Source: a candidate division WWE3 bacterium
Lineage (GTDB): Bacteria > Patescibacteriota > WWE3 > UBA101185 > UBA10185
NCBI GenBank assembly: GCA_012798115.1
Contig: JAAZNV010000005.1
Span: forward strand, 1 to 50,703
Direction: 5' to 3'
DNA length: 50,703 nucleotides
Part shown: piece by piece, positions 1 to 50,703 of the stretch
Layout: each line of letters begins with the position of its first letter
Position numbering within the stretch: position 1 is the stretch's first letter
Made by a program: the position numbers and the translations under genes
The notes under the pieces: generated by a model
Told to the model about the DNA's origin: nothing
What the model saw: the letters and a program-made list of their open reading frames with translations, nothing else
The model's database searches: none

Positions 1-91
1 GGGATTGATCTAACTATTTGAATTATTCTATCTTTAAACTTTGACATGCAGGGTTATTATATGAATGTTAAAATAGCAATGCAAAACCTTT

Positions 92-182
92 GGAGGGGTA
101 TCGAAGTGGTCATAACGAGCTGGTCTCGAAAACCAAGCGTTACGCAAGTAGCACGTGGGTTCAAATCCCACCCCCTCCGCCA
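92..182 (+). tRNA. tRNA-Ser(CGA)
   Basis: GGAGGGG/CCCCTCC acceptor stem, loop CT-CGA-AA, long variable arm, GGTTCAAATCC T-arm, encoded CCA. Confidence 0.95.
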
Positions 183-189
183 ATAAATT

Positions 190-741
190 ATGCAAAGTTT
201 TAATAATCTTAAGAAGGAAATACTAAGTGTCTTAAAGAACTCACCTCTTGCTTTTGAAGTTAAGCACGCTCAGCTCGTTCATAAATGGGTACTTGAGCTA
301 AAGCCTGATGCAGACGAGCCATTACAAATAGCTGCATTAGCCCACGATATTGATAGAGCAGTTACAGGGATTACAGAAAAAGATTTGAAAGACTTTTCAA
401 AATTAAATGGGTTTAAGAAAGAGCATGCACAAAGATCAGCTAAACTTATATCAGACATTTTAAAGAAACATGATTACCCAGATACTATTGTTGATAAAGT
501 AAAATTCTTAGTAGCTAATCACGAAGAAGGTGGTGATAACGAATCAGATGTTCTAAGGGATGCAGATAGTTTAGCCTTCTTTGAATATAACATCCCTTCG
601 TATATGGAACGTAACAGTCTAGATCGAACAAAAGAGAAAATGAAATTCATGTTTAATAGAATGTCTTCTAAAGCAAAGAAGAAAATTAAAAACATTGATT
701 ATAAAAATATAGAGATTAGAAAGTTGGTAGATAGGCTATAA
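190..741 (+). CDS. HD-domain protein (DUF4202-like)
   Basis: H...AHDIDR...HAQRSA...HE...DADSLAFF motif pattern. Confidence 0.7.
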   Translation: MQSFNNLKKEILSVLKNSPLAFEVKHAQLVHKWVLELKPDADEPLQIAALAHDIDRAVTGITEKDLKDFSKLNGFKKEHAQRSAKLISDILKKHDYPDTIVDKVKFLVANHEEGGDNESDVLRDADSLAFFEYNIPSYMERNSLDRTKEKMKFMFNRMSSKAKKKIKNIDYKNIEIRKLVDRL

Positions 742-1812
742 GTGCCTCTTATTCTTTTTGTCTAACTCTATTTCTTTAATCAAATCAGATACTTCTCTTA
801 CCTTGTCCTTTGGAACAACTAAAAGTACATCTTTTGTATTAACAACAATAAATCCATCTAATCCCACTGTAGCAAGAAGTTTTGATTTTTCATCATTTAT
901 TAAAAGAGAATCTTTTGTTTCTAGAGAAGATACATTCCCTTTAACTAAATTGTCTTCTTTCTTTTTAATTAAAGCTTCTTTTAATGCATATAACGTTCCT
1001 GGATCTGACCACTCTCCAAGATCTGCTTTAACCACCACGGCCTGCTCGCTTGATACCCTTTCTGCAATAGCATTATCAAAATGTATTTTTTCTAACGTTG
1101 GATATATACTCCTAAGTGTGCTTAGTTCTTTCTTTGTTCCAATGCTTCTTTCTATACTTACTAAATCCTTATGCATTTTTGGTTGATATTTCTCGTAAAG
1201 AGATAAAGCAAAATCTAAGTCCATAATAAAATAACCAGAATTCCATAACCATTCTCCAGATTCAAACATCTTAGTACATACATCTAATTGAGGTTTATAC
1301 ATCCATTCAATAAACTTATATGCTCCTGGTTCGATTATCTTTCCTGTATGTATCCACCCAAGATTATTATTTGCAAATCTTGGTTTAACACCTACAAAAA
1401 CTATTCTATTTGGGTTTTCCTTTACTAGTCTTTCTCCTGTCTTTAGCACCTTGACAAAGTTTTCTTCGTTCTTAATCAAGTGGTCAGCCCAAAGTATGGC
1501 AACAGGCCCTTTATATCCTTGTTTTCTAAGTCTTACTAAGTTATATCCAATGGCAGGAGCTACATTTCTTAAACATGGTTCACCAATAATGTTTTTTCTT
1601 GAAAGTTTAGGGAAGTATTTCTTAACCATAGGAACGTAAGTATTAAGTGTGCTTATATATATGTTGTTTAGTCCAAATGTTTTTACTCTTCTTACAGCCA
1701 GTTCAATAGTTGACTTGCCATTAAACATTTTAATAAATTGTTTTGGAAATGATTTACGAGATAAAGGCCAAAGTCTAGTTCCTACTCCACCTGCAAATAT
1801 TATAATTTTCAT
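736..1812 (-). CDS. manC: mannose-1-phosphate guanylyltransferase (no PMI domain)
   Basis: AGGVGTRLWPLSRKSFPKQF, EPCLRNVAPAI, ADH, WNSG and WSDPG motifs. Confidence 0.9.
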   Translation of the reverse strand: MKIIIFAGGVGTRLWPLSRKSFPKQFIKMFNGKSTIELAVRRVKTFGLNNIYISTLNTYVPMVKKYFPKLSRKNIIGEPCLRNVAPAIGYNLVRLRKQGYKGPVAILWADHLIKNEENFVKVLKTGERLVKENPNRIVFVGVKPRFANNNLGWIHTGKIIEPGAYKFIEWMYKPQLDVCTKMFESGEWLWNSGYFIMDLDFALSLYEKYQPKMHKDLVSIERSIGTKKELSTLRSIYPTLEKIHFDNAIAERVSSEQAVVVKADLGEWSDPGTLYALKEALIKKKEDNLVKGNVSSLETKDSLLINDEKSKLLATVGLDGFIVVNTKDVLLVVPKDKVREVSDLIKEIELDKKNKRHL

Positions 1813-1863
1813 ATCTCATTTTATCATTTTTGATGTATTCACATGGTAAAATCTATGTATCTT

Positions 1864-1953
1864 GGAGGGATCGCATAGTGGTCTAGTGCGCAGTCCTGGA
1901 AAGACTGTATAGAAGTAATTCTATCGGGGGTTCAAATCCCCCTCCCTCCGCCA
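1864..1953 (+). tRNA. tRNA-Ser(GGA)
   Basis: CAGTC-CTGGAAA-GACTG anticodon arm, long variable arm, T-arm, CCA. Confidence 0.95.
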
Positions 1954-1965
1954 TATAGAGATTTG

Positions 1966-2025
1966 TTGTTATGAAGGGCTATTTCAAATTCCAAGGTATA
2001 TTTAATGTGTAGTGTGTTAAATTAA
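1966..2025 (+). repeat. left imperfect inverted repeat of the RIO-kinase unit, containing a dif-like 28-mer at 1995-2022
   Basis: TTGTTATGAAG (1966-1976) and TGTAGTGTgttAAATTAA (from 2008) mirror 2767-2796. Confidence 0.5.
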
Positions 2026-2759
2026 TTAAAGTTTGGGTTTCTACCATAAATCACAAAGTCGTCTAGTATGTGTTTTAAAGATTCATACACTTCCGTTTCG
2101 TTTATCTCAATGTACTTTGAAAAATATTTGCACACATTATTAACATCTCTCAGGAGTAGGCTCTCAGCATTGGTGTTTTCTTTTACATCTATGCTTTGGG
2201 GGAAATCTATTATATATGGTTTTTCTTTCCACCAAAGAATATTAAACTCCGATAAATCTGCATGAACAACACCTACATCAAGAAACTTTTTCATGTTTTC
2301 AACAATTAGCTCAAAGGTCGTTTGTGCTTGTGAAGCATTTAGTATTGCATCTTTTAACTTTGGCGCGGTTTTAGCTTCATTTCCAATAAACTCCATTAAA
2401 ATAGCAGTTTTTACTGAAGCTATTGGTTTTGGGATACTACACCCTTTTGAAAACAATCTATTCAACATTACGTATTCCCTCTTTACCCAACCCTCATGAA
2501 TAAAATCTTTACCAACTTTTGTTTTTTTCATTGTGGCTTTTCTTAAACTAGGTTTCTTGATGTATTTACCTGCAATATAACCTTTGTTGTCGGTAAATGC
2601 TCTAGTGTTGTAATCCTTATAAACCTTTAGCGCTGTAAGTTCATTATTTAAATAAGCTTTGTAAACAATAGCCTCTTTACCTGTCTTAACAATATCCCCA
2701 ACAGTTATAGTTATTTCCTTTTCACCAAAACTAGCAATTATTTCTTGAAGATCTTCCAT
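2022..2759 (-). CDS. RIO1-family serine/threonine kinase
   Basis: KTGKEAIVY, ALKVYK, VHADLSEFNILW, IIDFPQS. Confidence 0.92.
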   Translation of the reverse strand: MEDLQEIIASFGEKEITITVGDIVKTGKEAIVYKAYLNNELTALKVYKDYNTRAFTDNKGYIAGKYIKKPSLRKATMKKTKVGKDFIHEGWVKREYVMLNRLFSKGCSIPKPIASVKTAILMEFIGNEAKTAPKLKDAILNASQAQTTFELIVENMKKFLDVGVVHADLSEFNILWWKEKPYIIDFPQSIDVKENTNAESLLLRDVNNVCKYFSKYIEINETEVYESLKHILDDFVIYGRNPNFN

Positions 2760-2766
2760 GCTCCCC

Positions 2767-2796
2767 TTAATTTTACACTACAAGGCTTCATAACAA
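2767..2796 (-). repeat. right inverted repeat of the RIO-kinase unit, containing ACACTACAAGG
   Basis: TTAATTTTACACTACAAGGCTTCATAACAA; its reverse complement matches the two blocks at 1966-2025. Confidence 0.5.
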
Positions 2797-3142
2797 GTAA
2801 TATACAGACGTTTTGGCGAAAGAGGTTCTAGTTATCGTCCCATCCCTTCGTCACAGATTAGCTTTGGAACCGTATTTAAATCTAATTATTTATCCTTTGT
2901 GAACAGAGCTTCTTTCTGGGTCTTCTCTTTCAGAAACTAAGTTATGAGAGATGAGGAAGAAATGTAGTTATTAACGTAAAAAGTGTATAGATGAGCACTG
3001 CTGTGATAGTTTCACTATCCAAGATCAAGCACGGAAGTTCATAGAAGGTTAAAGCCAGACGTTCGTCTTGGTGGATGGTTTTGCTTGTTTATTTCTCCCA
3101 AAAGCTAAATAAGCTAAGTGCTTAAGTTGCTATAATGTTAAA

Positions 3143-3685
3143 GTGCTTACAGCTTTTCTATACCTCATATCAATAGTTCTTTGTTTTATTCCCATTGTGT
3201 TTATACTTGATGTTATGTTATCTGGAAAATCTCCATTAGTAACTACCCCTACTCATGCTCGTCAATATTTAAAAGATAACCTTAACTTAAATGAAAATAG
3301 TATCTTTTATGACTTGGGATGTGGAACAAGCTCTCTTTTGATCAAACTTTCTTCTTCTTTTCCTAGGTCAAAAATCGTTGGAGTTGATAATTCTCCTTTC
3401 TCCTATTTAATTTCAAAAATTAGAATACTACTAAATAGATCTAGAAACATTTCTATTGAATATAAAGATTTTTTTAATGTCAATCTTTCACAAGCTACGC
3501 ATATTTATCTTTGGATATATGTAAAAGATATGGACAAGCTCCTAGATAAATTCAAAAGTGAACTTAATACTGGCACTTTAGTTTATTCGTTAGATTTCCC
3601 TTTTTCTTACAAAGAGCCTGTTGAAAGAATTAACCTTGGAGAAACACATAAGTTTGGGCATACCCTCTATATTTATAAGTTTTAG
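3143..3685 (+). CDS. class I SAM-dependent methyltransferase with N-terminal TM helix
   Basis: FYDLGCGT motif I, GVDNS motif II, hydrophobic N-terminus. Confidence 0.85.
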   Translation: MLTAFLYLISIVLCFIPIVFILDVMLSGKSPLVTTPTHARQYLKDNLNLNENSIFYDLGCGTSSLLIKLSSSFPRSKIVGVDNSPFSYLISKIRILLNRSRNISIEYKDFFNVNLSQATHIYLWIYVKDMDKLLDKFKSELNTGTLVYSLDFPFSYKEPVERINLGETHKFGHTLYIYKF

Positions 3686-3744
3686 TACTAAAATTGATTA
3701 GCTTAGTTTTGTAAATACACTGAAACTGTGCTATATAATGCTCA

Positions 3745-5511
3745 ATGGATCAAGTAGCAGAAATAAAACAAAAACTTGATATTGTAGATGTAATAAATAG
3801 TTATGTGACACTTAAAAAGTCTGGCAGAAATTACAAAGCTGTATGCCCTTTTCATAATGAAAAAACCCCTTCTTTTATGGTTTCTCAAGAGCTTCAAATA
3901 TATAAATGCTTTGGGTGTGGAGTTGCTGGAGATGTCTTTAACTTTGTTGAGTCTATTGAAGGTGTAGATTTTCCAAGAGCTTTAGAAATATTAGCAGGTA
4001 GAGCTGGAGTCAAGCTAATAAGATCAGAAAACATAGATACCCAATCTTTAATTAAAAAGACCATTTATTCTATAAATGAGTTGTCGACCCAGTTTTATCA
4101 ATACGTGCTTCTTAAGCAAAAAACAGGAGAAAAAGCCTTAGCTTATTTAACAAAAGAGAGAAAGCTCAAAGAAGAAACAATAAAGGAATTTAGAATTGGT
4201 TATGCTCCTGATTCATGGGATACATTGTATAAGTTCTTAATAAGTAAAAAGATAAAGGTAGAAGATATGATTAATGCAGGAGTAGTAGTTAAGAAGTTAA
4301 GTAGTGATGGTTATGTTGATAAGTTTAGAGGAAGGGTAATGTTTCCTTTGGTGGGAGTTGATGAAAGAATAGTTGGTTTTACAGGTAGAACCTTATTCAA
4401 TAGAGATCCAAAGTACTTGAATACTGGAGACAGCCCTGTTTTTCATAAATCATTCTTTTTATATGGACTAAATAAAAGCAGGATTTCTATAAAAAAAGAA
4501 GGAGCATTGTTTGTTGAAGGACAGATGGATTTGATTTCTGCCTACCAAAATGGGATTAAGAATACTGTTTGTGTTTCTGGAACAGCCTTAACAGATAATC
4601 AACTAGTAATCCTATCTAGATATACTCAAGACGTTAATTTTTGTTTTGATTCTGACTTTGCTGGTGTTGAAGCTTCTTACAGGGCAATAGAAATGGCAGA
4701 AAGAAGGAACTTTAATGTGAAAGTTGTAGTTCTACCTGACAAGTATAAAGACATTGATGAGTTCTTAAAGGTAGATAAAGAAGGAGCTCAGAAACTTATA
4801 AAAAATGCAGTTCCTGTATATGATTACTTCTTAGCTACCACTCTAAGGAGACATAATAAAACTACAGCATTAGGAAAGAAAGCTATAGCAGAAGAACTAA
4901 TCCCTTTGTTTTCTAAAATATCTAATCAAGTGCTTCTTGATCATTATGCTAAAAAGTTAGCATTGGAACTAGATCTTTCTGAAGATACTATATTTTCAAT
5001 GATTAAGAAAAGGAGTATTAAAGACTATGATTACGAAGAAATAGAAGAAGCTGATCAGAAATTACCTGTTGAAAAGCAACAAACAGAAGGCTACTTAATA
5101 TCTTTGGTTTTAAAGTCTCCATTAGACTTAGCCAAACAATATGTTAAAAGGCTAAAGAAAACTGATTTCTTGAATGAGGAGCTAGGTGAGATATTTGAAG
5201 AAATTTGTGATTGTCTTGAAGATAGAAAGACTGACATAAAGATAAAAACATTAGTAAATAGGTTTGATGAAAGGAAAGGAAACATAATTACAGAGCTTTA
5301 TATGTGGGATCTGGAAGGAAAGGATGGGTTTGAAGAAGGAGATCTCGAGAAAGAGCTGAATGTACTAACCGATAGGGTCAAAAAGGCATCTACTAGAAGG
5401 CAGTTGAAAAACTTGACTAGTGAGATTAAAATAGCCGAAACTAAGAAGGATGAGGAGGAGGTAGAAAGGCTTTCTAAAAAGTTTGAAAAGTTGTCAAAGA
5501 GTCTTTTGTAG
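3745..5511 (+). CDS. dnaG: DNA primase
   Basis: CPFH...CFGC zinc finger, KYLNT, TOPRIM VEGQMD and FDSDFAG. Confidence 0.98.
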
Positions 5512-5552
5512 AGTATAAATTTTTTGTATATTTAATTCCCTTTTTAATTATT

Positions 5553-6914
5553 ATGCCAAAGAAAAAGAAAAATATTTCTAAAAGAGAATCTTCCAAGAAG
5601 AAGGTTAAAAAAGTTATAAAAAAGGTTAAGAAACAAGAAGAAAAGAAAAAGAAGAAAACAACTAAGAAGGTTGTTAAGAAAGTTGCAAGGAAAGAAGAAA
5701 AGAAGAAAAAAGTAAAAGCTAAAGCTTTAAAGAAAGAAAAAGTACCAAGAATAGGAAATAAACCTGCTGTTGAGAAGGTAGTAAATATATTTGAAGATGA
5801 GATTGGTGAATCACCAAAAGAAAAGAAAGAAAAAAGATTAAAAATAGATACTAGAGAACTTGGTATTAAGAAACTTGTCAAAAAAGGTAAGAAGCAAGGT
5901 TACTTAACGCTTGATGACATTTTGGTTTTGTTTCCTAATGCGGAAGATGATTTAGAAACCTTAGACTTCCTTTATGAAAAGCTTCTTGAAGCTGGGATAG
6001 ATGTATTTGATATGGAGTCTGAAAAAGAAGCTGAGAAGCTTGCTAAGCTTGAAGAAATAGATTTAACAAAGATTAAACTTGATAAGACAACTACATCAGA
6101 TCCAGTAAGGATGTATTTAAAAGAGATAGGTAGCTATAACTTATTAACAAAAGAAGAAGAAGTTGAACTTGCAAAAAGAGTTGAGAAGAATGATGAAGAA
6201 GCTAAAACAAAGCTTGCTAGAGCTAATCTTAGACTTGTTGTTTCTATTGCTAAGAAATACATGGGGAGAGGCCTTCAGTTTTTGGATTTAATTCAAGAAG
6301 GAAATATTGGTTTGATGAGAGCTGTTGATAAGTTTGACTGGAAAAGAGGTTTTAAGTTTTCAACTTATGCTACTTGGTGGATAAGACAAGCAATAACAAG
6401 AGCAATTGCAGATCAAGCTAAAACTATTAGAATTCCAGTTCATATGGTTGAAACAATAAACAAATACAAGAAGATTGAAAGACAACTTGAACAAAAATTA
6501 GAAAGGACCCCAACTCCAGAGGAAGTTGCAAAAATTATGGGCATAGAACCTGAAAAAGCTCATGAAATTGTTAAAATATCCCAGAATACTACGTCATTAG
6601 AAACTCCTGTAGGTAAGGAAGAAGATACAAGATTAAAAGAGTTTATTGAGGATGAAGCAACTTTATCTCCATTTGAATCTGCAAGTAGAGAGTTGTTGAA
6701 AGATCATATTGGAGATGTTCTTCACACTTTAAATGCTAGGGAAAAAAGAGTGTTGGAATTAAGATTTGGCTTAAAAGATGGAAGAACAAGAACTCTTGAA
6801 GAAGTAGGTAAGGAATTTGGAGTTACTAGGGAAAGAATTAGACAAATAGAAGCTAAAGCTCTAAGAAAATTAAGACATCCATCAAGAAGCAAAAGACTAA
6901 GAGATTATCTTTGA
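5553..6914 (+). CDS. rpoD: primary sigma factor with Lys-rich N-terminal extension
   Basis: [69 protein letters not shown]; follows dnaG. Confidence 0.98.
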
Positions 6915-6924
6915 AGAATTAACC

Positions 6925-7482
6925 GTGAGACTAAAAAGAGATTATTACATGCAAAGTGCTTTAAAGATAGCACCAAGCCTTTTAGGGAAGGTACTGGTCA
7001 GAAAATATCCTGATGGAAGAATTATTAGATATACCATTACCGAGACTGAAGCTTATTGTGGGGAAAAAGATAAAGCTTGTCATTCTTTTAAAGGCAAAAC
7101 CCCAAGAACAAGAATAATGTATGAGGATGGTGGTTTGGTTTATGCCTTTTTTATATATGGTATGTACTGGATGTTGGCGATTGAAGTGAACTCAAAAGAT
7201 AAGCCAGAAGCTGTGTTTATTAGGTCTTTGGAGGGGATTAGTGGTCCTGGTAGGGTGGGAAAAATACTTGAGATTGACAAGAGTTTCTACGGAGAAGATT
7301 TAACGACCAGCCAAAAGATTTGGATAGAAGATTTTCCTAGAAAAGAAGGAAAAATAGTAAGAGGCAAACGAGTTGGAGTTGATTATGCTGGTGAGTATGC
7401 TGAAAAGCTATGGAGGTTTGTACTTTTGACTAAGCCTAAAGTACCAAACAAAATTGGTAAAAAACCTCTGAAAACGCTATAA
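6925..7482 (+). CDS. mpg: 3-methyladenine DNA glycosylase (MPG/AAG family)
   Basis: LLGKVLV, ITETEAY, DKACH, IYGMY, GPG, RVGV, WRF. Confidence 0.9.
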   Translation: MRLKRDYYMQSALKIAPSLLGKVLVRKYPDGRIIRYTITETEAYCGEKDKACHSFKGKTPRTRIMYEDGGLVYAFFIYGMYWMLAIEVNSKDKPEAVFIRSLEGISGPGRVGKILEIDKSFYGEDLTTSQKIWIEDFPRKEGKIVRGKRVGVDYAGEYAEKLWRFVLLTKPKVPNKIGKKPLKTL

Positions 7483-7492
7483 TCCATATGAT

Positions 7493-9370
7493 ATGGAAGG
7501 CAATATAATTTTAGGTAAAGGTGAAAATACCTTGTCAGAACAAGAAGAAGACAAAATAAGTATGGAAGAAGAATCAAAGCCAGAAGAATACCTGGATGTT
7601 GTAGATATGGGAAAAGTGGATGTTGGAGACAAAAAGGAAGAAACTTCTGCTAAGGAAGTTGTTGAGATTAAGAAAGGTTTTGAAGAGACTAGAGAACTTA
7701 AAATCTCTGGAAAGAATTTATCCAAACCATTTGATGATTATATTAAGAGATTTAAAGAAGCAGTGGTTGAAGAAAATAAGTATGCTTCAAATCCTGTATA
7801 TGTAGACGAAATAGCATCAAAGGTTGCTGTAGTTTATGAAAAAGTTAGAAAAGTTATTGATTGGAAGGAAGAACATCTGCTTAAAAGATCTGCAGTAGAA
7901 AGGATTCTAAAGAGAAGGTTAGTTTCAAAGATTTATGGGATAAATATACTTCCAGATATTAATCCAGAAGAAATAGCAGAACCTTTTGTTCAGGAACTAA
8001 TTAGAAGCGGTTATTTTCCAAATGGAAAGATAGGAAGGGAGAAGATAGTAGATATTCAAAGACTCTTGGAAAAGTACTTGTACATATTGAAAAGTGAACC
8101 AGTAAAAGCAGAGGATGTTTCAAGTGGAAAGTCTAAGAAAGAAATAAAAGCTGGAGCAAAAAAGAAGATAAATTTTTATGATTGGATTATAGGGATAGCT
8201 TCATGTGAGGTGGAAGAAATATTAGACCCCCCTTTGAGAGAAGACGCTCTAATAGATTTTATGACAGAGTGTTTATGTGACAGAATAAAGATTGTCCCAG
8301 ATGGAAAGATATCTAATGAAGAAAAATATATTCAAACATATGTTGCTGTTCATAGAACTTTATATAGTTTGGATGAGCCTATTATTAACTTTCATTTACT
8401 TAGATATAAGTATCCTCAGTTTTTTAAATCGAATAACTATACACAAGAGTTTACAGAGAACGCTCTGAAAATATGGGAAGAAATAAATGGATATTTAAAT
8501 CATCCTAAAGCTTCTGAGTTTTATGCTGTAGCAGAGAAGTATGATGCTGCTTATCTTATGGTTGGTGATTCAATGAATAAGTTGGAAAAATCCCTTGATA
8601 CTGTAGATGAGAAGGTTTCAGAGCCGCATATATTTTTATCTCTTGTTGAAAAATCCTATAAGGAAAGGTTAACAACTTTAAAGAGAAGGTTGTTAAATTT
8701 GGCTATATTTTCAACACTTTCTATATTCGTTGCTGGGGGAGCAAGCTTAATTATATTTGAGCTACCTATTGCCAAGCTTGTCCATGGTAGGTTTTATCCG
8801 TGGGCAATTGTTGCAGATATGGGCATTCCAACTGCCTTAATGTTTATTCTTGTTTGGATGATAAAGCCTCCGTCTGATGATAATTTGGATGTAGTAAAAG
8901 ATGAGGTGGATAAGGTTTCATATGTGAAAGAAGAACTTGATGTTTATGAAATTAGATTAAATAAAAAAATGAAGAAGTACCTAAATTTTATGTTTGCGTT
9001 TATTTATTTAACTGGTGGTATGGCTTCTCTTTATTTTATATATTGGGTATTTAAGATTGCTGGTGTTCCGTGGACTTCCTTGTATGTTGATACAGTAAAT
9101 GTTGCTATGGTAGTTTTTGCAGCCATGGTTATAAGACAAAGAGCTAAAGAACTAACCATAAAAGAGAAAGCAAATATTGTTGAATTTATATTAGATTTCT
9201 TTTCTATTCCTTTAGCTAAGATAGGTGCATGGTTTTCACAAAAATGGAAGGAATATAACGTTGTAAGTGCTTTCTTTACTGCTTTAATTGATTACCCTTT
9301 TTCAAGTTTCGTTGCAACAATAGAAGGTTGGAGGAATTTTATTAAGGAAAAAAAGTCAGAGATTCATTAA
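7493..9370 (+). CDS. hypothetical membrane protein (large soluble N-region, about 4 C-terminal TM helices)
   Basis: long ORF with core-like codon usage; hydrophobic segments in the last ~230 aa. Confidence 0.8.
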   Translation: MEGNIILGKGENTLSEQEEDKISMEEESKPEEYLDVVDMGKVDVGDKKEETSAKEVVEIKKGFEETRELKISGKNLSKPFDDYIKRFKEAVVEENKYASNPVYVDEIASKVAVVYEKVRKVIDWKEEHLLKRSAVERILKRRLVSKIYGINILPDINPEEIAEPFVQELIRSGYFPNGKIGREKIVDIQRLLEKYLYILKSEPVKAEDVSSGKSKKEIKAGAKKKINFYDWIIGIASCEVEEILDPPLREDALIDFMTECLCDRIKIVPDGKISNEEKYIQTYVAVHRTLYSLDEPIINFHLLRYKYPQFFKSNNYTQEFTENALKIWEEINGYLNHPKASEFYAVAEKYDAAYLMVGDSMNKLEKSLDTVDEKVSEPHIFLSLVEKSYKERLTTLKRRLLNLAIFSTLSIFVAGGASLIIFELPIAKLVHGRFYPWAIVADMGIPTALMFILVWMIKPPSDDNLDVVKDEVDKVSYVKEELDVYEIRLNKKMKKYLNFMFAFIYLTGGMASLYFIYWVFKIAGVPWTSLYVDTVNVAMVVFAAMVIRQRAKELTIKEKANIVEFILDFFSIPLAKIGAWFSQKWKEYNVVSAFFTALIDYPFSSFVATIEGWRNFIKEKKSEIH

Positions 9371-9403
9371 GTGCCTATCTTGATGTTTTTAGTGATAGGG
9401 TGA

Positions 9404-9562
9404 TTAGTTGCTTGGTGCTGACTTAGAAGGATTACCATGTTTCACCCATTGATTGTCATTTTTTATCCATGTATCCTCGTCCCCTCCAAGTACAAATCTT
9501 ATAACAAAAATTACAAGTAAAAAGATGATTGTTATTAGCAAAAAGAGTGTTTTTTTCTTCAT
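9404..9562 (-). CDS. 52-aa membrane-anchored small protein (not in ORF track)
   Basis: MKKKTLFLLITIIFLLVIFVIRFVLGGDEDTWIKNDNQWVKHGNPSKSAPSN; start overlaps the tspO stop (TAATG). Confidence 0.7.
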   Translation of the reverse strand: MKKKTLFLLITIIFLLVIFVIRFVLGGDEDTWIKNDNQWVKHGNPSKSAPSN

Positions 9563-10035
9563 TAATTTAGTAAAACTATGTATAAGTTAAGAATTGCTGC
9601 AAATGTTACCCATAAAATATAAGGGATAAGAAGAATTGCGGAAGGAGTATATATTTTGTGAAATGCTTTTATTGTATAAACAATTGCGCACCATAAAAAT
9701 ATTACGTCTATAAAAGCAAGAAGTGGGGATCTCAATCCAAAGAAAAGAATAGACCACAGCAAGTTAAGAAAAAGTTGAGCGTCATATATCCTTATTGCTC
9801 TATCTGAAGTTTCTTTATCCTGTGCCCTTTTGTTTACTAGGTATGCTGATATCGCCATCAAAATGAATAATATTGTCCAAGCTAAGGAAAATGCCCAATC
9901 CGGTGGGTTAAACATTGGTTTGTTTAAGGTGTTGTACCAACTTCTTACTGCTGGTGCAGTAACAGCTCCTCCTATTAAGGATACAAGCAAAACTTTAACC
10001 AAGTTAGAAATTATATGCTTTAGGTTTTTAAGCAT
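9562..10035 (-). CDS. tspO: TspO/MBR family membrane protein
   Basis: WYNTLNKPMFNPPDWAF, WSILFFG, LLIPYILWVTFA. Confidence 0.93.
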   Translation of the reverse strand: MLKNLKHIISNLVKVLLVSLIGGAVTAPAVRSWYNTLNKPMFNPPDWAFSLAWTILFILMAISAYLVNKRAQDKETSDRAIRIYDAQLFLNLLWSILFFGLRSPLLAFIDVIFLWCAIVYTIKAFHKIYTPSAILLIPYILWVTFAAILNLYIVLLN

Positions 10036-10162
10036 TCATTCTCATTATGCCATTGCAACTGATGCTAGTAAATGTTGCATAGGATCTATGTTGTTAGTCT
10101 GTTCATTAGACAACTAACTAATGCTTACTTAGAAAGTTTTCAAGTATTCTAATTTATAGGTT

Positions 10163-10606
10163 TTATTTATAGTATTCTCTGACTTGAAATAGTAAGTACA
10201 AAGAAAGTACTGTGCTTATTATTCCTCCAATTATATCAAAGTTAACAAGCGAGTAAATTGCACTTAGAAGGATAGAATAAAATAATAAATCCCATCCTTT
10301 TGTTGACTTAGCAAACAAGCCTGATATTGATAAACCTCTTAGCACTAAGTTTGCAATGAGGAATATTGTTAATATGAAATACCTTACGCCTACATGTGCA
10401 AACATGTAGTTCCTCATCTCGTAAACCTCAATATAAGAACCAAATCCAAGAACAGAAAGTATTGTTGGTATTGCTGCTACGACAGAAATAATTACTCCCC
10501 ATGGTGCAAGCTGTACAAGCAGATCCTTAATATTTTTAGGTAGTGCAGGAGCCTTTTTAACATACTCATCTATAGTTTTTATTAATTTTTTAATATGTTT
10601 ATCCAT
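10163..10606 (-). CDS. hypothetical multi-TM membrane protein
   Basis: several hydrophobic helices; AAGGAGG SD upstream. Confidence 0.75.
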   Translation of the reverse strand: MDKHIKKLIKTIDEYVKKAPALPKNIKDLLVQLAPWGVIISVVAAIPTILSVLGFGSYIEVYEMRNYMFAHVGVRYFILTIFLIANLVLRGLSISGLFAKSTKGWDLLFYSILLSAIYSLVNFDIIGGIISTVLSLYLLFQVREYYK

Positions 10607-10733
10607 AATTCCTCCTTAGTTAAGTAAGCTTTGCAAATAAATGCTTCTTATTAAATTAAACCTTTACGATGATGTTCATGTCAAGCAAGGAGATTGCCTT
10701 ATTCTTTGATTAGTATTTATGAATGTAGAGCTA

Positions 10734-11423
10734 TCAAACATTTAGGTCGAGTATCATTGGAAGGTGATCGGATACATTTAAATTTGGAACTGAAAATTTA
10801 TTTATATTTAAATCTGGTTTTATAAATACATAGTCTGCAAATAATTGTTTGTTGTTTGGGTATTTATTCCACGCGAGGTTGTTTCTTGTTGTTGGTATTT
10901 TGTATTTCTTTATTAAGTTTACATAACCATTCTTTTCAAACATTTCTATAGATTCAGTATGTGGGTCTAGATTAAAGTCTCCTCCTATTATTTTTATTTC
11001 ATCAAGGCCTTGGAAGAAGCTTAAAATTTCTTGTGATTGTTTTATTCTTTCTTTGGTATCGTCCTTGTGTTTTGGACGCGGTGTTCCATGAACATTACAT
11101 ATATTTATTAATTCGTTGTTGTACTTTATTTTTGTGTTTAGTGCTGTCCCAACATTTAACATCTCTTTTAATAAGTAATCGTTAGATACAATTTCCATAT
11201 CGTTTTTTATGTAGGTAGCTTCATGAAAATCATCATCTCCTTTCATATCTTTAAAGTTAAATATTTCATTGTAGTTACTGAAAATATTCTTATACATTTC
11301 TCTTGCTGCTTTACCTACTTCTTGCAGACAAAATACATTTGTATCTTTTGATTGTTCTTTTAAGAATGTTTTAATGTTGTTTATTTCGTGGTAACTCCAA
11401 GTGTTTAGGAATAATATCTTCAT
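10734..11423 (-). CDS. endonuclease/exonuclease/phosphatase (EEP) family protein
   Basis: LN, CLQEV, NVH, GGDFN, DYVF, SDHLP. Confidence 0.92.
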   Translation of the reverse strand: MKILFLNTWSYHEINNIKTFLKEQSKDTNVFCLQEVGKAAREMYKNIFSNYNEIFNFKDMKGDDDFHEATYIKNDMEIVSNDYLLKEMLNVGTALNTKIKYNNELINICNVHGTPRPKHKDDTKERIKQSQEILSFFQGLDEIKIIGGDFNLDPHTESIEMFEKNGYVNLIKKYKIPTTRNNLAWNKYPNNKQLFADYVFIKPDLNINKFSVPNLNVSDHLPMILDLNV

Positions 11424-11472
11424 TAGAAAATTATAACTTTAATATTTCTTGTGTTTCTATATGGAAAATAAA

Positions 11473-11498
11473 CCAGCGTTTTGAATAGGTAACGCTGG
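11473..11498 (-). terminator. intrinsic terminator hairpin
   Basis: CCAGCGTT...AACGCTGG with an A-run on the left. Confidence 0.6.
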
Positions 11499-11524
11499 AG
11501 ACCTTTGTAAAGATTGGGTACTTT

Positions 11525-11821
11525 CTAGTCCCTACGTGAGGATGAACTCCCACTCCCACCAAGAATAATACCTGCTCCAAGGACAAAACCAAAGTCATAC
11601 CAGTTCCCATTGTTGTGTACATCGTAAACACTTACATCATCTGTAAACAAAGAAATAAAGAACGTTATTGGAGAAATTATTCCGTGCCACAAGCCTGACC
11701 AAAATCCAGCAACTTTGCCGTTTTCATCAGCAGTTTTGACGTAAGGATTAGGCCCTGGAACGCAGGAAACCAGAAGAAACATTAGTCCAATAAGAATAAT
11801 GAACAAAAACTTTTTATTCAT
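11525..11821 (-). CDS. small predicted lipoprotein
   Basis: signal peptide with lipobox LVSC; AGFWSGLWHG...WYDFGF pattern. Confidence 0.75.
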   Translation of the reverse strand: MNKKFLFIILIGLMFLLVSCVPGPNPYVKTADENGKVAGFWSGLWHGIISPITFFISLFTDDVSVYDVHNNGNWYDFGFVLGAGIILGGSGSSSSRRD

Positions 11822-11941
11822 TTTGACTCACCTTTCTTGTTCTTTTGTTGAGTGGATTATATTATGAAATAACTACGGCGCAACCAACTAAGCGGAATAA
11901 AAATTAAGTTTCTTGTTGAGTAAATAATGGTCGGAGAAGTA

Positions 11942-11975
11942 AAAAGAGGTTTAATCAAAGGGTTAAACCTCTTTT
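11942..11975. terminator. bidirectional terminator
   Basis: AAAAGAGGTTTAA-N8-TTAAACCTCTTTT perfect inverted repeat. Confidence 0.75.
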
Positions 11976-11991
11976 GAGGAGTTGCTTAATA

Positions 11992-12591
11992 TCAGATAAA
12001 CTTGGGATACATAGTCTTGATGGCAACACTCAATAGCAACGCTTGAGCATCGTCGAAATTTGCCCTGAACTCTTTCCCCACTAAATCTTTAGGTCTTTCC
12101 ACCTCAAAGTATTTCATTACAAGAGTAAAAGCTTCTTCCTTTAAGAAAGCTGTGCTTATTGTCAACGGTGTCATATACCCTTTTGGATGGCTTTCTACCC
12201 TTATCGCCCAATAGTTTTCTTCCCGATCAAGCAAAAGATGTCTTACGTTTGGCTTAATGCGTATAATCTTCCATACATAAGGATTATACTTTTTCTCCCT
12301 TTCTCGGTAAGTGGATATTTTTAAGCCTCTTTCTTTTGGATAGTGGGATCGAAGGAAGTTTTCCAAAACTTTTTTTACATCAAATTCGAAGTAGTCTACA
12401 TCAAAAGTATGGTTTCCTTTAAAATCCCGTAGATTCTTTACCCCAAGACTTTTCATCAAAAGTTCCAAGGTTCTAGGATTTATGAGTAATGAGCCACCAG
12501 AACCAGCTCCATCTCCACTAATATGCAACCAAACTACGTAGTTTGGTTTCATTCGCTTTACAAAGTGGATCTTAGCTTTCACATTTTCCAT
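11992..12591 (-). CDS. hypothetical protein with an apparent two-fold internal repeat
   Basis: LLMKSLGVKNLRDFKG vs LVMKYFEVERPKDLVG; SD AGGAGAGG; own promoter. Confidence 0.75.
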   Translation of the reverse strand: MENVKAKIHFVKRMKPNYVVWLHISGDGAGSGGSLLINPRTLELLMKSLGVKNLRDFKGNHTFDVDYFEFDVKKVLENFLRSHYPKERGLKISTYREREKKYNPYVWKIIRIKPNVRHLLLDREENYWAIRVESHPKGYMTPLTISTAFLKEEAFTLVMKYFEVERPKDLVGKEFRANFDDAQALLLSVAIKTMYPKFI

Positions 12592-12621
12592 ATTTACCTC
12601 TCCTTTATTTGACTTTGGAGG

Positions 12622-12650
12622 ATTCTACCATACAAAACTTGTACGATCAA
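12622..12650 (-). promoter_or_regulatory. sigma70 promoter
   Basis: TTGATC-N17-TAGAAT on the minus strand. Confidence 0.65.
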
Positions 12651-12702
12651 ACACTACAAGTTATGAGCCCATTATATAGAACTTCATATGAAGTATTGTG
12701 GG
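12651..12702 (+). repeat. cassette-boundary repeat (motif 1 + motif 2)
   Basis: ACACTACAAG-N18-GAACTTCATATGAAGT-ATTGTGGG. Confidence 0.7.
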
Positions 12703-12720
12703 AGCCAATACTGGTAGAAG

Positions 12721-12755
12721 TTGACTAAAATATGTATGTATAATACACTACAGGG
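12721..12755 (+). promoter_or_regulatory. sigma70 promoter overlapping motif 1
   Basis: TTGACT-N17-TACACT, overlapping ACACTACAGGG (12745-12755). Confidence 0.5.
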
Positions 12756-12825
12756 TGTAAGTAACAGCTACTTACAAACTAGCAAAATGCTGGTTTATTG
12801 ACAATTACAGAACGTAGGAGGAGAA

Positions 12826-13851
12826 ATGGGAACGGATTCGTTGTATAACCAAAAGCTTATAAAAGCATACCCTTTTGTATCTGATATCTTATCAGAGCAG
12901 ATGGAGCCGTATAATGGGCAGGATGACGGTCGTCTAGATAACCTCTTAATCATCCGTGTGCAGAAAGCAGATGCAGACCTTATGTTTAAGCGGGCTCATA
13001 ATTTAGGACTTGGAAATAGTGATTCGTGTGCTTTTTCTACTATTCGCCAACACGAAATGCATATTGGGAAACGTGGGGAATACATGTTTGCTATTGATAA
13101 TTCGGAAAAAATTATTAACCGTGTTGACTGGCCAAGAGATCGTGAGGAACAAAGGAAGGCAGACCAGCTTTGTGTCTATGCCAGCGATATTTTCTGGTCC
13201 CAAAGGCATGAGCGTATTTACTCAGGCTCAATTATTGAGAAGGTAAAATACCTCGTTTGGGTAACTGTTGAAGCTTGGTATACAGATAATAAGTATACGG
13301 ATGACAAGTATACAGGCAACGAGAGGGGTTATAGGAGCAGATTTGGAGAGTTACTTAGTACCTCAATCCGCATCACAATTTATCAAGAGCCTGAGCAAGG
13401 GTTTGAAAAACTACTAAAGGAGTCAAATTTGTATGAAAGCCTTGTACTTGATACTCGGTTACTCCAGCGTGGCTTAATGATGAGGGATGTTGATATTATT
13501 ACAATGAGAGGCATGTTGGGAGAAATGTGTATTACATTTCAAGATGAGGTGTACTTCAATGGGATGAAGGAGATGCGTGAGAAAGTTGAGTTTCGTAGTG
13601 CATCGGGGAAGTTCGGTGCCGTCCGAGTTCTTTGTGCCGAAATGTGTGGGTGTGACTTTGTCACGTTGAGGGACGTTGATAGCCAAATTACCTTTCGAGT
13701 CTACTCAGATTTCACGCACATGCATGTAGTTGGGCAGACGGGGACACTCCCTCAAATCCGTAATCTTGTTAAAACAGTTGTACGGATGTGGAATCAAAAC
13801 ACTGAAGCAAGAAATGCGTTCAAAACAAATGAGGATCTCTATGTTGTGTAA
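12826..13851 (+). CDS. hypothetical protein with foreign-looking codon usage
   Basis: 341-aa ORF, SD AGGAGG, many CGN Arg codons unlike the core genes. Confidence 0.8.
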   Translation: MGTDSLYNQKLIKAYPFVSDILSEQMEPYNGQDDGRLDNLLIIRVQKADADLMFKRAHNLGLGNSDSCAFSTIRQHEMHIGKRGEYMFAIDNSEKIINRVDWPRDREEQRKADQLCVYASDIFWSQRHERIYSGSIIEKVKYLVWVTVEAWYTDNKYTDDKYTGNERGYRSRFGELLSTSIRITIYQEPEQGFEKLLKESNLYESLVLDTRLLQRGLMMRDVDIITMRGMLGEMCITFQDEVYFNGMKEMREKVEFRSASGKFGAVRVLCAEMCGCDFVTLRDVDSQITFRVYSDFTHMHVVGQTGTLPQIRNLVKTVVRMWNQNTEARNAFKTNEDLYVV

Positions 13852-13872
13852 ATAAATAGACACTCAACCTAA

Positions 13873-13904
13873 AAGGTGTGCGTGAAGCAATTCATTCACA
13901 CCTT
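13873..13904. terminator. terminator hairpin
   Basis: AAGGTGTG...CACACCTT followed by a T-tract. Confidence 0.65.
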
Positions 13905-13981
13905 ATTTTTGTATTTAAAAGCAAAGGAAGGAGACTGTATTATGAGGATATGTTAAATTAGTACCCTTTAGCTAGTTGTCT

Positions 13982-14015
13982 ATTTAGCATAGAACCTTTA
14001 TACGAAAGGTTGTAG
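13982..14015 (+). repeat. cassette-boundary repeat (motif 2), dif-like
   Basis: ATTTAGCATAG-AACCT-TTATACGAAAG-GT-TGTAG. Confidence 0.6.
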
Positions 14016-14037
14016 ATGTGACTAATAAAAGAGTGTT

Positions 14038-14910
14038 TTATCCCAACTTAATCATTAAGGTTCCTAAAGACATTACTATTGCTGCAATCCAGCTGTATCT
14101 TGTTGGTTTGTCCCTGAGGAATAAGTAGCTAAAAATTAAAACAAAGAATATTTGCAATCTTTTTATTCCCAAAACTAGTGCAATAGGCCCACCTGTAAAA
14201 GCAGAGAAAACAAGTAGAGTGGATATGCCATAGGTAAGACCATTTGCAAGTAAAATAACAAAGTTATCTTTGAATTCTTTAAACCACTTTTTATGTTCTT
14301 TTTTAAATAAGTATGCAGTTAAGATGACAATCATAATCATATCTTCAACTAACAGGGTAAATGCTGCGTTTATTGGTTGGGTATTGTTTATTCCTATCTT
14401 ATCGAAAATTGCAGTAAGGGCATTTAGCATTATGGCAAAAAGGAAAAGAAGATAAGATTTGTTGGTAAATAAGAGCTTAAGGGGTTTTAAGAGATCTTCC
14501 TTGGCTTGATCTGCATTTAAGATATAAGAACCTATGATTGTGAGGAATAAACCAATTACAGGGACAAGTCTCAAAGACTCTGACAAAAATAGTAGACCGA
14601 AGATATAAGTAAAAAATCCGTTAAAAGCTGCTAATGGGAAAACTTTAGATACCGAATTGTTCTTTATGGTTTCGTTAGATATGGTTTTTGAAAAAATAAA
14701 TGTTAACGAAGAAGCAACTACTCCAAGGAAAAACATTTGGTTTAAAGAAGGCAATCCATTTTTTATTGCAAAGTAAGCAATCAAAGGAAGAGATAAAGTA
14801 AAAAGCGACCAGGTTAGCACAGTTGCACTTACTTTATTTAAAACCTTTTTATTTAAAGTTATCTCTACTGCGCCTGTAATAGCTGAACAAAATGCTAACC
14901 AAAACCACAT
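14038..14910 (-). CDS. EamA/DMT family transporter
   Basis: about 10 TM helices in two repeats, LFLSE and LFLRDK ends. Confidence 0.88.
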   Translation of the reverse strand: MWFWLAFCSAITGAVEITLNKKVLNKVSATVLTWSLFTLSLPLIAYFAIKNGLPSLNQMFFLGVVASSLTFIFSKTISNETIKNNSVSKVFPLAAFNGFFTYIFGLLFLSESLRLVPVIGLFLTIIGSYILNADQAKEDLLKPLKLLFTNKSYLLFLFAIMLNALTAIFDKIGINNTQPINAAFTLLVEDMIMIVILTAYLFKKEHKKWFKEFKDNFVILLANGLTYGISTLLVFSAFTGGPIALVLGIKRLQIFFVLIFSYLFLRDKPTRYSWIAAIVMSLGTLMIKLG

Positions 14911-14997
14911 GGGGTAATTATAACAAGAGAGCTTCTTTGTGTAATAAAGGTAGTTTTATTGAATGATTAAGTGGCTGTTTTCTCTATTACTTTATGT

Positions 14998-15339
14998 TTA
15001 AAAGTTATATTGTTCTAACCAATTTAGGAATAAAGTTTTGTCATCTTAAGTTGTAACTCTTAAAACGCAGCCCTCTACCATCAAAGAGTGTCCTATATAC
15101 CTAGTAGTGTCTGCAATCTGCTAAATATTCTTCATTCTTGCTTGGGTTGAAATCCATTAGTGGAATGTGTTCAGTCTTTCCTTTGTTTAATCAACTTTAG
15201 AGAGGAATCCTATTTGGTATAGTTCTGGAATCTCTCTTTCTAGCTTTTCAATAAAGTCTCTTCTAAGAATATCATCTCTATAAAACCAATAGGGATTTCT
15301 CCCACTCTCAATATGTTGTAATGATTTATATTGATATGG
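14998..15339 (-). pseudogene. possible decayed gene of unknown family
   Basis: 114-codon frame reading PYQYKSLQHIESGRNPYWFYRDDILRRDFIEKLEREIPEL...LNWLEQYNF* with 4 internal stops, in an otherwise empty 600-bp gap. Confidence 0.3.
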
Positions 15340-15440
15340 CTAAAAGTTGATTTTGTTATTCGTTTATTGGAGGTAAGTGTGCTGTTCTCATGAGGAGGTT
15401 ATGCATTACCTTTATTTGTGTTCAAGATTTGCCTCATTAG

Positions 15441-15456
15441 GAACTTTATACGAGGA
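15441..15456 (+). repeat. cassette-boundary motif 2
   Basis: (CCTCATTAG)GAACTTTATACGAGGA. Confidence 0.6.
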
Positions 15457-15478
15457 ATTAGTGGCGTTTGGAAAATAA

Positions 15479-15508
15479 AAAACCAGGCTTTTTGTAGAGT
15501 CTGGTTTT
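15479..15508. terminator. bidirectional terminator
   Basis: AAAACCAGGCT...AGTCTGGTTTT. Confidence 0.65.
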
Positions 15509-15514
15509 GTTTGT

Positions 15515-15781
15515 TCATTTATAAAGCTTATCTGTATCTGTAGCTTCTTTTACTGCGAAATTAGCATCTTCCCCTAATTCTTTGAGTAATTCCAACAATC
15601 TGAGTGTTCTCCTTGCATTTTCACGTAGAAGATTCTCACGTGTGTCCACGTCTGTTATAGTTGATGTTGTTAAGAGTGCTTGGCCATATCTTATGGTTTT
15701 TGCTAATTCTGTTTTCAGGTTTTTTACCCTAAAATTTCTCTTAATTTCTTTAAACGAGTTTTTAATTGTTTTCCGACACAT
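15515..15781 (-). CDS. small helical hypothetical protein
   Basis: SD AGGAGAG; promoter TTGCTG-N17-TATAAT (15820-15848); terminator downstream. Confidence 0.7.
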   Translation of the reverse strand: MCRKTIKNSFKEIKRNFRVKNLKTELAKTIRYGQALLTTSTITDVDTRENLLRENARRTLRLLELLKELGEDANFAVKEATDTDKLYK

Positions 15782-15850
15782 AGCTCTCCTTGTCTTTTGT
15801 ATCTTGAATATTAACTTGGATTATATATTAAAATACTTTAACCAGCAACC

Positions 15851-15896
15851 ACTACAGGGTATTAACTCTCGATGTGAACTTTATGCGAACTGCAGT
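15851..15896 (+). repeat. cassette-boundary repeat (motif 1 + motif 2)
   Basis: ACTACAGG-N17-GAACTTTATGCGAACTGCAGT; the ends ACTACAG/CTGCAGT are near-inverted. Confidence 0.7.
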
Positions 15897-15948
15897 ATAT
15901 GTTTTCTTGGTATACTTTAAAAGTAATTGTTTCTATTAAGGAGGTTTT

Positions 15949-16461
15949 ATGGATAAACTAGAAAAAGATAATTTATCACTCAAAGAAAAATTAGAATCTA
16001 GCATGACACAAGAGCAGGTAGAAATTTTCCATCAAAAAATAGAAAAGTTGGGAGGAGAACTCCATGATATTTGGAGAGAATCTAGAAAAAAAGAAGATGG
16101 TACTTTTGAACCTCGTGTAAAAGCTACAAAAGATAATGAGTGGATTAATTCTCATGGAACTAACCAGGTTGACATTGCAAATACTAGCTTTGAGAGTTTG
16201 CCAAACGACTGGCAAGTAGAAAACAGGGCATCAGCCGAAGTTGCAGTCTCTTTGATATATGAGGCGAAGATTAATAAGAAAGCAATAGATAGTGCTTTTG
16301 TTGAAGAAGCTAGTTCTGTTGTACATGATAAGTGGCTTGAGAGAAACTCTAGTTGGGCACCTGCTGAGCAAAAAGTAAGTTATTCAGAACTGCCGGAAGC
16401 CGAAAAGGAAAAAGATAGGGCTATTATTAGAAAAGGGGTAGATGTAGTTAAGCAAGATTGA
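15949..16461 (+). CDS. RyR-repeat-like domain protein
   Basis: two copies of HDxW...(F/Y)xxLPxxxxxxNR/DR: HDIW...FESLPNDWQVENR and HDKW...YSELPEAEKEKDR. Confidence 0.65.
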   Translation: MDKLEKDNLSLKEKLESSMTQEQVEIFHQKIEKLGGELHDIWRESRKKEDGTFEPRVKATKDNEWINSHGTNQVDIANTSFESLPNDWQVENRASAEVAVSLIYEAKINKKAIDSAFVEEASSVVHDKWLERNSSWAPAEQKVSYSELPEAEKEKDRAIIRKGVDVVKQD

Positions 16462-16528
16462 TTCTTGTTAATGACACAAAAAGACATTATTGTCTTCTCA
16501 TACAAAGGGAAGGTAATGAAGGGATAAA

Positions 16529-16574
16529 AAACACCGTAAGGTAGATAATCACTTTTCTACATAATACGGTGTTT
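16529..16574. terminator. bidirectional terminator between convergent genes
   Basis: AAACACCGTA...TACGGTGTTT. Confidence 0.65.
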
Positions 16575-16588
16575 GTGAAAGCTTAGCA

Positions 16589-17182
16589 CTATGTTAACTG
16601 ATTGCCGTATTTCCAAAATTTTTTTAGAAATGCTACTGCCAAGAGATTTGTGAAACCAGATAGTCCTATGTAATCCAACTCTTGTTCTAACTTATCTTGG
16701 ATATCAGCAGGTTTGCTACCTTTACGTATTTCTTGCTGCATGGCAACTGCCCAGCCTTGAATGAATTTAATAATCTCTTTTGATAGGTTGTCCTTTCGTT
16801 GGGCCCAACATGTTCTTAGATACGGAATGAGTTTATACCAAGGAACTTCCATCTTTTCTGTAGAAAGAAGTTGGTAAACCCGTTGTTTTTTAGCTTTGCA
16901 TTCCGCATGGTATTTTGCACACTCCTGTTTCCACAATGCTTTTCGAAAAGGGGTGCAACTTTGTTTAAGAGCATATTTCCACTGACGTAAAGCCTCTTTC
17001 TTGGTCATTTCTGGAGAAACAATAATTTGAATACCATTGAATAAACAAGTTATTCTTGTTCCCGATAACTTAGAACGATTAACCATCTCACTCAAGACAC
17101 AATCAATATGTTCACCTGCATGAGGTCGGTAGCATACAAAACTATTTACACGCTTTTTCCAGTTGTTTGACAAACTATACAT
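16589..17182 (-). CDS. hypothetical protein, possibly phage-like family
   Basis: FNG and GLSGF...W-x-YG-x-QL segments recall phage hypotheticals (from memory, unverified); SD and promoter present. Confidence 0.7.
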   Translation of the reverse strand: MYSLSNNWKKRVNSFVCYRPHAGEHIDCVLSEMVNRSKLSGTRITCLFNGIQIIVSPEMTKKEALRQWKYALKQSCTPFRKALWKQECAKYHAECKAKKQRVYQLLSTEKMEVPWYKLIPYLRTCWAQRKDNLSKEIIKFIQGWAVAMQQEIRKGSKPADIQDKLEQELDYIGLSGFTNLLAVAFLKKFWKYGNQLT

Positions 17183-17227
17183 TAATATTCTCCTCTCCTT
17201 TTATTGTTTTATTTAGGTTAGTTTAAG

Positions 17228-17267
17228 ATTATACCTTGAATACATTCTTGCGTCAAACACTACAGGG
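17228..17267 (-). promoter_or_regulatory. sigma70 promoter abutting motif 1
   Basis: minus strand CCCTGTAGT-GT-TTGACG-N17-TATAAT. Confidence 0.75.
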
Positions 17268-17316
17268 TTTGCAAGGTTAGTGAGTGTTTAAGGGAATAAA
17301 AAAGAACCTCTTGAAA

Positions 17317-17625
17317 TTATCTTTGAGGTTCAGTTAGTTCCACTGCAGTGATATCTAATAACCTGTTAATAATCGTTAGGAAATCACGCCAACGGCAATT
17401 CCAATTGTAAGGACTAGATATAATAAATTGTGAAGCTAGCCCACCTGCTTTAGTTGTCTCCTCGTTTGGGTATGTTCCACAATCATTTAACTCAGCCATC
17501 TTGGCCCGTACTTTATCAGCAACCTCATTTCTTACGTTTAGTATCATTTCAAACTTTAGGTGGCTGATTTCAATTTTAGCCACAGTAACGTTTGCCTTTT
17601 TCCATTCAAACGTTTGATTTGCCAC
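17317..17625 (-). CDS. hypothetical protein
   Basis: GTG start with SD AGGAGG; promoter TTGATT-N17-TATTCT (17665-17693). Confidence 0.7.
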   Translation of the reverse strand: MANQTFEWKKANVTVAKIEISHLKFEMILNVRNEVADKVRAKMAELNDCGTYPNEETTKAGGLASQFIISSPYNWNCRWRDFLTIINRLLDITAVELTEPQR

Positions 17626-17693
17626 AACCCCTCCTTATTTGGATTTTCTAGAATTCTAACACTTAGAATATCATAAGTGCCCTAATCAATCAA

Positions 17694-17740
17694 GCTATAG
17701 GATATTGTCTCTCATTGCAGAATTTCATGCGAAGCGTGGC
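17694..17740 (+). repeat. cassette-boundary repeat (motif 1 variant + motif 2)
   Basis: GCTATAGG-N18-GAATTTCATGCGAAGC-GTGGC. Confidence 0.7.
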
Positions 17741-17751
17741 AGGGAATTGTT

Positions 17752-18810
17752 TTATTTCAGAAAGTAGTTGTCGTTCGAGAATTTTACCTGCTCAATAAAG
17801 ATTTTACTGAAGGCCACAGCACTTAGCTGTTCATAAAATAGAATAGTTGCTTTTTTGAACTGATCTATATCTACGTTTCTGTATGATAGTGGTAGTAAGT
17901 CATTTGCAAGAAGTATGGCGTTGCATAGCATTCTGGCAGTTCTCTTGTTTCCATCAGAATAAGGTTGGACATATGGAAACATAACGCTGGCAATAAATGC
18001 CTTAAGATATGGATCCGTTACCTTATTTACCATTTCAACAGTTTTTTCTAAAGCCTCCTTAAGTTGATGCTCGTTGCCTAAGGGTCTGTAGATGGTTCCT
18101 GTTATTCCAACCTCGTGTCTCCTAATTCCAGTTGATATCTCAAGTCCTTTGACCAAGGTGTTATGAAGTTGGTTTATAACTGATATAGAAATCGTTTTGA
18201 AATTTCTTTTGTTTGCTAGAATATTATCAAAGGCATGTTTATGATTTAAGATCATTAGGGTTTCTGCTTTACTTTTACCACTTGCCTCTTTTTGTTCCTT
18301 GATTAAAGACTCTGTTTCTAACAAGGTATATGTATTTCCTTCTATTTTTGATGATTTCCAAGATAGCTCTATGGTAAATCTTTCCAGTTCCCTTCTGATT
18401 AAATCTGGGGAAATACCCTTTGTTTTATCTGAGAAACTTACCGTTGCGTTCTTTAATGGCATTAATATATCCGCTAGTTGAGGATCTGTTAAATATTCAA
18501 AGATTTTACTGTCAAATGTTTTTTTGGCTCCCACTCGTTGATCAGGGTCGTATGAAAAGTAATTTTCTATATCAAAAACTCTCAAAAGAGGATTATGGGA
18601 AATTGGGTAGTACATCGTTGCCTTGGCTTTGCCTTCGGATCTGATTAACTTTAATTTTATTAGTAAGTTAAGATCTCTTATCAGTGTGGGTTTAGAGACG
18701 CTGTATGTTGGGAATAGCTTTTCAGCTATCTTTTCTCTTAAAATTCCGCCTGATTGATTGATGATGTTTGAAATGTAACGTTGGCGTGGTGTAAGAATCG
18801 TATCATTCAT
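17752..18810 (-). CDS. Fic-domain protein with N-terminal winged HTH
   Basis: SKPTLIRDL wHTH, SSKIEGN, QPYSDGNKRTAR; start placed at ATG 18810 just after the promoter (ORF track extends to 18846). Confidence 0.9.
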   Translation of the reverse strand: MNDTILTPRQRYISNIINQSGGILREKIAEKLFPTYSVSKPTLIRDLNLLIKLKLIRSEGKAKATMYYPISHNPLLRVFDIENYFSYDPDQRVGAKKTFDSKIFEYLTDPQLADILMPLKNATVSFSDKTKGISPDLIRRELERFTIELSWKSSKIEGNTYTLLETESLIKEQKEASGKSKAETLMILNHKHAFDNILANKRNFKTISISVINQLHNTLVKGLEISTGIRRHEVGITGTIYRPLGNEHQLKEALEKTVEMVNKVTDPYLKAFIASVMFPYVQPYSDGNKRTARMLCNAILLANDLLPLSYRNVDIDQFKKATILFYEQLSAVAFSKIFIEQVKFSNDNYFLK

Positions 18811-18846
18811 ATATATAAATCGTATCATTTTGAGACGATTTGTCAA
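18796..18846 (-). promoter_or_regulatory. Fic promoter with putative operator repeats
   Basis: TTGACA-N16-TACGAT; AATCGTATCATT twice plus an inverted copy TGAGACGATTT. Confidence 0.65.
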
Positions 18847-18865
18847 TCCCTACATATGTGGGAGG

Positions 18866-19065
18866 CAATTATATTTTTATGACCTGGGCATAAGAAACAC
18901 TATTGTAGATGACTTCAGTGAGTTGGAGCTTAGAACTGATCTCGGATGTGTTTGGAGAATTTTTTAATTGTTGAGAGATTAAAGTATAGGGAAAATTCCG
19001 ACATCTTTGCTAACCAATACTTTTGGAGGACCTATGATAAAGGAGAGATTGATTTGGTGGAATAA
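18866..19065 (+). pseudogene. fragment of a COG1373/DUF4143 ATP-binding protein C-terminal domain
   Basis: QLYFYDLGIRNTIVDDFSELELRTDLG /frameshift/ ENFLIVERLK...YFWRTYDKGEIDLVE*. Confidence 0.8.
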
Positions 19066-19093
19066 AAAGAGTTGAAAATTAATTCAACTCTTT
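19066..19093. terminator. bidirectional terminator
   Basis: AAAGAGTTGAA-N6-TTCAACTCTTT. Confidence 0.7.
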
Positions 19094-19111
19094 ATTAAAA
19101 AGTAGTAATAA

Positions 19112-19393
19112 CTAAAGATCATGTTCTTCCTTTGGTACGTGTAGATTTTCGTCCAAAAACTTAATGAGATTCTGAAGAACTACAGTAAAAAAGATTTCCA
19201 GTTTGTAGAAGTAAAAATCAGTGTGCTCGCTATTCTTCTCAATGTAAGGTCCTTGTATAGGAATCTCTTTTAATATTTTTCTTATTTCTTGTTGAACATC
19301 TCCCGAGATTCTATCAGTGACTCTTAGAATCATCATGTCTTTTGTTGGCAGGGACTCAAGACGAGCCTTGGTAGGCCATATATACAGTATCAT
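19112..19393 (-). CDS. hypothetical protein (93 aa)
   Basis: ATG 19393 with SD AAGGAG; the longer ORF-track start falls inside the promoter. Confidence 0.7.
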   Translation of the reverse strand: MILYIWPTKARLESLPTKDMMILRVTDRISGDVQQEIRKILKEIPIQGPYIEKNSEHTDFYFYKLEIFFTVVLQNLIKFLDENLHVPKEEHDL

Positions 19394-19421
19394 TTCTATC
19401 TCCTTAACTTTGTTTGTTGGA

Positions 19422-19460
19422 ATTATATAGAAACAACAAACTTGTGTCAACTACTACAGG
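19422..19460 (-). promoter_or_regulatory. consensus sigma70 promoter abutting motif 1
   Basis: minus strand CCTGTAGT-AG-TTGACA-N17-TATAAT, 4 nt after the tRNA-Asn CCA. Confidence 0.8.
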
Positions 19461-19464
19461 ATGT

Positions 19465-19539
19465 TGGCTCCCCCGAGTGGATTCGAACCACTAACCTTGT
19501 CCTTAACAGGGACCTGCTCTACCGTTGAGCTACAGGGGA
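19465..19539 (-). tRNA. tRNA-Asn(GTT)
   Basis: TCCCCTGTAGCTCAACGGTAGAGC...CT-GTT-AA...GGTTCGAATCC...GCCA. Confidence 0.95.
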
Positions 19540-19565
19540 ATACTTAGCGTACAGATACTATCACA

Positions 19566-20429
19566 CTAATTTTTAGGGTTCAATGCTCCTTCTTTTTCCT
19601 TAAACATCTTATCTAAAACAATAAAAGAAAGAAAAGTATTTAGCACAAAAAACCAAGGATAAGCAGAAACATCTAAACTAAATAAGCTAAATAACGTTTC
19701 AACAATAATTGGTAATGTCATTGTGTGTATTCCTATTCTACATGCAGATAAGAAATTAATTTTCTTTTTCTTTAACAAGGATAAAAGATAAACTGCCAAA
19801 CCTATCCATAAAATGTACATAAGTTTGTAACCAAAGAAATCAAACAGAATCTGCCCAACAAACAACACTAAAGGCAGCAAAAAAGGAACATACTTAATGT
19901 ATTTATAAACATTATTTATTCCTTCAATAGCCTTTGACTTATCAATGTCTGCATTAGGCAAATCCTTTACAGGGTAAGCCTTAATACCAGAAGCATTGTC
20001 ATTAGTTAAAATATTACTTTCATTAACCAAAGCAAATGTCTTGAAGCTACTAAAATCATTAATAGTTCCTTGTTTATAAAAAACAACAGCATTATCAACA
20101 TTAGCACTATACTTTTCTTTAATAGATTGAGGCATTGGAATGATATAGGGTTCTGGCTTGTTTATACTCCATTTTCCATCCTTAATGCTTATAACTAGAT
20201 CATCTGGGTAAATATTCTTAACTTCTTCAACCCCAGTCTTTAACCATGCTTTAGTTTCAGGCACCATTTTTATACTAACAAAGGAAGTAAAAATTAAAGA
20301 TACTAAAACAGCTAACATTAAGTAATACTTAAAAGTAAAGGAAAACTTAGTTTCCAAAAGCTCTTTGTAGTACTCTGGTGAAGATATACTCTTCTTAAAG
20401 ACATAAAAAAATGTTTTTAATTTATTCAT
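19566..20429 (-). CDS. DUF1189-like membrane protein
   Basis: KKSISSPEYY N-terminus, TM + soluble domain + 4 TM, HTMTLP. Confidence 0.65.
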   Translation of the reverse strand: MNKLKTFFYVFKKSISSPEYYKELLETKFSFTFKYYLMLAVLVSLIFTSFVSIKMVPETKAWLKTGVEEVKNIYPDDLVISIKDGKWSINKPEPYIIPMPQSIKEKYSANVDNAVVFYKQGTINDFSSFKTFALVNESNILTNDNASGIKAYPVKDLPNADIDKSKAIEGINNVYKYIKYVPFLLPLVLFVGQILFDFFGYKLMYILWIGLAVYLLSLLKKKKINFLSACRIGIHTMTLPIIVETLFSLFSLDVSAYPWFFVLNTFLSFIVLDKMFKEKEGALNPKN

Positions 20430-20492
20430 AGCAATATTCTAGCAAATAAATTAATAAGAAACAGATGTAACCTGGAATGATAAAATAATATT

Positions 20493-20843
20493 ATGAATTA
20501 TCAAATATCATCAGACAATATAGAACTAACTCCAAGCATGGAAGTATTAACAAAGGAGAAATTTGAAAGAATAGAGTCAAGAACTAAAAACCTTCCTAAA
20601 GATTCTTGCTTTGCAAGAATTGTACTAAACTCTGCCCCTGAAAATAGATTTAATGTGAAAGTAAATTTAAGTTTAAGTAGTAAGGAATACTTTTCTGATG
20701 AAGAAGACTACTCCCTTGAAGGAGCTTTGATTAAAGTAGTGGAAGAATTGTTGGAAATGATGGAAAAAGATAGTATAGTCCAAAGAAGAAAAGACCTAAA
20801 GGAAGAAGAAAGAATAGAAAAAGCACTAACAGAAGAGGTATGA
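20493..20843 (+). CDS. hpf: ribosome hibernation factor (HPF/RaiA family)
   Basis: MNYQISSDNIELTPSM...EKF N-terminal pattern, size. Confidence 0.8.
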   Translation: MNYQISSDNIELTPSMEVLTKEKFERIESRTKNLPKDSCFARIVLNSAPENRFNVKVNLSLSSKEYFSDEEDYSLEGALIKVVEELLEMMEKDSIVQRRKDLKEEERIEKALTEEV

Positions 20844-20847
20844 GTTT

Positions 20848-20923
20848 GGGTGATTAGCTCAATTGGCAGAGCAAGCGTCTTATACACGCTCGGTTCCAGG
20901 TTCGAGTCCTGGATCACCCACCA
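20848..20923 (+). tRNA. tRNA-Ile(TAT)
   Basis: GGGTGAT/ATCACCC acceptor, AGCGT-CT TAT AC-ACGCT anticodon arm, discriminator A, CCA. Confidence 0.92.
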
Positions 20924-20951
20924 TAATAAACTATTTTCCTGGTTCATTTAA

Positions 20952-21287
20952 ATGATATTAATACTTAAGGATAAAGCCACGAAAGAACAAATTAAAAATA
21001 TTACTGAAGTGTATCCTGGGTACACAAAGGTGGTTGTTGATATAGAATGTGGTTTGTTGTCGGCAGGGGGTGAATATCATATAGATTGTGAGCAAACATT
21101 GCTTGAAAATGGAAGTATTCAAGAGAATTTATGGGGAGGAGGTTATAGGTTTGAAAACAAAGAAGTTGATTTTATAGGATTAACAAACTACAAAGCAGGT
21201 ATTAAACACTTCTCTTACGAAGTATCAATTCCAGAAATCAGGGAAAGGATGGAAGTAATTATTAGGGGAATCTTTGATAATGAATAA
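20952..21287 (+). CDS. DUF5674-like protein
   Basis: KVVVDIE...GGEYHIDCEQTLLENGSIQENLWGG. Confidence 0.75.
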   Translation: MILILKDKATKEQIKNITEVYPGYTKVVVDIECGLLSAGGEYHIDCEQTLLENGSIQENLWGGGYRFENKEVDFIGLTNYKAGIKHFSYEVSIPEIRERMEVIIRGIFDNE

Positions 21288-21552
21288 GTCTAAGTTGAAT
21301 ATAAGAATGGATCTCATGCGTGTTGCAAAAATAGCATTAGAATTGGATAAGCCTTTTGAAGAAAATATTGCAAACGTTTTTATTAACAAAGCTAGGTCAG
21401 AATTTGAAGAGAACCTGAAAGATGAAAATAAACTTAAAGATGAGCTTATTTCTTACCAGAAGGAGATTCCAATCATAGCTCTTGATACTAAGAAGAGAAA
21501 ACAGTGGGGAGAAAAGATAATGACTATTGCTTCAAGATTAGGAACTTTCTAG
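21280..21552 (+). CDS. small helical hypothetical protein
   Basis: overlaps the upstream stop (ATGAATAA); MDLMRVA...GEKIMTIASRL. Confidence 0.65.
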   Translation: MNKSKLNIRMDLMRVAKIALELDKPFEENIANVFINKARSEFEENLKDENKLKDELISYQKEIPIIALDTKKRKQWGEKIMTIASRLGTF

Positions 21553-21583
21553 CGTTTGCTTATACATGTGCTAAATATACAAA

Positions 21584-21606
21584 AAACGACCTTGCATAGG
21601 TCGTTT
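21584..21606. terminator. bidirectional terminator
   Basis: AAACGACCT-TGCAT-AGGTCGTTT. Confidence 0.7.
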
Positions 21607-21630
21607 CTTGATTTTAATTTTAATTATTAA

Positions 21631-22506
21631 TTACAAGATAGAAAGTTCTGTCTTATCCATCTTTTCTGGTTTTTCAACGTAATCAAGATATTTCTCAGTT
21701 GTTGAAATTCTCTTGTGTCCTGCTACCTTAGCAAGATAAGTAATGTTAACACCATTTCTAATATGATTAGCAACAAAGGTATGTCTTAAATCATTTACCT
21801 TAGCGTTTTCTACACCTGCTAATCTAAAAAATCTGTCAATTGTAGATCTAATGTTTCTAATAAGAAGGGGTCTACCTGATTTTGTAATAAATACGTTAGT
21901 AGATTTATCTGATTTTACTCTAGTGTTATTAATATATTTACTTAATGCCTCAACAGCTGCTTTATTAAGAGGAACTATTCTTTCTTCCCTGTTGTTTTTT
22001 CTAGCAATAAACAATGAACCTGTTTCTCCTTTAATATCTAAATCTTCCAGCTTCATTCCTGCAAGCTCTGAAATAGTAATTCCTGCTTGGAGGAGAACTT
22101 CAATCATTGCGTATGATCTATTATCGTCCTTTGCAGCATCTCTTAATGCTCTATATTCAAGCTTAGTTAAAATTCTTGGAGCTTTTGTTTCAAACTTAGG
22201 GTGCTTTAATTGGTCTGAGATATCTTCTTTTAATATACCTTCTTTGTTTAAATACTTAATAAAAGTTCTAGCAGCATTTGTCTTTCTTGAAATAGACTTT
22301 GGAGTGTAATTTTCATTAGCTAAACTCTTCATAAATGATTCAAGATGTTCTATCTTCATACCTTCAACATCATCTACACCTTCTTTTGCTAAGAAAGTTA
22401 CTATTTGTTCAATATCTTTATTGTAAGCAACAAGAGTTGCTTCTGACTTCCCATCAGCTTTTAATTTTTCTATAAACTTTTTATGAACTGTTTGTAATTT
22501 AGTCAT
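21631..22506 (-). CDS. XerC/XerD-like tyrosine recombinase
   Basis: N-terminal SAM-like domain (SEATLVAY..D), ERIVPL, NDLRHTF, AGHKRISTTEKY; first catalytic Arg position reads GITISEL. Confidence 0.9.
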   Translation of the reverse strand: MTKLQTVHKKFIEKLKADGKSEATLVAYNKDIEQIVTFLAKEGVDDVEGMKIEHLESFMKSLANENYTPKSISRKTNAARTFIKYLNKEGILKEDISDQLKHPKFETKAPRILTKLEYRALRDAAKDDNRSYAMIEVLLQAGITISELAGMKLEDLDIKGETGSLFIARKNNREERIVPLNKAAVEALSKYINNTRVKSDKSTNVFITKSGRPLLIRNIRSTIDRFFRLAGVENAKVNDLRHTFVANHIRNGVNITYLAKVAGHKRISTTEKYLDYVEKPEKMDKTELSIL

Positions 22507-22643
22507 AGTTTCCCTTCAGACAGGAATAATAAATAACCTTTAGTTGTTGCCTATTATAACAAATAGGAGAGCAGAAGTAAATTCTATGGGGTAGAGTATC
22601 AAATGTATTGAAAACTGTCAATATATTGCCTATTATGGGGATA

Positions 22644-23021
22644 ATGTCCAAGGTAACTAAATTTAAGTATATGCTAGGAACACTTATCTTGTTTATTGTA
22701 TCCATAAGTTTGATTAAGTCTTCGTTTCAAGTGTTTAAAAGTAAGAATAGACTGGATGTTATAAAAAGAGAGGTAGCTGAGCTTGAAATGGAAAAAGAGC
22801 AGTTAGAACAAGATATAAAGTACAAGCAAACAGAAGAATATATAGAAGAAAAAGCTAGGAATAACTTAAATCTAGTAAAACCAGGAGAGAAGGTTTATGT
22901 AGTTGTTGGTGAAGATGTAAAAAGCAGCTCGTCAAGTAATGTTCTTTCTGGGTCAGATGAAAGAGAAGAAAAAAATAAAAAGGATGAAAACTGGTACTCA
23001 TGGTACAAATTATTCTTTTAA
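22644..23021 (+). CDS. septum formation initiator (FtsB/DivIC family)
   Basis: TM, coiled coil, YIEEKARNNLNLVKPGE; start uncertain (22608-22671). Confidence 0.85.
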   Translation: MSKVTKFKYMLGTLILFIVSISLIKSSFQVFKSKNRLDVIKREVAELEMEKEQLEQDIKYKQTEEYIEEKARNNLNLVKPGEKVYVVVGEDVKSSSSSNVLSGSDEREEKNKKDENWYSWYKLFF

Positions 23022-23072
23022 ACCTTCTTTTTGACTTTAGCATACTTATTTGTTAGATTTAGTACGAAATAA

Positions 23073-23146
23073 CGCGGGATGGAGGAATGGCACCTCACCG
23101 GGCTCATAATCCGGGGGTCCTGGTTCAAATCCAGGTCCCGCAACCA
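23073..23146 (+). tRNA. initiator tRNA-fMet(CAT)
   Basis: C1:A72 mismatch, CGCGGG start, CCGGG-CTCATAA-TCCGG. Confidence 0.93.
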
Positions 23147-23228
23147 AACGTTCTTATTCTTATCCTTGTGTTGCACATCAACTTTTCTTGTCCTTGTATC
23201 CTGATTTGTTATAATCATCTTGTATTTT

Positions 23229-23303
23229 GCCAACGTAGCTCAGCGGTAGAGCGGGCGTTTCATAAGCGCTAGGTCGGTGGTCCAACTCCACCCGTTGGCA
23301 CCA
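23229..23303 (+). tRNA. tRNA-Met(CAT), probably elongator
   Basis: GCCAACG/CGTTGGC acceptor, GGCGT-TTCATAA-GCGCT, atypical T-loop TCCAACT. Confidence 0.85.
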
Positions 23304-23348
23304 AGTTAAAATGAAGTTTTCAATCATTTGATGTATACTCTTTAAGCT

Positions 23349-25223
23349 ATGGCTCAACAAAAATCTAAAAGCAATAAAAAACAAGAAATAAAGTTTGAAC
23401 TGCCTAAAAAACTACCAAAGAAGGTGATAATTCAAGTAAAAAAGCAAAGTTTCTTTGGTAGTACTCCATTTTTGTTATTGCTGGGGTTATTAATATACTT
23501 AACTAGCTCACTTGGTAGCTCTTCTTTTCAACAAGAGATTCCTATTGGTGATCTAGTAAAGAAAATAAACGAAGAAAAAATTCAAGATGTTGTTGTAAAT
23601 GGGGACAGAGTAGATGTTCTTCAGAAAGATGGAACAAAAGTGTATGCAAAGAAAGAAAGTGGTATTAGCTTTGATCAAATATTAAGTAACAACAACATAG
23701 ATAGATCAAAAATATCTGGAAAATTAGAAGTAGTGCATAAAGTAAATTTCCTTGATGTATTATCTCCTCTTTTAATGTTTGTACTACCAGTTGTTATCCT
23801 TTTCTTCTTTCTTAAACAAATGAAAGGACAAAGTGGAGAGATAATGTCTTTTGGAAAGTCTAGAGCAAAGGTATTTACTAAAGGGCAACAAAAGGTAACT
23901 TTTAAAGATGTTGCAGGATGTGAAGAAGCCAAAAGAGAAATGATGGAGATTGTGGATTTTCTTAAGTATCCTGCAAAGTATAGAAAACTAGGAGCAAGAA
24001 TTCCAAAAGGAGTTCTATTAGTTGGCCCATCTGGAGTTGGAAAAACTCTTCTTGCTAGAGCAATTGCAGGAGAAGCTGGAGTTCCTTTCTTCAGTGTTGC
24101 AGGAAGTGAGTTTATGGAAATGTTAGTTGGGGTTGGGTCTTCAAGAGTAAGAGATCTATTTAATATGGCAAGAGAAAGACAACCGAGCTTAATATTTATT
24201 GATGAAGTAGATGCTATTGGGAGACAAAGAGGAATGGGGATAGGAGGGGGACATGATGAAAGAGAACAAACGTTAAATCAAATATTGATAGAAATGGATG
24301 GCTTTGATGTTAGAACAAATGTTATTGTTCTTGCTGCTACCAACAGACCAGATATGCTTGACCCAGCTCTTATTAGACCTGGAAGGTTTGATAGAACTAT
24401 TACCATTCCATTACCGGATTTGCAAGATAGAGAAGAGATAATAAAAATACATATGAATGGAAAACCTATTGATGAAAAGGTAAGTGTCGAGAAATTAGCA
24501 AGAAAAACAGTTGGATTTAGTGGTGCAGACTTAGAGAACATGCTAAATGAGGCAGCTATTCTTACTGCAAGAGAAAATAGAGATAAGATCATAGAAAAAG
24601 ATCTAGAAGAAGCTTCGTTGAAGGTAACAATTGGATCAGAAAGAAGAACACTTCAAACAGATGAAGAAAAGAAAATGACTGCTTACCATGAGTCAGGGCA
24701 TGCTCTTGTTGCTGCAAGTGTCAAAGAATCAGATCCGGTCCAGAGAGTTTCTATCGTTGCAAGAGGGCAAACACTTGGACACACAGATGTCCCTCCAGAG
24801 AGAGATAGGTATCAACTCACTCAAACAAGGATTACATCTTTAATAACCACTATGTTGGGTGGAAGGGCTGCTGAAGAAATAGTATTTAATGAGTTCACAG
24901 CTGGAGCGTCAAATGATATCAAAAGAGCTACAGAGTTAGCTAGAAAAATGGTTACCGAATATGGTATGAGTTCCTTGGGTCCAATTAATTATGAAGCAAA
25001 AAGTGATTTTTCATGGCTTGCCAAAGAATTTGGAGAATCTTCACAAATTAGTGATGAGATGTCATCTAAAATAGATTCTGAAATAGAAAAGATAATAGGC
25101 TCTTGCTACAAAGAAGCTAAAGTGATTTTAACTGAAAAAAGAAGTACTTTAGACAAGGTTTCTACTAAACTCTTGGAAAAGGAAACACTTGACGGGGACG
25201 AATTCAAGGAGTTAATTAACTAA
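23349..25223 (+). CDS. ftsH: ATP-dependent zinc metalloprotease FtsH
   Basis: 2 TM, GPSGVGKT, FIDEVD, RPGRFDR, HESGH. Confidence 0.98.
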   Translation: MAQQKSKSNKKQEIKFELPKKLPKKVIIQVKKQSFFGSTPFLLLLGLLIYLTSSLGSSSFQQEIPIGDLVKKINEEKIQDVVVNGDRVDVLQKDGTKVYAKKESGISFDQILSNNNIDRSKISGKLEVVHKVNFLDVLSPLLMFVLPVVILFFFLKQMKGQSGEIMSFGKSRAKVFTKGQQKVTFKDVAGCEEAKREMMEIVDFLKYPAKYRKLGARIPKGVLLVGPSGVGKTLLARAIAGEAGVPFFSVAGSEFMEMLVGVGSSRVRDLFNMARERQPSLIFIDEVDAIGRQRGMGIGGGHDEREQTLNQILIEMDGFDVRTNVIVLAATNRPDMLDPALIRPGRFDRTITIPLPDLQDREEIIKIHMNGKPIDEKVSVEKLARKTVGFSGADLENMLNEAAILTARENRDKIIEKDLEEASLKVTIGSERRTLQTDEEKKMTAYHESGHALVAASVKESDPVQRVSIVARGQTLGHTDVPPERDRYQLTQTRITSLITTMLGGRAAEEIVFNEFTAGASNDIKRATELARKMVTEYGMSSLGPINYEAKSDFSWLAKEFGESSQISDEMSSKIDSEIEKIIGSCYKEAKVILTEKRSTLDKVSTKLLEKETLDGDEFKELIN

Positions 25224-25245
25224 AACACTAAGAAGGAGAGAAAAG

Positions 25246-25503
25246 ATGAATACAGGTATAAGTGTGGGATCTTATGTTGGAAAGATTAATCTCAAGCATG
25301 TTCATATTGGCGATAGGTTGATTTTTAATGATGGTAAGGTCATTGCTTTGGTTGAAGTTTTAGCAATAGAACAATTTGGAAATGTGAGATATCAGGTAAT
25401 TGAGTGTTTGGGTGGTGATAAGGATAGCCTTAGTTTTGACACTACTTTAAATTGGACTGATCCTTGTTTCCTTTACTTCTTACCAGGGGACCCTTCTTCT
25501 TAA
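25246..25503 (+). CDS. small hypothetical protein
   Basis: SD AAGGAG; hairpin ACCCTTCTT/AAGAAGGGT overlapping the stop. Confidence 0.6.
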   Translation: MNTGISVGSYVGKINLKHVHIGDRLIFNDGKVIALVEVLAIEQFGNVRYQVIECLGGDKDSLSFDTTLNWTDPCFLYFLPGDPSS

Positions 25504-25530
25504 AGAAGGGTTCTTCTCTTCTCTTCTCCC

Positions 25531-25571
25531 ATATCTTATAGTTTGACATATAAATTAATATTTACTATAAT
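25531..25571 (+). promoter_or_regulatory. consensus sigma70 promoter abutting a motif 1 variant
   Basis: ATATCTTATAGT-TTGACA-N17-TATAAT. Confidence 0.75.
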
Positions 25572-25601
25572 CCTAGTTAATACTTAAAAAGGAGAGTAAT
25601 C

Positions 25602-25937
25602 ATGCATGTAAATGTATTGACTGTTTCTTCCAAGGGTAAAACACGGGTCAGAAAAATTTGGAAGGATGATAAAACAAAAAAGTTCTCATTTGGTAGAATT
25701 TTTACTGACCCAAAAGGTTTGTGCTTGGAAGTCAAAAAACCTTTCCTTCAGCAGTTTTTTTGTTTTTTCAGAAAGATCCTCGGCCTTGGATGTATTCGTA
25801 TTGAAATGAATCGTAAAGCTGTAAAGCCAGGGAAGAAAGTAATTCTGGAGCCAGGCGAAAACCGCTTGGTGTATAAAATCGTCAAATCAGGAAATACTAT
25901 TGTTAAAGAAAGAAATGTTATTAACGTTACGTTTTGA
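25602..25937 (+). CDS. basic hypothetical protein
   Basis: SD AAGGAG, own promoter, terminator AAGACCCT...AGGGTCTT at 25947-25977. Confidence 0.65.
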   Translation: MHVNVLTVSSKGKTRVRKIWKDDKTKKFSFGRIFTDPKGLCLEVKKPFLQQFFCFFRKILGLGCIRIEMNRKAVKPGKKVILEPGENRLVYKIVKSGNTIVKERNVINVTF

Positions 25938-26014
25938 TCTATTTTTAAGACCCTTGGATATATAACCCTAGGGTCTTTCTTTTTATCTTCTTTTCTAAGA
26001 TAATTCTTATCACC

Positions 26015-26794
26015 ATGCTCATTGATTCTCATTGTCATTTAGTTCATAAAAATTATGAAATTCCTTTAGAACAAATTCTTTCTGAAGCAAGAGAAAATGA
26101 TGTAAATAAATTTATTACCATTGGGACATCAATTAAAGAAAACGTAATTGCAATGCAAACAGCAGAAAAGATAAGAGATGTTTATTGTTCTATTGGAATA
26201 TATCCTCATGAAGATAAAAAGATAACAATAAAAGAATTAAGAAACTCTCTTAAGGAAAACTTAAAAAGATCAAGTAAGATTGTAGCTATTGGTGAATGTG
26301 GAATAGATATATCAAACTGGGAAAATGGAAGAAAGATAGAAGATCAGATAGAACTTTTTGAAATGCAGATAGACCTTGCCAAAGAGAATAATCTTCCAAT
26401 TATTATCCATAATAGAAATGGTGATAAAGAGGTTTTAAAGCTTTTAGAAAAACATTCCAGCTTTGATTTAAGAGGGGTAATACATTGTTTTGACTCAACT
26501 TGGGAATTCGCACAAAAAGTATTAAACCTTGGTTTCTATGTTTCCTTTAGTAACTTAATCACTTATCCAAGGAAGGATGACGTTCTTGAGGTGGTAAAAA
26601 ACATTCCAATGAATAGATTTCTAGTAGAGACAGATGCTCCTTACCTTCCTCCTCAAAGCTTAAGAGGTAAGAAAAATTATCCAAAATATGTTAGAATTGT
26701 TACTGAAAAAGTCGCACAGGTAAAACAAAAAACCTTTGAGGAAGTATCTAAAGCTTCATATGAAAACACCTGTAAGCTTTTTAGCATATTATGA
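26015..26794 (+). CDS. tatD: TatD family hydrolase
   Basis: DSHCH, AIGECGID, IIHNR, IHCF, ETDAPYL. Confidence 0.95.
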   Translation: MLIDSHCHLVHKNYEIPLEQILSEARENDVNKFITIGTSIKENVIAMQTAEKIRDVYCSIGIYPHEDKKITIKELRNSLKENLKRSSKIVAIGECGIDISNWENGRKIEDQIELFEMQIDLAKENNLPIIIHNRNGDKEVLKLLEKHSSFDLRGVIHCFDSTWEFAQKVLNLGFYVSFSNLITYPRKDDVLEVVKNIPMNRFLVETDAPYLPPQSLRGKKNYPKYVRIVTEKVAQVKQKTFEEVSKASYENTCKLFSIL

Positions 26795-28332
26795 GTTCAT
26801 TTGTAGAAAAAAATGATAGGTTTGTACATAGATCCCTTGAGGTGCTGCTTGGTGTGTTGACTTGGAGTTTCCTTACATCTCCAGTGTGGTTAGGTCTTCT
26901 TTACCCTCCAGCTATAGTATATCTTTTGACATTTTTAACTGTATATTGGTCGTATCTTGCGTTAAGGCATACTATTGGATTGTTTAAAGGGTATAGATTA
27001 TATGAGGAAGAAATGGCACAAGATTGGTATCTTGAATGTAGAAAACTAGATTTTTCTAAACTTCCAGATAAGGAAACATTGCCCTCAAATTTATCTGACA
27101 TTAAGCATATGATAATGATCCCAGTTGTTAACGAGCCAGATCAAGTTCTTGGAGATTGTATAAATAGTATCTTTAATCAAACGTTTTCCTTAAAACAAAT
27201 AATTATTGTATTTACTGTAGAAGAGAAATATTCAACTGAAGTGATTGAAAGAATTAAAAAAATAATTGGAGAAAAAGAAAAGGACTTTTATAAAATAATG
27301 TTTTTTGTACACCCTGCTGGTATACCAGGAGAAGCAATTGGTGATGGTGGTGCCAATAGAGCTTGGGGATCTTCTCATGCTGTAGAAGAACTAAGAAATC
27401 TTGGAGAAAATCTTAGGAATTATACTTTTAGTAATCTTGACTCAGATCATGTGTTAAATAGGCAGTACATTGCCAGGTTTACTTATGCGTACTTAACAAC
27501 GGATAAAAGAGATAATCACTTTTACTCATCAGCAGTTCCTCTTTTTGATAACAACTTGTGGAGAGTTCCTTTAATGATGAGATTAGAGGCAAACGGTGTA
27601 ACATTAGGAGTTTTATCTGACTGGGCAATATCGAAAGGAAAGGTTAGAAAGACTTTTTCTGCATTTTCCACGTCACTTCAAACATTAATTGATGCTGGAT
27701 ATTTTGATGTAGCCTTAGGAGCAGACGATACAATCTTTTATTGGAGAGCTTTCTTTGCAAGAAACGGTGAATTTGATGGAGTTCCATATTTTATTCCATA
27801 TTCTGCTGATGCTGTAGAAGGAAAGAATTATCTTGATTCTCATAAAAGTTTATACAAACAGCTTTTAAGATGGGGGTGGGGGGTAGTAGACTTTCCTCTT
27901 TCTGTAAAAGGGTTTATGAAGAATAAGGATATAAAAGTTTCAAAGAAAGTTGGATGGGTAGTTAGGCATTTAAAGGAAAGAGTTCTTCTTGTGAACACGG
28001 TATTTTTAATAACGTTTGGTTTTGGGATTGTTACTTTGGTAAATCCCTTTGTTAAACAATCAAACTTTGCATACAGTCTGCCAGATATTATGAGCACTAT
28101 ACTTACCTTGACTCTTGTGTTTTTAATTCCAGGAACATTTTTTAGAAGAAAGTTTGCAGTGCCTCCTCCAAAAGAATGGTCAAAAGTTAGGAGATTTCTT
28201 ACATACTTTGAAGGTCCTCTAATAATGTTGAATATGTTAACGTATTCCTTTTTGCCTTGGGTTCAAGCTCAAACAATGATGCTTTTTGGGAAGAAGTTTA
28301 AGAATTTATATCACACTGAAAAGATAAGATAG
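26791..28332 (+). CDS. membrane glycosyltransferase, GT2-like
   Basis: LDSD motif, DD, QLLRWGWG (QxxRW), flanking TM helices. Confidence 0.8.
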   Translation: MSSFVEKNDRFVHRSLEVLLGVLTWSFLTSPVWLGLLYPPAIVYLLTFLTVYWSYLALRHTIGLFKGYRLYEEEMAQDWYLECRKLDFSKLPDKETLPSNLSDIKHMIMIPVVNEPDQVLGDCINSIFNQTFSLKQIIIVFTVEEKYSTEVIERIKKIIGEKEKDFYKIMFFVHPAGIPGEAIGDGGANRAWGSSHAVEELRNLGENLRNYTFSNLDSDHVLNRQYIARFTYAYLTTDKRDNHFYSSAVPLFDNNLWRVPLMMRLEANGVTLGVLSDWAISKGKVRKTFSAFSTSLQTLIDAGYFDVALGADDTIFYWRAFFARNGEFDGVPYFIPYSADAVEGKNYLDSHKSLYKQLLRWGWGVVDFPLSVKGFMKNKDIKVSKKVGWVVRHLKERVLLVNTVFLITFGFGIVTLVNPFVKQSNFAYSLPDIMSTILTLTLVFLIPGTFFRRKFAVPPPKEWSKVRRFLTYFEGPLIMLNMLTYSFLPWVQAQTMMLFGKKFKNLYHTEKIR

Positions 28333-28346
28333 AAAGAACAAAGCAA

Positions 28347-29858
28347 ATGAGATTAGATAAAAGGATATTAAAGACAACAGAAAGTATGTTAATAAAGCTA
28401 AGGGATAAGACTTTATCAAGGTTTGTCCTAACGTCTTTAATGCCTCTTGCAACTTTCTTGTACACTCTCTTAAGATACAAATTTATAAGTGATGAAGTAC
28501 CTTTTTGGTATACAAGAATTTGGGGAGATGCTCAACTTGCACCTAAACACACACTTTTTTTAATTCCGCTGATATCCCTTGCAATTAGCTTATTTGGATT
28601 ATTGTTGATCATGATGAATAAATATTATATTAGATTCTACGAAGATGCAGTTTGGACGTGTGTTTCTTTTTGTAATACTTTTTTATTTGCTTCTGTATTT
28701 AGCATTATAAACAAAGCTTCTGCTCCTTTTACTTCAATAATTAATCCATTGTATATAAGTCTTCTTCCATCTTTTACTATTTCATTCTTATTACTTCACT
28801 TTATCATGCCATCTTTTATTGATCTAGCCCAAAGGAAAAGGTTAGTTACTAATCCTCAGGTTCACATTCACCCTGGAATGATTTTAAAGTCCCCATCTGC
28901 AAGAGGAGGGGGTTTTGTTTATGCAATTGTCTTTTTACTTACAGCCTTCTTATTTGTAGGATTTTCTAAAAACTTCTTAGGTTTTTATTTATCAATAATA
29001 ATGACTGCATTCTTGGGTATATTAGATGATTATCAGAATACTCATCCTTCTTCAAGTTATAGATTAATGGAAAACCCTGTTCTTAGGTTATTTCTTTTGT
29101 TTACTTCTGTACTTCCGGTTATTTTGTCTGGAGTAATGATTTATTCAGTTACCAATCCATTTGGTGGTGTTATAAACTTAAATATACTTGAAATTCAAAC
29201 TAACAATGGTGTCTTACCCATTGTTCCTATAATTGTTACTTCCGTTTGGGTTGTTTGGTTAATGAATGTTTTATCATGGTCAAATGGTGTAGATGGTCAA
29301 TTTCCAGGAATTGTAGGAATAGCTTCTATTATAATAGCTTTGCTAGCCTTAAGATTTAAAGACATTGAACCTAGTCATATTCAAATAGCTACTCTTGCAG
29401 CTATTAGTGCAGGTGCTGCTTTTGGATCAGTCAAATATAACTGGTATCCATCAAAAATAATGTGGGGGTTTGGGGCTATGTCTGCTGGGTTTGTAATTGC
29501 AGTTTTAGCAATACTTGCCCAAGCAAAGATTACAGTATCTGTTCTTATCGTCTTAATCCCTTTCTTAGATGCATCTTATACTGTAATAAGACGATTGGTT
29601 AAAGGAAAAAGTCCTTTTAGAGGTGATAAAGGTCATTTGCATCACATTCTTCTTGACAGAGGATGGAGTGTTAGCAAGGTAGCAATATTTTATTGGTTAG
29701 CTACCATGTTTTTTGGAGTAATTGGTCTTCTTTCCCCAGAGAGGCTAGTGTTTAAAATAGCTCTTATTATATCTGGTGTCGTGGAGTTTGTGTTAATAAT
29801 TTTAAACATTAGTTTAACAGGAAGAGATAAAGTAAGATCAGATACACAATCCTCTTAA
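28347..29858 (+). CDS. MraY/WecA-family polyprenyl-phosphate sugar-1-P transferase with an extra N-terminal membrane domain
   Basis: RGGG, GILDD, NGVDG, PFRGDKGHLHH. Confidence 0.88.
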   Translation: MRLDKRILKTTESMLIKLRDKTLSRFVLTSLMPLATFLYTLLRYKFISDEVPFWYTRIWGDAQLAPKHTLFLIPLISLAISLFGLLLIMMNKYYIRFYEDAVWTCVSFCNTFLFASVFSIINKASAPFTSIINPLYISLLPSFTISFLLLHFIMPSFIDLAQRKRLVTNPQVHIHPGMILKSPSARGGGFVYAIVFLLTAFLFVGFSKNFLGFYLSIIMTAFLGILDDYQNTHPSSSYRLMENPVLRLFLLFTSVLPVILSGVMIYSVTNPFGGVINLNILEIQTNNGVLPIVPIIVTSVWVVWLMNVLSWSNGVDGQFPGIVGIASIIIALLALRFKDIEPSHIQIATLAAISAGAAFGSVKYNWYPSKIMWGFGAMSAGFVIAVLAILAQAKITVSVLIVLIPFLDASYTVIRRLVKGKSPFRGDKGHLHHILLDRGWSVSKVAIFYWLATMFFGVIGLLSPERLVFKIALIISGVVEFVLIILNISLTGRDKVRSDTQSS

Positions 29859-29934
29859 CCATAATTTGTTTGTAATTTAATCTTCCTTTAATATTTATAC
29901 GTAGAATAGTGTATAACAAAAAATTTAGGTTAAG

Positions 29935-30603
29935 ATGAGACTCCTGATAATTAAAGATGATAAAGAATTGCTTAAAGATGTAATTAATGAAGTCGAGAAA
30001 AATTACATAGTTGATGTTGCTTCTAACGGATCTGATGGAGCATATTTATCTCAAGTTAACGACTATGATGTGATGGTGATAGATTCAGATCTTCCTGACA
30101 TTGATAGTGTTGAGGTGTGTAAAATGACCAGAGATGCAGATATAAAGACCCCAATCTTACTCTTATCTGGAAACAATGAGCCATCATGTAAGGCTAAAAG
30201 TTTAGATGCTGGAGCAGATGTTACTTTTTCAAAGCCAGTAGATGTAGATGAGTTTATGGCCCAATTAAGAGCTTTAGCAAGAAGAAATGGGATGTTGTGT
30301 AATGGAAGTATGATAAAAATTGGAAGAATGGAAATAGATTTGAAAAAGAAACAGCTTTATGTTGGTGATAAGCCCTTGCCTTTAAGGAGAAAGGAATTTG
30401 ATCTTCTTGAGTATCTTTTGTTAAACAAAGGAAGAGTAGTATCTAGAGAAGAAATATTAGAACATGTTTGGGATCAAGGGATTTATGTGTTTAGCAATAC
30501 CGTTGAAGTTCATGTAAGGAGCTTGAGAAACAGATTAAATAGATACGTTGGAAAGAAGTTTATTAAAACAATAAGAGGATTTGGTTATAAGATCGATGCT
30601 TGA
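29935..30603 (+). CDS. OmpR-family response regulator
   Basis: DD, IDSDLP and KP receiver motifs; KEFDLL, VEVHV, IRGFGY wHTH. Confidence 0.92.
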   Translation: MRLLIIKDDKELLKDVINEVEKNYIVDVASNGSDGAYLSQVNDYDVMVIDSDLPDIDSVEVCKMTRDADIKTPILLLSGNNEPSCKAKSLDAGADVTFSKPVDVDEFMAQLRALARRNGMLCNGSMIKIGRMEIDLKKKQLYVGDKPLPLRRKEFDLLEYLLLNKGRVVSREEILEHVWDQGIYVFSNTVEVHVRSLRNRLNRYVGKKFIKTIRGFGYKIDA

Positions 30604-31583
30604 GAAAACTTCTTAAAACCACTATTATCAGTATAGTGCTTCAAAAAATATATCAAATAATTAGAACAGCAAGGCCTAGACAGTGGTTGAAGAATGCAAG
30701 TATATTTGCAGCTCCTATCCTTGCAGGAAGGCTCTTTATTGGCGATACTTTTATGCTTTCCTTTAAGGCATTTATTGCGTTTTGTGCCATTTCTTCTGGA
30801 GCGTACTTCCTGAATGATATTGTAGATGCACCAAGAGATAGGCTTCATCCGATTAAGAAGAATAGACCTATTGCATCAGGGAAGCTTTCTGTTCCTCTAG
30901 CAGCCTTAGTCTCGTTACTTCTCATATCTGGATCTATAATTTATTCCTTCTTAAATCTTGATGATTATTTTTCAATGCTTCTTGTTTTTTATATCCTTCT
31001 TCAGCTTGCTTATTCCTTTTACTTTAGAAATGTAATCATCTTAGATTCATTAATTGTTGCATCTGGATTTGTAATAAGAGTGTTTGCTGGAGGGTTTGCA
31101 TCTAGAACTTCTGTTTCATCATGGCTTGTATTAACAACAATTGGAATCTCAATGCTTTTAGCCTTTGGAAAAAGAAGATCAGAAAAAACCATTCTTGCCA
31201 AGGTCTTGGGAAGTACAGAGGATGTAGAAACGAGAAAAACATTAAGACATTATCCAGATACCCTTCTTGATAGTATGATTTCCATGTCTGCGTCTTACAC
31301 TATTCTTACATACTCCCTCTTTACATTTATGACTTCTCCTTCAGGAGTGAGTTCTAGGATATCTACATTCTTACCATCGGTTTTAAAAAGCCCTAAGCTT
31401 ATGATGTTAACTATTCCTATTGTTATATATGGTGTTGCAAGATACTTATATGTAATCTATGAAAAAGAAGAAGGAGAATCTCCAGAAAGGGCTTTATTGT
31501 CTGATAAGCCTTTATTGTTGGCTGTTACCCTTTGGGGGCTATTAATAATGACAATAATATTCCTTCTTCCTGAAATTGGTTAA
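30600..31583 (+). CDS. UbiA-family decaprenyl-phosphate phosphoribosyltransferase-like protein
   Basis: RPRQWLKN, NDIVD..RDRLHPIKKNRPIASG, GKRRSE. Confidence 0.88.
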   Translation: MRKLLKTTIISIVLQKIYQIIRTARPRQWLKNASIFAAPILAGRLFIGDTFMLSFKAFIAFCAISSGAYFLNDIVDAPRDRLHPIKKNRPIASGKLSVPLAALVSLLLISGSIIYSFLNLDDYFSMLLVFYILLQLAYSFYFRNVIILDSLIVASGFVIRVFAGGFASRTSVSSWLVLTTIGISMLLAFGKRRSEKTILAKVLGSTEDVETRKTLRHYPDTLLDSMISMSASYTILTYSLFTFMTSPSGVSSRISTFLPSVLKSPKLMMLTIPIVIYGVARYLYVIYEKEEGESPERALLSDKPLLLAVTLWGLLIMTIIFLLPEIG

Positions 31584-31605
31584 TTTAATTGTTTGCTGTA
31601 TACTT

Positions 31606-31872
31606 TTAGTCTTCAATACCACTTGATTCAGTTGATTGGTAGTATTCTCTTTCCATATTCATTATTGCTTCTTCTACTTCATCAGGAATGTTTTCATTAG
31701 TAATTTCTATTTCTTCAACTTGTTCTCCTTGTCTTTCATCCTCAGCTGATAAAACTGTAGATTTATCTTCATATTTTATTATTCCCATTGATAGGATTGG
31801 AAAGATCAACATTCCAAGAAGTATTATAAAAAGCCCAGAATTAGCAAGTGTTTTAATAAATTTCTTTAACAT
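31606..31872 (-). CDS. small membrane-anchored acidic protein
   Basis: N-terminal TM, acidic tail; abuts the upstream gene. Confidence 0.6.
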   Translation of the reverse strand: MLKKFIKTLANSGLFIILLGMLIFPILSMGIIKYEDKSTVLSAEDERQGEQVEEIEITNENIPDEVEEAIMNMEREYYQSTESSGIED

Positions 31873-32433
31873 TTATTCCTTTTCTTGTAAATATCTATCA
31901 TCTTTATCATAATACTCAACATTCTCTTTCCCTATCTTTATTTCTTCTTCTATGTCAAAGATAAATAAAACTGTAGTAACAACAGTAATTGCAAGAGTGA
32001 TAAGAAACACCCATTTATACATAAGTCCTGATAGTGTCATAACTCCATTAACAAGTAAAAGCAGATAGGAATAAGAAAGCCATATAGCCCCTTGAGTATA
32101 CAAATCAAAGGAACTTTGAATTAGTGATGATATTTTTAGCGAAAATAATCTAGATGTAACACTAGGTTTGATATGTGACTCATGGAAAACAAGAGATTTA
32201 ATAAGAATAAAAAGCAAACCAAGAATGAGTATTATTATCATGACAAGAGCAGAGTAAGAGTTAACTTTTACGTAATCTTCTATACTTCCAAATACAAAGC
32301 CCTTTGTTGAGACCTCAAACTCTAGTTTGAGGCATTTAGAAACAAGGACTATAGAAATTATCCTTGTAGCTAGAAGAAGAATAGCAGGTAATATTGCTTT
32401 ATCTATTAGTCTTGTTAAAACCTTTGAAACCAT
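31873..32433 (-). CDS. hypothetical 4-TM membrane protein
   Basis: hydrophobic helices, FHESHIKP. Confidence 0.7.
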   Translation of the reverse strand: MVSKVLTRLIDKAILPAILLLATRIISIVLVSKCLKLEFEVSTKGFVFGSIEDYVKVNSYSALVMIIILILGLLFILIKSLVFHESHIKPSVTSRLFSLKISSLIQSSFDLYTQGAIWLSYSYLLLLVNGVMTLSGLMYKWVFLITLAITVVTTVLFIFDIEEEIKIGKENVEYYDKDDRYLQEKE

Positions 32434-32500
32434 ACAACTTGCCTGCTTTACTTAAAGTACTAAGGCAAACCAAGAGCAGGACTGATATGATATTACTACC

Positions 32501-33832
32501 ATGAGATTTGTTGAGTCAATGACGCAAATATTTAAAAAACCATATCTTTTGTTTTTTTCCATTCTCTTGTTTTTTACACCACTGATATTTGTAACTAACA
32601 CAAACGAACTCTTTGAGTTCCCAAAAATGTTCTTTATTTACTTCTTTGGTCTTTTTATAATTTTCTTTTTTATTTCTGATTTAATAATTAATTCTTCAAA
32701 AAAAACAAAACTAATCAAACCTTCTATTGTTGTTTTTTTATTTGTCTTTTTTACCTTTTTATCTACTGTATTCTCTTCACATATTTTAACGTCCTTGTCT
32801 GGTTACTATTCAAGATTTAATGATGGACTTTTTTCTTACTTGGTATTTTTTGGTTTGTACTTTGTAGCAATCAATAGGCTAAATGGAAAAGATCTCTTTA
32901 AGCTATTAAAAATATCTCTTCTTCCGATAATTCCTATTAGTATTTATGGGCTGGCTCAACATCTTGGCGGTCCTAATATACTTTGGAGTTTACCTGCAGT
33001 TGAGAGAGCTTATTCAACAATAGGACAACCAAATTGGCTTGCTCAGTACATGTCTATTCTTCTTCCTATCTGTTTATTATTTGCACTAACGGACGACTTC
33101 AATAATTTTAAATACTGGCTTTTTATTTATTCCTTAGGATTTTTTTGTCTTTGGGTTACATATTCTATGTCTGGCTTAGTTGGCTTCATTTTTGGAGTTG
33201 TAGTTTTATCCTTGTTGTTAGCTCATAAAAGAAGCACACAACACTTATTGTTTGTATCTGTACCAAAAGATATCTTCATTAGGATTGTCTTTCTTTTTGC
33301 TATATCCTTCTCTATAAGTATTACAAATATAGGTTTATTCAGAGGAAAAGTTAACGATGCAGTTATTGATACTAAAAAAACGATAAGTATAGTTAAGAAA
33401 GTTTATGCTTTAAGCAATGATTATGAGATATCTGATCCAGGATTTATTAGAATAGAGTTGTGGAAGAGCACATTTAATCTCATTAAATCTTCCCCTAAGG
33501 TATTTTTAATTGGAACAGGACCTGAGACTTTTCCTTATACCTTTCAACCTTTTAGAAATACAAAACTTAATTATTCTTCTGAATGGGACTATGTGTTTAA
33601 CAAGCCACATAACTATTATTTGGAACTATGGTCTGAGTCTGGGATAGTAACTTTATTGACATACTTTGTACTTTTGTGTTTTTTGTTTAAAAAACTTCCT
33701 TTGTTCTTATACCCTTCCCTTGTTGCGTTTGTAACGACAAATATATTTGGATGGCCTACGGTTTCCACTACTATTTTCTTTTGGTTTTTAATTTCTTGGG
33801 CTGATATATGGAACAAAGAACCAATAAGATAA
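32501..33832 (+). CDS. O-antigen ligase / oligosaccharyltransferase-like (Wzy_C) protein
   Basis: RAYSTIGQPN, R...W, GTGPETF, PHNYYLEL. Confidence 0.88.
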   Translation: MRFVESMTQIFKKPYLLFFSILLFFTPLIFVTNTNELFEFPKMFFIYFFGLFIIFFFISDLIINSSKKTKLIKPSIVVFLFVFFTFLSTVFSSHILTSLSGYYSRFNDGLFSYLVFFGLYFVAINRLNGKDLFKLLKISLLPIIPISIYGLAQHLGGPNILWSLPAVERAYSTIGQPNWLAQYMSILLPICLLFALTDDFNNFKYWLFIYSLGFFCLWVTYSMSGLVGFIFGVVVLSLLLAHKRSTQHLLFVSVPKDIFIRIVFLFAISFSISITNIGLFRGKVNDAVIDTKKTISIVKKVYALSNDYEISDPGFIRIELWKSTFNLIKSSPKVFLIGTGPETFPYTFQPFRNTKLNYSSEWDYVFNKPHNYYLELWSESGIVTLLTYFVLLCFLFKKLPLFLYPSLVAFVTTNIFGWPTVSTTIFFWFLISWADIWNKEPIR

Positions 33833-34437
33833 ATGAAAAAAAGAGTAAAAAAGGAAGACAAGTTATACTTCTTGGATTATTGTGGTTATTTTATCTTGCT
33901 GTGCTTTTCTTTTTATCTAAAATTTATCTTGCAGATATTTACTTTAAAAAGTCCCAAGCACTCCTTAATATAGGAGACGAAAAGAATGCTTTTTCTTATG
34001 TCAATAAAGCCATTAGCCTTAATCCTTATGAACCTAACTATTACAGAGGGAGAGCTAAGGTTAATACAATTAGGTTGGTTGCAGTTGCTAGTGAAGAAGA
34101 TGTGAAAAAGGATATTTTATTTGATCTTCAAAAAGCTTACAGTTTAAATCCTACTAATTTAGTTACTATTAGAAACTCTATACCTCTTTATTATTTTATT
34201 GCAGTGAGAGATTTAAGTGTCGGCCCAGGCGCAAGCAATGTTGATGAAAAGTATATTGATTACACCAAGGAGTTTTTTAGAGCTGCAAAAAGAAATTATT
34301 GGAATGATGTTGGTGTGATATCTTCACTTGCTAAGTATGAGAAGAAGTTAGGATTAAAGATTGAATATGAAGAAAGCCTAGAAAGGATAGAATTTTTAAG
34401 ACCGGATCTTCTCAAGTGGAATGAATCTTTTAGATAG
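33808..34437 (+). CDS. membrane-anchored TPR-like protein
   Basis: TM followed by AISLNP and AYSLNP TPR-like turns. Confidence 0.65.
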   Translation: MEQRTNKINEKKSKKGRQVILLGLLWLFYLAVLFFLSKIYLADIYFKKSQALLNIGDEKNAFSYVNKAISLNPYEPNYYRGRAKVNTIRLVAVASEEDVKKDILFDLQKAYSLNPTNLVTIRNSIPLYYFIAVRDLSVGPGASNVDEKYIDYTKEFFRAAKRNYWNDVGVISSLAKYEKKLGLKIEYEESLERIEFLRPDLLKWNESFR

Positions 34438-34475
34438 TATACGTTTAGGTCTTAAGGTTATTAAACTACCTAAAC

Positions 34476-35654
34476 TTATTGTGACAAGGACACATAAGTT
34501 GAAGACACCCATCCTTCTATGGCATCTGATATCTTTATCTTTATCCAGTCAGTCTTTTCTTCAATCACATTGTATGAATTACCTGATGTTACTCTAGATA
34601 TTTCTGTGCCGTTCAAGCTTGGTTCACTTCTAACTCTTAACCACCCTGTTGGGGTGTCTAGTATCTTTGCTGTTTTGGAAGAAATACCCAGAGCAGATAG
34701 TGTGTTTAATGCATCTTTTGCTTCTTTTGTAAGTCCTGTACCATCTGATATTCTTCCAAGGTATGCTCCTTTTTTAAGATCTTTCAGTGCATTAAACTCT
34801 TCTTTTGTTTGTACTATATTTCCTTCTGAGTCATAGATATTTCCATTAAAATCTATGAAGTAGTCAAATACGTTTTCCTTATTTAGTCCTGTATCATCTA
34901 TGTTTATTCCTCTTGTTTTATTCCAATACAAGATACCTTTTACCCAGGATGACGTATCAGATGTTAACAGTGTATTGTCTGAGGATAAATCGTAAAGTCC
35001 TGCAGATCCCTCAAATGCTTTTACACCAGATAAAACTGGATAAGGAAAAAGTTTAATAGAACCGTTTAGTGTATATCCTTTTTGGATATTTATTCTTGCA
35101 GTTTGAGTTTCATATCCAGAAAGAGAAATCTTTAGTTCATAATCTCCTGTTGTTATTGATGACGAAGAAAACGGAGTTTTTCCAACTTCTGATCCGTCAA
35201 TAGATACTGTAGCACCAGATGGATCAGACACAATTCTTAAAGTATCATTTGGATTATCTTTATCAAACCAAAATTCCTGTCCTGAAGAAAACACATCAGA
35301 AACTCCAAGATCTCTGACTAACCCAACTGCAAATGTTTCCCCTTTTTTAGAAGGTAAAAATTTTATTGTGGTTTGATATTGTTGAGAATCACTTTTTATC
35401 GTTACGGTATTTGTTCCAGACTTAATATCTTTTGATTCAAATGGAGTTTTACCAACCTCCTTATTGTTTACAAGAACTGTGGCTTCTCCGTTCACAACTT
35501 CAACCGTCAATCCTGCTTTTCCGCCAAATCCTCCAAGATACTTAAGCACTTCACCTCCAAAGAATACCACAAGAGCAACACCTAGTATTCCTAGGAAATA
35601 TATGAGGACAGTTGAAAATGACTTATTATCGTTTCTTATAGTAGATACTGCCAT
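34476..35654 (-). CDS. PEGA-domain protein with C-terminal bacterial SH3 domain
   Basis: two GKTP PEGA repeats; WLRVRSEPS...WIKI...GWVS. Confidence 0.88.
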   Translation of the reverse strand: MAVSTIRNDNKSFSTVLIYFLGILGVALVVFFGGEVLKYLGGFGGKAGLTVEVVNGEATVLVNNKEVGKTPFESKDIKSGTNTVTIKSDSQQYQTTIKFLPSKKGETFAVGLVRDLGVSDVFSSGQEFWFDKDNPNDTLRIVSDPSGATVSIDGSEVGKTPFSSSSITTGDYELKISLSGYETQTARINIQKGYTLNGSIKLFPYPVLSGVKAFEGSAGLYDLSSDNTLLTSDTSSWVKGILYWNKTRGINIDDTGLNKENVFDYFIDFNGNIYDSEGNIVQTKEEFNALKDLKKGAYLGRISDGTGLTKEAKDALNTLSALGISSKTAKILDTPTGWLRVRSEPSLNGTEISRVTSGNSYNVIEEKTDWIKIKISDAIEGWVSSTYVSLSQ

Positions 35655-35725
35655 GTCTTAATACCTAAATTATCACGATGATGGTAAAATAGCAATATCA
35701 ATTAGTTGGCTTTGTAGCTTGATTT

Positions 35726-35800
35726 GGCCTGGTAGCCAAGTGGTAAGGCGAGGGTCTGCAAAACCCTTACACGCGGGTTCGATTCCCGCCCAGGCCTCCA
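35726..35800 (+). tRNA. tRNA-Cys(GCA)
   Basis: AGGGT-CTGCAAA-ACCCT, U73 discriminator, CCA. Confidence 0.95.
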
Positions 35801-35816
35801 TATTGTGAGATTTGGA

Positions 35817-37634
35817 ATGACAACAAAAGAATTAAAAGAAAAATATATTAAATTCTTTCAAAGCAAGGGGCATGCTGTAATACCCTCTGCTTCTCTTATT
35901 CCAGAAAATGATCCTACTGTTCTATTTACTACAGCAGGAATGCAACCTCTTGTTCCATATCTTTTAGGTGAAAAACACCCTTCAGGAAGTAGACTTGTTG
36001 ATGTTCAAAAATGTATGAGAACAGGAGATATTGAAGAAGTTGGAGATAATGTTCACTTAACATTCTTTGAAATGCTAGGCAACTGGTCCCTTGGAGATTA
36101 CTGGAAAAAAGAATCAATTACATGGAGTTTTGAGTTTTTAACAAAGGAATTAAGAATTCCTATAGGTAAGCTAGCTGTGTCTTGTTTTGCAGGAGATGAG
36201 AATGCTTCAAAAGATGTAGAAACTGCAGAAGTTTGGAAATCATTAGGAATACCAGAAGGTAGAATTTACTTTCTCTCAAGAAAAGATAATTGGTGGGGTC
36301 CAGTGGGAAACATTGGTCCTTGTGGGCCTGATACAGAAGTATTTTATTGGACTGGTGAAGACAAACCTTCTGATTTAACAACATCAGACAATAAAGAAGG
36401 ATGGGTTGAAATATGGAATAACGTATTTATGCAGTATGAAAAAACAAGTAGTGGCAAGTATGCTCCTTTGAAACAAAAAAATGTAGATACAGGAATGGGG
36501 GTAGAGAGAACTACAGCAATATTAAATGGAAAAGATAATGTGTTTAATGTTAATGAACTTAATTTAATTACAGATGAAGTTAAGAAGGTATCTACGAAAG
36601 AAGACGAAAGATCTTTAAGAATAGTCGTTGATCATTTAAGGGCGTCTACTTTTATTCTTGGAGATCAAAGATGTATTGCTCCTTCAAACGTGGACCAAGG
36701 ATATGTATTAAGAAGATTAATTAGAAGAGCAATAAGACATGGAAAAATGTTAGGAATAACAAAGCCATTTCTTGTTGGATTATCAAGGATTGTTGTAGAT
36801 GAATATTCCAGTGATTACCCAGAATTAAAAGAAAACCAGAACTTTATAGAAAAATACCTTGGTCTTGAAGAAGAAAAATTTACTAAAACTTTAAATGAAG
36901 GACAAAAAGAATCTTTTAAAAAGATAAAGATGTTACTAGATTTAAATGAAAAGGTAAAAGTATCTGGATTTGATGTGTTAAAGGCAGCAAAAATATCTTT
37001 TGATCTTTATCAATCTAGTGGTTATCCGTTAGAAATGTTTCTAGAAGATTTAAAGGATAAAAAAGGATTAGATAAGGAAACTTCAGATAAGATTTGCAAA
37101 GATGTTGGAAGGTTAATTTCTTCTCATCAAAGTATTTCAAGAGCTGGATCAGAAAAAAGATTTAAAGGAGGTTTATCTGATCAAAGTGATACAAACATTA
37201 AGTATCATACTGCTACTCACTTATTAAATATGGCTTTGAGGAAAGTACTTGGAGATCATGTTAGGCAAATTGGTAGTAATATAACTAAGGAAAGGTTAAG
37301 GTTTGATTTTCCAAATCCAGTAAAGTTAACAGAAGATCAGGTAAAAGAAGTGGAAAAAATTGTTAATGATATTGTAGACAGAAAGATTCCTGTTGGTTGT
37401 ATCATTCTTCCCAAAGAGGAAGCAATCAAGAAGGGTGTTACTTACTTGCAGGGTGAGCAGTACCCAGATCAAGTTAAGGTTTACTTTGTAGGAAATGATT
37501 TAGATTCTGCAGAAAGTAAGGAGCTGTGTGGGGGGCCGCATGTGTCAAATACAAGGGATTTGGATCATATTGAAGTGTTTAAACAAGATAAGATTGGGGA
37601 AGGAAAAATGAGAGTTTATGCTAGATTTAAATAA
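35817..37634 (+). CDS. alaS: alanine--tRNA ligase (short form, no C-Ala domain)
   Basis: DPTVLFTTAGMQ, HLTFFEMLGNWS, DTGMGVER, HTATH, ELCGGPHV; alternative GTG start at 35805. Confidence 0.96.
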   Translation: MTTKELKEKYIKFFQSKGHAVIPSASLIPENDPTVLFTTAGMQPLVPYLLGEKHPSGSRLVDVQKCMRTGDIEEVGDNVHLTFFEMLGNWSLGDYWKKESITWSFEFLTKELRIPIGKLAVSCFAGDENASKDVETAEVWKSLGIPEGRIYFLSRKDNWWGPVGNIGPCGPDTEVFYWTGEDKPSDLTTSDNKEGWVEIWNNVFMQYEKTSSGKYAPLKQKNVDTGMGVERTTAILNGKDNVFNVNELNLITDEVKKVSTKEDERSLRIVVDHLRASTFILGDQRCIAPSNVDQGYVLRRLIRRAIRHGKMLGITKPFLVGLSRIVVDEYSSDYPELKENQNFIEKYLGLEEEKFTKTLNEGQKESFKKIKMLLDLNEKVKVSGFDVLKAAKISFDLYQSSGYPLEMFLEDLKDKKGLDKETSDKICKDVGRLISSHQSISRAGSEKRFKGGLSDQSDTNIKYHTATHLLNMALRKVLGDHVRQIGSNITKERLRFDFPNPVKLTEDQVKEVEKIVNDIVDRKIPVGCIILPKEEAIKKGVTYLQGEQYPDQVKVYFVGNDLDSAESKELCGGPHVSNTRDLDHIEVFKQDKIGEGKMRVYARFK

Positions 37635-37671
37635 GTTTGATAAAAGTTTCTAGATACTAGTATTACACCTC

Positions 37672-37701
37672 TTGACAATCCACCTATTAGACTGCTAATC
37701 T
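37672..37701 (+). promoter_or_regulatory. CIRCE-like operator overlapping the groES promoter
   Basis: TTGACAATC-N9-GACTGCTAA vs consensus TTAGCACTC-N9-GAGTGCTAA; TTGACA -35 and TGcTAATCT -10. Confidence 0.7.
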
Positions 37702-37766
37702 TTTTAGTTAGCTAGGCATATGTAATGTGCCATGTTGTTACTAATTCAATTGGAGGTTAAATTGCT

Positions 37767-38069
37767 ATGATTGCAATAAATAAAATAAAACCATTGTCTG
37801 ATTATTTATTAATTGAACCAACTGAAGGTGAGACAAAGCTACCTTCAGGTATTGTGATTCCAGATACGGCTAAAGAAAAGCCACAAGAAGGTAGAGTTAT
37901 TGCTCATGGTCCAGGGAAGAGAGATGATAGTGGAAATGTTGTTCCAATGGGTGTGAGGGTTGGGGATATTGTAATGTATAAAAAATGGGGGGGAACTGAA
38001 GTTAAAGTAGAAGGTAAAGATTTTCTTTTGGTTAAAGAAGAAGATCTTTTAGCTATTATTGAAGGTTAA
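37767..38069 (+). CDS. groES: co-chaperonin GroES
   Basis: IKPLSD, SGIVIPDTAKEKPQEG. Confidence 0.98.
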   Translation: MIAINKIKPLSDYLLIEPTEGETKLPSGIVIPDTAKEKPQEGRVIAHGPGKRDDSGNVVPMGVRVGDIVMYKKWGGTEVKVEGKDFLLVKEEDLLAIIEG

Positions 38070-38093
38070 TCAAGTTAATTAGGAGGAAATAAA

Positions 38094-39722
<1,629 letters not shown>

Positions 39723-39742
39723 CCAAGGAATAGAATAAAAGA

Positions 39743-39772
39743 AGCCAATACGTATGTAAGAAGGTATTGGCT
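39743..39772. terminator. bidirectional terminator
   Basis: AGCCAATAC...GTATTGGCT. Confidence 0.7.
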
Positions 39773-39785
39773 GTCTTTTTGACCC

Positions 39786-40238
39786 TTATTGTTTAGAGAG
39801 TCTTTCTACTGCCTTGTTAAAGGCATTTGTTGGAAGAAGTGTAACTGGGACATATTGATCAGGGCTTACCCCCGCGTAGCAAGGAACACAAGGAGTATAC
39901 TTTTCATTCCAAATTGAACCTCGATCAACTAGTATGTTCCCGTTGCTCTTTGCTATTCGCATTTGAGTAGTACCCCCACGTCTTTTCTCCGCTGGATAGC
40001 TTTCAACAATCATGAGGCGCTCATTCATATCTGCGAACATTGCCCAAGGAAGTGTAAAAGCTACTTGACCTACAGCTAAATCACTTATTGTGGATTCTTT
40101 CATAGAACTTGGAAGAAAAGAGGTTCCTTCTTCATCTGCCTCTTCGTTCGAAGGCTCACAGTTCTTGCAGAAAAGGGAATTGCGTTCCAAGGGCATTCCT
40201 CCTCCGCAATTAAGGCATGTTCTTCTTTTAGAGCACAT
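39786..40238 (-). CDS. hypothetical protein with N-terminal zinc ribbon
   Basis: CLNC...CKNC; SD AAGGAG; more GC-rich than its neighbours; motif 1 upstream at 40304-40312. Confidence 0.7.
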   Translation of the reverse strand: MCSKRRTCLNCGGGMPLERNSLFCKNCEPSNEEADEEGTSFLPSSMKESTISDLAVGQVAFTLPWAMFADMNERLMIVESYPAEKRRGGTTQMRIAKSNGNILVDRGSIWNEKYTPCVPCYAGVSPDQYVPVTLLPTNAFNKAVERLSKQ

Positions 40239-40329
40239 CTTTCTCTCCTTTAATTTGTTTTCTAGTTTATTACGTCGCTATTATAACATAAGTGCATTTA
40301 GATACTACAAGGTATAAAAATGTAAGTTA

Positions 40330-41196
40330 TTAAAAGTTGCTTTTAAGCAATTTCTTATAGCTTTTCAGTATCCACCTGCTATTATCATTCTTATTAAAAT
40401 GAATAAGTCTATTTGTTATTGTTTCTGTTGTCATTCTTTTCTTCATATAGAAAAGTTGTGAAATCATAGCCATATTTTCTATTAGCTTCATAAATGCACT
40501 TCTCGATGAAGATGATTTGGTAGAAACACCTGAGTAATTTACTTTAAAACTGGGATAATAGTTTCTAATCCATCTATTTTCATAAATGAACTTAAAATAT
40601 GTATCTTCTTTTTCAAAAATGGGTTGCATGGAAATAATGTTTTGAGCTACATACAAGTTTCTTCTTTTCTTAGCCCAAGGTAAATTTGACTCATCAATAA
40701 AAATGTTTGGACATATCTCTCTGTTTTCATGTTCCTTAGGAAGTTTATTTAATAAAGAAAGAGTTAAAAAAACAAACCCTCTTGAAAGCCAAACTCTATC
40801 TTTACTTGTAATAAAAAGAAGATCTATATCTGCCTTTTCTTCTGCATTATAGTTTGCTACAGATCCAGTTACTGCAATCATCTTAATCCACGGAATCCTT
40901 GCAATATATTCCAGTACTTTTTTATTCCTTTTCAATATATTTTCAGCATTTTCTTTTCTTTTAATCCAGTCTATTGGTTCTATTCCATGCAAAATGTATT
41001 TATCATCAACTTTATCTATCAAATCTACTTTGGTTTGTTTCTTTAGTTCCCTTTTGATTTGCTTAACATTTAAACTATCTCTTGATATTAGCATTGATAC
41101 CAACTGGTAATAAGTTAATGGGTACCTGAACACCCCACTGTATGAAAGGGTTTTCTTTATGGCCAATTTACATGGAGTTGTTTTCACTTTACTCAT
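40330..41196 (-). CDS. nucleotidyltransferase-fold protein
   Basis: VTGSVA...ADIDL (GS + DxD), ICPN. Confidence 0.7.
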   Translation of the reverse strand: MSKVKTTPCKLAIKKTLSYSGVFRYPLTYYQLVSMLISRDSLNVKQIKRELKKQTKVDLIDKVDDKYILHGIEPIDWIKRKENAENILKRNKKVLEYIARIPWIKMIAVTGSVANYNAEEKADIDLLFITSKDRVWLSRGFVFLTLSLLNKLPKEHENREICPNIFIDESNLPWAKKRRNLYVAQNIISMQPIFEKEDTYFKFIYENRWIRNYYPSFKVNYSGVSTKSSSSRSAFMKLIENMAMISQLFYMKKRMTTETITNRLIHFNKNDNSRWILKSYKKLLKSNF

Positions 41197-41256
41197 TTCT
41201 AAATTTCCCTAAATTTTCTTTAAATTTAATTTCCTTAAACTGATAGTTAAGTAAAA

Positions 41257-41655
41257 CTAAATAGAATCAAGTACCTCATTTACTACTTTGTCAGCAAGGT
41301 AATTTTTTGATCTTGGAATGTGATGATATAAAACTTCTTTGAAACTCTTTTCTAGTTCCTTTACCTCACTCCAGAATACTTTTATCTTCTCATCTTTAAC
41401 TTTAAAAATACCGTTTAACTGATTCACTACAAGAAGGCTATCTAAAAAACACTCTAGTTCTTTTGCTCCTTTTTCTTTGCATTCCTTTAATCCTTCAATA
41501 ATTGCTCTGTATTCAGCTTCATTATTTGTTGATCTACCAATAAATTTTCCTATCTCTTTTATCACTTTCCCTTCATGGTTTTTAATTATTACTCCAATAG
41601 CTCCTGGTCCAGGATTACCTCTAGCACCCCCATCTGTATACAGAATAAGTTTCAT
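41257..41655 (-). CDS. rnhA: ribonuclease HI family protein
   Basis: YTDGGARGNPG, TNNEAEY, DSLLVVNQ, PRSKNYLAD. Confidence 0.92.
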   Translation of the reverse strand: MKLILYTDGGARGNPGPGAIGVIIKNHEGKVIKEIGKFIGRSTNNEAEYRAIIEGLKECKEKGAKELECFLDSLLVVNQLNGIFKVKDEKIKVFWSEVKELEKSFKEVLYHHIPRSKNYLADKVVNEVLDSI

Positions 41656-41665
41656 AATATTGGCT

Positions 41666-42271
41666 TTAGTCTTTTAGATACTCTTTTATGCAAACAAAAA
41701 GTAAGTAAAGAGTTGATGAAATTAATAATCCACAAAATCCGAACAATAACATAGATCTGTAGCTTTGTTTTATAACAGGTTTGCCGGATACTTTTACAAC
41801 CATGAGGTTTGAGTCCCCACCTTTATTTATTTCATATGTTGTGTCAAGAAGAGTTTCAGATAGCTTATTCCACATGTCTTCAGCCATGTTTATGCTATTT
41901 GCCTTTACGGTAATGGATATAACTTGAGGTCCTGTTTTTCTAACCTTTATCATTTTAGATATTCTTCTTAAACTTTCTTCATCTACTTCCATCCCTAACT
42001 TCTCAATAACAACTTTTTTTAAATCTATACTTTCAGCAAGAGCCATTACAGAATTAGTATAAGACAAGGCAGTTTGTTGCCCGTAGTATCCTTCATAGGT
42101 AAAAAAACTTCTTTCACTGCTTATACTTCTTTTAACATAGAAAGATCCAGAAGAAATGTATTTTGGAGGTAGAAAGCATATCCCCAACCCTAATGCACCT
42201 CCTAAAATGGAAAAGATTATGAACTGAATTTTGTATTTCTTCAATTTTTTAATAATTTCTTTTGCTTCCAT
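41666..42271 (-). CDS. Wzz/CpsC-like polysaccharide co-polymerase
   Basis: N- and C-terminal TM helices, PKYISS motif after TM1. Confidence 0.65.
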   Translation of the reverse strand: MEAKEIIKKLKKYKIQFIIFSILGGALGLGICFLPPKYISSGSFYVKRSISSERSFFTYEGYYGQQTALSYTNSVMALAESIDLKKVVIEKLGMEVDEESLRRISKMIKVRKTGPQVISITVKANSINMAEDMWNKLSETLLDTTYEINKGGDSNLMVVKVSGKPVIKQSYRSMLLFGFCGLLISSTLYLLFVCIKEYLKD

Positions 42272-42348
42272 ACTAACAATCTAATTATACCAGTAAATTA
42301 TTGTATTTTAGTACATGTCTTCTATATAATTTAGTTGAAATAATAGCG

Positions 42349-42371
42349 AATTTATATACTGTATATAAATT
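42349..42371. promoter_or_regulatory. perfect palindrome in a divergent intergenic region
   Basis: AATTTATATAC-T-GTATATAAATT. Confidence 0.4.
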
Positions 42372-42386
42372 AAATTTGCTGCCCAA

Positions 42387-45300
42387 ATGCCAAAGAAACA
42401 AGTAATAACAAAATCTGCTCTAATACCAACAGTGTTAATTTCTGGTGGAGCTGGGTTTGTTGGATCTCATCTTGCTGAATCTTTATTAGAAAACAAGGCA
42501 AGGGTGGTTGTTCTTGATAACTTTAAAACAGGGAAGGAAATACATGTAAAGCATTTATTAAAAGACCCAAACTTTGCACTTTATGATGTTGACATAAACG
42601 AAGGAATCCCATCTGATATTGAGAGTGTTGATTATATATTTCATCTTGCAGGACTGGAAGAATACTTGTATAGCAAAGAGTTTATTAATCTTGAAGCTTT
42701 ATTTACCAATTCATTAGGGACTAAAAATCTGCTTGATTTAGCAAGAAGATCAAATGGCAGGTTTCTTTTAGCATCTACAATTGATGTGTATCAAGGGAGA
42801 ATGTCTCAACTTGATCTTAGTGAGTACTTTGGATCAACTAAAAAAGAAGAAAACAAGTTTAGCCTCATTGAAGCAAAAAGATTTGCTGAAGCAGTAGTAT
42901 GGGAATATTTTAAAAAGTATGATTTGGATGTGAGAATAGTAAGACTTTCAGAAGTGTACGGTCCAAGAATGGATTTATCATCCAGTGGGTTTTTAGGCAG
43001 CTTTCTTAAAAACATTATTAATGGGTCTTCAATTGAAATATATGGAGAAGGAACTGATGAAGAGTATTACTTGTATATTTCTGATGTAATCTCAGGATTA
43101 ATAAAAGCCCAATTTAATCCAAAAACAAAAGGTAATATTTATTCCCTTGCACCCAATGACCCAATATCTGCCCTTGAGACTGCTTATTTAGTAAAAAGTA
43201 TGGCTGATGCAACACTTTCTGTTCAATTCAAGCAAAGTTTATCTACCTTTAAGAATAAAGTTTCATCTCCTGATATGTTTAACATTAAGGATTTAAATTG
43301 GAAGCCTAAAGTTGGATTAAAGGAAGGGATTTCTAAAACACTTGATTCATTTGGATACAAAATAAACACAAATACATTTAAACCTAATAAGTTAGTTGAA
43401 GAAAAGATCAACGATCAAAGGGCACCAGTAGAAAAGTTAATATCTCTTAAAGGATTAAAACCTGAAGTTGAATTTTCTTTTACTGATAAATCTAAAGTTG
43501 AAGTTACTAAGAAGAAGGAAAGGAAGGAAGGAGAAAAACAAAAGAGAATTGAGAAACCTTTGTATATTTTTAAGAAAGCTAAAGGTACTGCTTCAAAATT
43601 TGAAGGTGCTTTGTCAAGCATGAAAGGGAGTGTTAGAGATTTTAAATACCGGGTAAAATCAGATGTTAGTGCAAGTACCAGTATACTTGCAGTGATCTTA
43701 GCTGCTTTGTTAGTTTTTATTGGACTTCCTGTCGTTGGAACGTATGTAAGTGCAACAAAAGGGGTTTCTCTTTTATCTAAGGTTCAAGATTCAGTGCTTA
43801 GCTTGGATGCTAACAACTTAAATAAAGATACACTTAAGGCCTATAACAGCTTCAAAAGTGCAAGGTCTTCTCTTAGAAGAACTAGATGGTTGTTTAAGTT
43901 AGTTGGAAAGGGAGAAGAATATATATCTTATGATAAACTTCTCGGGTCGTTAGTTTATTTTTCCAAAGCTAGCAATTATGCTTCAAATGCGTTTTCGCCA
44001 CTGGGGTTAGTGTTTGAAACATTAAAACCTCAAAGTACCGGAAACCTTGATGTGGAATCATTTAGTCAAGCTAAGCTTAGTCTATCAAATGCTGAAGAGT
44101 TCTTAAGATTAGCTGAAGCAGAAACATCTGGTGTTAATGAAAGCCTTCTCCCTGAAGGCATAAGAGAAAAAACATTGGAATATGAAAACAAACTTTCCAA
44201 GGTACAAAAGTATATGAATTACATGTCTATAGTTGTATCTGATCTCCCGTCTATTCTTGGTTCAAACGGTGAAAGGAAGTATATATTTTGGTTTCAAAAC
44301 AATAATGAAATTAGACCCACTGGTGGTTTCATTGGTTCTTATGGTGTTTTAACTTTAGATAAGGGAAAAGTAAAAGATCTTGCAATTGATGACATTTACA
44401 ACCCTGATGGCCAAATAGATACTAGAAATATAGAAGTAGTTCCACCAGAACAAATCACTAAGTTTTTGAATGAAGATAAGTTGTATTTAAGAAATTCAAA
44501 CTGGAATCCCGACTTTTCTAAATCAGTAAAAGCATTTGATGATCTTTATTTTAAGGTGACGGGGGATACCATTAGTGGATATGTTGCTCTAGATCTAGAG
44601 TTTGTTAAAGGTTTGTTGAAGGTAACTGGTCCAATATATCTTGCTCAATATAATGAAAATATAGGTGCAGATAACCTTGCTGAAAGGGCTCAATATTACA
44701 GTGGTTTTGATTATCAAGAAGGTTCTACAGATAAGAGATCATTCTTAACTGTACTTGGGAGCAAACTTCTAGAAAGAATATTTTCTTTAGAAAAGAAAGA
44801 TCTTCCTAGGGTACTTAGTGAAGTGCAAAAGTCGTTCAACCAAAGACATATTTCTATGTTTTTTTCAAACAGTCAAGTTAACTCAATTCTAAAAGAAAAA
44901 AAGTATGATGGTGGTTTAGTTGATACTGATCAAGATTACTTGTATATAGTTAACTCAAATTTGGGGGGAACAAAAGCTAACTATTATGTTAAGAATAAGA
45001 TGACTTATGAAATAAACTCAATGACAAGGGATGGGCTTCTTAGAGCTAATCTTTATCTTGATTATGACAATACTGCAGATAGTAATGCATGGCCTGGAGG
45101 TCCTTATACAAATTATGTTAGGGTTTTGAGTCAAGCTGGATCAAAGTTAACGGGAGCAAAGATCCTTTTAAATGGAAGTGAAGAAACAGACATATTTAAA
45201 GATGTTGTGATAGCAAAAGAAGGAAAGTATGAGTCATTTGAAACAAGCTTTAAGATAAATCCCAAAGAAACAGTAAGAATAGTTTTTAGCTATGATCTTC

Positions 45301-45515
45301 CTGTAGGTCTTTCTATTACTAAAGAACAAAAGAAGTATAGTCTTTTGTGGCAGAAACAACCAGGAACAGTTGAAGACGAGTTTTTCTTCATGTTCAACCC
45401 TCCTTTTGGTACCACAATTGAAGCAAAAAGCGATATTTTAACTCTTGTGGGAGAATCCGTGAAGGTAAATGGGATAATGGAAAAGGATTTGAACCTTTAT
45501 TTATTACTAAAATAA
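42387..45515 (+). CDS. NAD-dependent epimerase/dehydratase fused via a TM helix to a DUF4012 domain
   Basis: GGAGFVGSHL, YGPR; TM about aa 430-455; FQNNNEIRPTGGFIGSYG, RNSNWNPDF. Confidence 0.88.
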   Translation: MPKKQVITKSALIPTVLISGGAGFVGSHLAESLLENKARVVVLDNFKTGKEIHVKHLLKDPNFALYDVDINEGIPSDIESVDYIFHLAGLEEYLYSKEFINLEALFTNSLGTKNLLDLARRSNGRFLLASTIDVYQGRMSQLDLSEYFGSTKKEENKFSLIEAKRFAEAVVWEYFKKYDLDVRIVRLSEVYGPRMDLSSSGFLGSFLKNIINGSSIEIYGEGTDEEYYLYISDVISGLIKAQFNPKTKGNIYSLAPNDPISALETAYLVKSMADATLSVQFKQSLSTFKNKVSSPDMFNIKDLNWKPKVGLKEGISKTLDSFGYKINTNTFKPNKLVEEKINDQRAPVEKLISLKGLKPEVEFSFTDKSKVEVTKKKERKEGEKQKRIEKPLYIFKKAKGTASKFEGALSSMKGSVRDFKYRVKSDVSASTSILAVILAALLVFIGLPVVGTYVSATKGVSLLSKVQDSVLSLDANNLNKDTLKAYNSFKSARSSLRRTRWLFKLVGKGEEYISYDKLLGSLVYFSKASNYASNAFSPLGLVFETLKPQSTGNLDVESFSQAKLSLSNAEEFLRLAEAETSGVNESLLPEGIREKTLEYENKLSKVQKYMNYMSIVVSDLPSILGSNGERKYIFWFQNNNEIRPTGGFIGSYGVLTLDKGKVKDLAIDDIYNPDGQIDTRNIEVVPPEQITKFLNEDKLYLRNSNWNPDFSKSVKAFDDLYFKVTGDTISGYVALDLEFVKGLLKVTGPIYLAQYNENIGADNLAERAQYYSGFDYQEGSTDKRSFLTVLGSKLLERIFSLEKKDLPRVLSEVQKSFNQRHISMFFSNSQVNSILKEKKYDGGLVDTDQDYLYIVNSNLGGTKANYYVKNKMTYEINSMTRDGLLRANLYLDYDNTADSNAWPGGPYTNYVRVLSQAGSKLTGAKILLNGSEETDIFKDVVIAKEGKYESFETSFKINPKETVRIVFSYDLPVGLSITKEQKKYSLLWQKQPGTVEDEFFFMFNPPFGTTIEAKSDILTLVGESVKVNGIMEKDLNLYLLLK

Positions 45516-45590
45516 CATAAGTGTTTATTTTAATAATCTAATCTTTGTTTTATCTTGCCGAATTAAGCTTTCAGCCATATAATCTAAATA

Positions 45591-47234
45591 ATGCCCTTAG
45601 CTGATTTACCTCAGACAAATAGACAACATCCTGTTCCACAGAACATCATGGATGTGGAGTTTAAGCTTATTGGTGACTTAACAATGAGACAATTTGCGTA
45701 TCTCTTGGTTTTTGGATTATCTGCTTATATTTCTTACCTTGTTATAATAGGGATCTTTAAGTGGCCTATTGTTATTACCCTAGCACTTTTAGGAATTGGT
45801 CTTGCTTTTGTTCCTATTGAAGAGAGAGGCTTAGATGAATGGATTGTTAACTTTGTTAAAGCAATAAACTCTCCAACTCAAAGAGTATGGAAAAAAGAAC
45901 CTCAAATACCTTCTGCGTTTCTTTACGACAATATTGCAGTAGTTAAACAAGAAATGATAACTCTTGCTCCAACTTCAAGTAGAAGGAAGCTTGAAGAGTA
46001 TTTAAAGTATCAAAAGGATATGGATAAGGAAGATGTCTTGGATATTCCGGAAAAAGAATATGTTTTAAAAGTTAGAAAAGCTTATCCTTCTTTTTCTTTA
46101 TCTCAGTCTGATTTAACACCTCTTACTTCAGTTATTGAATCAAACATGTCTAGTGTTGGAGTTGTTGTAGATGAGCCACTAGTTGAATCTCCAGAAGTTA
46201 AGGAAGATTTTAACCAACCAAAAGTTGAAAAAGAAGAAGAAAAAATCTCTAAGGAATCTGAATCAGAAATGCAAAAAGGTAAAAGTATATTTGCTAAGCC
46301 TATGTCTGCACTTGTTTCTGAAAGCAAGGGAAGTGGGAGGATTTCTAGTACTTTGAATGTTAAAAGAAGTATTCAAAGGGCTAAGCAATTTGTTATGCCT
46401 GACGCTATTAGTGCCAAGGAAGAGGATTTAAGTTATAAACCAATCACGCCTGACATGCATTCAGGGAGAAAGTTTGTAAATTTAGTCCCATCTGAAGTTG
46501 AATTAATTCTTCCTATTAGAGGAGAAAGGGTAATAAAAACATCCGAAGAAATTGAAAATGAGGAAGATTTAAGAGAAAAAACTGCTCAACTTAAGGATTT
46601 GCTTTCAAAGATAAGAGAAGAAGAAGGGTTGTCTAATATTGCATCTGTAGAAATATCTGAAGCTGGGGTTAAAAGTCAAGCTAGTGGTGTTGTTGAGAAA
46701 TTAAAACAACAAAATGAAGAATTAAGCAAGGAGATGGAAAGACTTCAAAATCAAATAAATAGAAGTAAGTCTATGTCTCTTGAGACTGAGGCTCAAGAAC
46801 AATTGCTAGAAAAGCTTGAATCTCAAAAGGAAAAGATAGCAGCAAGTTACACTGAACTTAGGAAACAAGTTCAAGATCTTCAGAAGAAGCTTGAAGAAAA
46901 AACAAATGTATCCACTGGACCTGAATATTTAGCTAAGATGCAAGGACAAGTTCCTGTCATGACTGATAAACCAAACGTAGTTACAGGAGTGGTAAAAGGT
47001 CCAGACGGAAAGTTTTTAGGGGATATTTTATTAATAGTTAAAAATTCTAGGGGTGAAGCAGTAAGAGCCTTTAAAACAAACTCTCTTGGTCAGTTTATTG
47101 TTACAACGCCACTACAAAATGGTACGTACACCGTTGAAGTAAGTTCAGCTAATAAAACAACGTTTACCTTTGATATAATTCCTATAGAAGTTAAGGGGGA
47201 AATAATTCCACCATTGGAAATTTCTGGAAGGTAG
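45591..47234 (+). CDS. PrgI-family membrane protein with coiled coil and C-terminal beta-sandwich
   Basis: QHPVPQNI..VEFKLIGDLTMRQF, 2 TM, ERGLDEW; VRAFKTNSLGQF. Confidence 0.8.
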   Translation: MPLADLPQTNRQHPVPQNIMDVEFKLIGDLTMRQFAYLLVFGLSAYISYLVIIGIFKWPIVITLALLGIGLAFVPIEERGLDEWIVNFVKAINSPTQRVWKKEPQIPSAFLYDNIAVVKQEMITLAPTSSRRKLEEYLKYQKDMDKEDVLDIPEKEYVLKVRKAYPSFSLSQSDLTPLTSVIESNMSSVGVVVDEPLVESPEVKEDFNQPKVEKEEEKISKESESEMQKGKSIFAKPMSALVSESKGSGRISSTLNVKRSIQRAKQFVMPDAISAKEEDLSYKPITPDMHSGRKFVNLVPSEVELILPIRGERVIKTSEEIENEEDLREKTAQLKDLLSKIREEEGLSNIASVEISEAGVKSQASGVVEKLKQQNEELSKEMERLQNQINRSKSMSLETEAQEQLLEKLESQKEKIAASYTELRKQVQDLQKKLEEKTNVSTGPEYLAKMQGQVPVMTDKPNVVTGVVKGPDGKFLGDILLIVKNSRGEAVRAFKTNSLGQFIVTTPLQNGTYTVEVSSANKTTFTFDIIPIEVKGEIIPPLEISGR

Positions 47235-47247
47235 AGAAATAAATAAA

Positions 47248-47949
47248 ATGACTGCTCAAAATAAATCTACAACTCAAGATCATTTAGATATCTTAGATAT
47301 TAAAGATAACTTTGTAATCCTTAAAGATGGAACTGTTTGTGCAGTGATTCAAACAACTGCTGTGAATTTTGATCTTCTTTCTGAAATTGAGCAAGATGCT
47401 ATTATTGCTGCTTTTTCTATGTTATTAAATTCAATTACATTTCCTATTCAGATTGTTATTAGATCAAGAAAGCTAGATATCTCAAAGTATGTGGATAAAG
47501 TTAGGAAAATTGAAACAAAAATAACAGACCCTCTTCTTAAGCATCAAGCTGAAGCATATAGAAAGTTTGTACAAGAAGTTATTAAAGTAAATGAGGTGTT
47601 AGACAAAAAGTTTTATGTTGTTGTTTCTTCAGGTCCATCTAAGGTGGGGCAAGAAGGAGCAGGGGCTTTTGATTGGTTTATGAAATTACTAGGAGCGCAA
47701 AACAAGAGGGTTAGTGTTAATGAAGAAAAAGTGTTAAGGGATGGTATGGTAGATTTATCTCCAAAGGTTGATCATGTAATCAAGGAGTTTAATAGAATAG
47801 GAATAAAAACTAAACAACTTTCCACTCAAGAGCTAGTAGAGCTGTACTTTGATATTTATAATCCAAGCACTGCACATGGGCAAAGAATTAGAACTAATGT
47901 AGATGATTATAAAACAGCAATAGTTAACCCTGCAATTATTGAGGAATAA
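47248..47949 (+). CDS. VirB4-associated (TraC N-terminal-like) protein
   Basis: STTQDHL, VNFDLLSEIEQDAII..F...LNSI.FPIQI; lies between prgI-like and virB4-like genes. Confidence 0.65.
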   Translation: MTAQNKSTTQDHLDILDIKDNFVILKDGTVCAVIQTTAVNFDLLSEIEQDAIIAAFSMLLNSITFPIQIVIRSRKLDISKYVDKVRKIETKITDPLLKHQAEAYRKFVQEVIKVNEVLDKKFYVVVSSGPSKVGQEGAGAFDWFMKLLGAQNKRVSVNEEKVLRDGMVDLSPKVDHVIKEFNRIGIKTKQLSTQELVELYFDIYNPSTAHGQRIRTNVDDYKTAIVNPAIIEE

Positions 47950-47951
47950 CC

Positions 47952-50474
47952 ATGGAACTAAATTTATTTAAAATTTTTAGCAAGAACAAAGAGAAAAAAG
48001 ACTCCTTACCTGCTGGTGAAAAAACTCCACCTCAAATACTAGCTGAAGGTATGTTGAACGTGAGAGATATTATTGCTCCTTCTGCAATTGAGGTTGATTT
48101 TAATAACTTAAAAGTTGGAAATATGTATTACAGAACGATATTCGTTTCTGGATACCCTAGGTTTGTTGGAGCAAATTGGCTTTCTCCAATAATTAACTTT
48201 GAACATACACTTTTATTATCTATGTTTTACTACCCCGTCAAATCTAAAGTTATTCTTGATGATTTGAGAAGAAAAATCACTGAACTTGAAGCAACTACAA
48301 TGACTAATCAAGAAAAAGGTAAGATTGTTGATCCTGTTGTTCAAGCAGCTCTTGAAGATGCTAATGCTTTACAAGAACAGTTAGTAAAAGGTGTAGAAAA
48401 GTATTTTCAATTTTCTTTTTATATAACTATTCCTGCGTATTCTCTTGAAGAACTTGATAATATTTCTTCAAAACTTGAATCAACTCTTGCTTCTTTGCTT
48501 TTAATATCAAAAACAGCTTCTCTTCAAATGGAAGATGCTTTTAGATCATCAATACCAGATGGAATGGACAAGCTTCTTATTACGAGAAACATGGATACAA
48601 CAAGTTTGGCTACTACTTTTCCATTCACATCTTCTGATTTAACAATGGAAGAAGGAATAATGTATGGGATAAATAAACACAACGGATCTTTGGTTATATT
48701 TGATAGATTCTCGATGGAAAATGCTAACTCAGTAGTGTTTGCAAAATCTGGAGCTGGAAAATCATACTACGTTAAGCTTGAGGCCTTAAGGCTTCTTGTG
48801 TTTGGTGCTGAGGTTATGATTATTGATCCTGAAGAAGAATATAAAGAATTATGTGATGTGGTAGGTGGAAACTATATTAGTTTTTCTGCAAACTCTACCC
48901 ATAAAATCAATCCATTTGACTTGTCTAAAATTGCAGTGGAAGGTGAAAACGAATTAGGTCAAAAGTTAATATCTCTTATTACTCTTCTTAAACTTATGTT
49001 GGGGGGCTTAAACCCAACAGAAGAAGCTATTCTTGATAGAGCATTAATTGAAACGTATAGGATAAAAGGAATAACTACAGATCCTGAAACGCAAGCAACT
49101 AAGGAACCTCCTGTAATGGAAGATTTATATAAAGTCCTTTTAGGAGCTGAAGAGCCAGAGGCAAAAAATATGGCAGAAAGACTTGAAAGGTTTATTAAGG
49201 GCTCCATGGCAGGGATATTTGATTCTCAGTCAAATATCAACCTTAACAGTAAAATGACAGTATTTTCCACAAAGAATTTAGAAGAAGCTTTAAGACCAAT
49301 TGCTTTTTACATGATTCTTGACTTTGTATGGACAACTATTAGAAGGGAATTAAAGAAAAGAATTTTAATTGTTGAGGAAGCTTGGTATTTAATGCAAAAT
49401 CCAGATAGTGCTAGGTTTATATATGGAATTGCAAAAAGAGCTAGAAAGTATTATTTAGGGTTAACTACCATTTCTCAAGATGTAGATGACTTTTTAACAT
49501 CTGAATATGGAAAAGCAGTTGTTACAAACTCTTCTATTCAAATGCTTCTTAAACAACATCCTGCTGCAATAGATAAAGTTGCAGATACATTTTATCTTTC
49601 AGAAGGGGAAAAGAGATTTCTTCTTTCAGCAGGAATTGGAGAAGGTTTGTTTTTTGCAGGAGCAAACCATGTTGCTATTAAAGTTATGGCCTCTGAAGCT
49701 GAACATAAGTTAATAACTACAAACCCAGAAGAATTATTGAAGTTAAGGAAGGAAAAGGAAGATCAAGAATCAAAACTTCAACCCCAACCAGTTGTTAGAC
49801 CTGTTTATAGACCTTATAAGCCGGAAAGCTTGGATGAGTATTCTACTTTTGACTCTAGTGGCAGGGTAAAGCCAGAATTTACCCCCCAAAAGGCAGAGAA
49901 GGTTGCTTCTGGTTTAGCTTCCTCGCCTAAACCTTCAGTAGGCCAATCTCCTTTGGAAGTCAAAAAGTTTGGACCAGAAGGGGAAGTTAAGATTGATGAT
50001 ATTAAACATGAAGAAAGTCATAAAGATCATTCTCAAATGCCTTATGAATTGAGAACCAATATTGAAGAAGATAAGTCAAAACAAAAACTTACTCAACAGA
50101 TCCAATCATATCAAGTGAATAAACCAATTAGTGTTAGTCAACCTAAACCTTTTCCTCAGAATAAAACAATAAATCTTAGAAGGCAGGTGGAAGAGGAAGA
50201 TGATTTCATAAATAGAACACCATCTGCTGAAGATATATTAGACTCTGTTGAAGAGATGAGGAAGCAAAAGCCATTTGTTAAATCGTATCCTCCTCAGAAA
50301 CCTAGCCAAAACTACCAGCATAAGCCTAATCAAGGATCTCAGAAAAATGCTTTCCAAAAACCTAATCCTTCAAATAGTTCAAACAATGGTTATATAAAAA
50401 CAGAAAGTAGTTATGATAATAAGCCATTAAAACCTACTGAAAATAAAGATAAAGGGTCGTTGGATCTAAAATAA
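47952..50474 (+). CDS. VirB4-like type IV secretion ATPase with low-complexity C-terminal tail
   Basis: Walker A AKSGAGKS, IIDPE, INPFD, Walker B IVEEAW, RARKY, ISQ. Confidence 0.9.
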   Translation: MELNLFKIFSKNKEKKDSLPAGEKTPPQILAEGMLNVRDIIAPSAIEVDFNNLKVGNMYYRTIFVSGYPRFVGANWLSPIINFEHTLLLSMFYYPVKSKVILDDLRRKITELEATTMTNQEKGKIVDPVVQAALEDANALQEQLVKGVEKYFQFSFYITIPAYSLEELDNISSKLESTLASLLLISKTASLQMEDAFRSSIPDGMDKLLITRNMDTTSLATTFPFTSSDLTMEEGIMYGINKHNGSLVIFDRFSMENANSVVFAKSGAGKSYYVKLEALRLLVFGAEVMIIDPEEEYKELCDVVGGNYISFSANSTHKINPFDLSKIAVEGENELGQKLISLITLLKLMLGGLNPTEEAILDRALIETYRIKGITTDPETQATKEPPVMEDLYKVLLGAEEPEAKNMAERLERFIKGSMAGIFDSQSNINLNSKMTVFSTKNLEEALRPIAFYMILDFVWTTIRRELKKRILIVEEAWYLMQNPDSARFIYGIAKRARKYYLGLTTISQDVDDFLTSEYGKAVVTNSSIQMLLKQHPAAIDKVADTFYLSEGEKRFLLSAGIGEGLFFAGANHVAIKVMASEAEHKLITTNPEELLKLRKEKEDQESKLQPQPVVRPVYRPYKPESLDEYSTFDSSGRVKPEFTPQKAEKVASGLASSPKPSVGQSPLEVKKFGPEGEVKIDDIKHEESHKDHSQMPYELRTNIEEDKSKQKLTQQIQSYQVNKPISVSQPKPFPQNKTINLRRQVEEEDDFINRTPSAEDILDSVEEMRKQKPFVKSYPPQKPSQNYQHKPNQGSQKNAFQKPNPSNSSNNGYIKTESSYDNKPLKPTENKDKGSLDLK

Positions 50475-50481
50475 CAAAAAA

Positions 50482-50515
50482 CAACGTCTTGTTTAGGTCT
50501 TGTTTAGGTACGTTG
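50482..50515. terminator. hairpin between convergent genes with an 11-bp tandem repeat
   Basis: CAACGT...ACGTTG; GTCTTGTTTAG x2 at 50486-50507. Confidence 0.4.
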
Positions 50516-50579
50516 CTTTAGTTTTCTAGTTCAAGGGTCCAAGCATAAGGTCAAGAATATAAAACAAACCAGCTTGAGT

Positions 50580-50702
50580 TTAGATTTGCATCGGCATGAC
50601 AATATGAATGAAGTCTTTTTGATCTTCTGTAGTGAAGACACATGGAGATACATTTCCATTTGATGCAAAGTTAATTTTTTCTGATTTAATATTGTTTAAG
50701 AA
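50580..50702 (-). CDS. dnaN: DNA polymerase III beta clamp, C-terminal 40 aa (partial, runs off the window)
   Basis: FLNNIKSEKINFASNGNVSPCVFTTEDQKDFIHIVMPMQI* matches the DnaN C-terminus. Confidence 0.8.
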   Translation of the reverse strand, partial: FLNNIKSEKINFASNGNVSPCVFTTEDQKDFIHIVMPMQI

Positions 50703-50703
50703 A

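What the first reader, a model, noticed from the sequence alone, without database searches (positions are those of the whole stretch)
11900..19539. Candidate non-integron gene-cassette array anchored at tRNA-Asn and delimited by a repeated bipartite site
Seen: about ten unrelated genes or remnants, most with their own promoter, strong SD and terminator. They are separated by a degenerate ~45-bp direct repeat, CTRCARG/CTATAGG-N17/18-GAAYTTYATRYGAA, followed by TGTGG/TGCAG/GTGG. Full copies are at 12651, 15851 and 17694; partial copies at 12745, 13992, 15441, 17257, 18850 and 19453. All are intergenic and in one orientation. The last copy lies 4 nt from the tRNA-Asn CCA, and a Xer-like recombinase is encoded 2 kb away. 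I see no IntI-type gene, attC-like site, transposase or phage module. Inference: single genes are captured or shuffled by site-specific recombination, as in integrons or pdif modules, but using a different site. The array may extend left to ~9.4 kb with decayed sites.
Basis: partly seen in the sequence, partly recalled or inferred. Interest (0 to 1): 0.88.

Follow-up and report, generated by a model that had tools for sequence, protein, structure and literature searches.

The report
Integration-scar gene array beside tRNA-Asn
A stretch of unrelated single genes next to a tRNA-Asn gene in a tiny-genome bacterium is built of small modules joined at copies of the tRNA's last bases, most likely by repeated site-specific insertion, a known way of making variable gene islands.

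Summary
Read on the minus strand (the tRNA's strand) it has three parts. First comes an arm, TTCGKATAAAGTTCYGTAT. Last comes CCTRTAGTR next to the -35 of a sigma-70-type promoter.

The promoter part is not special to this array: it occurs with such promoters in 24 of 31 related genomes. The arm plus core recurs in one-orientation arrays between single genes in at least six related genomes, three of them directly after tRNA-Asn. Gene blocks shared between species start and end at the core. Arm families and right flanks assort freely around it, and gene order differs between species.

In two relatives a large serine recombinase gene abuts tRNA-Asn. The same genome holds a 7.8-kb element with such a recombinase, bounded by a 12-bp direct repeat, and one of its ends is a member of this repeat family.

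Best reading: serial site-specific integration at tRNA-Asn, as in the Dehalococcoides ssrA islands. In this window the modules lack an integrase and the cores are decayed. Excision or activity is not shown.

The parts
19465..19539 (-). tRNA-Asn (GTT). Its last 10 nt (19465-19474, GGGGGAGCCA on the minus strand) are the anchor copy of the core.
   Evidence: ARAGORN; Rfam tRNA; core compared.
19422..19460 (-). CCTGTAGTA + G + TTGACA-N17-TATAAT promoter, 4 nt after the CCA. First module start.
19112..19393 (-). 93-aa ORF, no family.
17752..18846 (-). Fic-domain protein (SoFic-like), with a promoter-like site at 18819-18846 and a weak CCCTACATATG at 18848-18858.
   Evidence: Pfam Fic 6.6e-11; PADLOC SoFic 2.3e-22.
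17693..17746 (-). Unit 3: arm TTCGCATGAAATTC, decayed core (ATGAGAGACAA), then CCTATAGC. It starts 6 nt after the Fic stop codon.
   Evidence: R1 hit, E 5e-9.
17317..17625 (-). 102-aa ORF, no family.
17228..17266 (-). CCTGTAGTG + T + TTGACG-N17-TATAAT promoter. No arm was detected upstream.
16589..17182 (-). 197-aa ORF with a Tad4-like C-terminal domain.
   Evidence: Pfam PF25186 9.6e-11; phrog_9822.
15949..16461 (+). 170-aa ORF on the opposite strand. A homologue (61% identity) lies directly beside tRNA-Asn in relative G004.
15820..15903 (-). Unit 2: arm TTCGCATAAAGTTC, decayed core (TCGAGAGTTAA), then CCTGTAGTG + TTGCTG-N17-TATAAT promoter.
   Evidence: R1 hit 15850-15903, E 4.6e-9.
15515..15781 (-). 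88-aa ORF followed by a terminator-like hairpin at 15479-15508.
15441..15454 (-). Arm-only remnant (CTCGTATAAAGTTC). It is followed by about 500 nt without a long ORF (14911-15412).
   Evidence: Not found by R1 at E<=5.
14038..14910 (-). EamA-family transporter. It is 86% identical to a gene that follows a unit in G003:C34.
   Evidence: Pfam.
13967..14019 (-). Decayed unit directly after the EamA stop codon.
   Evidence: R1 hit, E 2.4e-3.
12826..13851 (+). 341-aa ORF on the opposite strand, no family.
12679..12749 (+). Inverted unit on the plus strand: arm, GGAGCCA (12701-12707), CTGGTAGAAG, then promoter-like TTGACT-N17-TACACT.
12622..12705 (-). Unit 1: arm TTCATATGAAGTTC, decayed core (ATGGGCTCA), then CTTGTAGTG + TTGATC-N17-TAGAAT promoter.
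   Evidence: R1 hit 12652-12705, E 7.9e-10.
11992..12591 (-). 199-aa ORF, no family. A homologue (62% identity) lies between two units in G003:C34.
21631..22506 (-). Xer-like tyrosine recombinase. It is conserved and syntenic in all 8 relatives compared; a role in the array is not shown.

Best explanation
Window 11.9-19.5 kb is the tRNA-proximal part of a variable island that grew by repeated site-specific integration at the 3' end of tRNA-Asn.

Reading from the tRNA along the minus strand, each junction has three parts:
- an element-derived arm.
- a short core equal to the last bases of tRNA-Asn, GGGGAGCCA(A);
- the start of the next module, often CCTGTAGTR plus a sigma-70-type promoter that drives a single gene.

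Newer modules lie nearest the tRNA. The recombinase is not encoded in the array. The most likely kind is a large serine recombinase acting from a complete element, as in relatives and on contig C10 of this genome.

In this window the modules lack an integrase and their cores have decayed by 2-4 of 10 positions, so most junctions are probably scars.

Shown: the anatomy, the identity of the core with the tRNA end, recurrence in relatives, breakpoints at the core, and the association with serine recombinases.
Inferred: the integration mechanism, the order of events, and which enzyme acted.
For: 1. Unit anatomy and significance.

2. In better-kept copies the core reads GGGGAGCCA(A), identical to the tRNA-Asn 3' end.

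3. Model R1 hits at E<=0.1 occur in 17 of 31 related genomes. Strong hits form same-orientation arrays between single ORFs in G003, G012, G013, G014 and G016, and on G000 contig C6. Arrays follow tRNA-Asn in G000, G012 and G016.

4. GGAGCCA lies on one strand within arrays. In G014:C17 it is 8 on plus and 0 on minus in 7.3 kb; in G013:C24 it is 5 and 0; in G012:C3 it is 4 and 0.

5. A 1056-nt two-gene module (DUF6922 + AbiEii) is shared by the G012 tRNA-Asn island and G003:C34 at 83.5% identity. The shared block starts at GGGGAGCCAA and ends right after GCGGAGCCAA, with different sequence outside.

6. Arm families and right flanks assort independently around the core.

7. Homologues of window genes 11992-12591 and 14038-14910 each follow a unit in G003:C34, but in the opposite order.

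8. Large serine recombinase genes overlap the tRNA-Asn 3' end in G003 and G018. G018 has three serine recombinase genes on one strand in its tRNA-Asn island. The 3' end of one of them overlaps an arm-like sequence plus core plus the same ATTAG that follows the tRNA.

9. The serine recombinase on G000 contig C10 is 58% identical to that one. Its element is bounded by a 12-mer that occurs only twice in the genome, 7.8 kb apart. The distal copy is an R1-family unit followed by a CCTGTAGTG promoter.

10. In run X6, a contig 99.6% identical over 19453-22402 carries 526 nt of unlike sequence from 12 nt past the CCA.
Against: - No recombinase gene or remnant lies in the window array. tblastn with 7 serine recombinases found nothing there except the trivial overlap with the tRNA.
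- The window's own cores are degenerate, so the identity of the core rests on copies elsewhere.
- No long exact duplicate of the tRNA-Asn 3' end exists in G000.
- Large serine recombinases normally need only a 2-nt crossover and do not reuse attL-type sites, so tandem reuse of the site is unexplained. It is nevertheless observed in G018.
- The break in an X10 contig lies at 12647, about 15 nt from the core, not in it.
- Strain X4 has the same array with about 1% divergence, so turnover is not rapid.
- No excision or circular junction was seen; only contigs were available.
- Relatives are species representatives, related to each other and mostly fragmented.
Confidence: 0.65

Rival explanations
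1. This is an active integron-like capture platform of the host. The tRNA-Asn 3' end serves as the entry site. The conserved neighbouring Xer-like tyrosine recombinase (or the second one on C14) moves integrase-less single-gene cassettes that carry arm-core sites.
For: - Core spacing is cassette-like, 0.45-2.1 kb.
- A constant 7-10-nt core with variable arms suits the overlap region of a tyrosine recombinase.
- Arms and flanks assort freely.
- The Xer-like gene lies 2-7 kb from tRNA-Asn in all 8 relatives compared.
- No integrase lies inside the arrays examined.
Against: - The Xer-like gene sits in a block of conserved core genes, so its nearness may be plain synteny.
- Both tyrosine recombinases score as generic Xer. 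Integron-integrase models give 53 and 123 bits against a cut-off of 265.
- Serine recombinases, not tyrosine recombinases, are the genes found physically at these junctions.
- The modules carry their own promoters.
- The window's cores are decayed.
Confidence: 0.15
2. The units are cis-regulatory DNA (an operator plus a promoter) shared by co-regulated accessory genes. They coincide with module boundaries only because promoters are intergenic.
For: - The proximal part is clearly promoter-linked: 62 composite promoters in 24 of 31 genomes and 0 in controls.
- Three window units sit at a fixed distance upstream of -35/-10 hexamers.
Against: - Many units have no promoter after them: window 13967 and 15441, both strong C6 copies, and most copies in relatives.
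- The core equals a tRNA 3' end.
- Shared blocks end at the core.
- One family member is the end of an element bounded by direct repeats.
Confidence: 0.08
3. The units are only decayed leftovers of tRNA-Asn 3' duplications, or are used as patches of homology for ordinary homologous recombination. No dedicated site-specific enzyme is involved.
For: - The cores are short and degenerate in the window.
- No exact tRNA duplicates exist in G000.
- A strain-level break lies near, not exactly at, the core.
Against: - The arm families are conserved across genera while the genes between them differ. This is not expected of neutral scars.
- A core of 7-12 nt is too short for efficient homologous recombination.
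- Serine recombinases sit at the junctions.
Confidence: 0.07

Closest known systems
Dehalococcoides ssrA-specific genomic islands (PMC3146451; passages read)
   Same: - Tandem islands lie downstream of a small RNA gene and are bounded by direct repeats of its 3' end.
- A conserved motif that does not come from the gene lies directly upstream of each repeat.
- A serine recombinase of about 540 aa lies on the reverse strand next to the gene-proximal end.
- Some islands lack an integration module; the authors suggest these are cis-mobilizable elements.
   Different: - The target here is tRNA-Asn, and possibly other tRNAs with similar ends.
- The shared core is only 7-12 nt, against 20 bp.
- Modules are mostly single genes of 0.45-2 kb, often with their own promoter.
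- Several unrelated arm families share one core.
- The host is a 0.76-Mb, 33% GC genome.
- The supplements of that paper were not seen.
Tycheposon-type island growth in Prochlorococcus (bioRxiv 10.1101/2020.12.28.424599; passages read)
   Same: - Serial integration at tRNA genes pushes older elements further into the island.
- Partial tRNAs and degenerate elements are scattered through hypervariable islands of a streamlined genome.
   Different: - The passages I read speak of integrase-carrying elements and label a tyrosine recombinase (YR) in a figure legend.
- They give an attachment site of about 40 nt.
- Here the candidate enzyme is a large serine recombinase, and most modules have no integrase at all.
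Integrons (general knowledge, recalled; only a listing was seen)
   Same: One-orientation arrays of single-gene cassettes are joined at a short conserved core with variable flanking sequence. The cargo is of diverse and unknown function and includes toxin-antitoxin pairs.
   Different: - There is no IntI.
- The arms fold no better than shuffled sequence.
- The modules carry their own promoters.
- The entry site is a tRNA end.
pdif modules and Xer-exploiting elements (recalled, no paper read)
   Same: Small integrase-less modules are bounded by short recombination sites that a recombinase encoded elsewhere would have to use.
   Different: - As I recall, pdif sites flank modules in alternating orientation and have an 11-6-11 dif-like form.
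- Here all units in an array point one way.
- No dif-like site was recognised.

Membership tests
Integron | An IntI-type tyrosine recombinase next to the array. | tested here: not met
   Only two tyrosine recombinases occur in G000, both Xer-like. Integron-integrase models score 53 and 123 bits against a cut-off of 265.
Integron | attC sites: imperfect palindromes that fold as hairpins. | tested here: not met
   12 arm+core stretches were folded as single-stranded DNA. Z-scores ran from -2.41 to +1.41, and only 1 of 12 was below -2. IntegronFinder itself could not be run.
Integron | Mostly promoterless cassettes read from a common promoter. | tested here: not met
   Composite sigma-70-type promoters lie at module starts. 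No transcript data are available.
Tandem tRNA/tmRNA-targeted islands made by large serine recombinases (ssrA-island type) | The array is anchored at the 3' end of a tRNA or tmRNA gene and runs in the same direction. | tested here: met
   tRNA-Asn heads the array in G000, G012 and G016. The units are on the tRNA's strand.
Tandem tRNA/tmRNA-targeted islands made by large serine recombinases (ssrA-island type) | Direct repeats of the gene's 3' end lie at island boundaries. | tested here: inconclusive
   The feature is met in relatives and on C6 (GGGGAGCCA; 16 nt in G017). In the window the cores are decayed and no exact repeat exists.
Tandem tRNA/tmRNA-targeted islands made by large serine recombinases (ssrA-island type) | A conserved element-derived motif lies directly upstream of each repeat. 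| tested here: met
   The type-A arm is seen in 23 model hits over 13 sources. Other arm families are listed.
Tandem tRNA/tmRNA-targeted islands made by large serine recombinases (ssrA-island type) | A large serine recombinase gene lies on the reverse strand at the gene-proximal end. | tested here: not met
   It is absent from the window. It is present at tRNA-Asn in G003 and G018, at tRNA-Asp on C4, and in the bounded element on C10 of the same genome.
Tandem tRNA/tmRNA-targeted islands made by large serine recombinases (ssrA-island type) | Excision to a circle and re-integration. | not testable with these tools
   Only contigs of public runs could be laid.
pdif / Xer-dependent modules | dif-like 11-6-11 sites in alternating orientation around the modules. 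| tested here: not met
   All units in an array point one way. My dif-like pattern scan found nothing usable and rested on recalled motifs.

The most novel reading that the evidence does not exclude
These small-genome bacteria run an integron-like gene-capture system that arose independently of integrons. Integrase-less single-gene modules each carry one of several arm families plus the constant core GGGGAGCCA. A recombinase encoded elsewhere moves them in trans into the 3' end of tRNA-Asn, and into any existing arm-core junction. That recombinase would be a large serine recombinase of a resident element, or the conserved Xer-like enzyme. The CCTGTAGTR element that follows the core would serve both as a promoter part and as the target-side half-site.
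Probability: 0.2. Interest if true: 0.85.

Novelty: new variant of a known kind. Interest (0 to 1): 0.55.

Why it matters
Bacteria with very small genomes are thought to have few routes for gaining genes. This locus and its relatives show a recurrent hotspot beside tRNA-Asn where single genes are added, reordered and shared between species and genera at a short defined site. The cargo seen includes transporters, a Fic protein, a toxin-antitoxin pair, glycosidases and an ATPase.

If the integrase-less modules can be moved in trans, this would be a compact cassette system with a simple and testable site. Separately, the CCYRTAGYR element next to the -35 is a lineage-wide promoter feature. It could help to annotate promoters in these uncultured bacteria.

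Tried and rejected
- **Hairpin idea.** I tested whether the arms mimic the tRNA T-arm, or an attC site, as hairpins. Twelve arms folded as single-stranded DNA do no better than shuffles. Rejected.
- **Arm derived from the tRNA T-arm.** Only the core and trailer align with the tRNA, not the arm. Not supported.
- **dif-like or loxP-like reading of the arm.** I saw a resemblance from memory. A scan for dif-like sites found no convincing site. I dropped it and do not use it as evidence.
- **IS200/IS605-type (Y1 transposase) origin.** PF01797 has no match in G000.
- **Known RNA families.** Rfam finds only the two tRNAs and two chance-level hits in 9000-21000.
- **Serine recombinase remnants in the window.** None found.
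- **Long exact tRNA-3' duplicates in G000.** None found.
- **Metagenome contigs.** A search with the 287-aa neighbour of tRNA-Asn gave only 3 distant loci (27-40% identity). These were not used.
- **Coverage gap in run X6.** X6 has no cover over about 13114-18972. I use only the contig that carries unlike sequence left of 19453.
- **Small-share runs.** Runs with small shares of the words (X10-X15) are not used for habitat or strain claims. Of X10, which was laid, I cite only the break at 12647, as a caveat.
- **Pattern error.** One search used a wrong spacer length and found nothing meaningful. One search repeated it correctly.
- **Literature.** My searches found no paper on such arrays in Patescibacteria or candidate-phyla-radiation bacteria. 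This covers only the held library. The supplements of the two papers I read were closed and may hold relevant site alignments.

Full report
**Setting**

The window is contig C12 of a 760,854-bp assembly in 14 contigs with 33% G+C. The stretch 11.9-19.5 kb holds nine ORFs. Seven are on the minus strand. tRNA-Asn lies at 19465-19539, also on the minus strand.

Family searches name only three of the nine: an EamA transporter, a Fic (SoFic-like) protein and a Tad4-like C-terminal domain. The rest match nothing.

**The repeat, read on the strand of the genes**

- The strict bipartite pattern occurs three times in the whole genome, all in the window. It is absent from 30 relatives and from reversed-pattern controls.
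- The distal half, with at most one mismatch, gives 4 matches against 0.72 expected.

The 'partial copies' are mixed. Two carry the distal half (13992, 15441). Three carry only CCTGTAGTR (12745, 17257, 19453). One is weak (18850).

**The proximal half is a promoter element**

- Pattern [CT]T[AGC]TAG[TC][AGT] followed by TTGA occurs 28 times in the genome. Sixteen of these lie in the 13% of the genome outside long ORFs.
- Many strong TTGAC-N17-TAnAAT sites elsewhere have CCYATAGTG or CCTGTAGTR directly upstream.
- The composite CYTRTAGYR-N0-1-TTGAY-N17-19-TANAAT occurs 62 times in 24 of 31 related genomes, with 0 in reversed-pattern controls.
- One such promoter in G000 precedes an ORF with an LPKTG-type motif near its C-terminus (read by eye as a surface protein). 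A 249-aa ORF follows it, which I took for a sortase without a family search.

This half is thus a lineage-wide promoter feature, not a mark of the array.

**The real unit**

I aligned nine copies from the window, from other contigs of G000 and from relatives (A2). From them I built a sequence-only model, R1.

- R1 finds hits at E<=0.1 in 17 of 31 genomes. There are 9 in G000: 4 in the window, 3 on C6, 1 on C2 and 1 on C10.
- Across genomes the conserved part is about 33 nt: (A)AACTTCGKATAAAGTTCYGTATGGGGAGCCA(A). What follows varies, and it is a promoter in only some copies.
- The end of the unit, GGGGAGCCA(A), equals the 3' end of tRNA-Asn, GGGGGAGCCA followed by A.
- In the window copies this core is decayed to ATGGGCTCA, TCGAGAGTTAA and ATGAGAGACAA.

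**Arrays in relatives**

Units lie in one orientation between single co-directional ORFs:
- G003:C34: promoter, 129 aa, unit, 194 aa, unit, 290 aa.
- G014:C17 and G014:C51.
- G013:C1 and G013:C24.
- G012, directly after tRNA-Asn.
- G016, 1.3 kb after tRNA-Asn.
- G000:C6, between tRNA-Arg(CCT) and tRNA-Pro.

G013:C1 is the syntenic locus. It starts with an rpoD homologue 93% identical to window 5553-6914.

The word GGAGCCA is confined to one strand in these arrays. In G014:C17 it is 8 against 0 in 7.3 kb; in G013:C24 it is 5 against 0; in G012:C3 it is 4 against 0. Of the 37 occurrences listed in 11 loci, 2 are on the other strand.

At least six arm families end in GG-GGAGCCA.

**Synteny**

To the right of tRNA-Asn the genes are conserved in all 8 relatives compared: a 287-aa gene, an HPF-like gene, tRNA-Ile(TAT), the Xer-like gene and two tRNA-Met.

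To the left nothing is shared in place, with two exceptions. A homologue of 15949-16461 lies beside tRNA-Asn in G004. A homologue of 10163-10606 lies in the islands of G017 and G013.

**Breakpoints at the core**

- A 1056-nt module encoding DUF6922 and AbiEii proteins is shared at 83.5% identity by the G012 tRNA-Asn island and G003:C34. The homology begins at GGGGAGCCAA, where the two genomes have different arms to the left. It ends right after GCGGAGCCAA, and the sequences beyond differ in all three copies seen.
- In G033 and G016 a related module is flanked on both sides by GTAGAGCCATGAA. In three other genomes it has no such flanks.
- Arm families and right flanks assort independently. One arm family precedes seven different flanks. 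One flank follows two different arms within G014. Another flank follows different arms in G012 and G016.
- Homologues of window genes 11992-12591 (62%) and 14038-14910 (86%) each follow a unit in G003:C34, but in the reverse order.

**Strains**

Only contigs could be laid.
- Run X4 holds the whole region colinear, at about 1% divergence.
- In X6, a 3476-nt contig matches 19453-22402 with 12 differences. To the left it carries 526 nt unlike the window. Similarity therefore ends 12 nt past the CCA, inside CCTGTAG. By eye, the 30 visible bases form another -35 and the start of a -10.
- An X10 contig matches up to 12647 and then runs on unlike the window. That point is about 15 nt from the core of unit 1: near it, not in it.

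**Recombinases**

G000 has two Xer-like tyrosine recombinases (window 21631-22506, and one on C14). Neither reaches the XerC, XerD or integron-integrase cut-offs. It has no Y1 transposase. It has three large serine recombinases.

- One serine recombinase overlaps the 3' 30 nt of tRNA-Asp on C4. One lies 173 nt from tRNA-Gln on C7.
- In G003 and G018 a serine recombinase gene overlaps the 3' end of tRNA-Asn. G018 has three serine recombinase genes on one strand, about 8 kb apart, in that island.
- The 3' end of the second G018 gene overlaps an arm-like sequence, then GGGGAGCCA, then the same ATTAG that follows the tRNA. The third shows no such junction.
- The C10 enzyme of G000 is 58% identical to that second G018 enzyme.
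- A 12-mer occurs exactly twice in G000, at C10:3744 and C10:11583. The first copy lies within the last codons of the recombinase gene. The second is the core of R1 hit C10:11551-11605 and is followed by a CCTGTAGTG promoter. Together they define a 7.8-kb element with attachment-type direct repeats.
- Resolvase-domain proteins occur in 54 of 86 genomes of the family.
- The window itself has no serine recombinase remnant.

**Reading**

The anatomy matches the tandem ssrA islands of Dehalococcoides (PMC3146451, passages read). Those show direct repeats of the RNA gene's 3' end and a conserved motif, not derived from the gene, just upstream of each repeat. A serine recombinase of about 540 aa lies on the reverse strand at the proximal end, and some islands lack an integration module.

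It also matches the serial integrations and scattered partial tRNAs described for Prochlorococcus islands (preprint 10.1101/2020.12.28.424599, passages read).

I therefore read the window array as the product of serial site-specific integration at tRNA-Asn. It is now without an integrase and has decayed cores.

What differs from the known cases:
- the very small single-gene modules, often with their own promoter;
- the short core;
- the several arm families that share it.

**Limits**

- No excision product was seen.
- The enzyme is inferred from association only.
- The relatives are related to one another and fragmented.
- The window's own cores are degenerate.
- I could not see the supplements of either paper.

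Noticed in passing
Genome-wide; in the window for example 25543 (+), 19422-19460 (-), 17228-17266 (-): A lineage-wide element, CCYRTAGYR, lies 0-1 nt upstream of the -35 of sigma-70-type promoters. There are 62 composite sites in 24 of 31 related genomes and 0 in controls. Two forms exist: CCTATAGTG directly next to TTGACA, and CCTGTAGTA + N + TTGAC. The second form often lies 3-8 nt after a ...CCA end.
   Followed up: partly
G000 contig C10:3733-11605 (outside the window): A 7.8-kb element holds a 526-531-aa large serine recombinase, an ORF read by eye as a LexA-like repressor and one read by eye as a NUDIX gene. It is bounded by a 12-bp direct repeat that occurs nowhere else in the genome. 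Where C10 joins the chromosome is unknown.
   Followed up: partly
G000 contig C6:25984-29581 (outside the window): A second small array lies between tRNA-Arg(CCT) and tRNA-Pro. It holds three units with a 215-aa ORF, a 112-aa ORF read by eye as CutA-like, and a 340-aa SNase-domain ORF. Its two strong units are the best-kept copies in this genome.
   Followed up: partly
G000 contigs C4:18171-19694 and C7:10751-12292: Large serine recombinase genes converge on tRNA-Asp (overlapping its 3' 30 nt) and on tRNA-Gln (173 nt away). These suggest further integrated elements.
   Followed up: no
window 20848-20923: A tRNA-Ile with anticodon TAT is conserved at this place in all 8 relatives compared. As far as I recall, this anticodon is rare in bacteria.
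   Followed up: no
window 14911-15412: About 500 nt upstream of the EamA gene have no long ORF. Strain X4 differs here by small insertions and deletions, including a 65-nt skip at 15229-15295. This is probably the remains of a lost module.
   Followed up: no
window 6925-11821: The genes between rpoD (5553-6914) and the array have no counterpart at the syntenic site of G013, except a homologue of 10163-10606. The variable region may therefore reach left to rpoD. No units were detected there at E<=5.
   Followed up: partly
Relatives G003:C27, G008:C58, G009:C101, G012:C3: These contigs end 3-6 kb past tRNA-Asn. This fits strain heterogeneity or repeats breaking the assemblies at this locus.
   Followed up: no

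Follow-up and report, generated by a model that had tools for sequence, protein, structure and literature searches.

Bacteria of the kind that carries the present locus have genomes under 1 Mb with few recognised mobile elements, and their strains differ by small gene sets. In integrons, an IntI-type integrase lies beside the array, and the attC sites are variable in sequence while conserving an imperfect hairpin. The dif and pdif sites carry 11-bp arms for XerC and XerD on either side of a 6-bp spacer, dif itself being single and located at the replication terminus; in loxP, the site of a Cre-type recombinase, inverted 13-bp arms flank a spacer of 8 bp. The pdif modules of Acinetobacter are described as bounded by inversely oriented sites, with C and D modules alternating (PMC13141974). 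Tandem accretion at tRNA genes has been summarised for the CIMEs of streptococcal ICE and IME families (PMC5704250) and for the tycheposon islands of Prochlorococcus (10.1101/2020.12.28.424599), and tandem accretion also for the ssrA islands of Dehalococcoides (PMC3146451).

The locus analysed here is probably an integron-like gene-capture site in a tiny-genome bacterium, with mostly single-gene cassettes that lack a recombinase of their own. In the window, the whole 50,703-nt stretch of DNA that was analysed, five copies of a short motif lie in one shared orientation, as a preliminary description had reported, and each lies between reading frames. Four of these (12679, 15441, 15876 and 17720) match GAAYTTYATRYGA on the + strand, against an expected count of 0.04 (sd 0.20) and with none of 100 shuffles attaining four, and at 13992 the element recurs with a single added base, GAAC-C-TTTATACGAAAG. 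When the window sites and genus relatives are combined into a profile, the copy at 13992 is recovered at E 1.1e-4, a circular test because this copy is itself part of the profile, and a "weak" further copy proposed at 16498 finds no support (E 6.7 in the site-profile scan). The CYCATT/CTCGAT block noticed beside the motif is real, having decayed from the family consensus CCCCATAC, whose reverse complement is GTATGGGG, and the quasi-palindromic core is likewise borne out as a palindrome in the arm; the motif was also likened to an arm of loxP, which it presumably resembles. Across the whole 0.76-Mb genome, RAAYTTYATRCGAR has five matches, three of them in the window, with none in the reversed control, and site-like elements outside the five window copies were found only on contigs C6 (three) and C2 (one). 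On balance, we consider the five motifs to be probably decayed recombination sites of a small-cassette array added to tRNA-Asn(GTT) at its 3' end.

The window motif is a degenerate form of a 28-nt site whose opposite strand reads TTCGNATAAAGTTCTGTATGGGGAGCCA. In the tRNA sense, the site is laid out as ACTTCGNATAA-AGTTCT-GTATGGGGAGC, an 11-6-11 arrangement that covers exactly the conserved 28-mer. The core is preceded by TTCGNATAAAGTTCTGTAT, a conserved 19-nt arm holding a 5-bp palindrome whose loop position is free, and the last 9 nt of the 28-mer are the 3' end of tRNA-Asn(GTT), GGGGAGCCA; right of this core, there is no sequence conservation across sites. With up to three mismatches, the 28-nt site occurs in 22 of the 86 genomes of the host's bacterial family, in none of 48 genomes from 17 sister families of the class and not in the reversed control, and a 22-nt version gives 44 matches versus 2 in controls. 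Recognisable sites are present in only 22-25 of the 86 family genomes, and none lies within 6.4 kb behind the tRNA-Asn of a same-genus genome. Between genera, the 28-mer is nearly invariant (0-3 mismatches), and co-oriented arrays of 2-5 sites are found in seven relatives as well as in metagenome loci. A CCTRTAG..TTGAC motif, the one also present behind the window's tRNA-Asn, stands next to 11 of 51 strong sites on the outward side versus 1 of 2000 random 35-mers, and promoter-like matches in the window region are not enriched (15 versus 25.7 in shuffles).

The array is anchored at tRNA-Asn(GTT) (19465..19539, - strand; ARAGORN, Rfam tRNA 65 bits), beginning at its 3' end as do the arrays of nine relatives. 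In total, 10 of the 26 site-bearing loci have the array directly 3' of this tRNA and in its orientation; the distance from tRNA-Asn to the sites is 11-15 kb in G021, G107 and G071, and about 2 kb in G099. A conserved gene order (FtsH, two tRNA-Met, DivIC, Xer paralogue, tRNA-Ile, S30AE, DUF1189, tRNA-Asn) breaks off at the 3' end of tRNA-Asn. The second array of the host genome follows tRNA-Arg(CCT), whose 3' end, TCGGGGGTACCA, is the nearest to that of tRNA-Asn among 50 tRNAs.

Moving outward from the tRNA, cassette 1 (17743..19464, - strand) adjoins it and holds a small frame (19112-19450) and a Fic-domain protein (17752-18846). A sigma-70-like promoter with 12/12 consensus positions (TTGACA-17-TATAAT; 19422..19450, - strand) follows immediately on the tRNA, with CCTGTAGTAG ahead of it, and leads into this cassette. 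Site 5 (17690..17742, - strand; the copy at 17720) has a degenerate core, with an E of 4.6e-8 obtained with the circular profile, and is followed by cassette 2 (15898..17689, - strand), with frames at 17317-17625 (-), 16589-17182 (-) and 15949-16461 (+), the second of which has a C-terminal Tad4-like domain (E 9.6e-11). Site 4 (15847..15897, - strand; the copy at 15876) is followed by CCCTGTAGTGGTTGC and then by promoter-like sequence that leads to the 88-aa gene (15515-15781) of cassette 3 (15460..15846, - strand). Site 3 (15418..15459, - strand; the copy at 15441; family profile E 0.12) precedes cassette 4 (14016..15417, - strand), which encodes an EamA-type transporter (14038-14910). Site 2 (13967..14015, - strand; the copy at 13992) has no GGGGAGCCA-like core and carries a matched extra C and G in its palindrome (AACCTT..AAGGTT). 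Beyond it, cassette 5 (12708..13966, + strand; a 341-aa frame at 12826-13851) is inverted relative to the remaining array. Site 1 (12649..12707, no assigned strand; the copy at 12679) consists of two head-to-head site halves around a perfect palindrome, ACTTCATATGAAGT. Its - strand half runs through ATGGGCTCA and a promoter into the 199-aa frame (11992-12591) of cassette 6 (11880..12648, - strand), where the array has no sharply placed distal end; its + strand half (12680-12707; profile E 1) runs through GTGGGAGCCA to a promoter-like stretch directed towards 12826-13851. The window array is probably old and largely frozen, as its own copies have degenerate cores (GGGCTCA, GAGGCAAAT, GAGAGTTA, GAGAGACA). 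In run X4, one strain has this array with hardly any change, and thus the window copy gives no sign of current activity.

The units between sites are small and uniform, with a median of about 730 bp over 47 intervals, and 63 of 92 cassette frames point away from the tRNA. Among the 56 cassette frames scanned from relatives (>=80 aa), none matches a recombinase family and 40 have no Pfam family; the cargo includes restriction, abortive-infection toxin, Fic, acetyltransferase and anti-defence-like genes. The cassette frames of the window and of contig C6 contain no recombinase, no scanned frame contains a recombinase fragment, and a tblastn search with both Xer-like proteins of the host gave no match in the metagenome loci. 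Cassettes are re-used in different arrays. The EamA-type cassette 4 has 86% protein identity to a cassette in G003, where it occupies a different array position, and the 199-aa frame of cassette 6 has 62% protein identity to another G003 cassette that is likewise preceded by a site; the two are adjacent in G003, in reverse order, with a site before each. Similarly, a cassette of G012 recurs in another genus (G071, 61% identity), and two genomes of different genera, G105 and G067, have cassettes that are 91-94% identical.

Comparison of related loci places the putative exchange point in the 9-nt block rather than beside the XerC-like arm. Two loci (L070 and L040) have the upstream cassette end and site in common and diverge right after GGGGAGCCA, and in another (L027) the sequence after the tRNA CCA is homologous to the sequence after an internal site. 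A contig from run X6, about 98-99% identical, tracks the window to 12665, within the core of site 1, and has a different site-like arm beyond, and another X6 contig begins its match to the window on the tRNA's final base, 19465. The window and X6 differ through ATATAATGGG versus GTATGTGTAC and are alike from CTCATAAC. Replacement of a whole array between strains could also reflect homologous recombination in the flanks, in which case these junctions date old insertions and not present mobility.

These observations suggest how such an array could be built. In the tRNA direction, a cassette starts just after the 9-nt core, at about one-fifth of strong sites with its own promoter-like stretch next (CCTATAG..TTGAC-17-TATAAT), and ends with the arm and then the core, mostly enclosing one gene. 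A circular cassette with arm and core may recombine with the tRNA end or a resident site, with strand exchange within the shared core, and successive insertions would move older cassettes outward. The recombinase would be supplied in trans, the likeliest candidates being the two universal Xer-like tyrosine recombinases, ahead of an integrase from a helper element that these assemblies lack and, in third place, large serine recombinases that likewise target tRNA-Asn. In our dataset, no recombinase was seen linked to the sites, nor a circular cassette or an empty/filled pair within one population, and the sole two-site small contig examined is not circular. The two Xer-like proteins, the only tyrosine recombinases in the genome, both fall under the XerC and XerD equivalog cut-offs, and the pair is present in nearly all 86 family genomes. 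One of them, the paralogue XerW (21631..22506, - strand), belongs to the core genome and keeps a conserved order with tRNA-Asn. Its catalytic Arg I is missing, and 18 of 19 orthologues show Thr or Ser there; it is a candidate for a DNA-binding partner only. We give a low probability to a more specific proposal, in which the housekeeping Xer protein of the host and this conserved Arg-less paralogue act in trans on an integrase-less integron-like platform, with the tRNA-Asn 3' end serving as attI, the 28-nt site as attC and the paralogue as a non-cleaving, site-selecting partner.

The preliminary description read the motifs as recombination sites with XerC-like arms, and their recombination-type nature, as opposed to that of regulon operators, is supported by the placement of the 13992 copy between convergent gene ends, the occurrence of unrelated cassettes in other orders and the identity of the core with the tRNA 3' end. 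The dif- or pdif-type mechanism that it implied is not supported. In that hypothesis, the motifs would be dif-like sites of the pdif or IMEX type, and a XerC/XerD-like pair would bind ACTTCGNATAA and GTATGGGGAGC, exchange strands in AGTTCT and move modules as in Acinetobacter plasmids. At the sequence level, the likeness is genuine: the left arm agrees with the XerC arm of pdif site 6, GCTTCGTATAA, at 10 of 11 positions (Table 1, PMC13141974), with the same variable position (T, G or C before ATAA). The 11-6-11 layout fits the 28-mer exactly, the near-universal Xer-like pair would be at hand, and in many genomes one Xer-like gene is 2-8 kb away from tRNA-Asn. However, the mapped junctions are in or just after GGGGAGCCA, right of the putative second arm and about 14 nt right of the cut expected of a XerC-type enzyme at the left edge of the spacer, and a crossover in the spacer would have replaced the tRNA's own CCCG/CTCG before GGGGAGCCA, which is retained. 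The right arm has only TATG in common with the XerD arm TTATGTTAATT listed in Table 1 of PMC13141974, all sites are co-oriented where pdif modules need alternating ones, and the adjacent paralogue is the one that lacks Arg I. The suggested comparison with a chromosomal dif points the same way, as our genome search found none bearing this arm and the sites, present in several copies per genome, lie 50-160 kb from dnaA in five genomes of about 0.7-1.4 Mb, and therefore not at a terminus; the window has no GC-skew switch. Taken together, we consider a dif-like system rather unlikely.

We regard as similarly doubtful the hypothesis that the repeats are scars, that is, leftover attR sites, now functionless, of integrase-bearing islands that hit tRNA-Asn serially and were eroded to CIME-like remnants. 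Such tandems have a documented origin in accretion and later decay, as outlined for the streptococcal and Prochlorococcus elements (PMC5704250; 10.1101/2020.12.28.424599), and the degenerate window cores would agree with it. Large serine recombinases could have been the enzymes: their genes are convergent with and abut tRNA-Asn in five genomes (among them G021 and G003), and adjoin sites at three loci. As general points of likeness to integration by such enzymes at tRNA 3' ends, their genes also abut tRNA-His, tRNA-Asp and tRNA-Gln in the host's family, and the conserved span of our sites, with the optional CCTATAG motif, nears 50 bp. However, the one readable outer repeat, beyond the serine-recombinase region of G021, combines a 16-nt copy of the tRNA end with an arm unrelated to the 28-mer, which is therefore not the site of that element. 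The serine recombinases adjacent to tRNA-Asn are only 24-51% identical to those of genome G000, with differing best matches, and the near-invariance of the 28-mer across genera against this divergence argues for selection on the 28-mer. Their presence is also independent of the sites (16 of 25 genomes with sites versus 38 of 61 without; nine site-bearing genomes have none), and the small, uniform units without a recombinase fragment are not what scars would predict. The alternative raised in the preliminary description, that the quasi-palindrome is the operator of a dimeric repressor for neighbouring promoters, is very improbable: the arm palindrome (perfect in site 1), the two divergent promoter-like stretches flanking site 1 and the symmetry-preserving C/G insertion in site 2 would suit it, but site 2 is flanked by converging gene ends, sites 3 and 5 are downstream of one gene with a promoter distant or absent, the distance to start codons is not fixed, and the element moves with unrelated cassettes, ends in a copy of the tRNA 3' end and marks breaks in gene order.

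If the small-cassette array on tRNA-Asn is what we propose, a cassette dock behind one tRNA gene would account for the entry point of strain-variable genes, and the 28-mer would offer a sequence handle for harvesting accessory genes from metagenomes, much as attC-targeted PCR does for integrons. Which enzyme, then, moves integrase-less cassettes when nearly all of their conserved site lies to one side of the point of exchange? The window itself is more modest, a decayed member of the array family.

Compared with the systems described above, the modules of Acinetobacter pdif share with the present cassettes the lack of an integrase, the 28-bp sites and host Xer-type proteins as the only tyrosine recombinases; here, however, a tRNA 3' end takes the place of the XerD arm and the arrays are chromosomal, behind a tRNA gene, rather than plasmid-borne. 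A two-armed tyrosine-recombinase core would not usually have unconserved sequence on its right, as the core does here. Accretion at tRNA genes, as outlined in the above studies, is alike in its insertion at the tRNA 3' end, in partial tRNA-end repeats between units and in the outward position of older units, and in our arrays 9 nt are identical to tRNA-Asn and the array starts at the tRNA's last base at 10 loci. The accretion elements of those accounts are kilobases long and have, or formerly had, their own integrase, in contrast to the short units here; moreover, only 9 nt are common to the tRNA here, and the conserved part is an arm borne by the cassette. From integrons, the locus differs in lacking an integron integrase (the two recombinases score 53 and 123 bits with the TIGR02249 model, against a cut-off of 265) and in its apparent site design, a near-invariant 28-mer with only a 5-bp palindrome in place of a conserved fold with variable sequence, as well as in its anchor and in the promoters that some cassettes carry. 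Nevertheless, as in integrons, small, mostly single-gene cassettes, largely without a function by annotation and with toxin, restriction and acetyltransferase genes among their cargo, are bounded by co-oriented sites and start from one fixed chromosomal position.

The preliminary description proposed five co-oriented motif copies, and these are present in the window, a complete 50.7-kb contig of a 0.76-Mb genome (33% G+C, 14 contigs): GAAYTTYATRYGA matches at 12679, 15441, 15876 and 17720 (sites 1, 3, 4 and 5), all on the + strand and with 0.04 matches expected, and the copy at 13992 (site 2) has one additional base. A weak sixth copy, at 16498, was not recovered by a profile (E 6.7), nor were possible degenerate sites at ~11860, ~14990 and ~10100, picked by eye or by a 77% inverted repeat. 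Genome-wide scans added three copies from contig C6 and one from contig C2, and together with the copies of relatives these four reveal a longer element that is far better conserved than the motif in the window. On the opposite strand, its consensus is (c)AaAc-TTCGNATAAAGTTCTGTATGGGGAGCCA; the 28-mer, a 19-nt arm followed by a 9-nt core, is near-invariant, and at the consensus N, 50 of 51 unique copies have T, A or G. The GAACTTYATRYGAAG described earlier is the reverse complement of CTTCGNATAAAGTTC, and the accompanying CYCATT block is a decayed form of CCCCATAC. With up to three mismatches allowed, the 28-mer occurs in 22 of 86 genomes of the bacterial family, whereas 48 genomes that represent 17 other families of the class have none; its reversed control had no match in the same scan, and a 22-nt version of the site gave 44 matches versus 2 in controls. 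The exact 28-mer was found in 25 metagenome stretches, and two versions of the site had no match in a viral contig collection. Rfam, searched over 9000-24000, returned tRNAs only, besides one match far under its family threshold (28 versus 228.9 bits).

The final nine bases of the site, GGGGAGCCA, are also the final nine bases of tRNA-Asn(GTT) (19465-19539, - strand), and all five sites of the window lie downstream of the 3′ end of this tRNA, in its orientation. Arrays stand directly behind tRNA-Asn in 10 of 26 site-bearing loci (the window and nine loci from relatives in several genera), four metagenome loci show the same arrangement, and in genomes G021, G107, G071 and G099 tRNA-Asn is 2-15 kb from a site. 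The conserved gene order ends exactly at the tRNA-Asn 3′ end, beyond which nothing is common to relatives and window. The second array of the window genome follows tRNA-Arg(CCT), whose 3′ end is, among 50 tRNAs, the one most similar to that of tRNA-Asn. At C13:39772-39846 and C2:102052-102128 of the same genome, tRNA-Glu(CTC), with the 3′ end GGGGTCACCA, is directly followed by CCCTGTAGTATTTGAC and a -10-like box, and tRNA-Ile(GAT) is followed by TTGACACCCTGTAGTAC; these flanks may represent additional docking points, or what is left of them. In locus L079 (~920-945), 23 nt of the tRNA-Asn 3′ end, from T-loop to acceptor, stand ~60 nt past a tRNA-Ile(GAT) gene and ahead of two sites, and resemble an attachment remnant displaced to a different tRNA.

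The 47 intervals between adjacent sites, or between the tRNA and the first site, measure 385-4388 bp (median ~730 bp) and usually hold one reading frame, with 63 of 92 frames directed away from the tRNA. No Pfam family could be assigned to 40 of 56 frames of at least 80 aa from relatives; the assigned ones include Mrr restriction endonuclease, AbiEii toxin, GNAT, HTH, SDR, radical SAM and Kelch, and the cassettes of the window hold Fic, EamA, a Tad4-like C-terminal domain and unknowns. The Tad4-like domain comprises the C-terminal 70 residues of the frame at 16589-17182 (- strand), which match Pfam Tad4, a type I Thoeris inhibitor (E 9.6e-11); a bacterial chromosomal cassette would thereby carry a domain of anti-defence-like type. 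In the C6 array, the first interval holds a 90-aa EamA fragment (C6:26487-26759, or 4488-4760 of locus L003; E 1.4e-4, under the Pfam cut-off), possibly a decayed copy of the full EamA cassette type of the window. A motif CCTATAG..TTGA with a -10-like hexamer occurs within 35 nt after 11 of 51 strong sites versus 1 of 2000 random 35-mers, and the same motif follows the tRNA-Asn of the window, where the promoter match is 12/12. Promoter-like matches across 11800-19700 were not enriched over shuffles, and the promoter reading is based on individual consensus matches and on the count of this motif after sites. A different repeat, AGTTCCAACAAGTTCC(C)AA…GTGCTCAGCCA, followed by the same CCTGTAGTGTTTGAC promoter-like motif, is found in the last 800 bases of contig C10 and at C10:3735-3760, on a contig that also carries a 531-aa serine recombinase; it may represent a second site family.

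Comparisons between genomes show cassettes in new contexts. The 199-aa and EamA cassettes of the window recur in genome G003 with 62% and 86% protein identity, respectively, adjacent, in reverse order and each with a site before it, whereas a 341-aa cassette stands between them in the window. The single cassette of G012 recurs behind a site in G071, of another genus (61% identity), and cassettes of G105 and G067, of different genera, are 91-94% identical. Loci L070 and L040 have a common cassette end and site and diverge immediately past GGGGAGCCA, and in L027 the sequence after the tRNA CCA is homologous to that after an internal site. A contig of public run X6 is ~98-99% identical to the window as far as 12665, inside the core of site 1, and then continues into a different arm (reverse complement …TTTCGTATAAAGTCCAGTATGTGTAC); another X6 contig passes from unlike sequence into a match to the window starting at 19465, the last base of tRNA-Asn. 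Parts of 12666-19464 have no cover in runs X6 and X10; the X6 data are contigs, and the evidence is drawn from the two contigs with loose ends, not from missing cover. These junctions put the cassette edge within or at the 9-nt core; the 19-nt arm goes with the cassette upstream of the junction, and the sequence past the core with the downstream one. The window array itself is likely a relic of the system, now frozen, since its cores are degenerate and it is nearly unchanged in another strain: it is present in run X4 with small indels. In an X4 contig, 65 bases (15229-15295) are missing and 9 bases are added immediately left of site 3 (15428); these indels differ between strains and fall in the long spacer that separates site 3 from the EamA gene.

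We propose that a circular cassette carrying arm and core would insert site-specifically into the tRNA-Asn 3′ end or a resident site, with strand exchange inside the shared core, and that cassettes would be mobilised in trans. A 1025-nt metagenome contig with two sites was considered as a circular cassette but is not a circle, the 29-nt site being all that its two site regions have in common. For the exchange point, registers around CGNATA, within AGTTCT and within the core were weighed. Every junction comparison agrees with the core, whereas the head-to-head layout of site 1 agrees with the palindrome register. At site 1, two core-bearing halves meet around a perfect 14-bp palindrome, and beyond each half come a promoter-like stretch and a gene that points outward; between site 1 and site 2 the cassette is inverted, and site 2 has no core but carries a matched C/G insertion that preserves the palindrome. 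This arrangement resembles the outcome of an exchange at the palindrome, for which the other junctions give no support, and site 1 is at odds with the core model. For a two-armed recombinase site, the lack of conservation on the right side of the core is likewise unusual.

As to the enzyme, no recombinase was found among the cassette frames (the 56 from relatives and those of the window), and the genome contains no Y1 (IS200/IS605-type) transposase. The first candidate is the pair of Xer-like tyrosine recombinases treated below; alternatively, the enzyme may be a helper-borne integrase missing from these assemblies. Large serine recombinases come second as candidates. In five genomes their genes abut tRNA-Asn, and in three loci they adjoin sites, but the enzymes are diverse, they are about as common in genomes with sites (16 of 25) as in those lacking them (38 of 61), and the outer repeat in G021 combines 16 nt of tRNA identity with an unrelated arm. 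Such genes are convergent with tRNA-Asp, -Gln, -Asn and -His genes in loci L051, L087-L090, L093, L096 and L097 and in the window genome (C4:18171-19646 with tRNA-Asp at 19617-19694; C7:10751-12046 with tRNA-Gln at 12219-12292), and end over the tRNA 3′ end or up to a few hundred bases away. This convergence, with gene ends beside tRNA 3′ ends, suggests an integrative-element family in which the recombinase gene contains the tRNA 3′ end or is closely followed by it.

It is improbable that a Xer-like pair acts on the 28-mer through dif/pdif-type arms. The likeness to a XerC arm pointed out in the preliminary description does stand: read in the tRNA sense, the 28-mer can be divided into ACTTCGNATAA / AGTTCT / GTATGGGGAGC, with AGTTCT as spacer, and its left arm is identical in 10 of 11 positions to pdif site 6 of pMSHR_A204 and variable where pdif arms vary, as far as Table 1 of PMC13141974 lists them. 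Tyrosine recombinases are also limited to two Xer-like proteins, a pair that almost every one of the 86 genomes has. The corresponding mechanism is opposed by junctions that fall to the right of the would-be second arm, by the bases of its own that tRNA-Asn retains ahead of the core, by a site orientation that never alternates and by distances of 50-160 kb from dnaA to the sites of other genomes. The 291-aa protein at 21631-22506 (- strand), which had been proposed for binding tests, is a family core gene in a fixed gene order (orthologues in loci L044-L061); it retains Arg II, the GH histidine and the tyrosine, but has GITISEL in place of GLRVSEL, with Thr/Ser at the position of the first catalytic arginine (18 of 19 orthologues) and with the HxxR histidine replaced by Asn. 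Its 355-aa counterpart (C14:3929-4996) has canonical residues. Across the family, the 291-aa gene is adjoined by a tRNA-Ile with anticodon TAT (20848-20923, + strand), a tRNA uncommon in bacteria. The comparison with a chromosomal dif suggested earlier yielded no such site: genome scans with degenerate dif-type patterns produced no convincing match, a candidate at C2:59272 lacks conservation among 13 genomes of the genus, and the left arm of the site combined with KTATG matched as often as its reversed control in five near-complete genomes. The placement of the copies argues against the remaining alternative, a repressor operator at promoters: all five are intergenic, that at 13992 sits between convergent gene ends, and two others sit 3′ of one gene and ahead of the end of its neighbour.

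The proposed insertion into tRNA-Asn follows the classical logic of tRNA-targeting elements, with cassettes that would be mobilised in trans. The array resembles integrons in its mode of working, yet has no IntI and no attC-type sites; it likewise works in the manner of tRNA accretion islands without being one of them. Unlike CIMEs, tycheposons and ssrA islands, as these are described in PMC5704250, 10.1101/2020.12.28.424599 and PMC3146451, its units contain neither an integrase nor integrase remnants. Full-text searches of a collection with few subscription journals gave no account of such a system in these bacteria.
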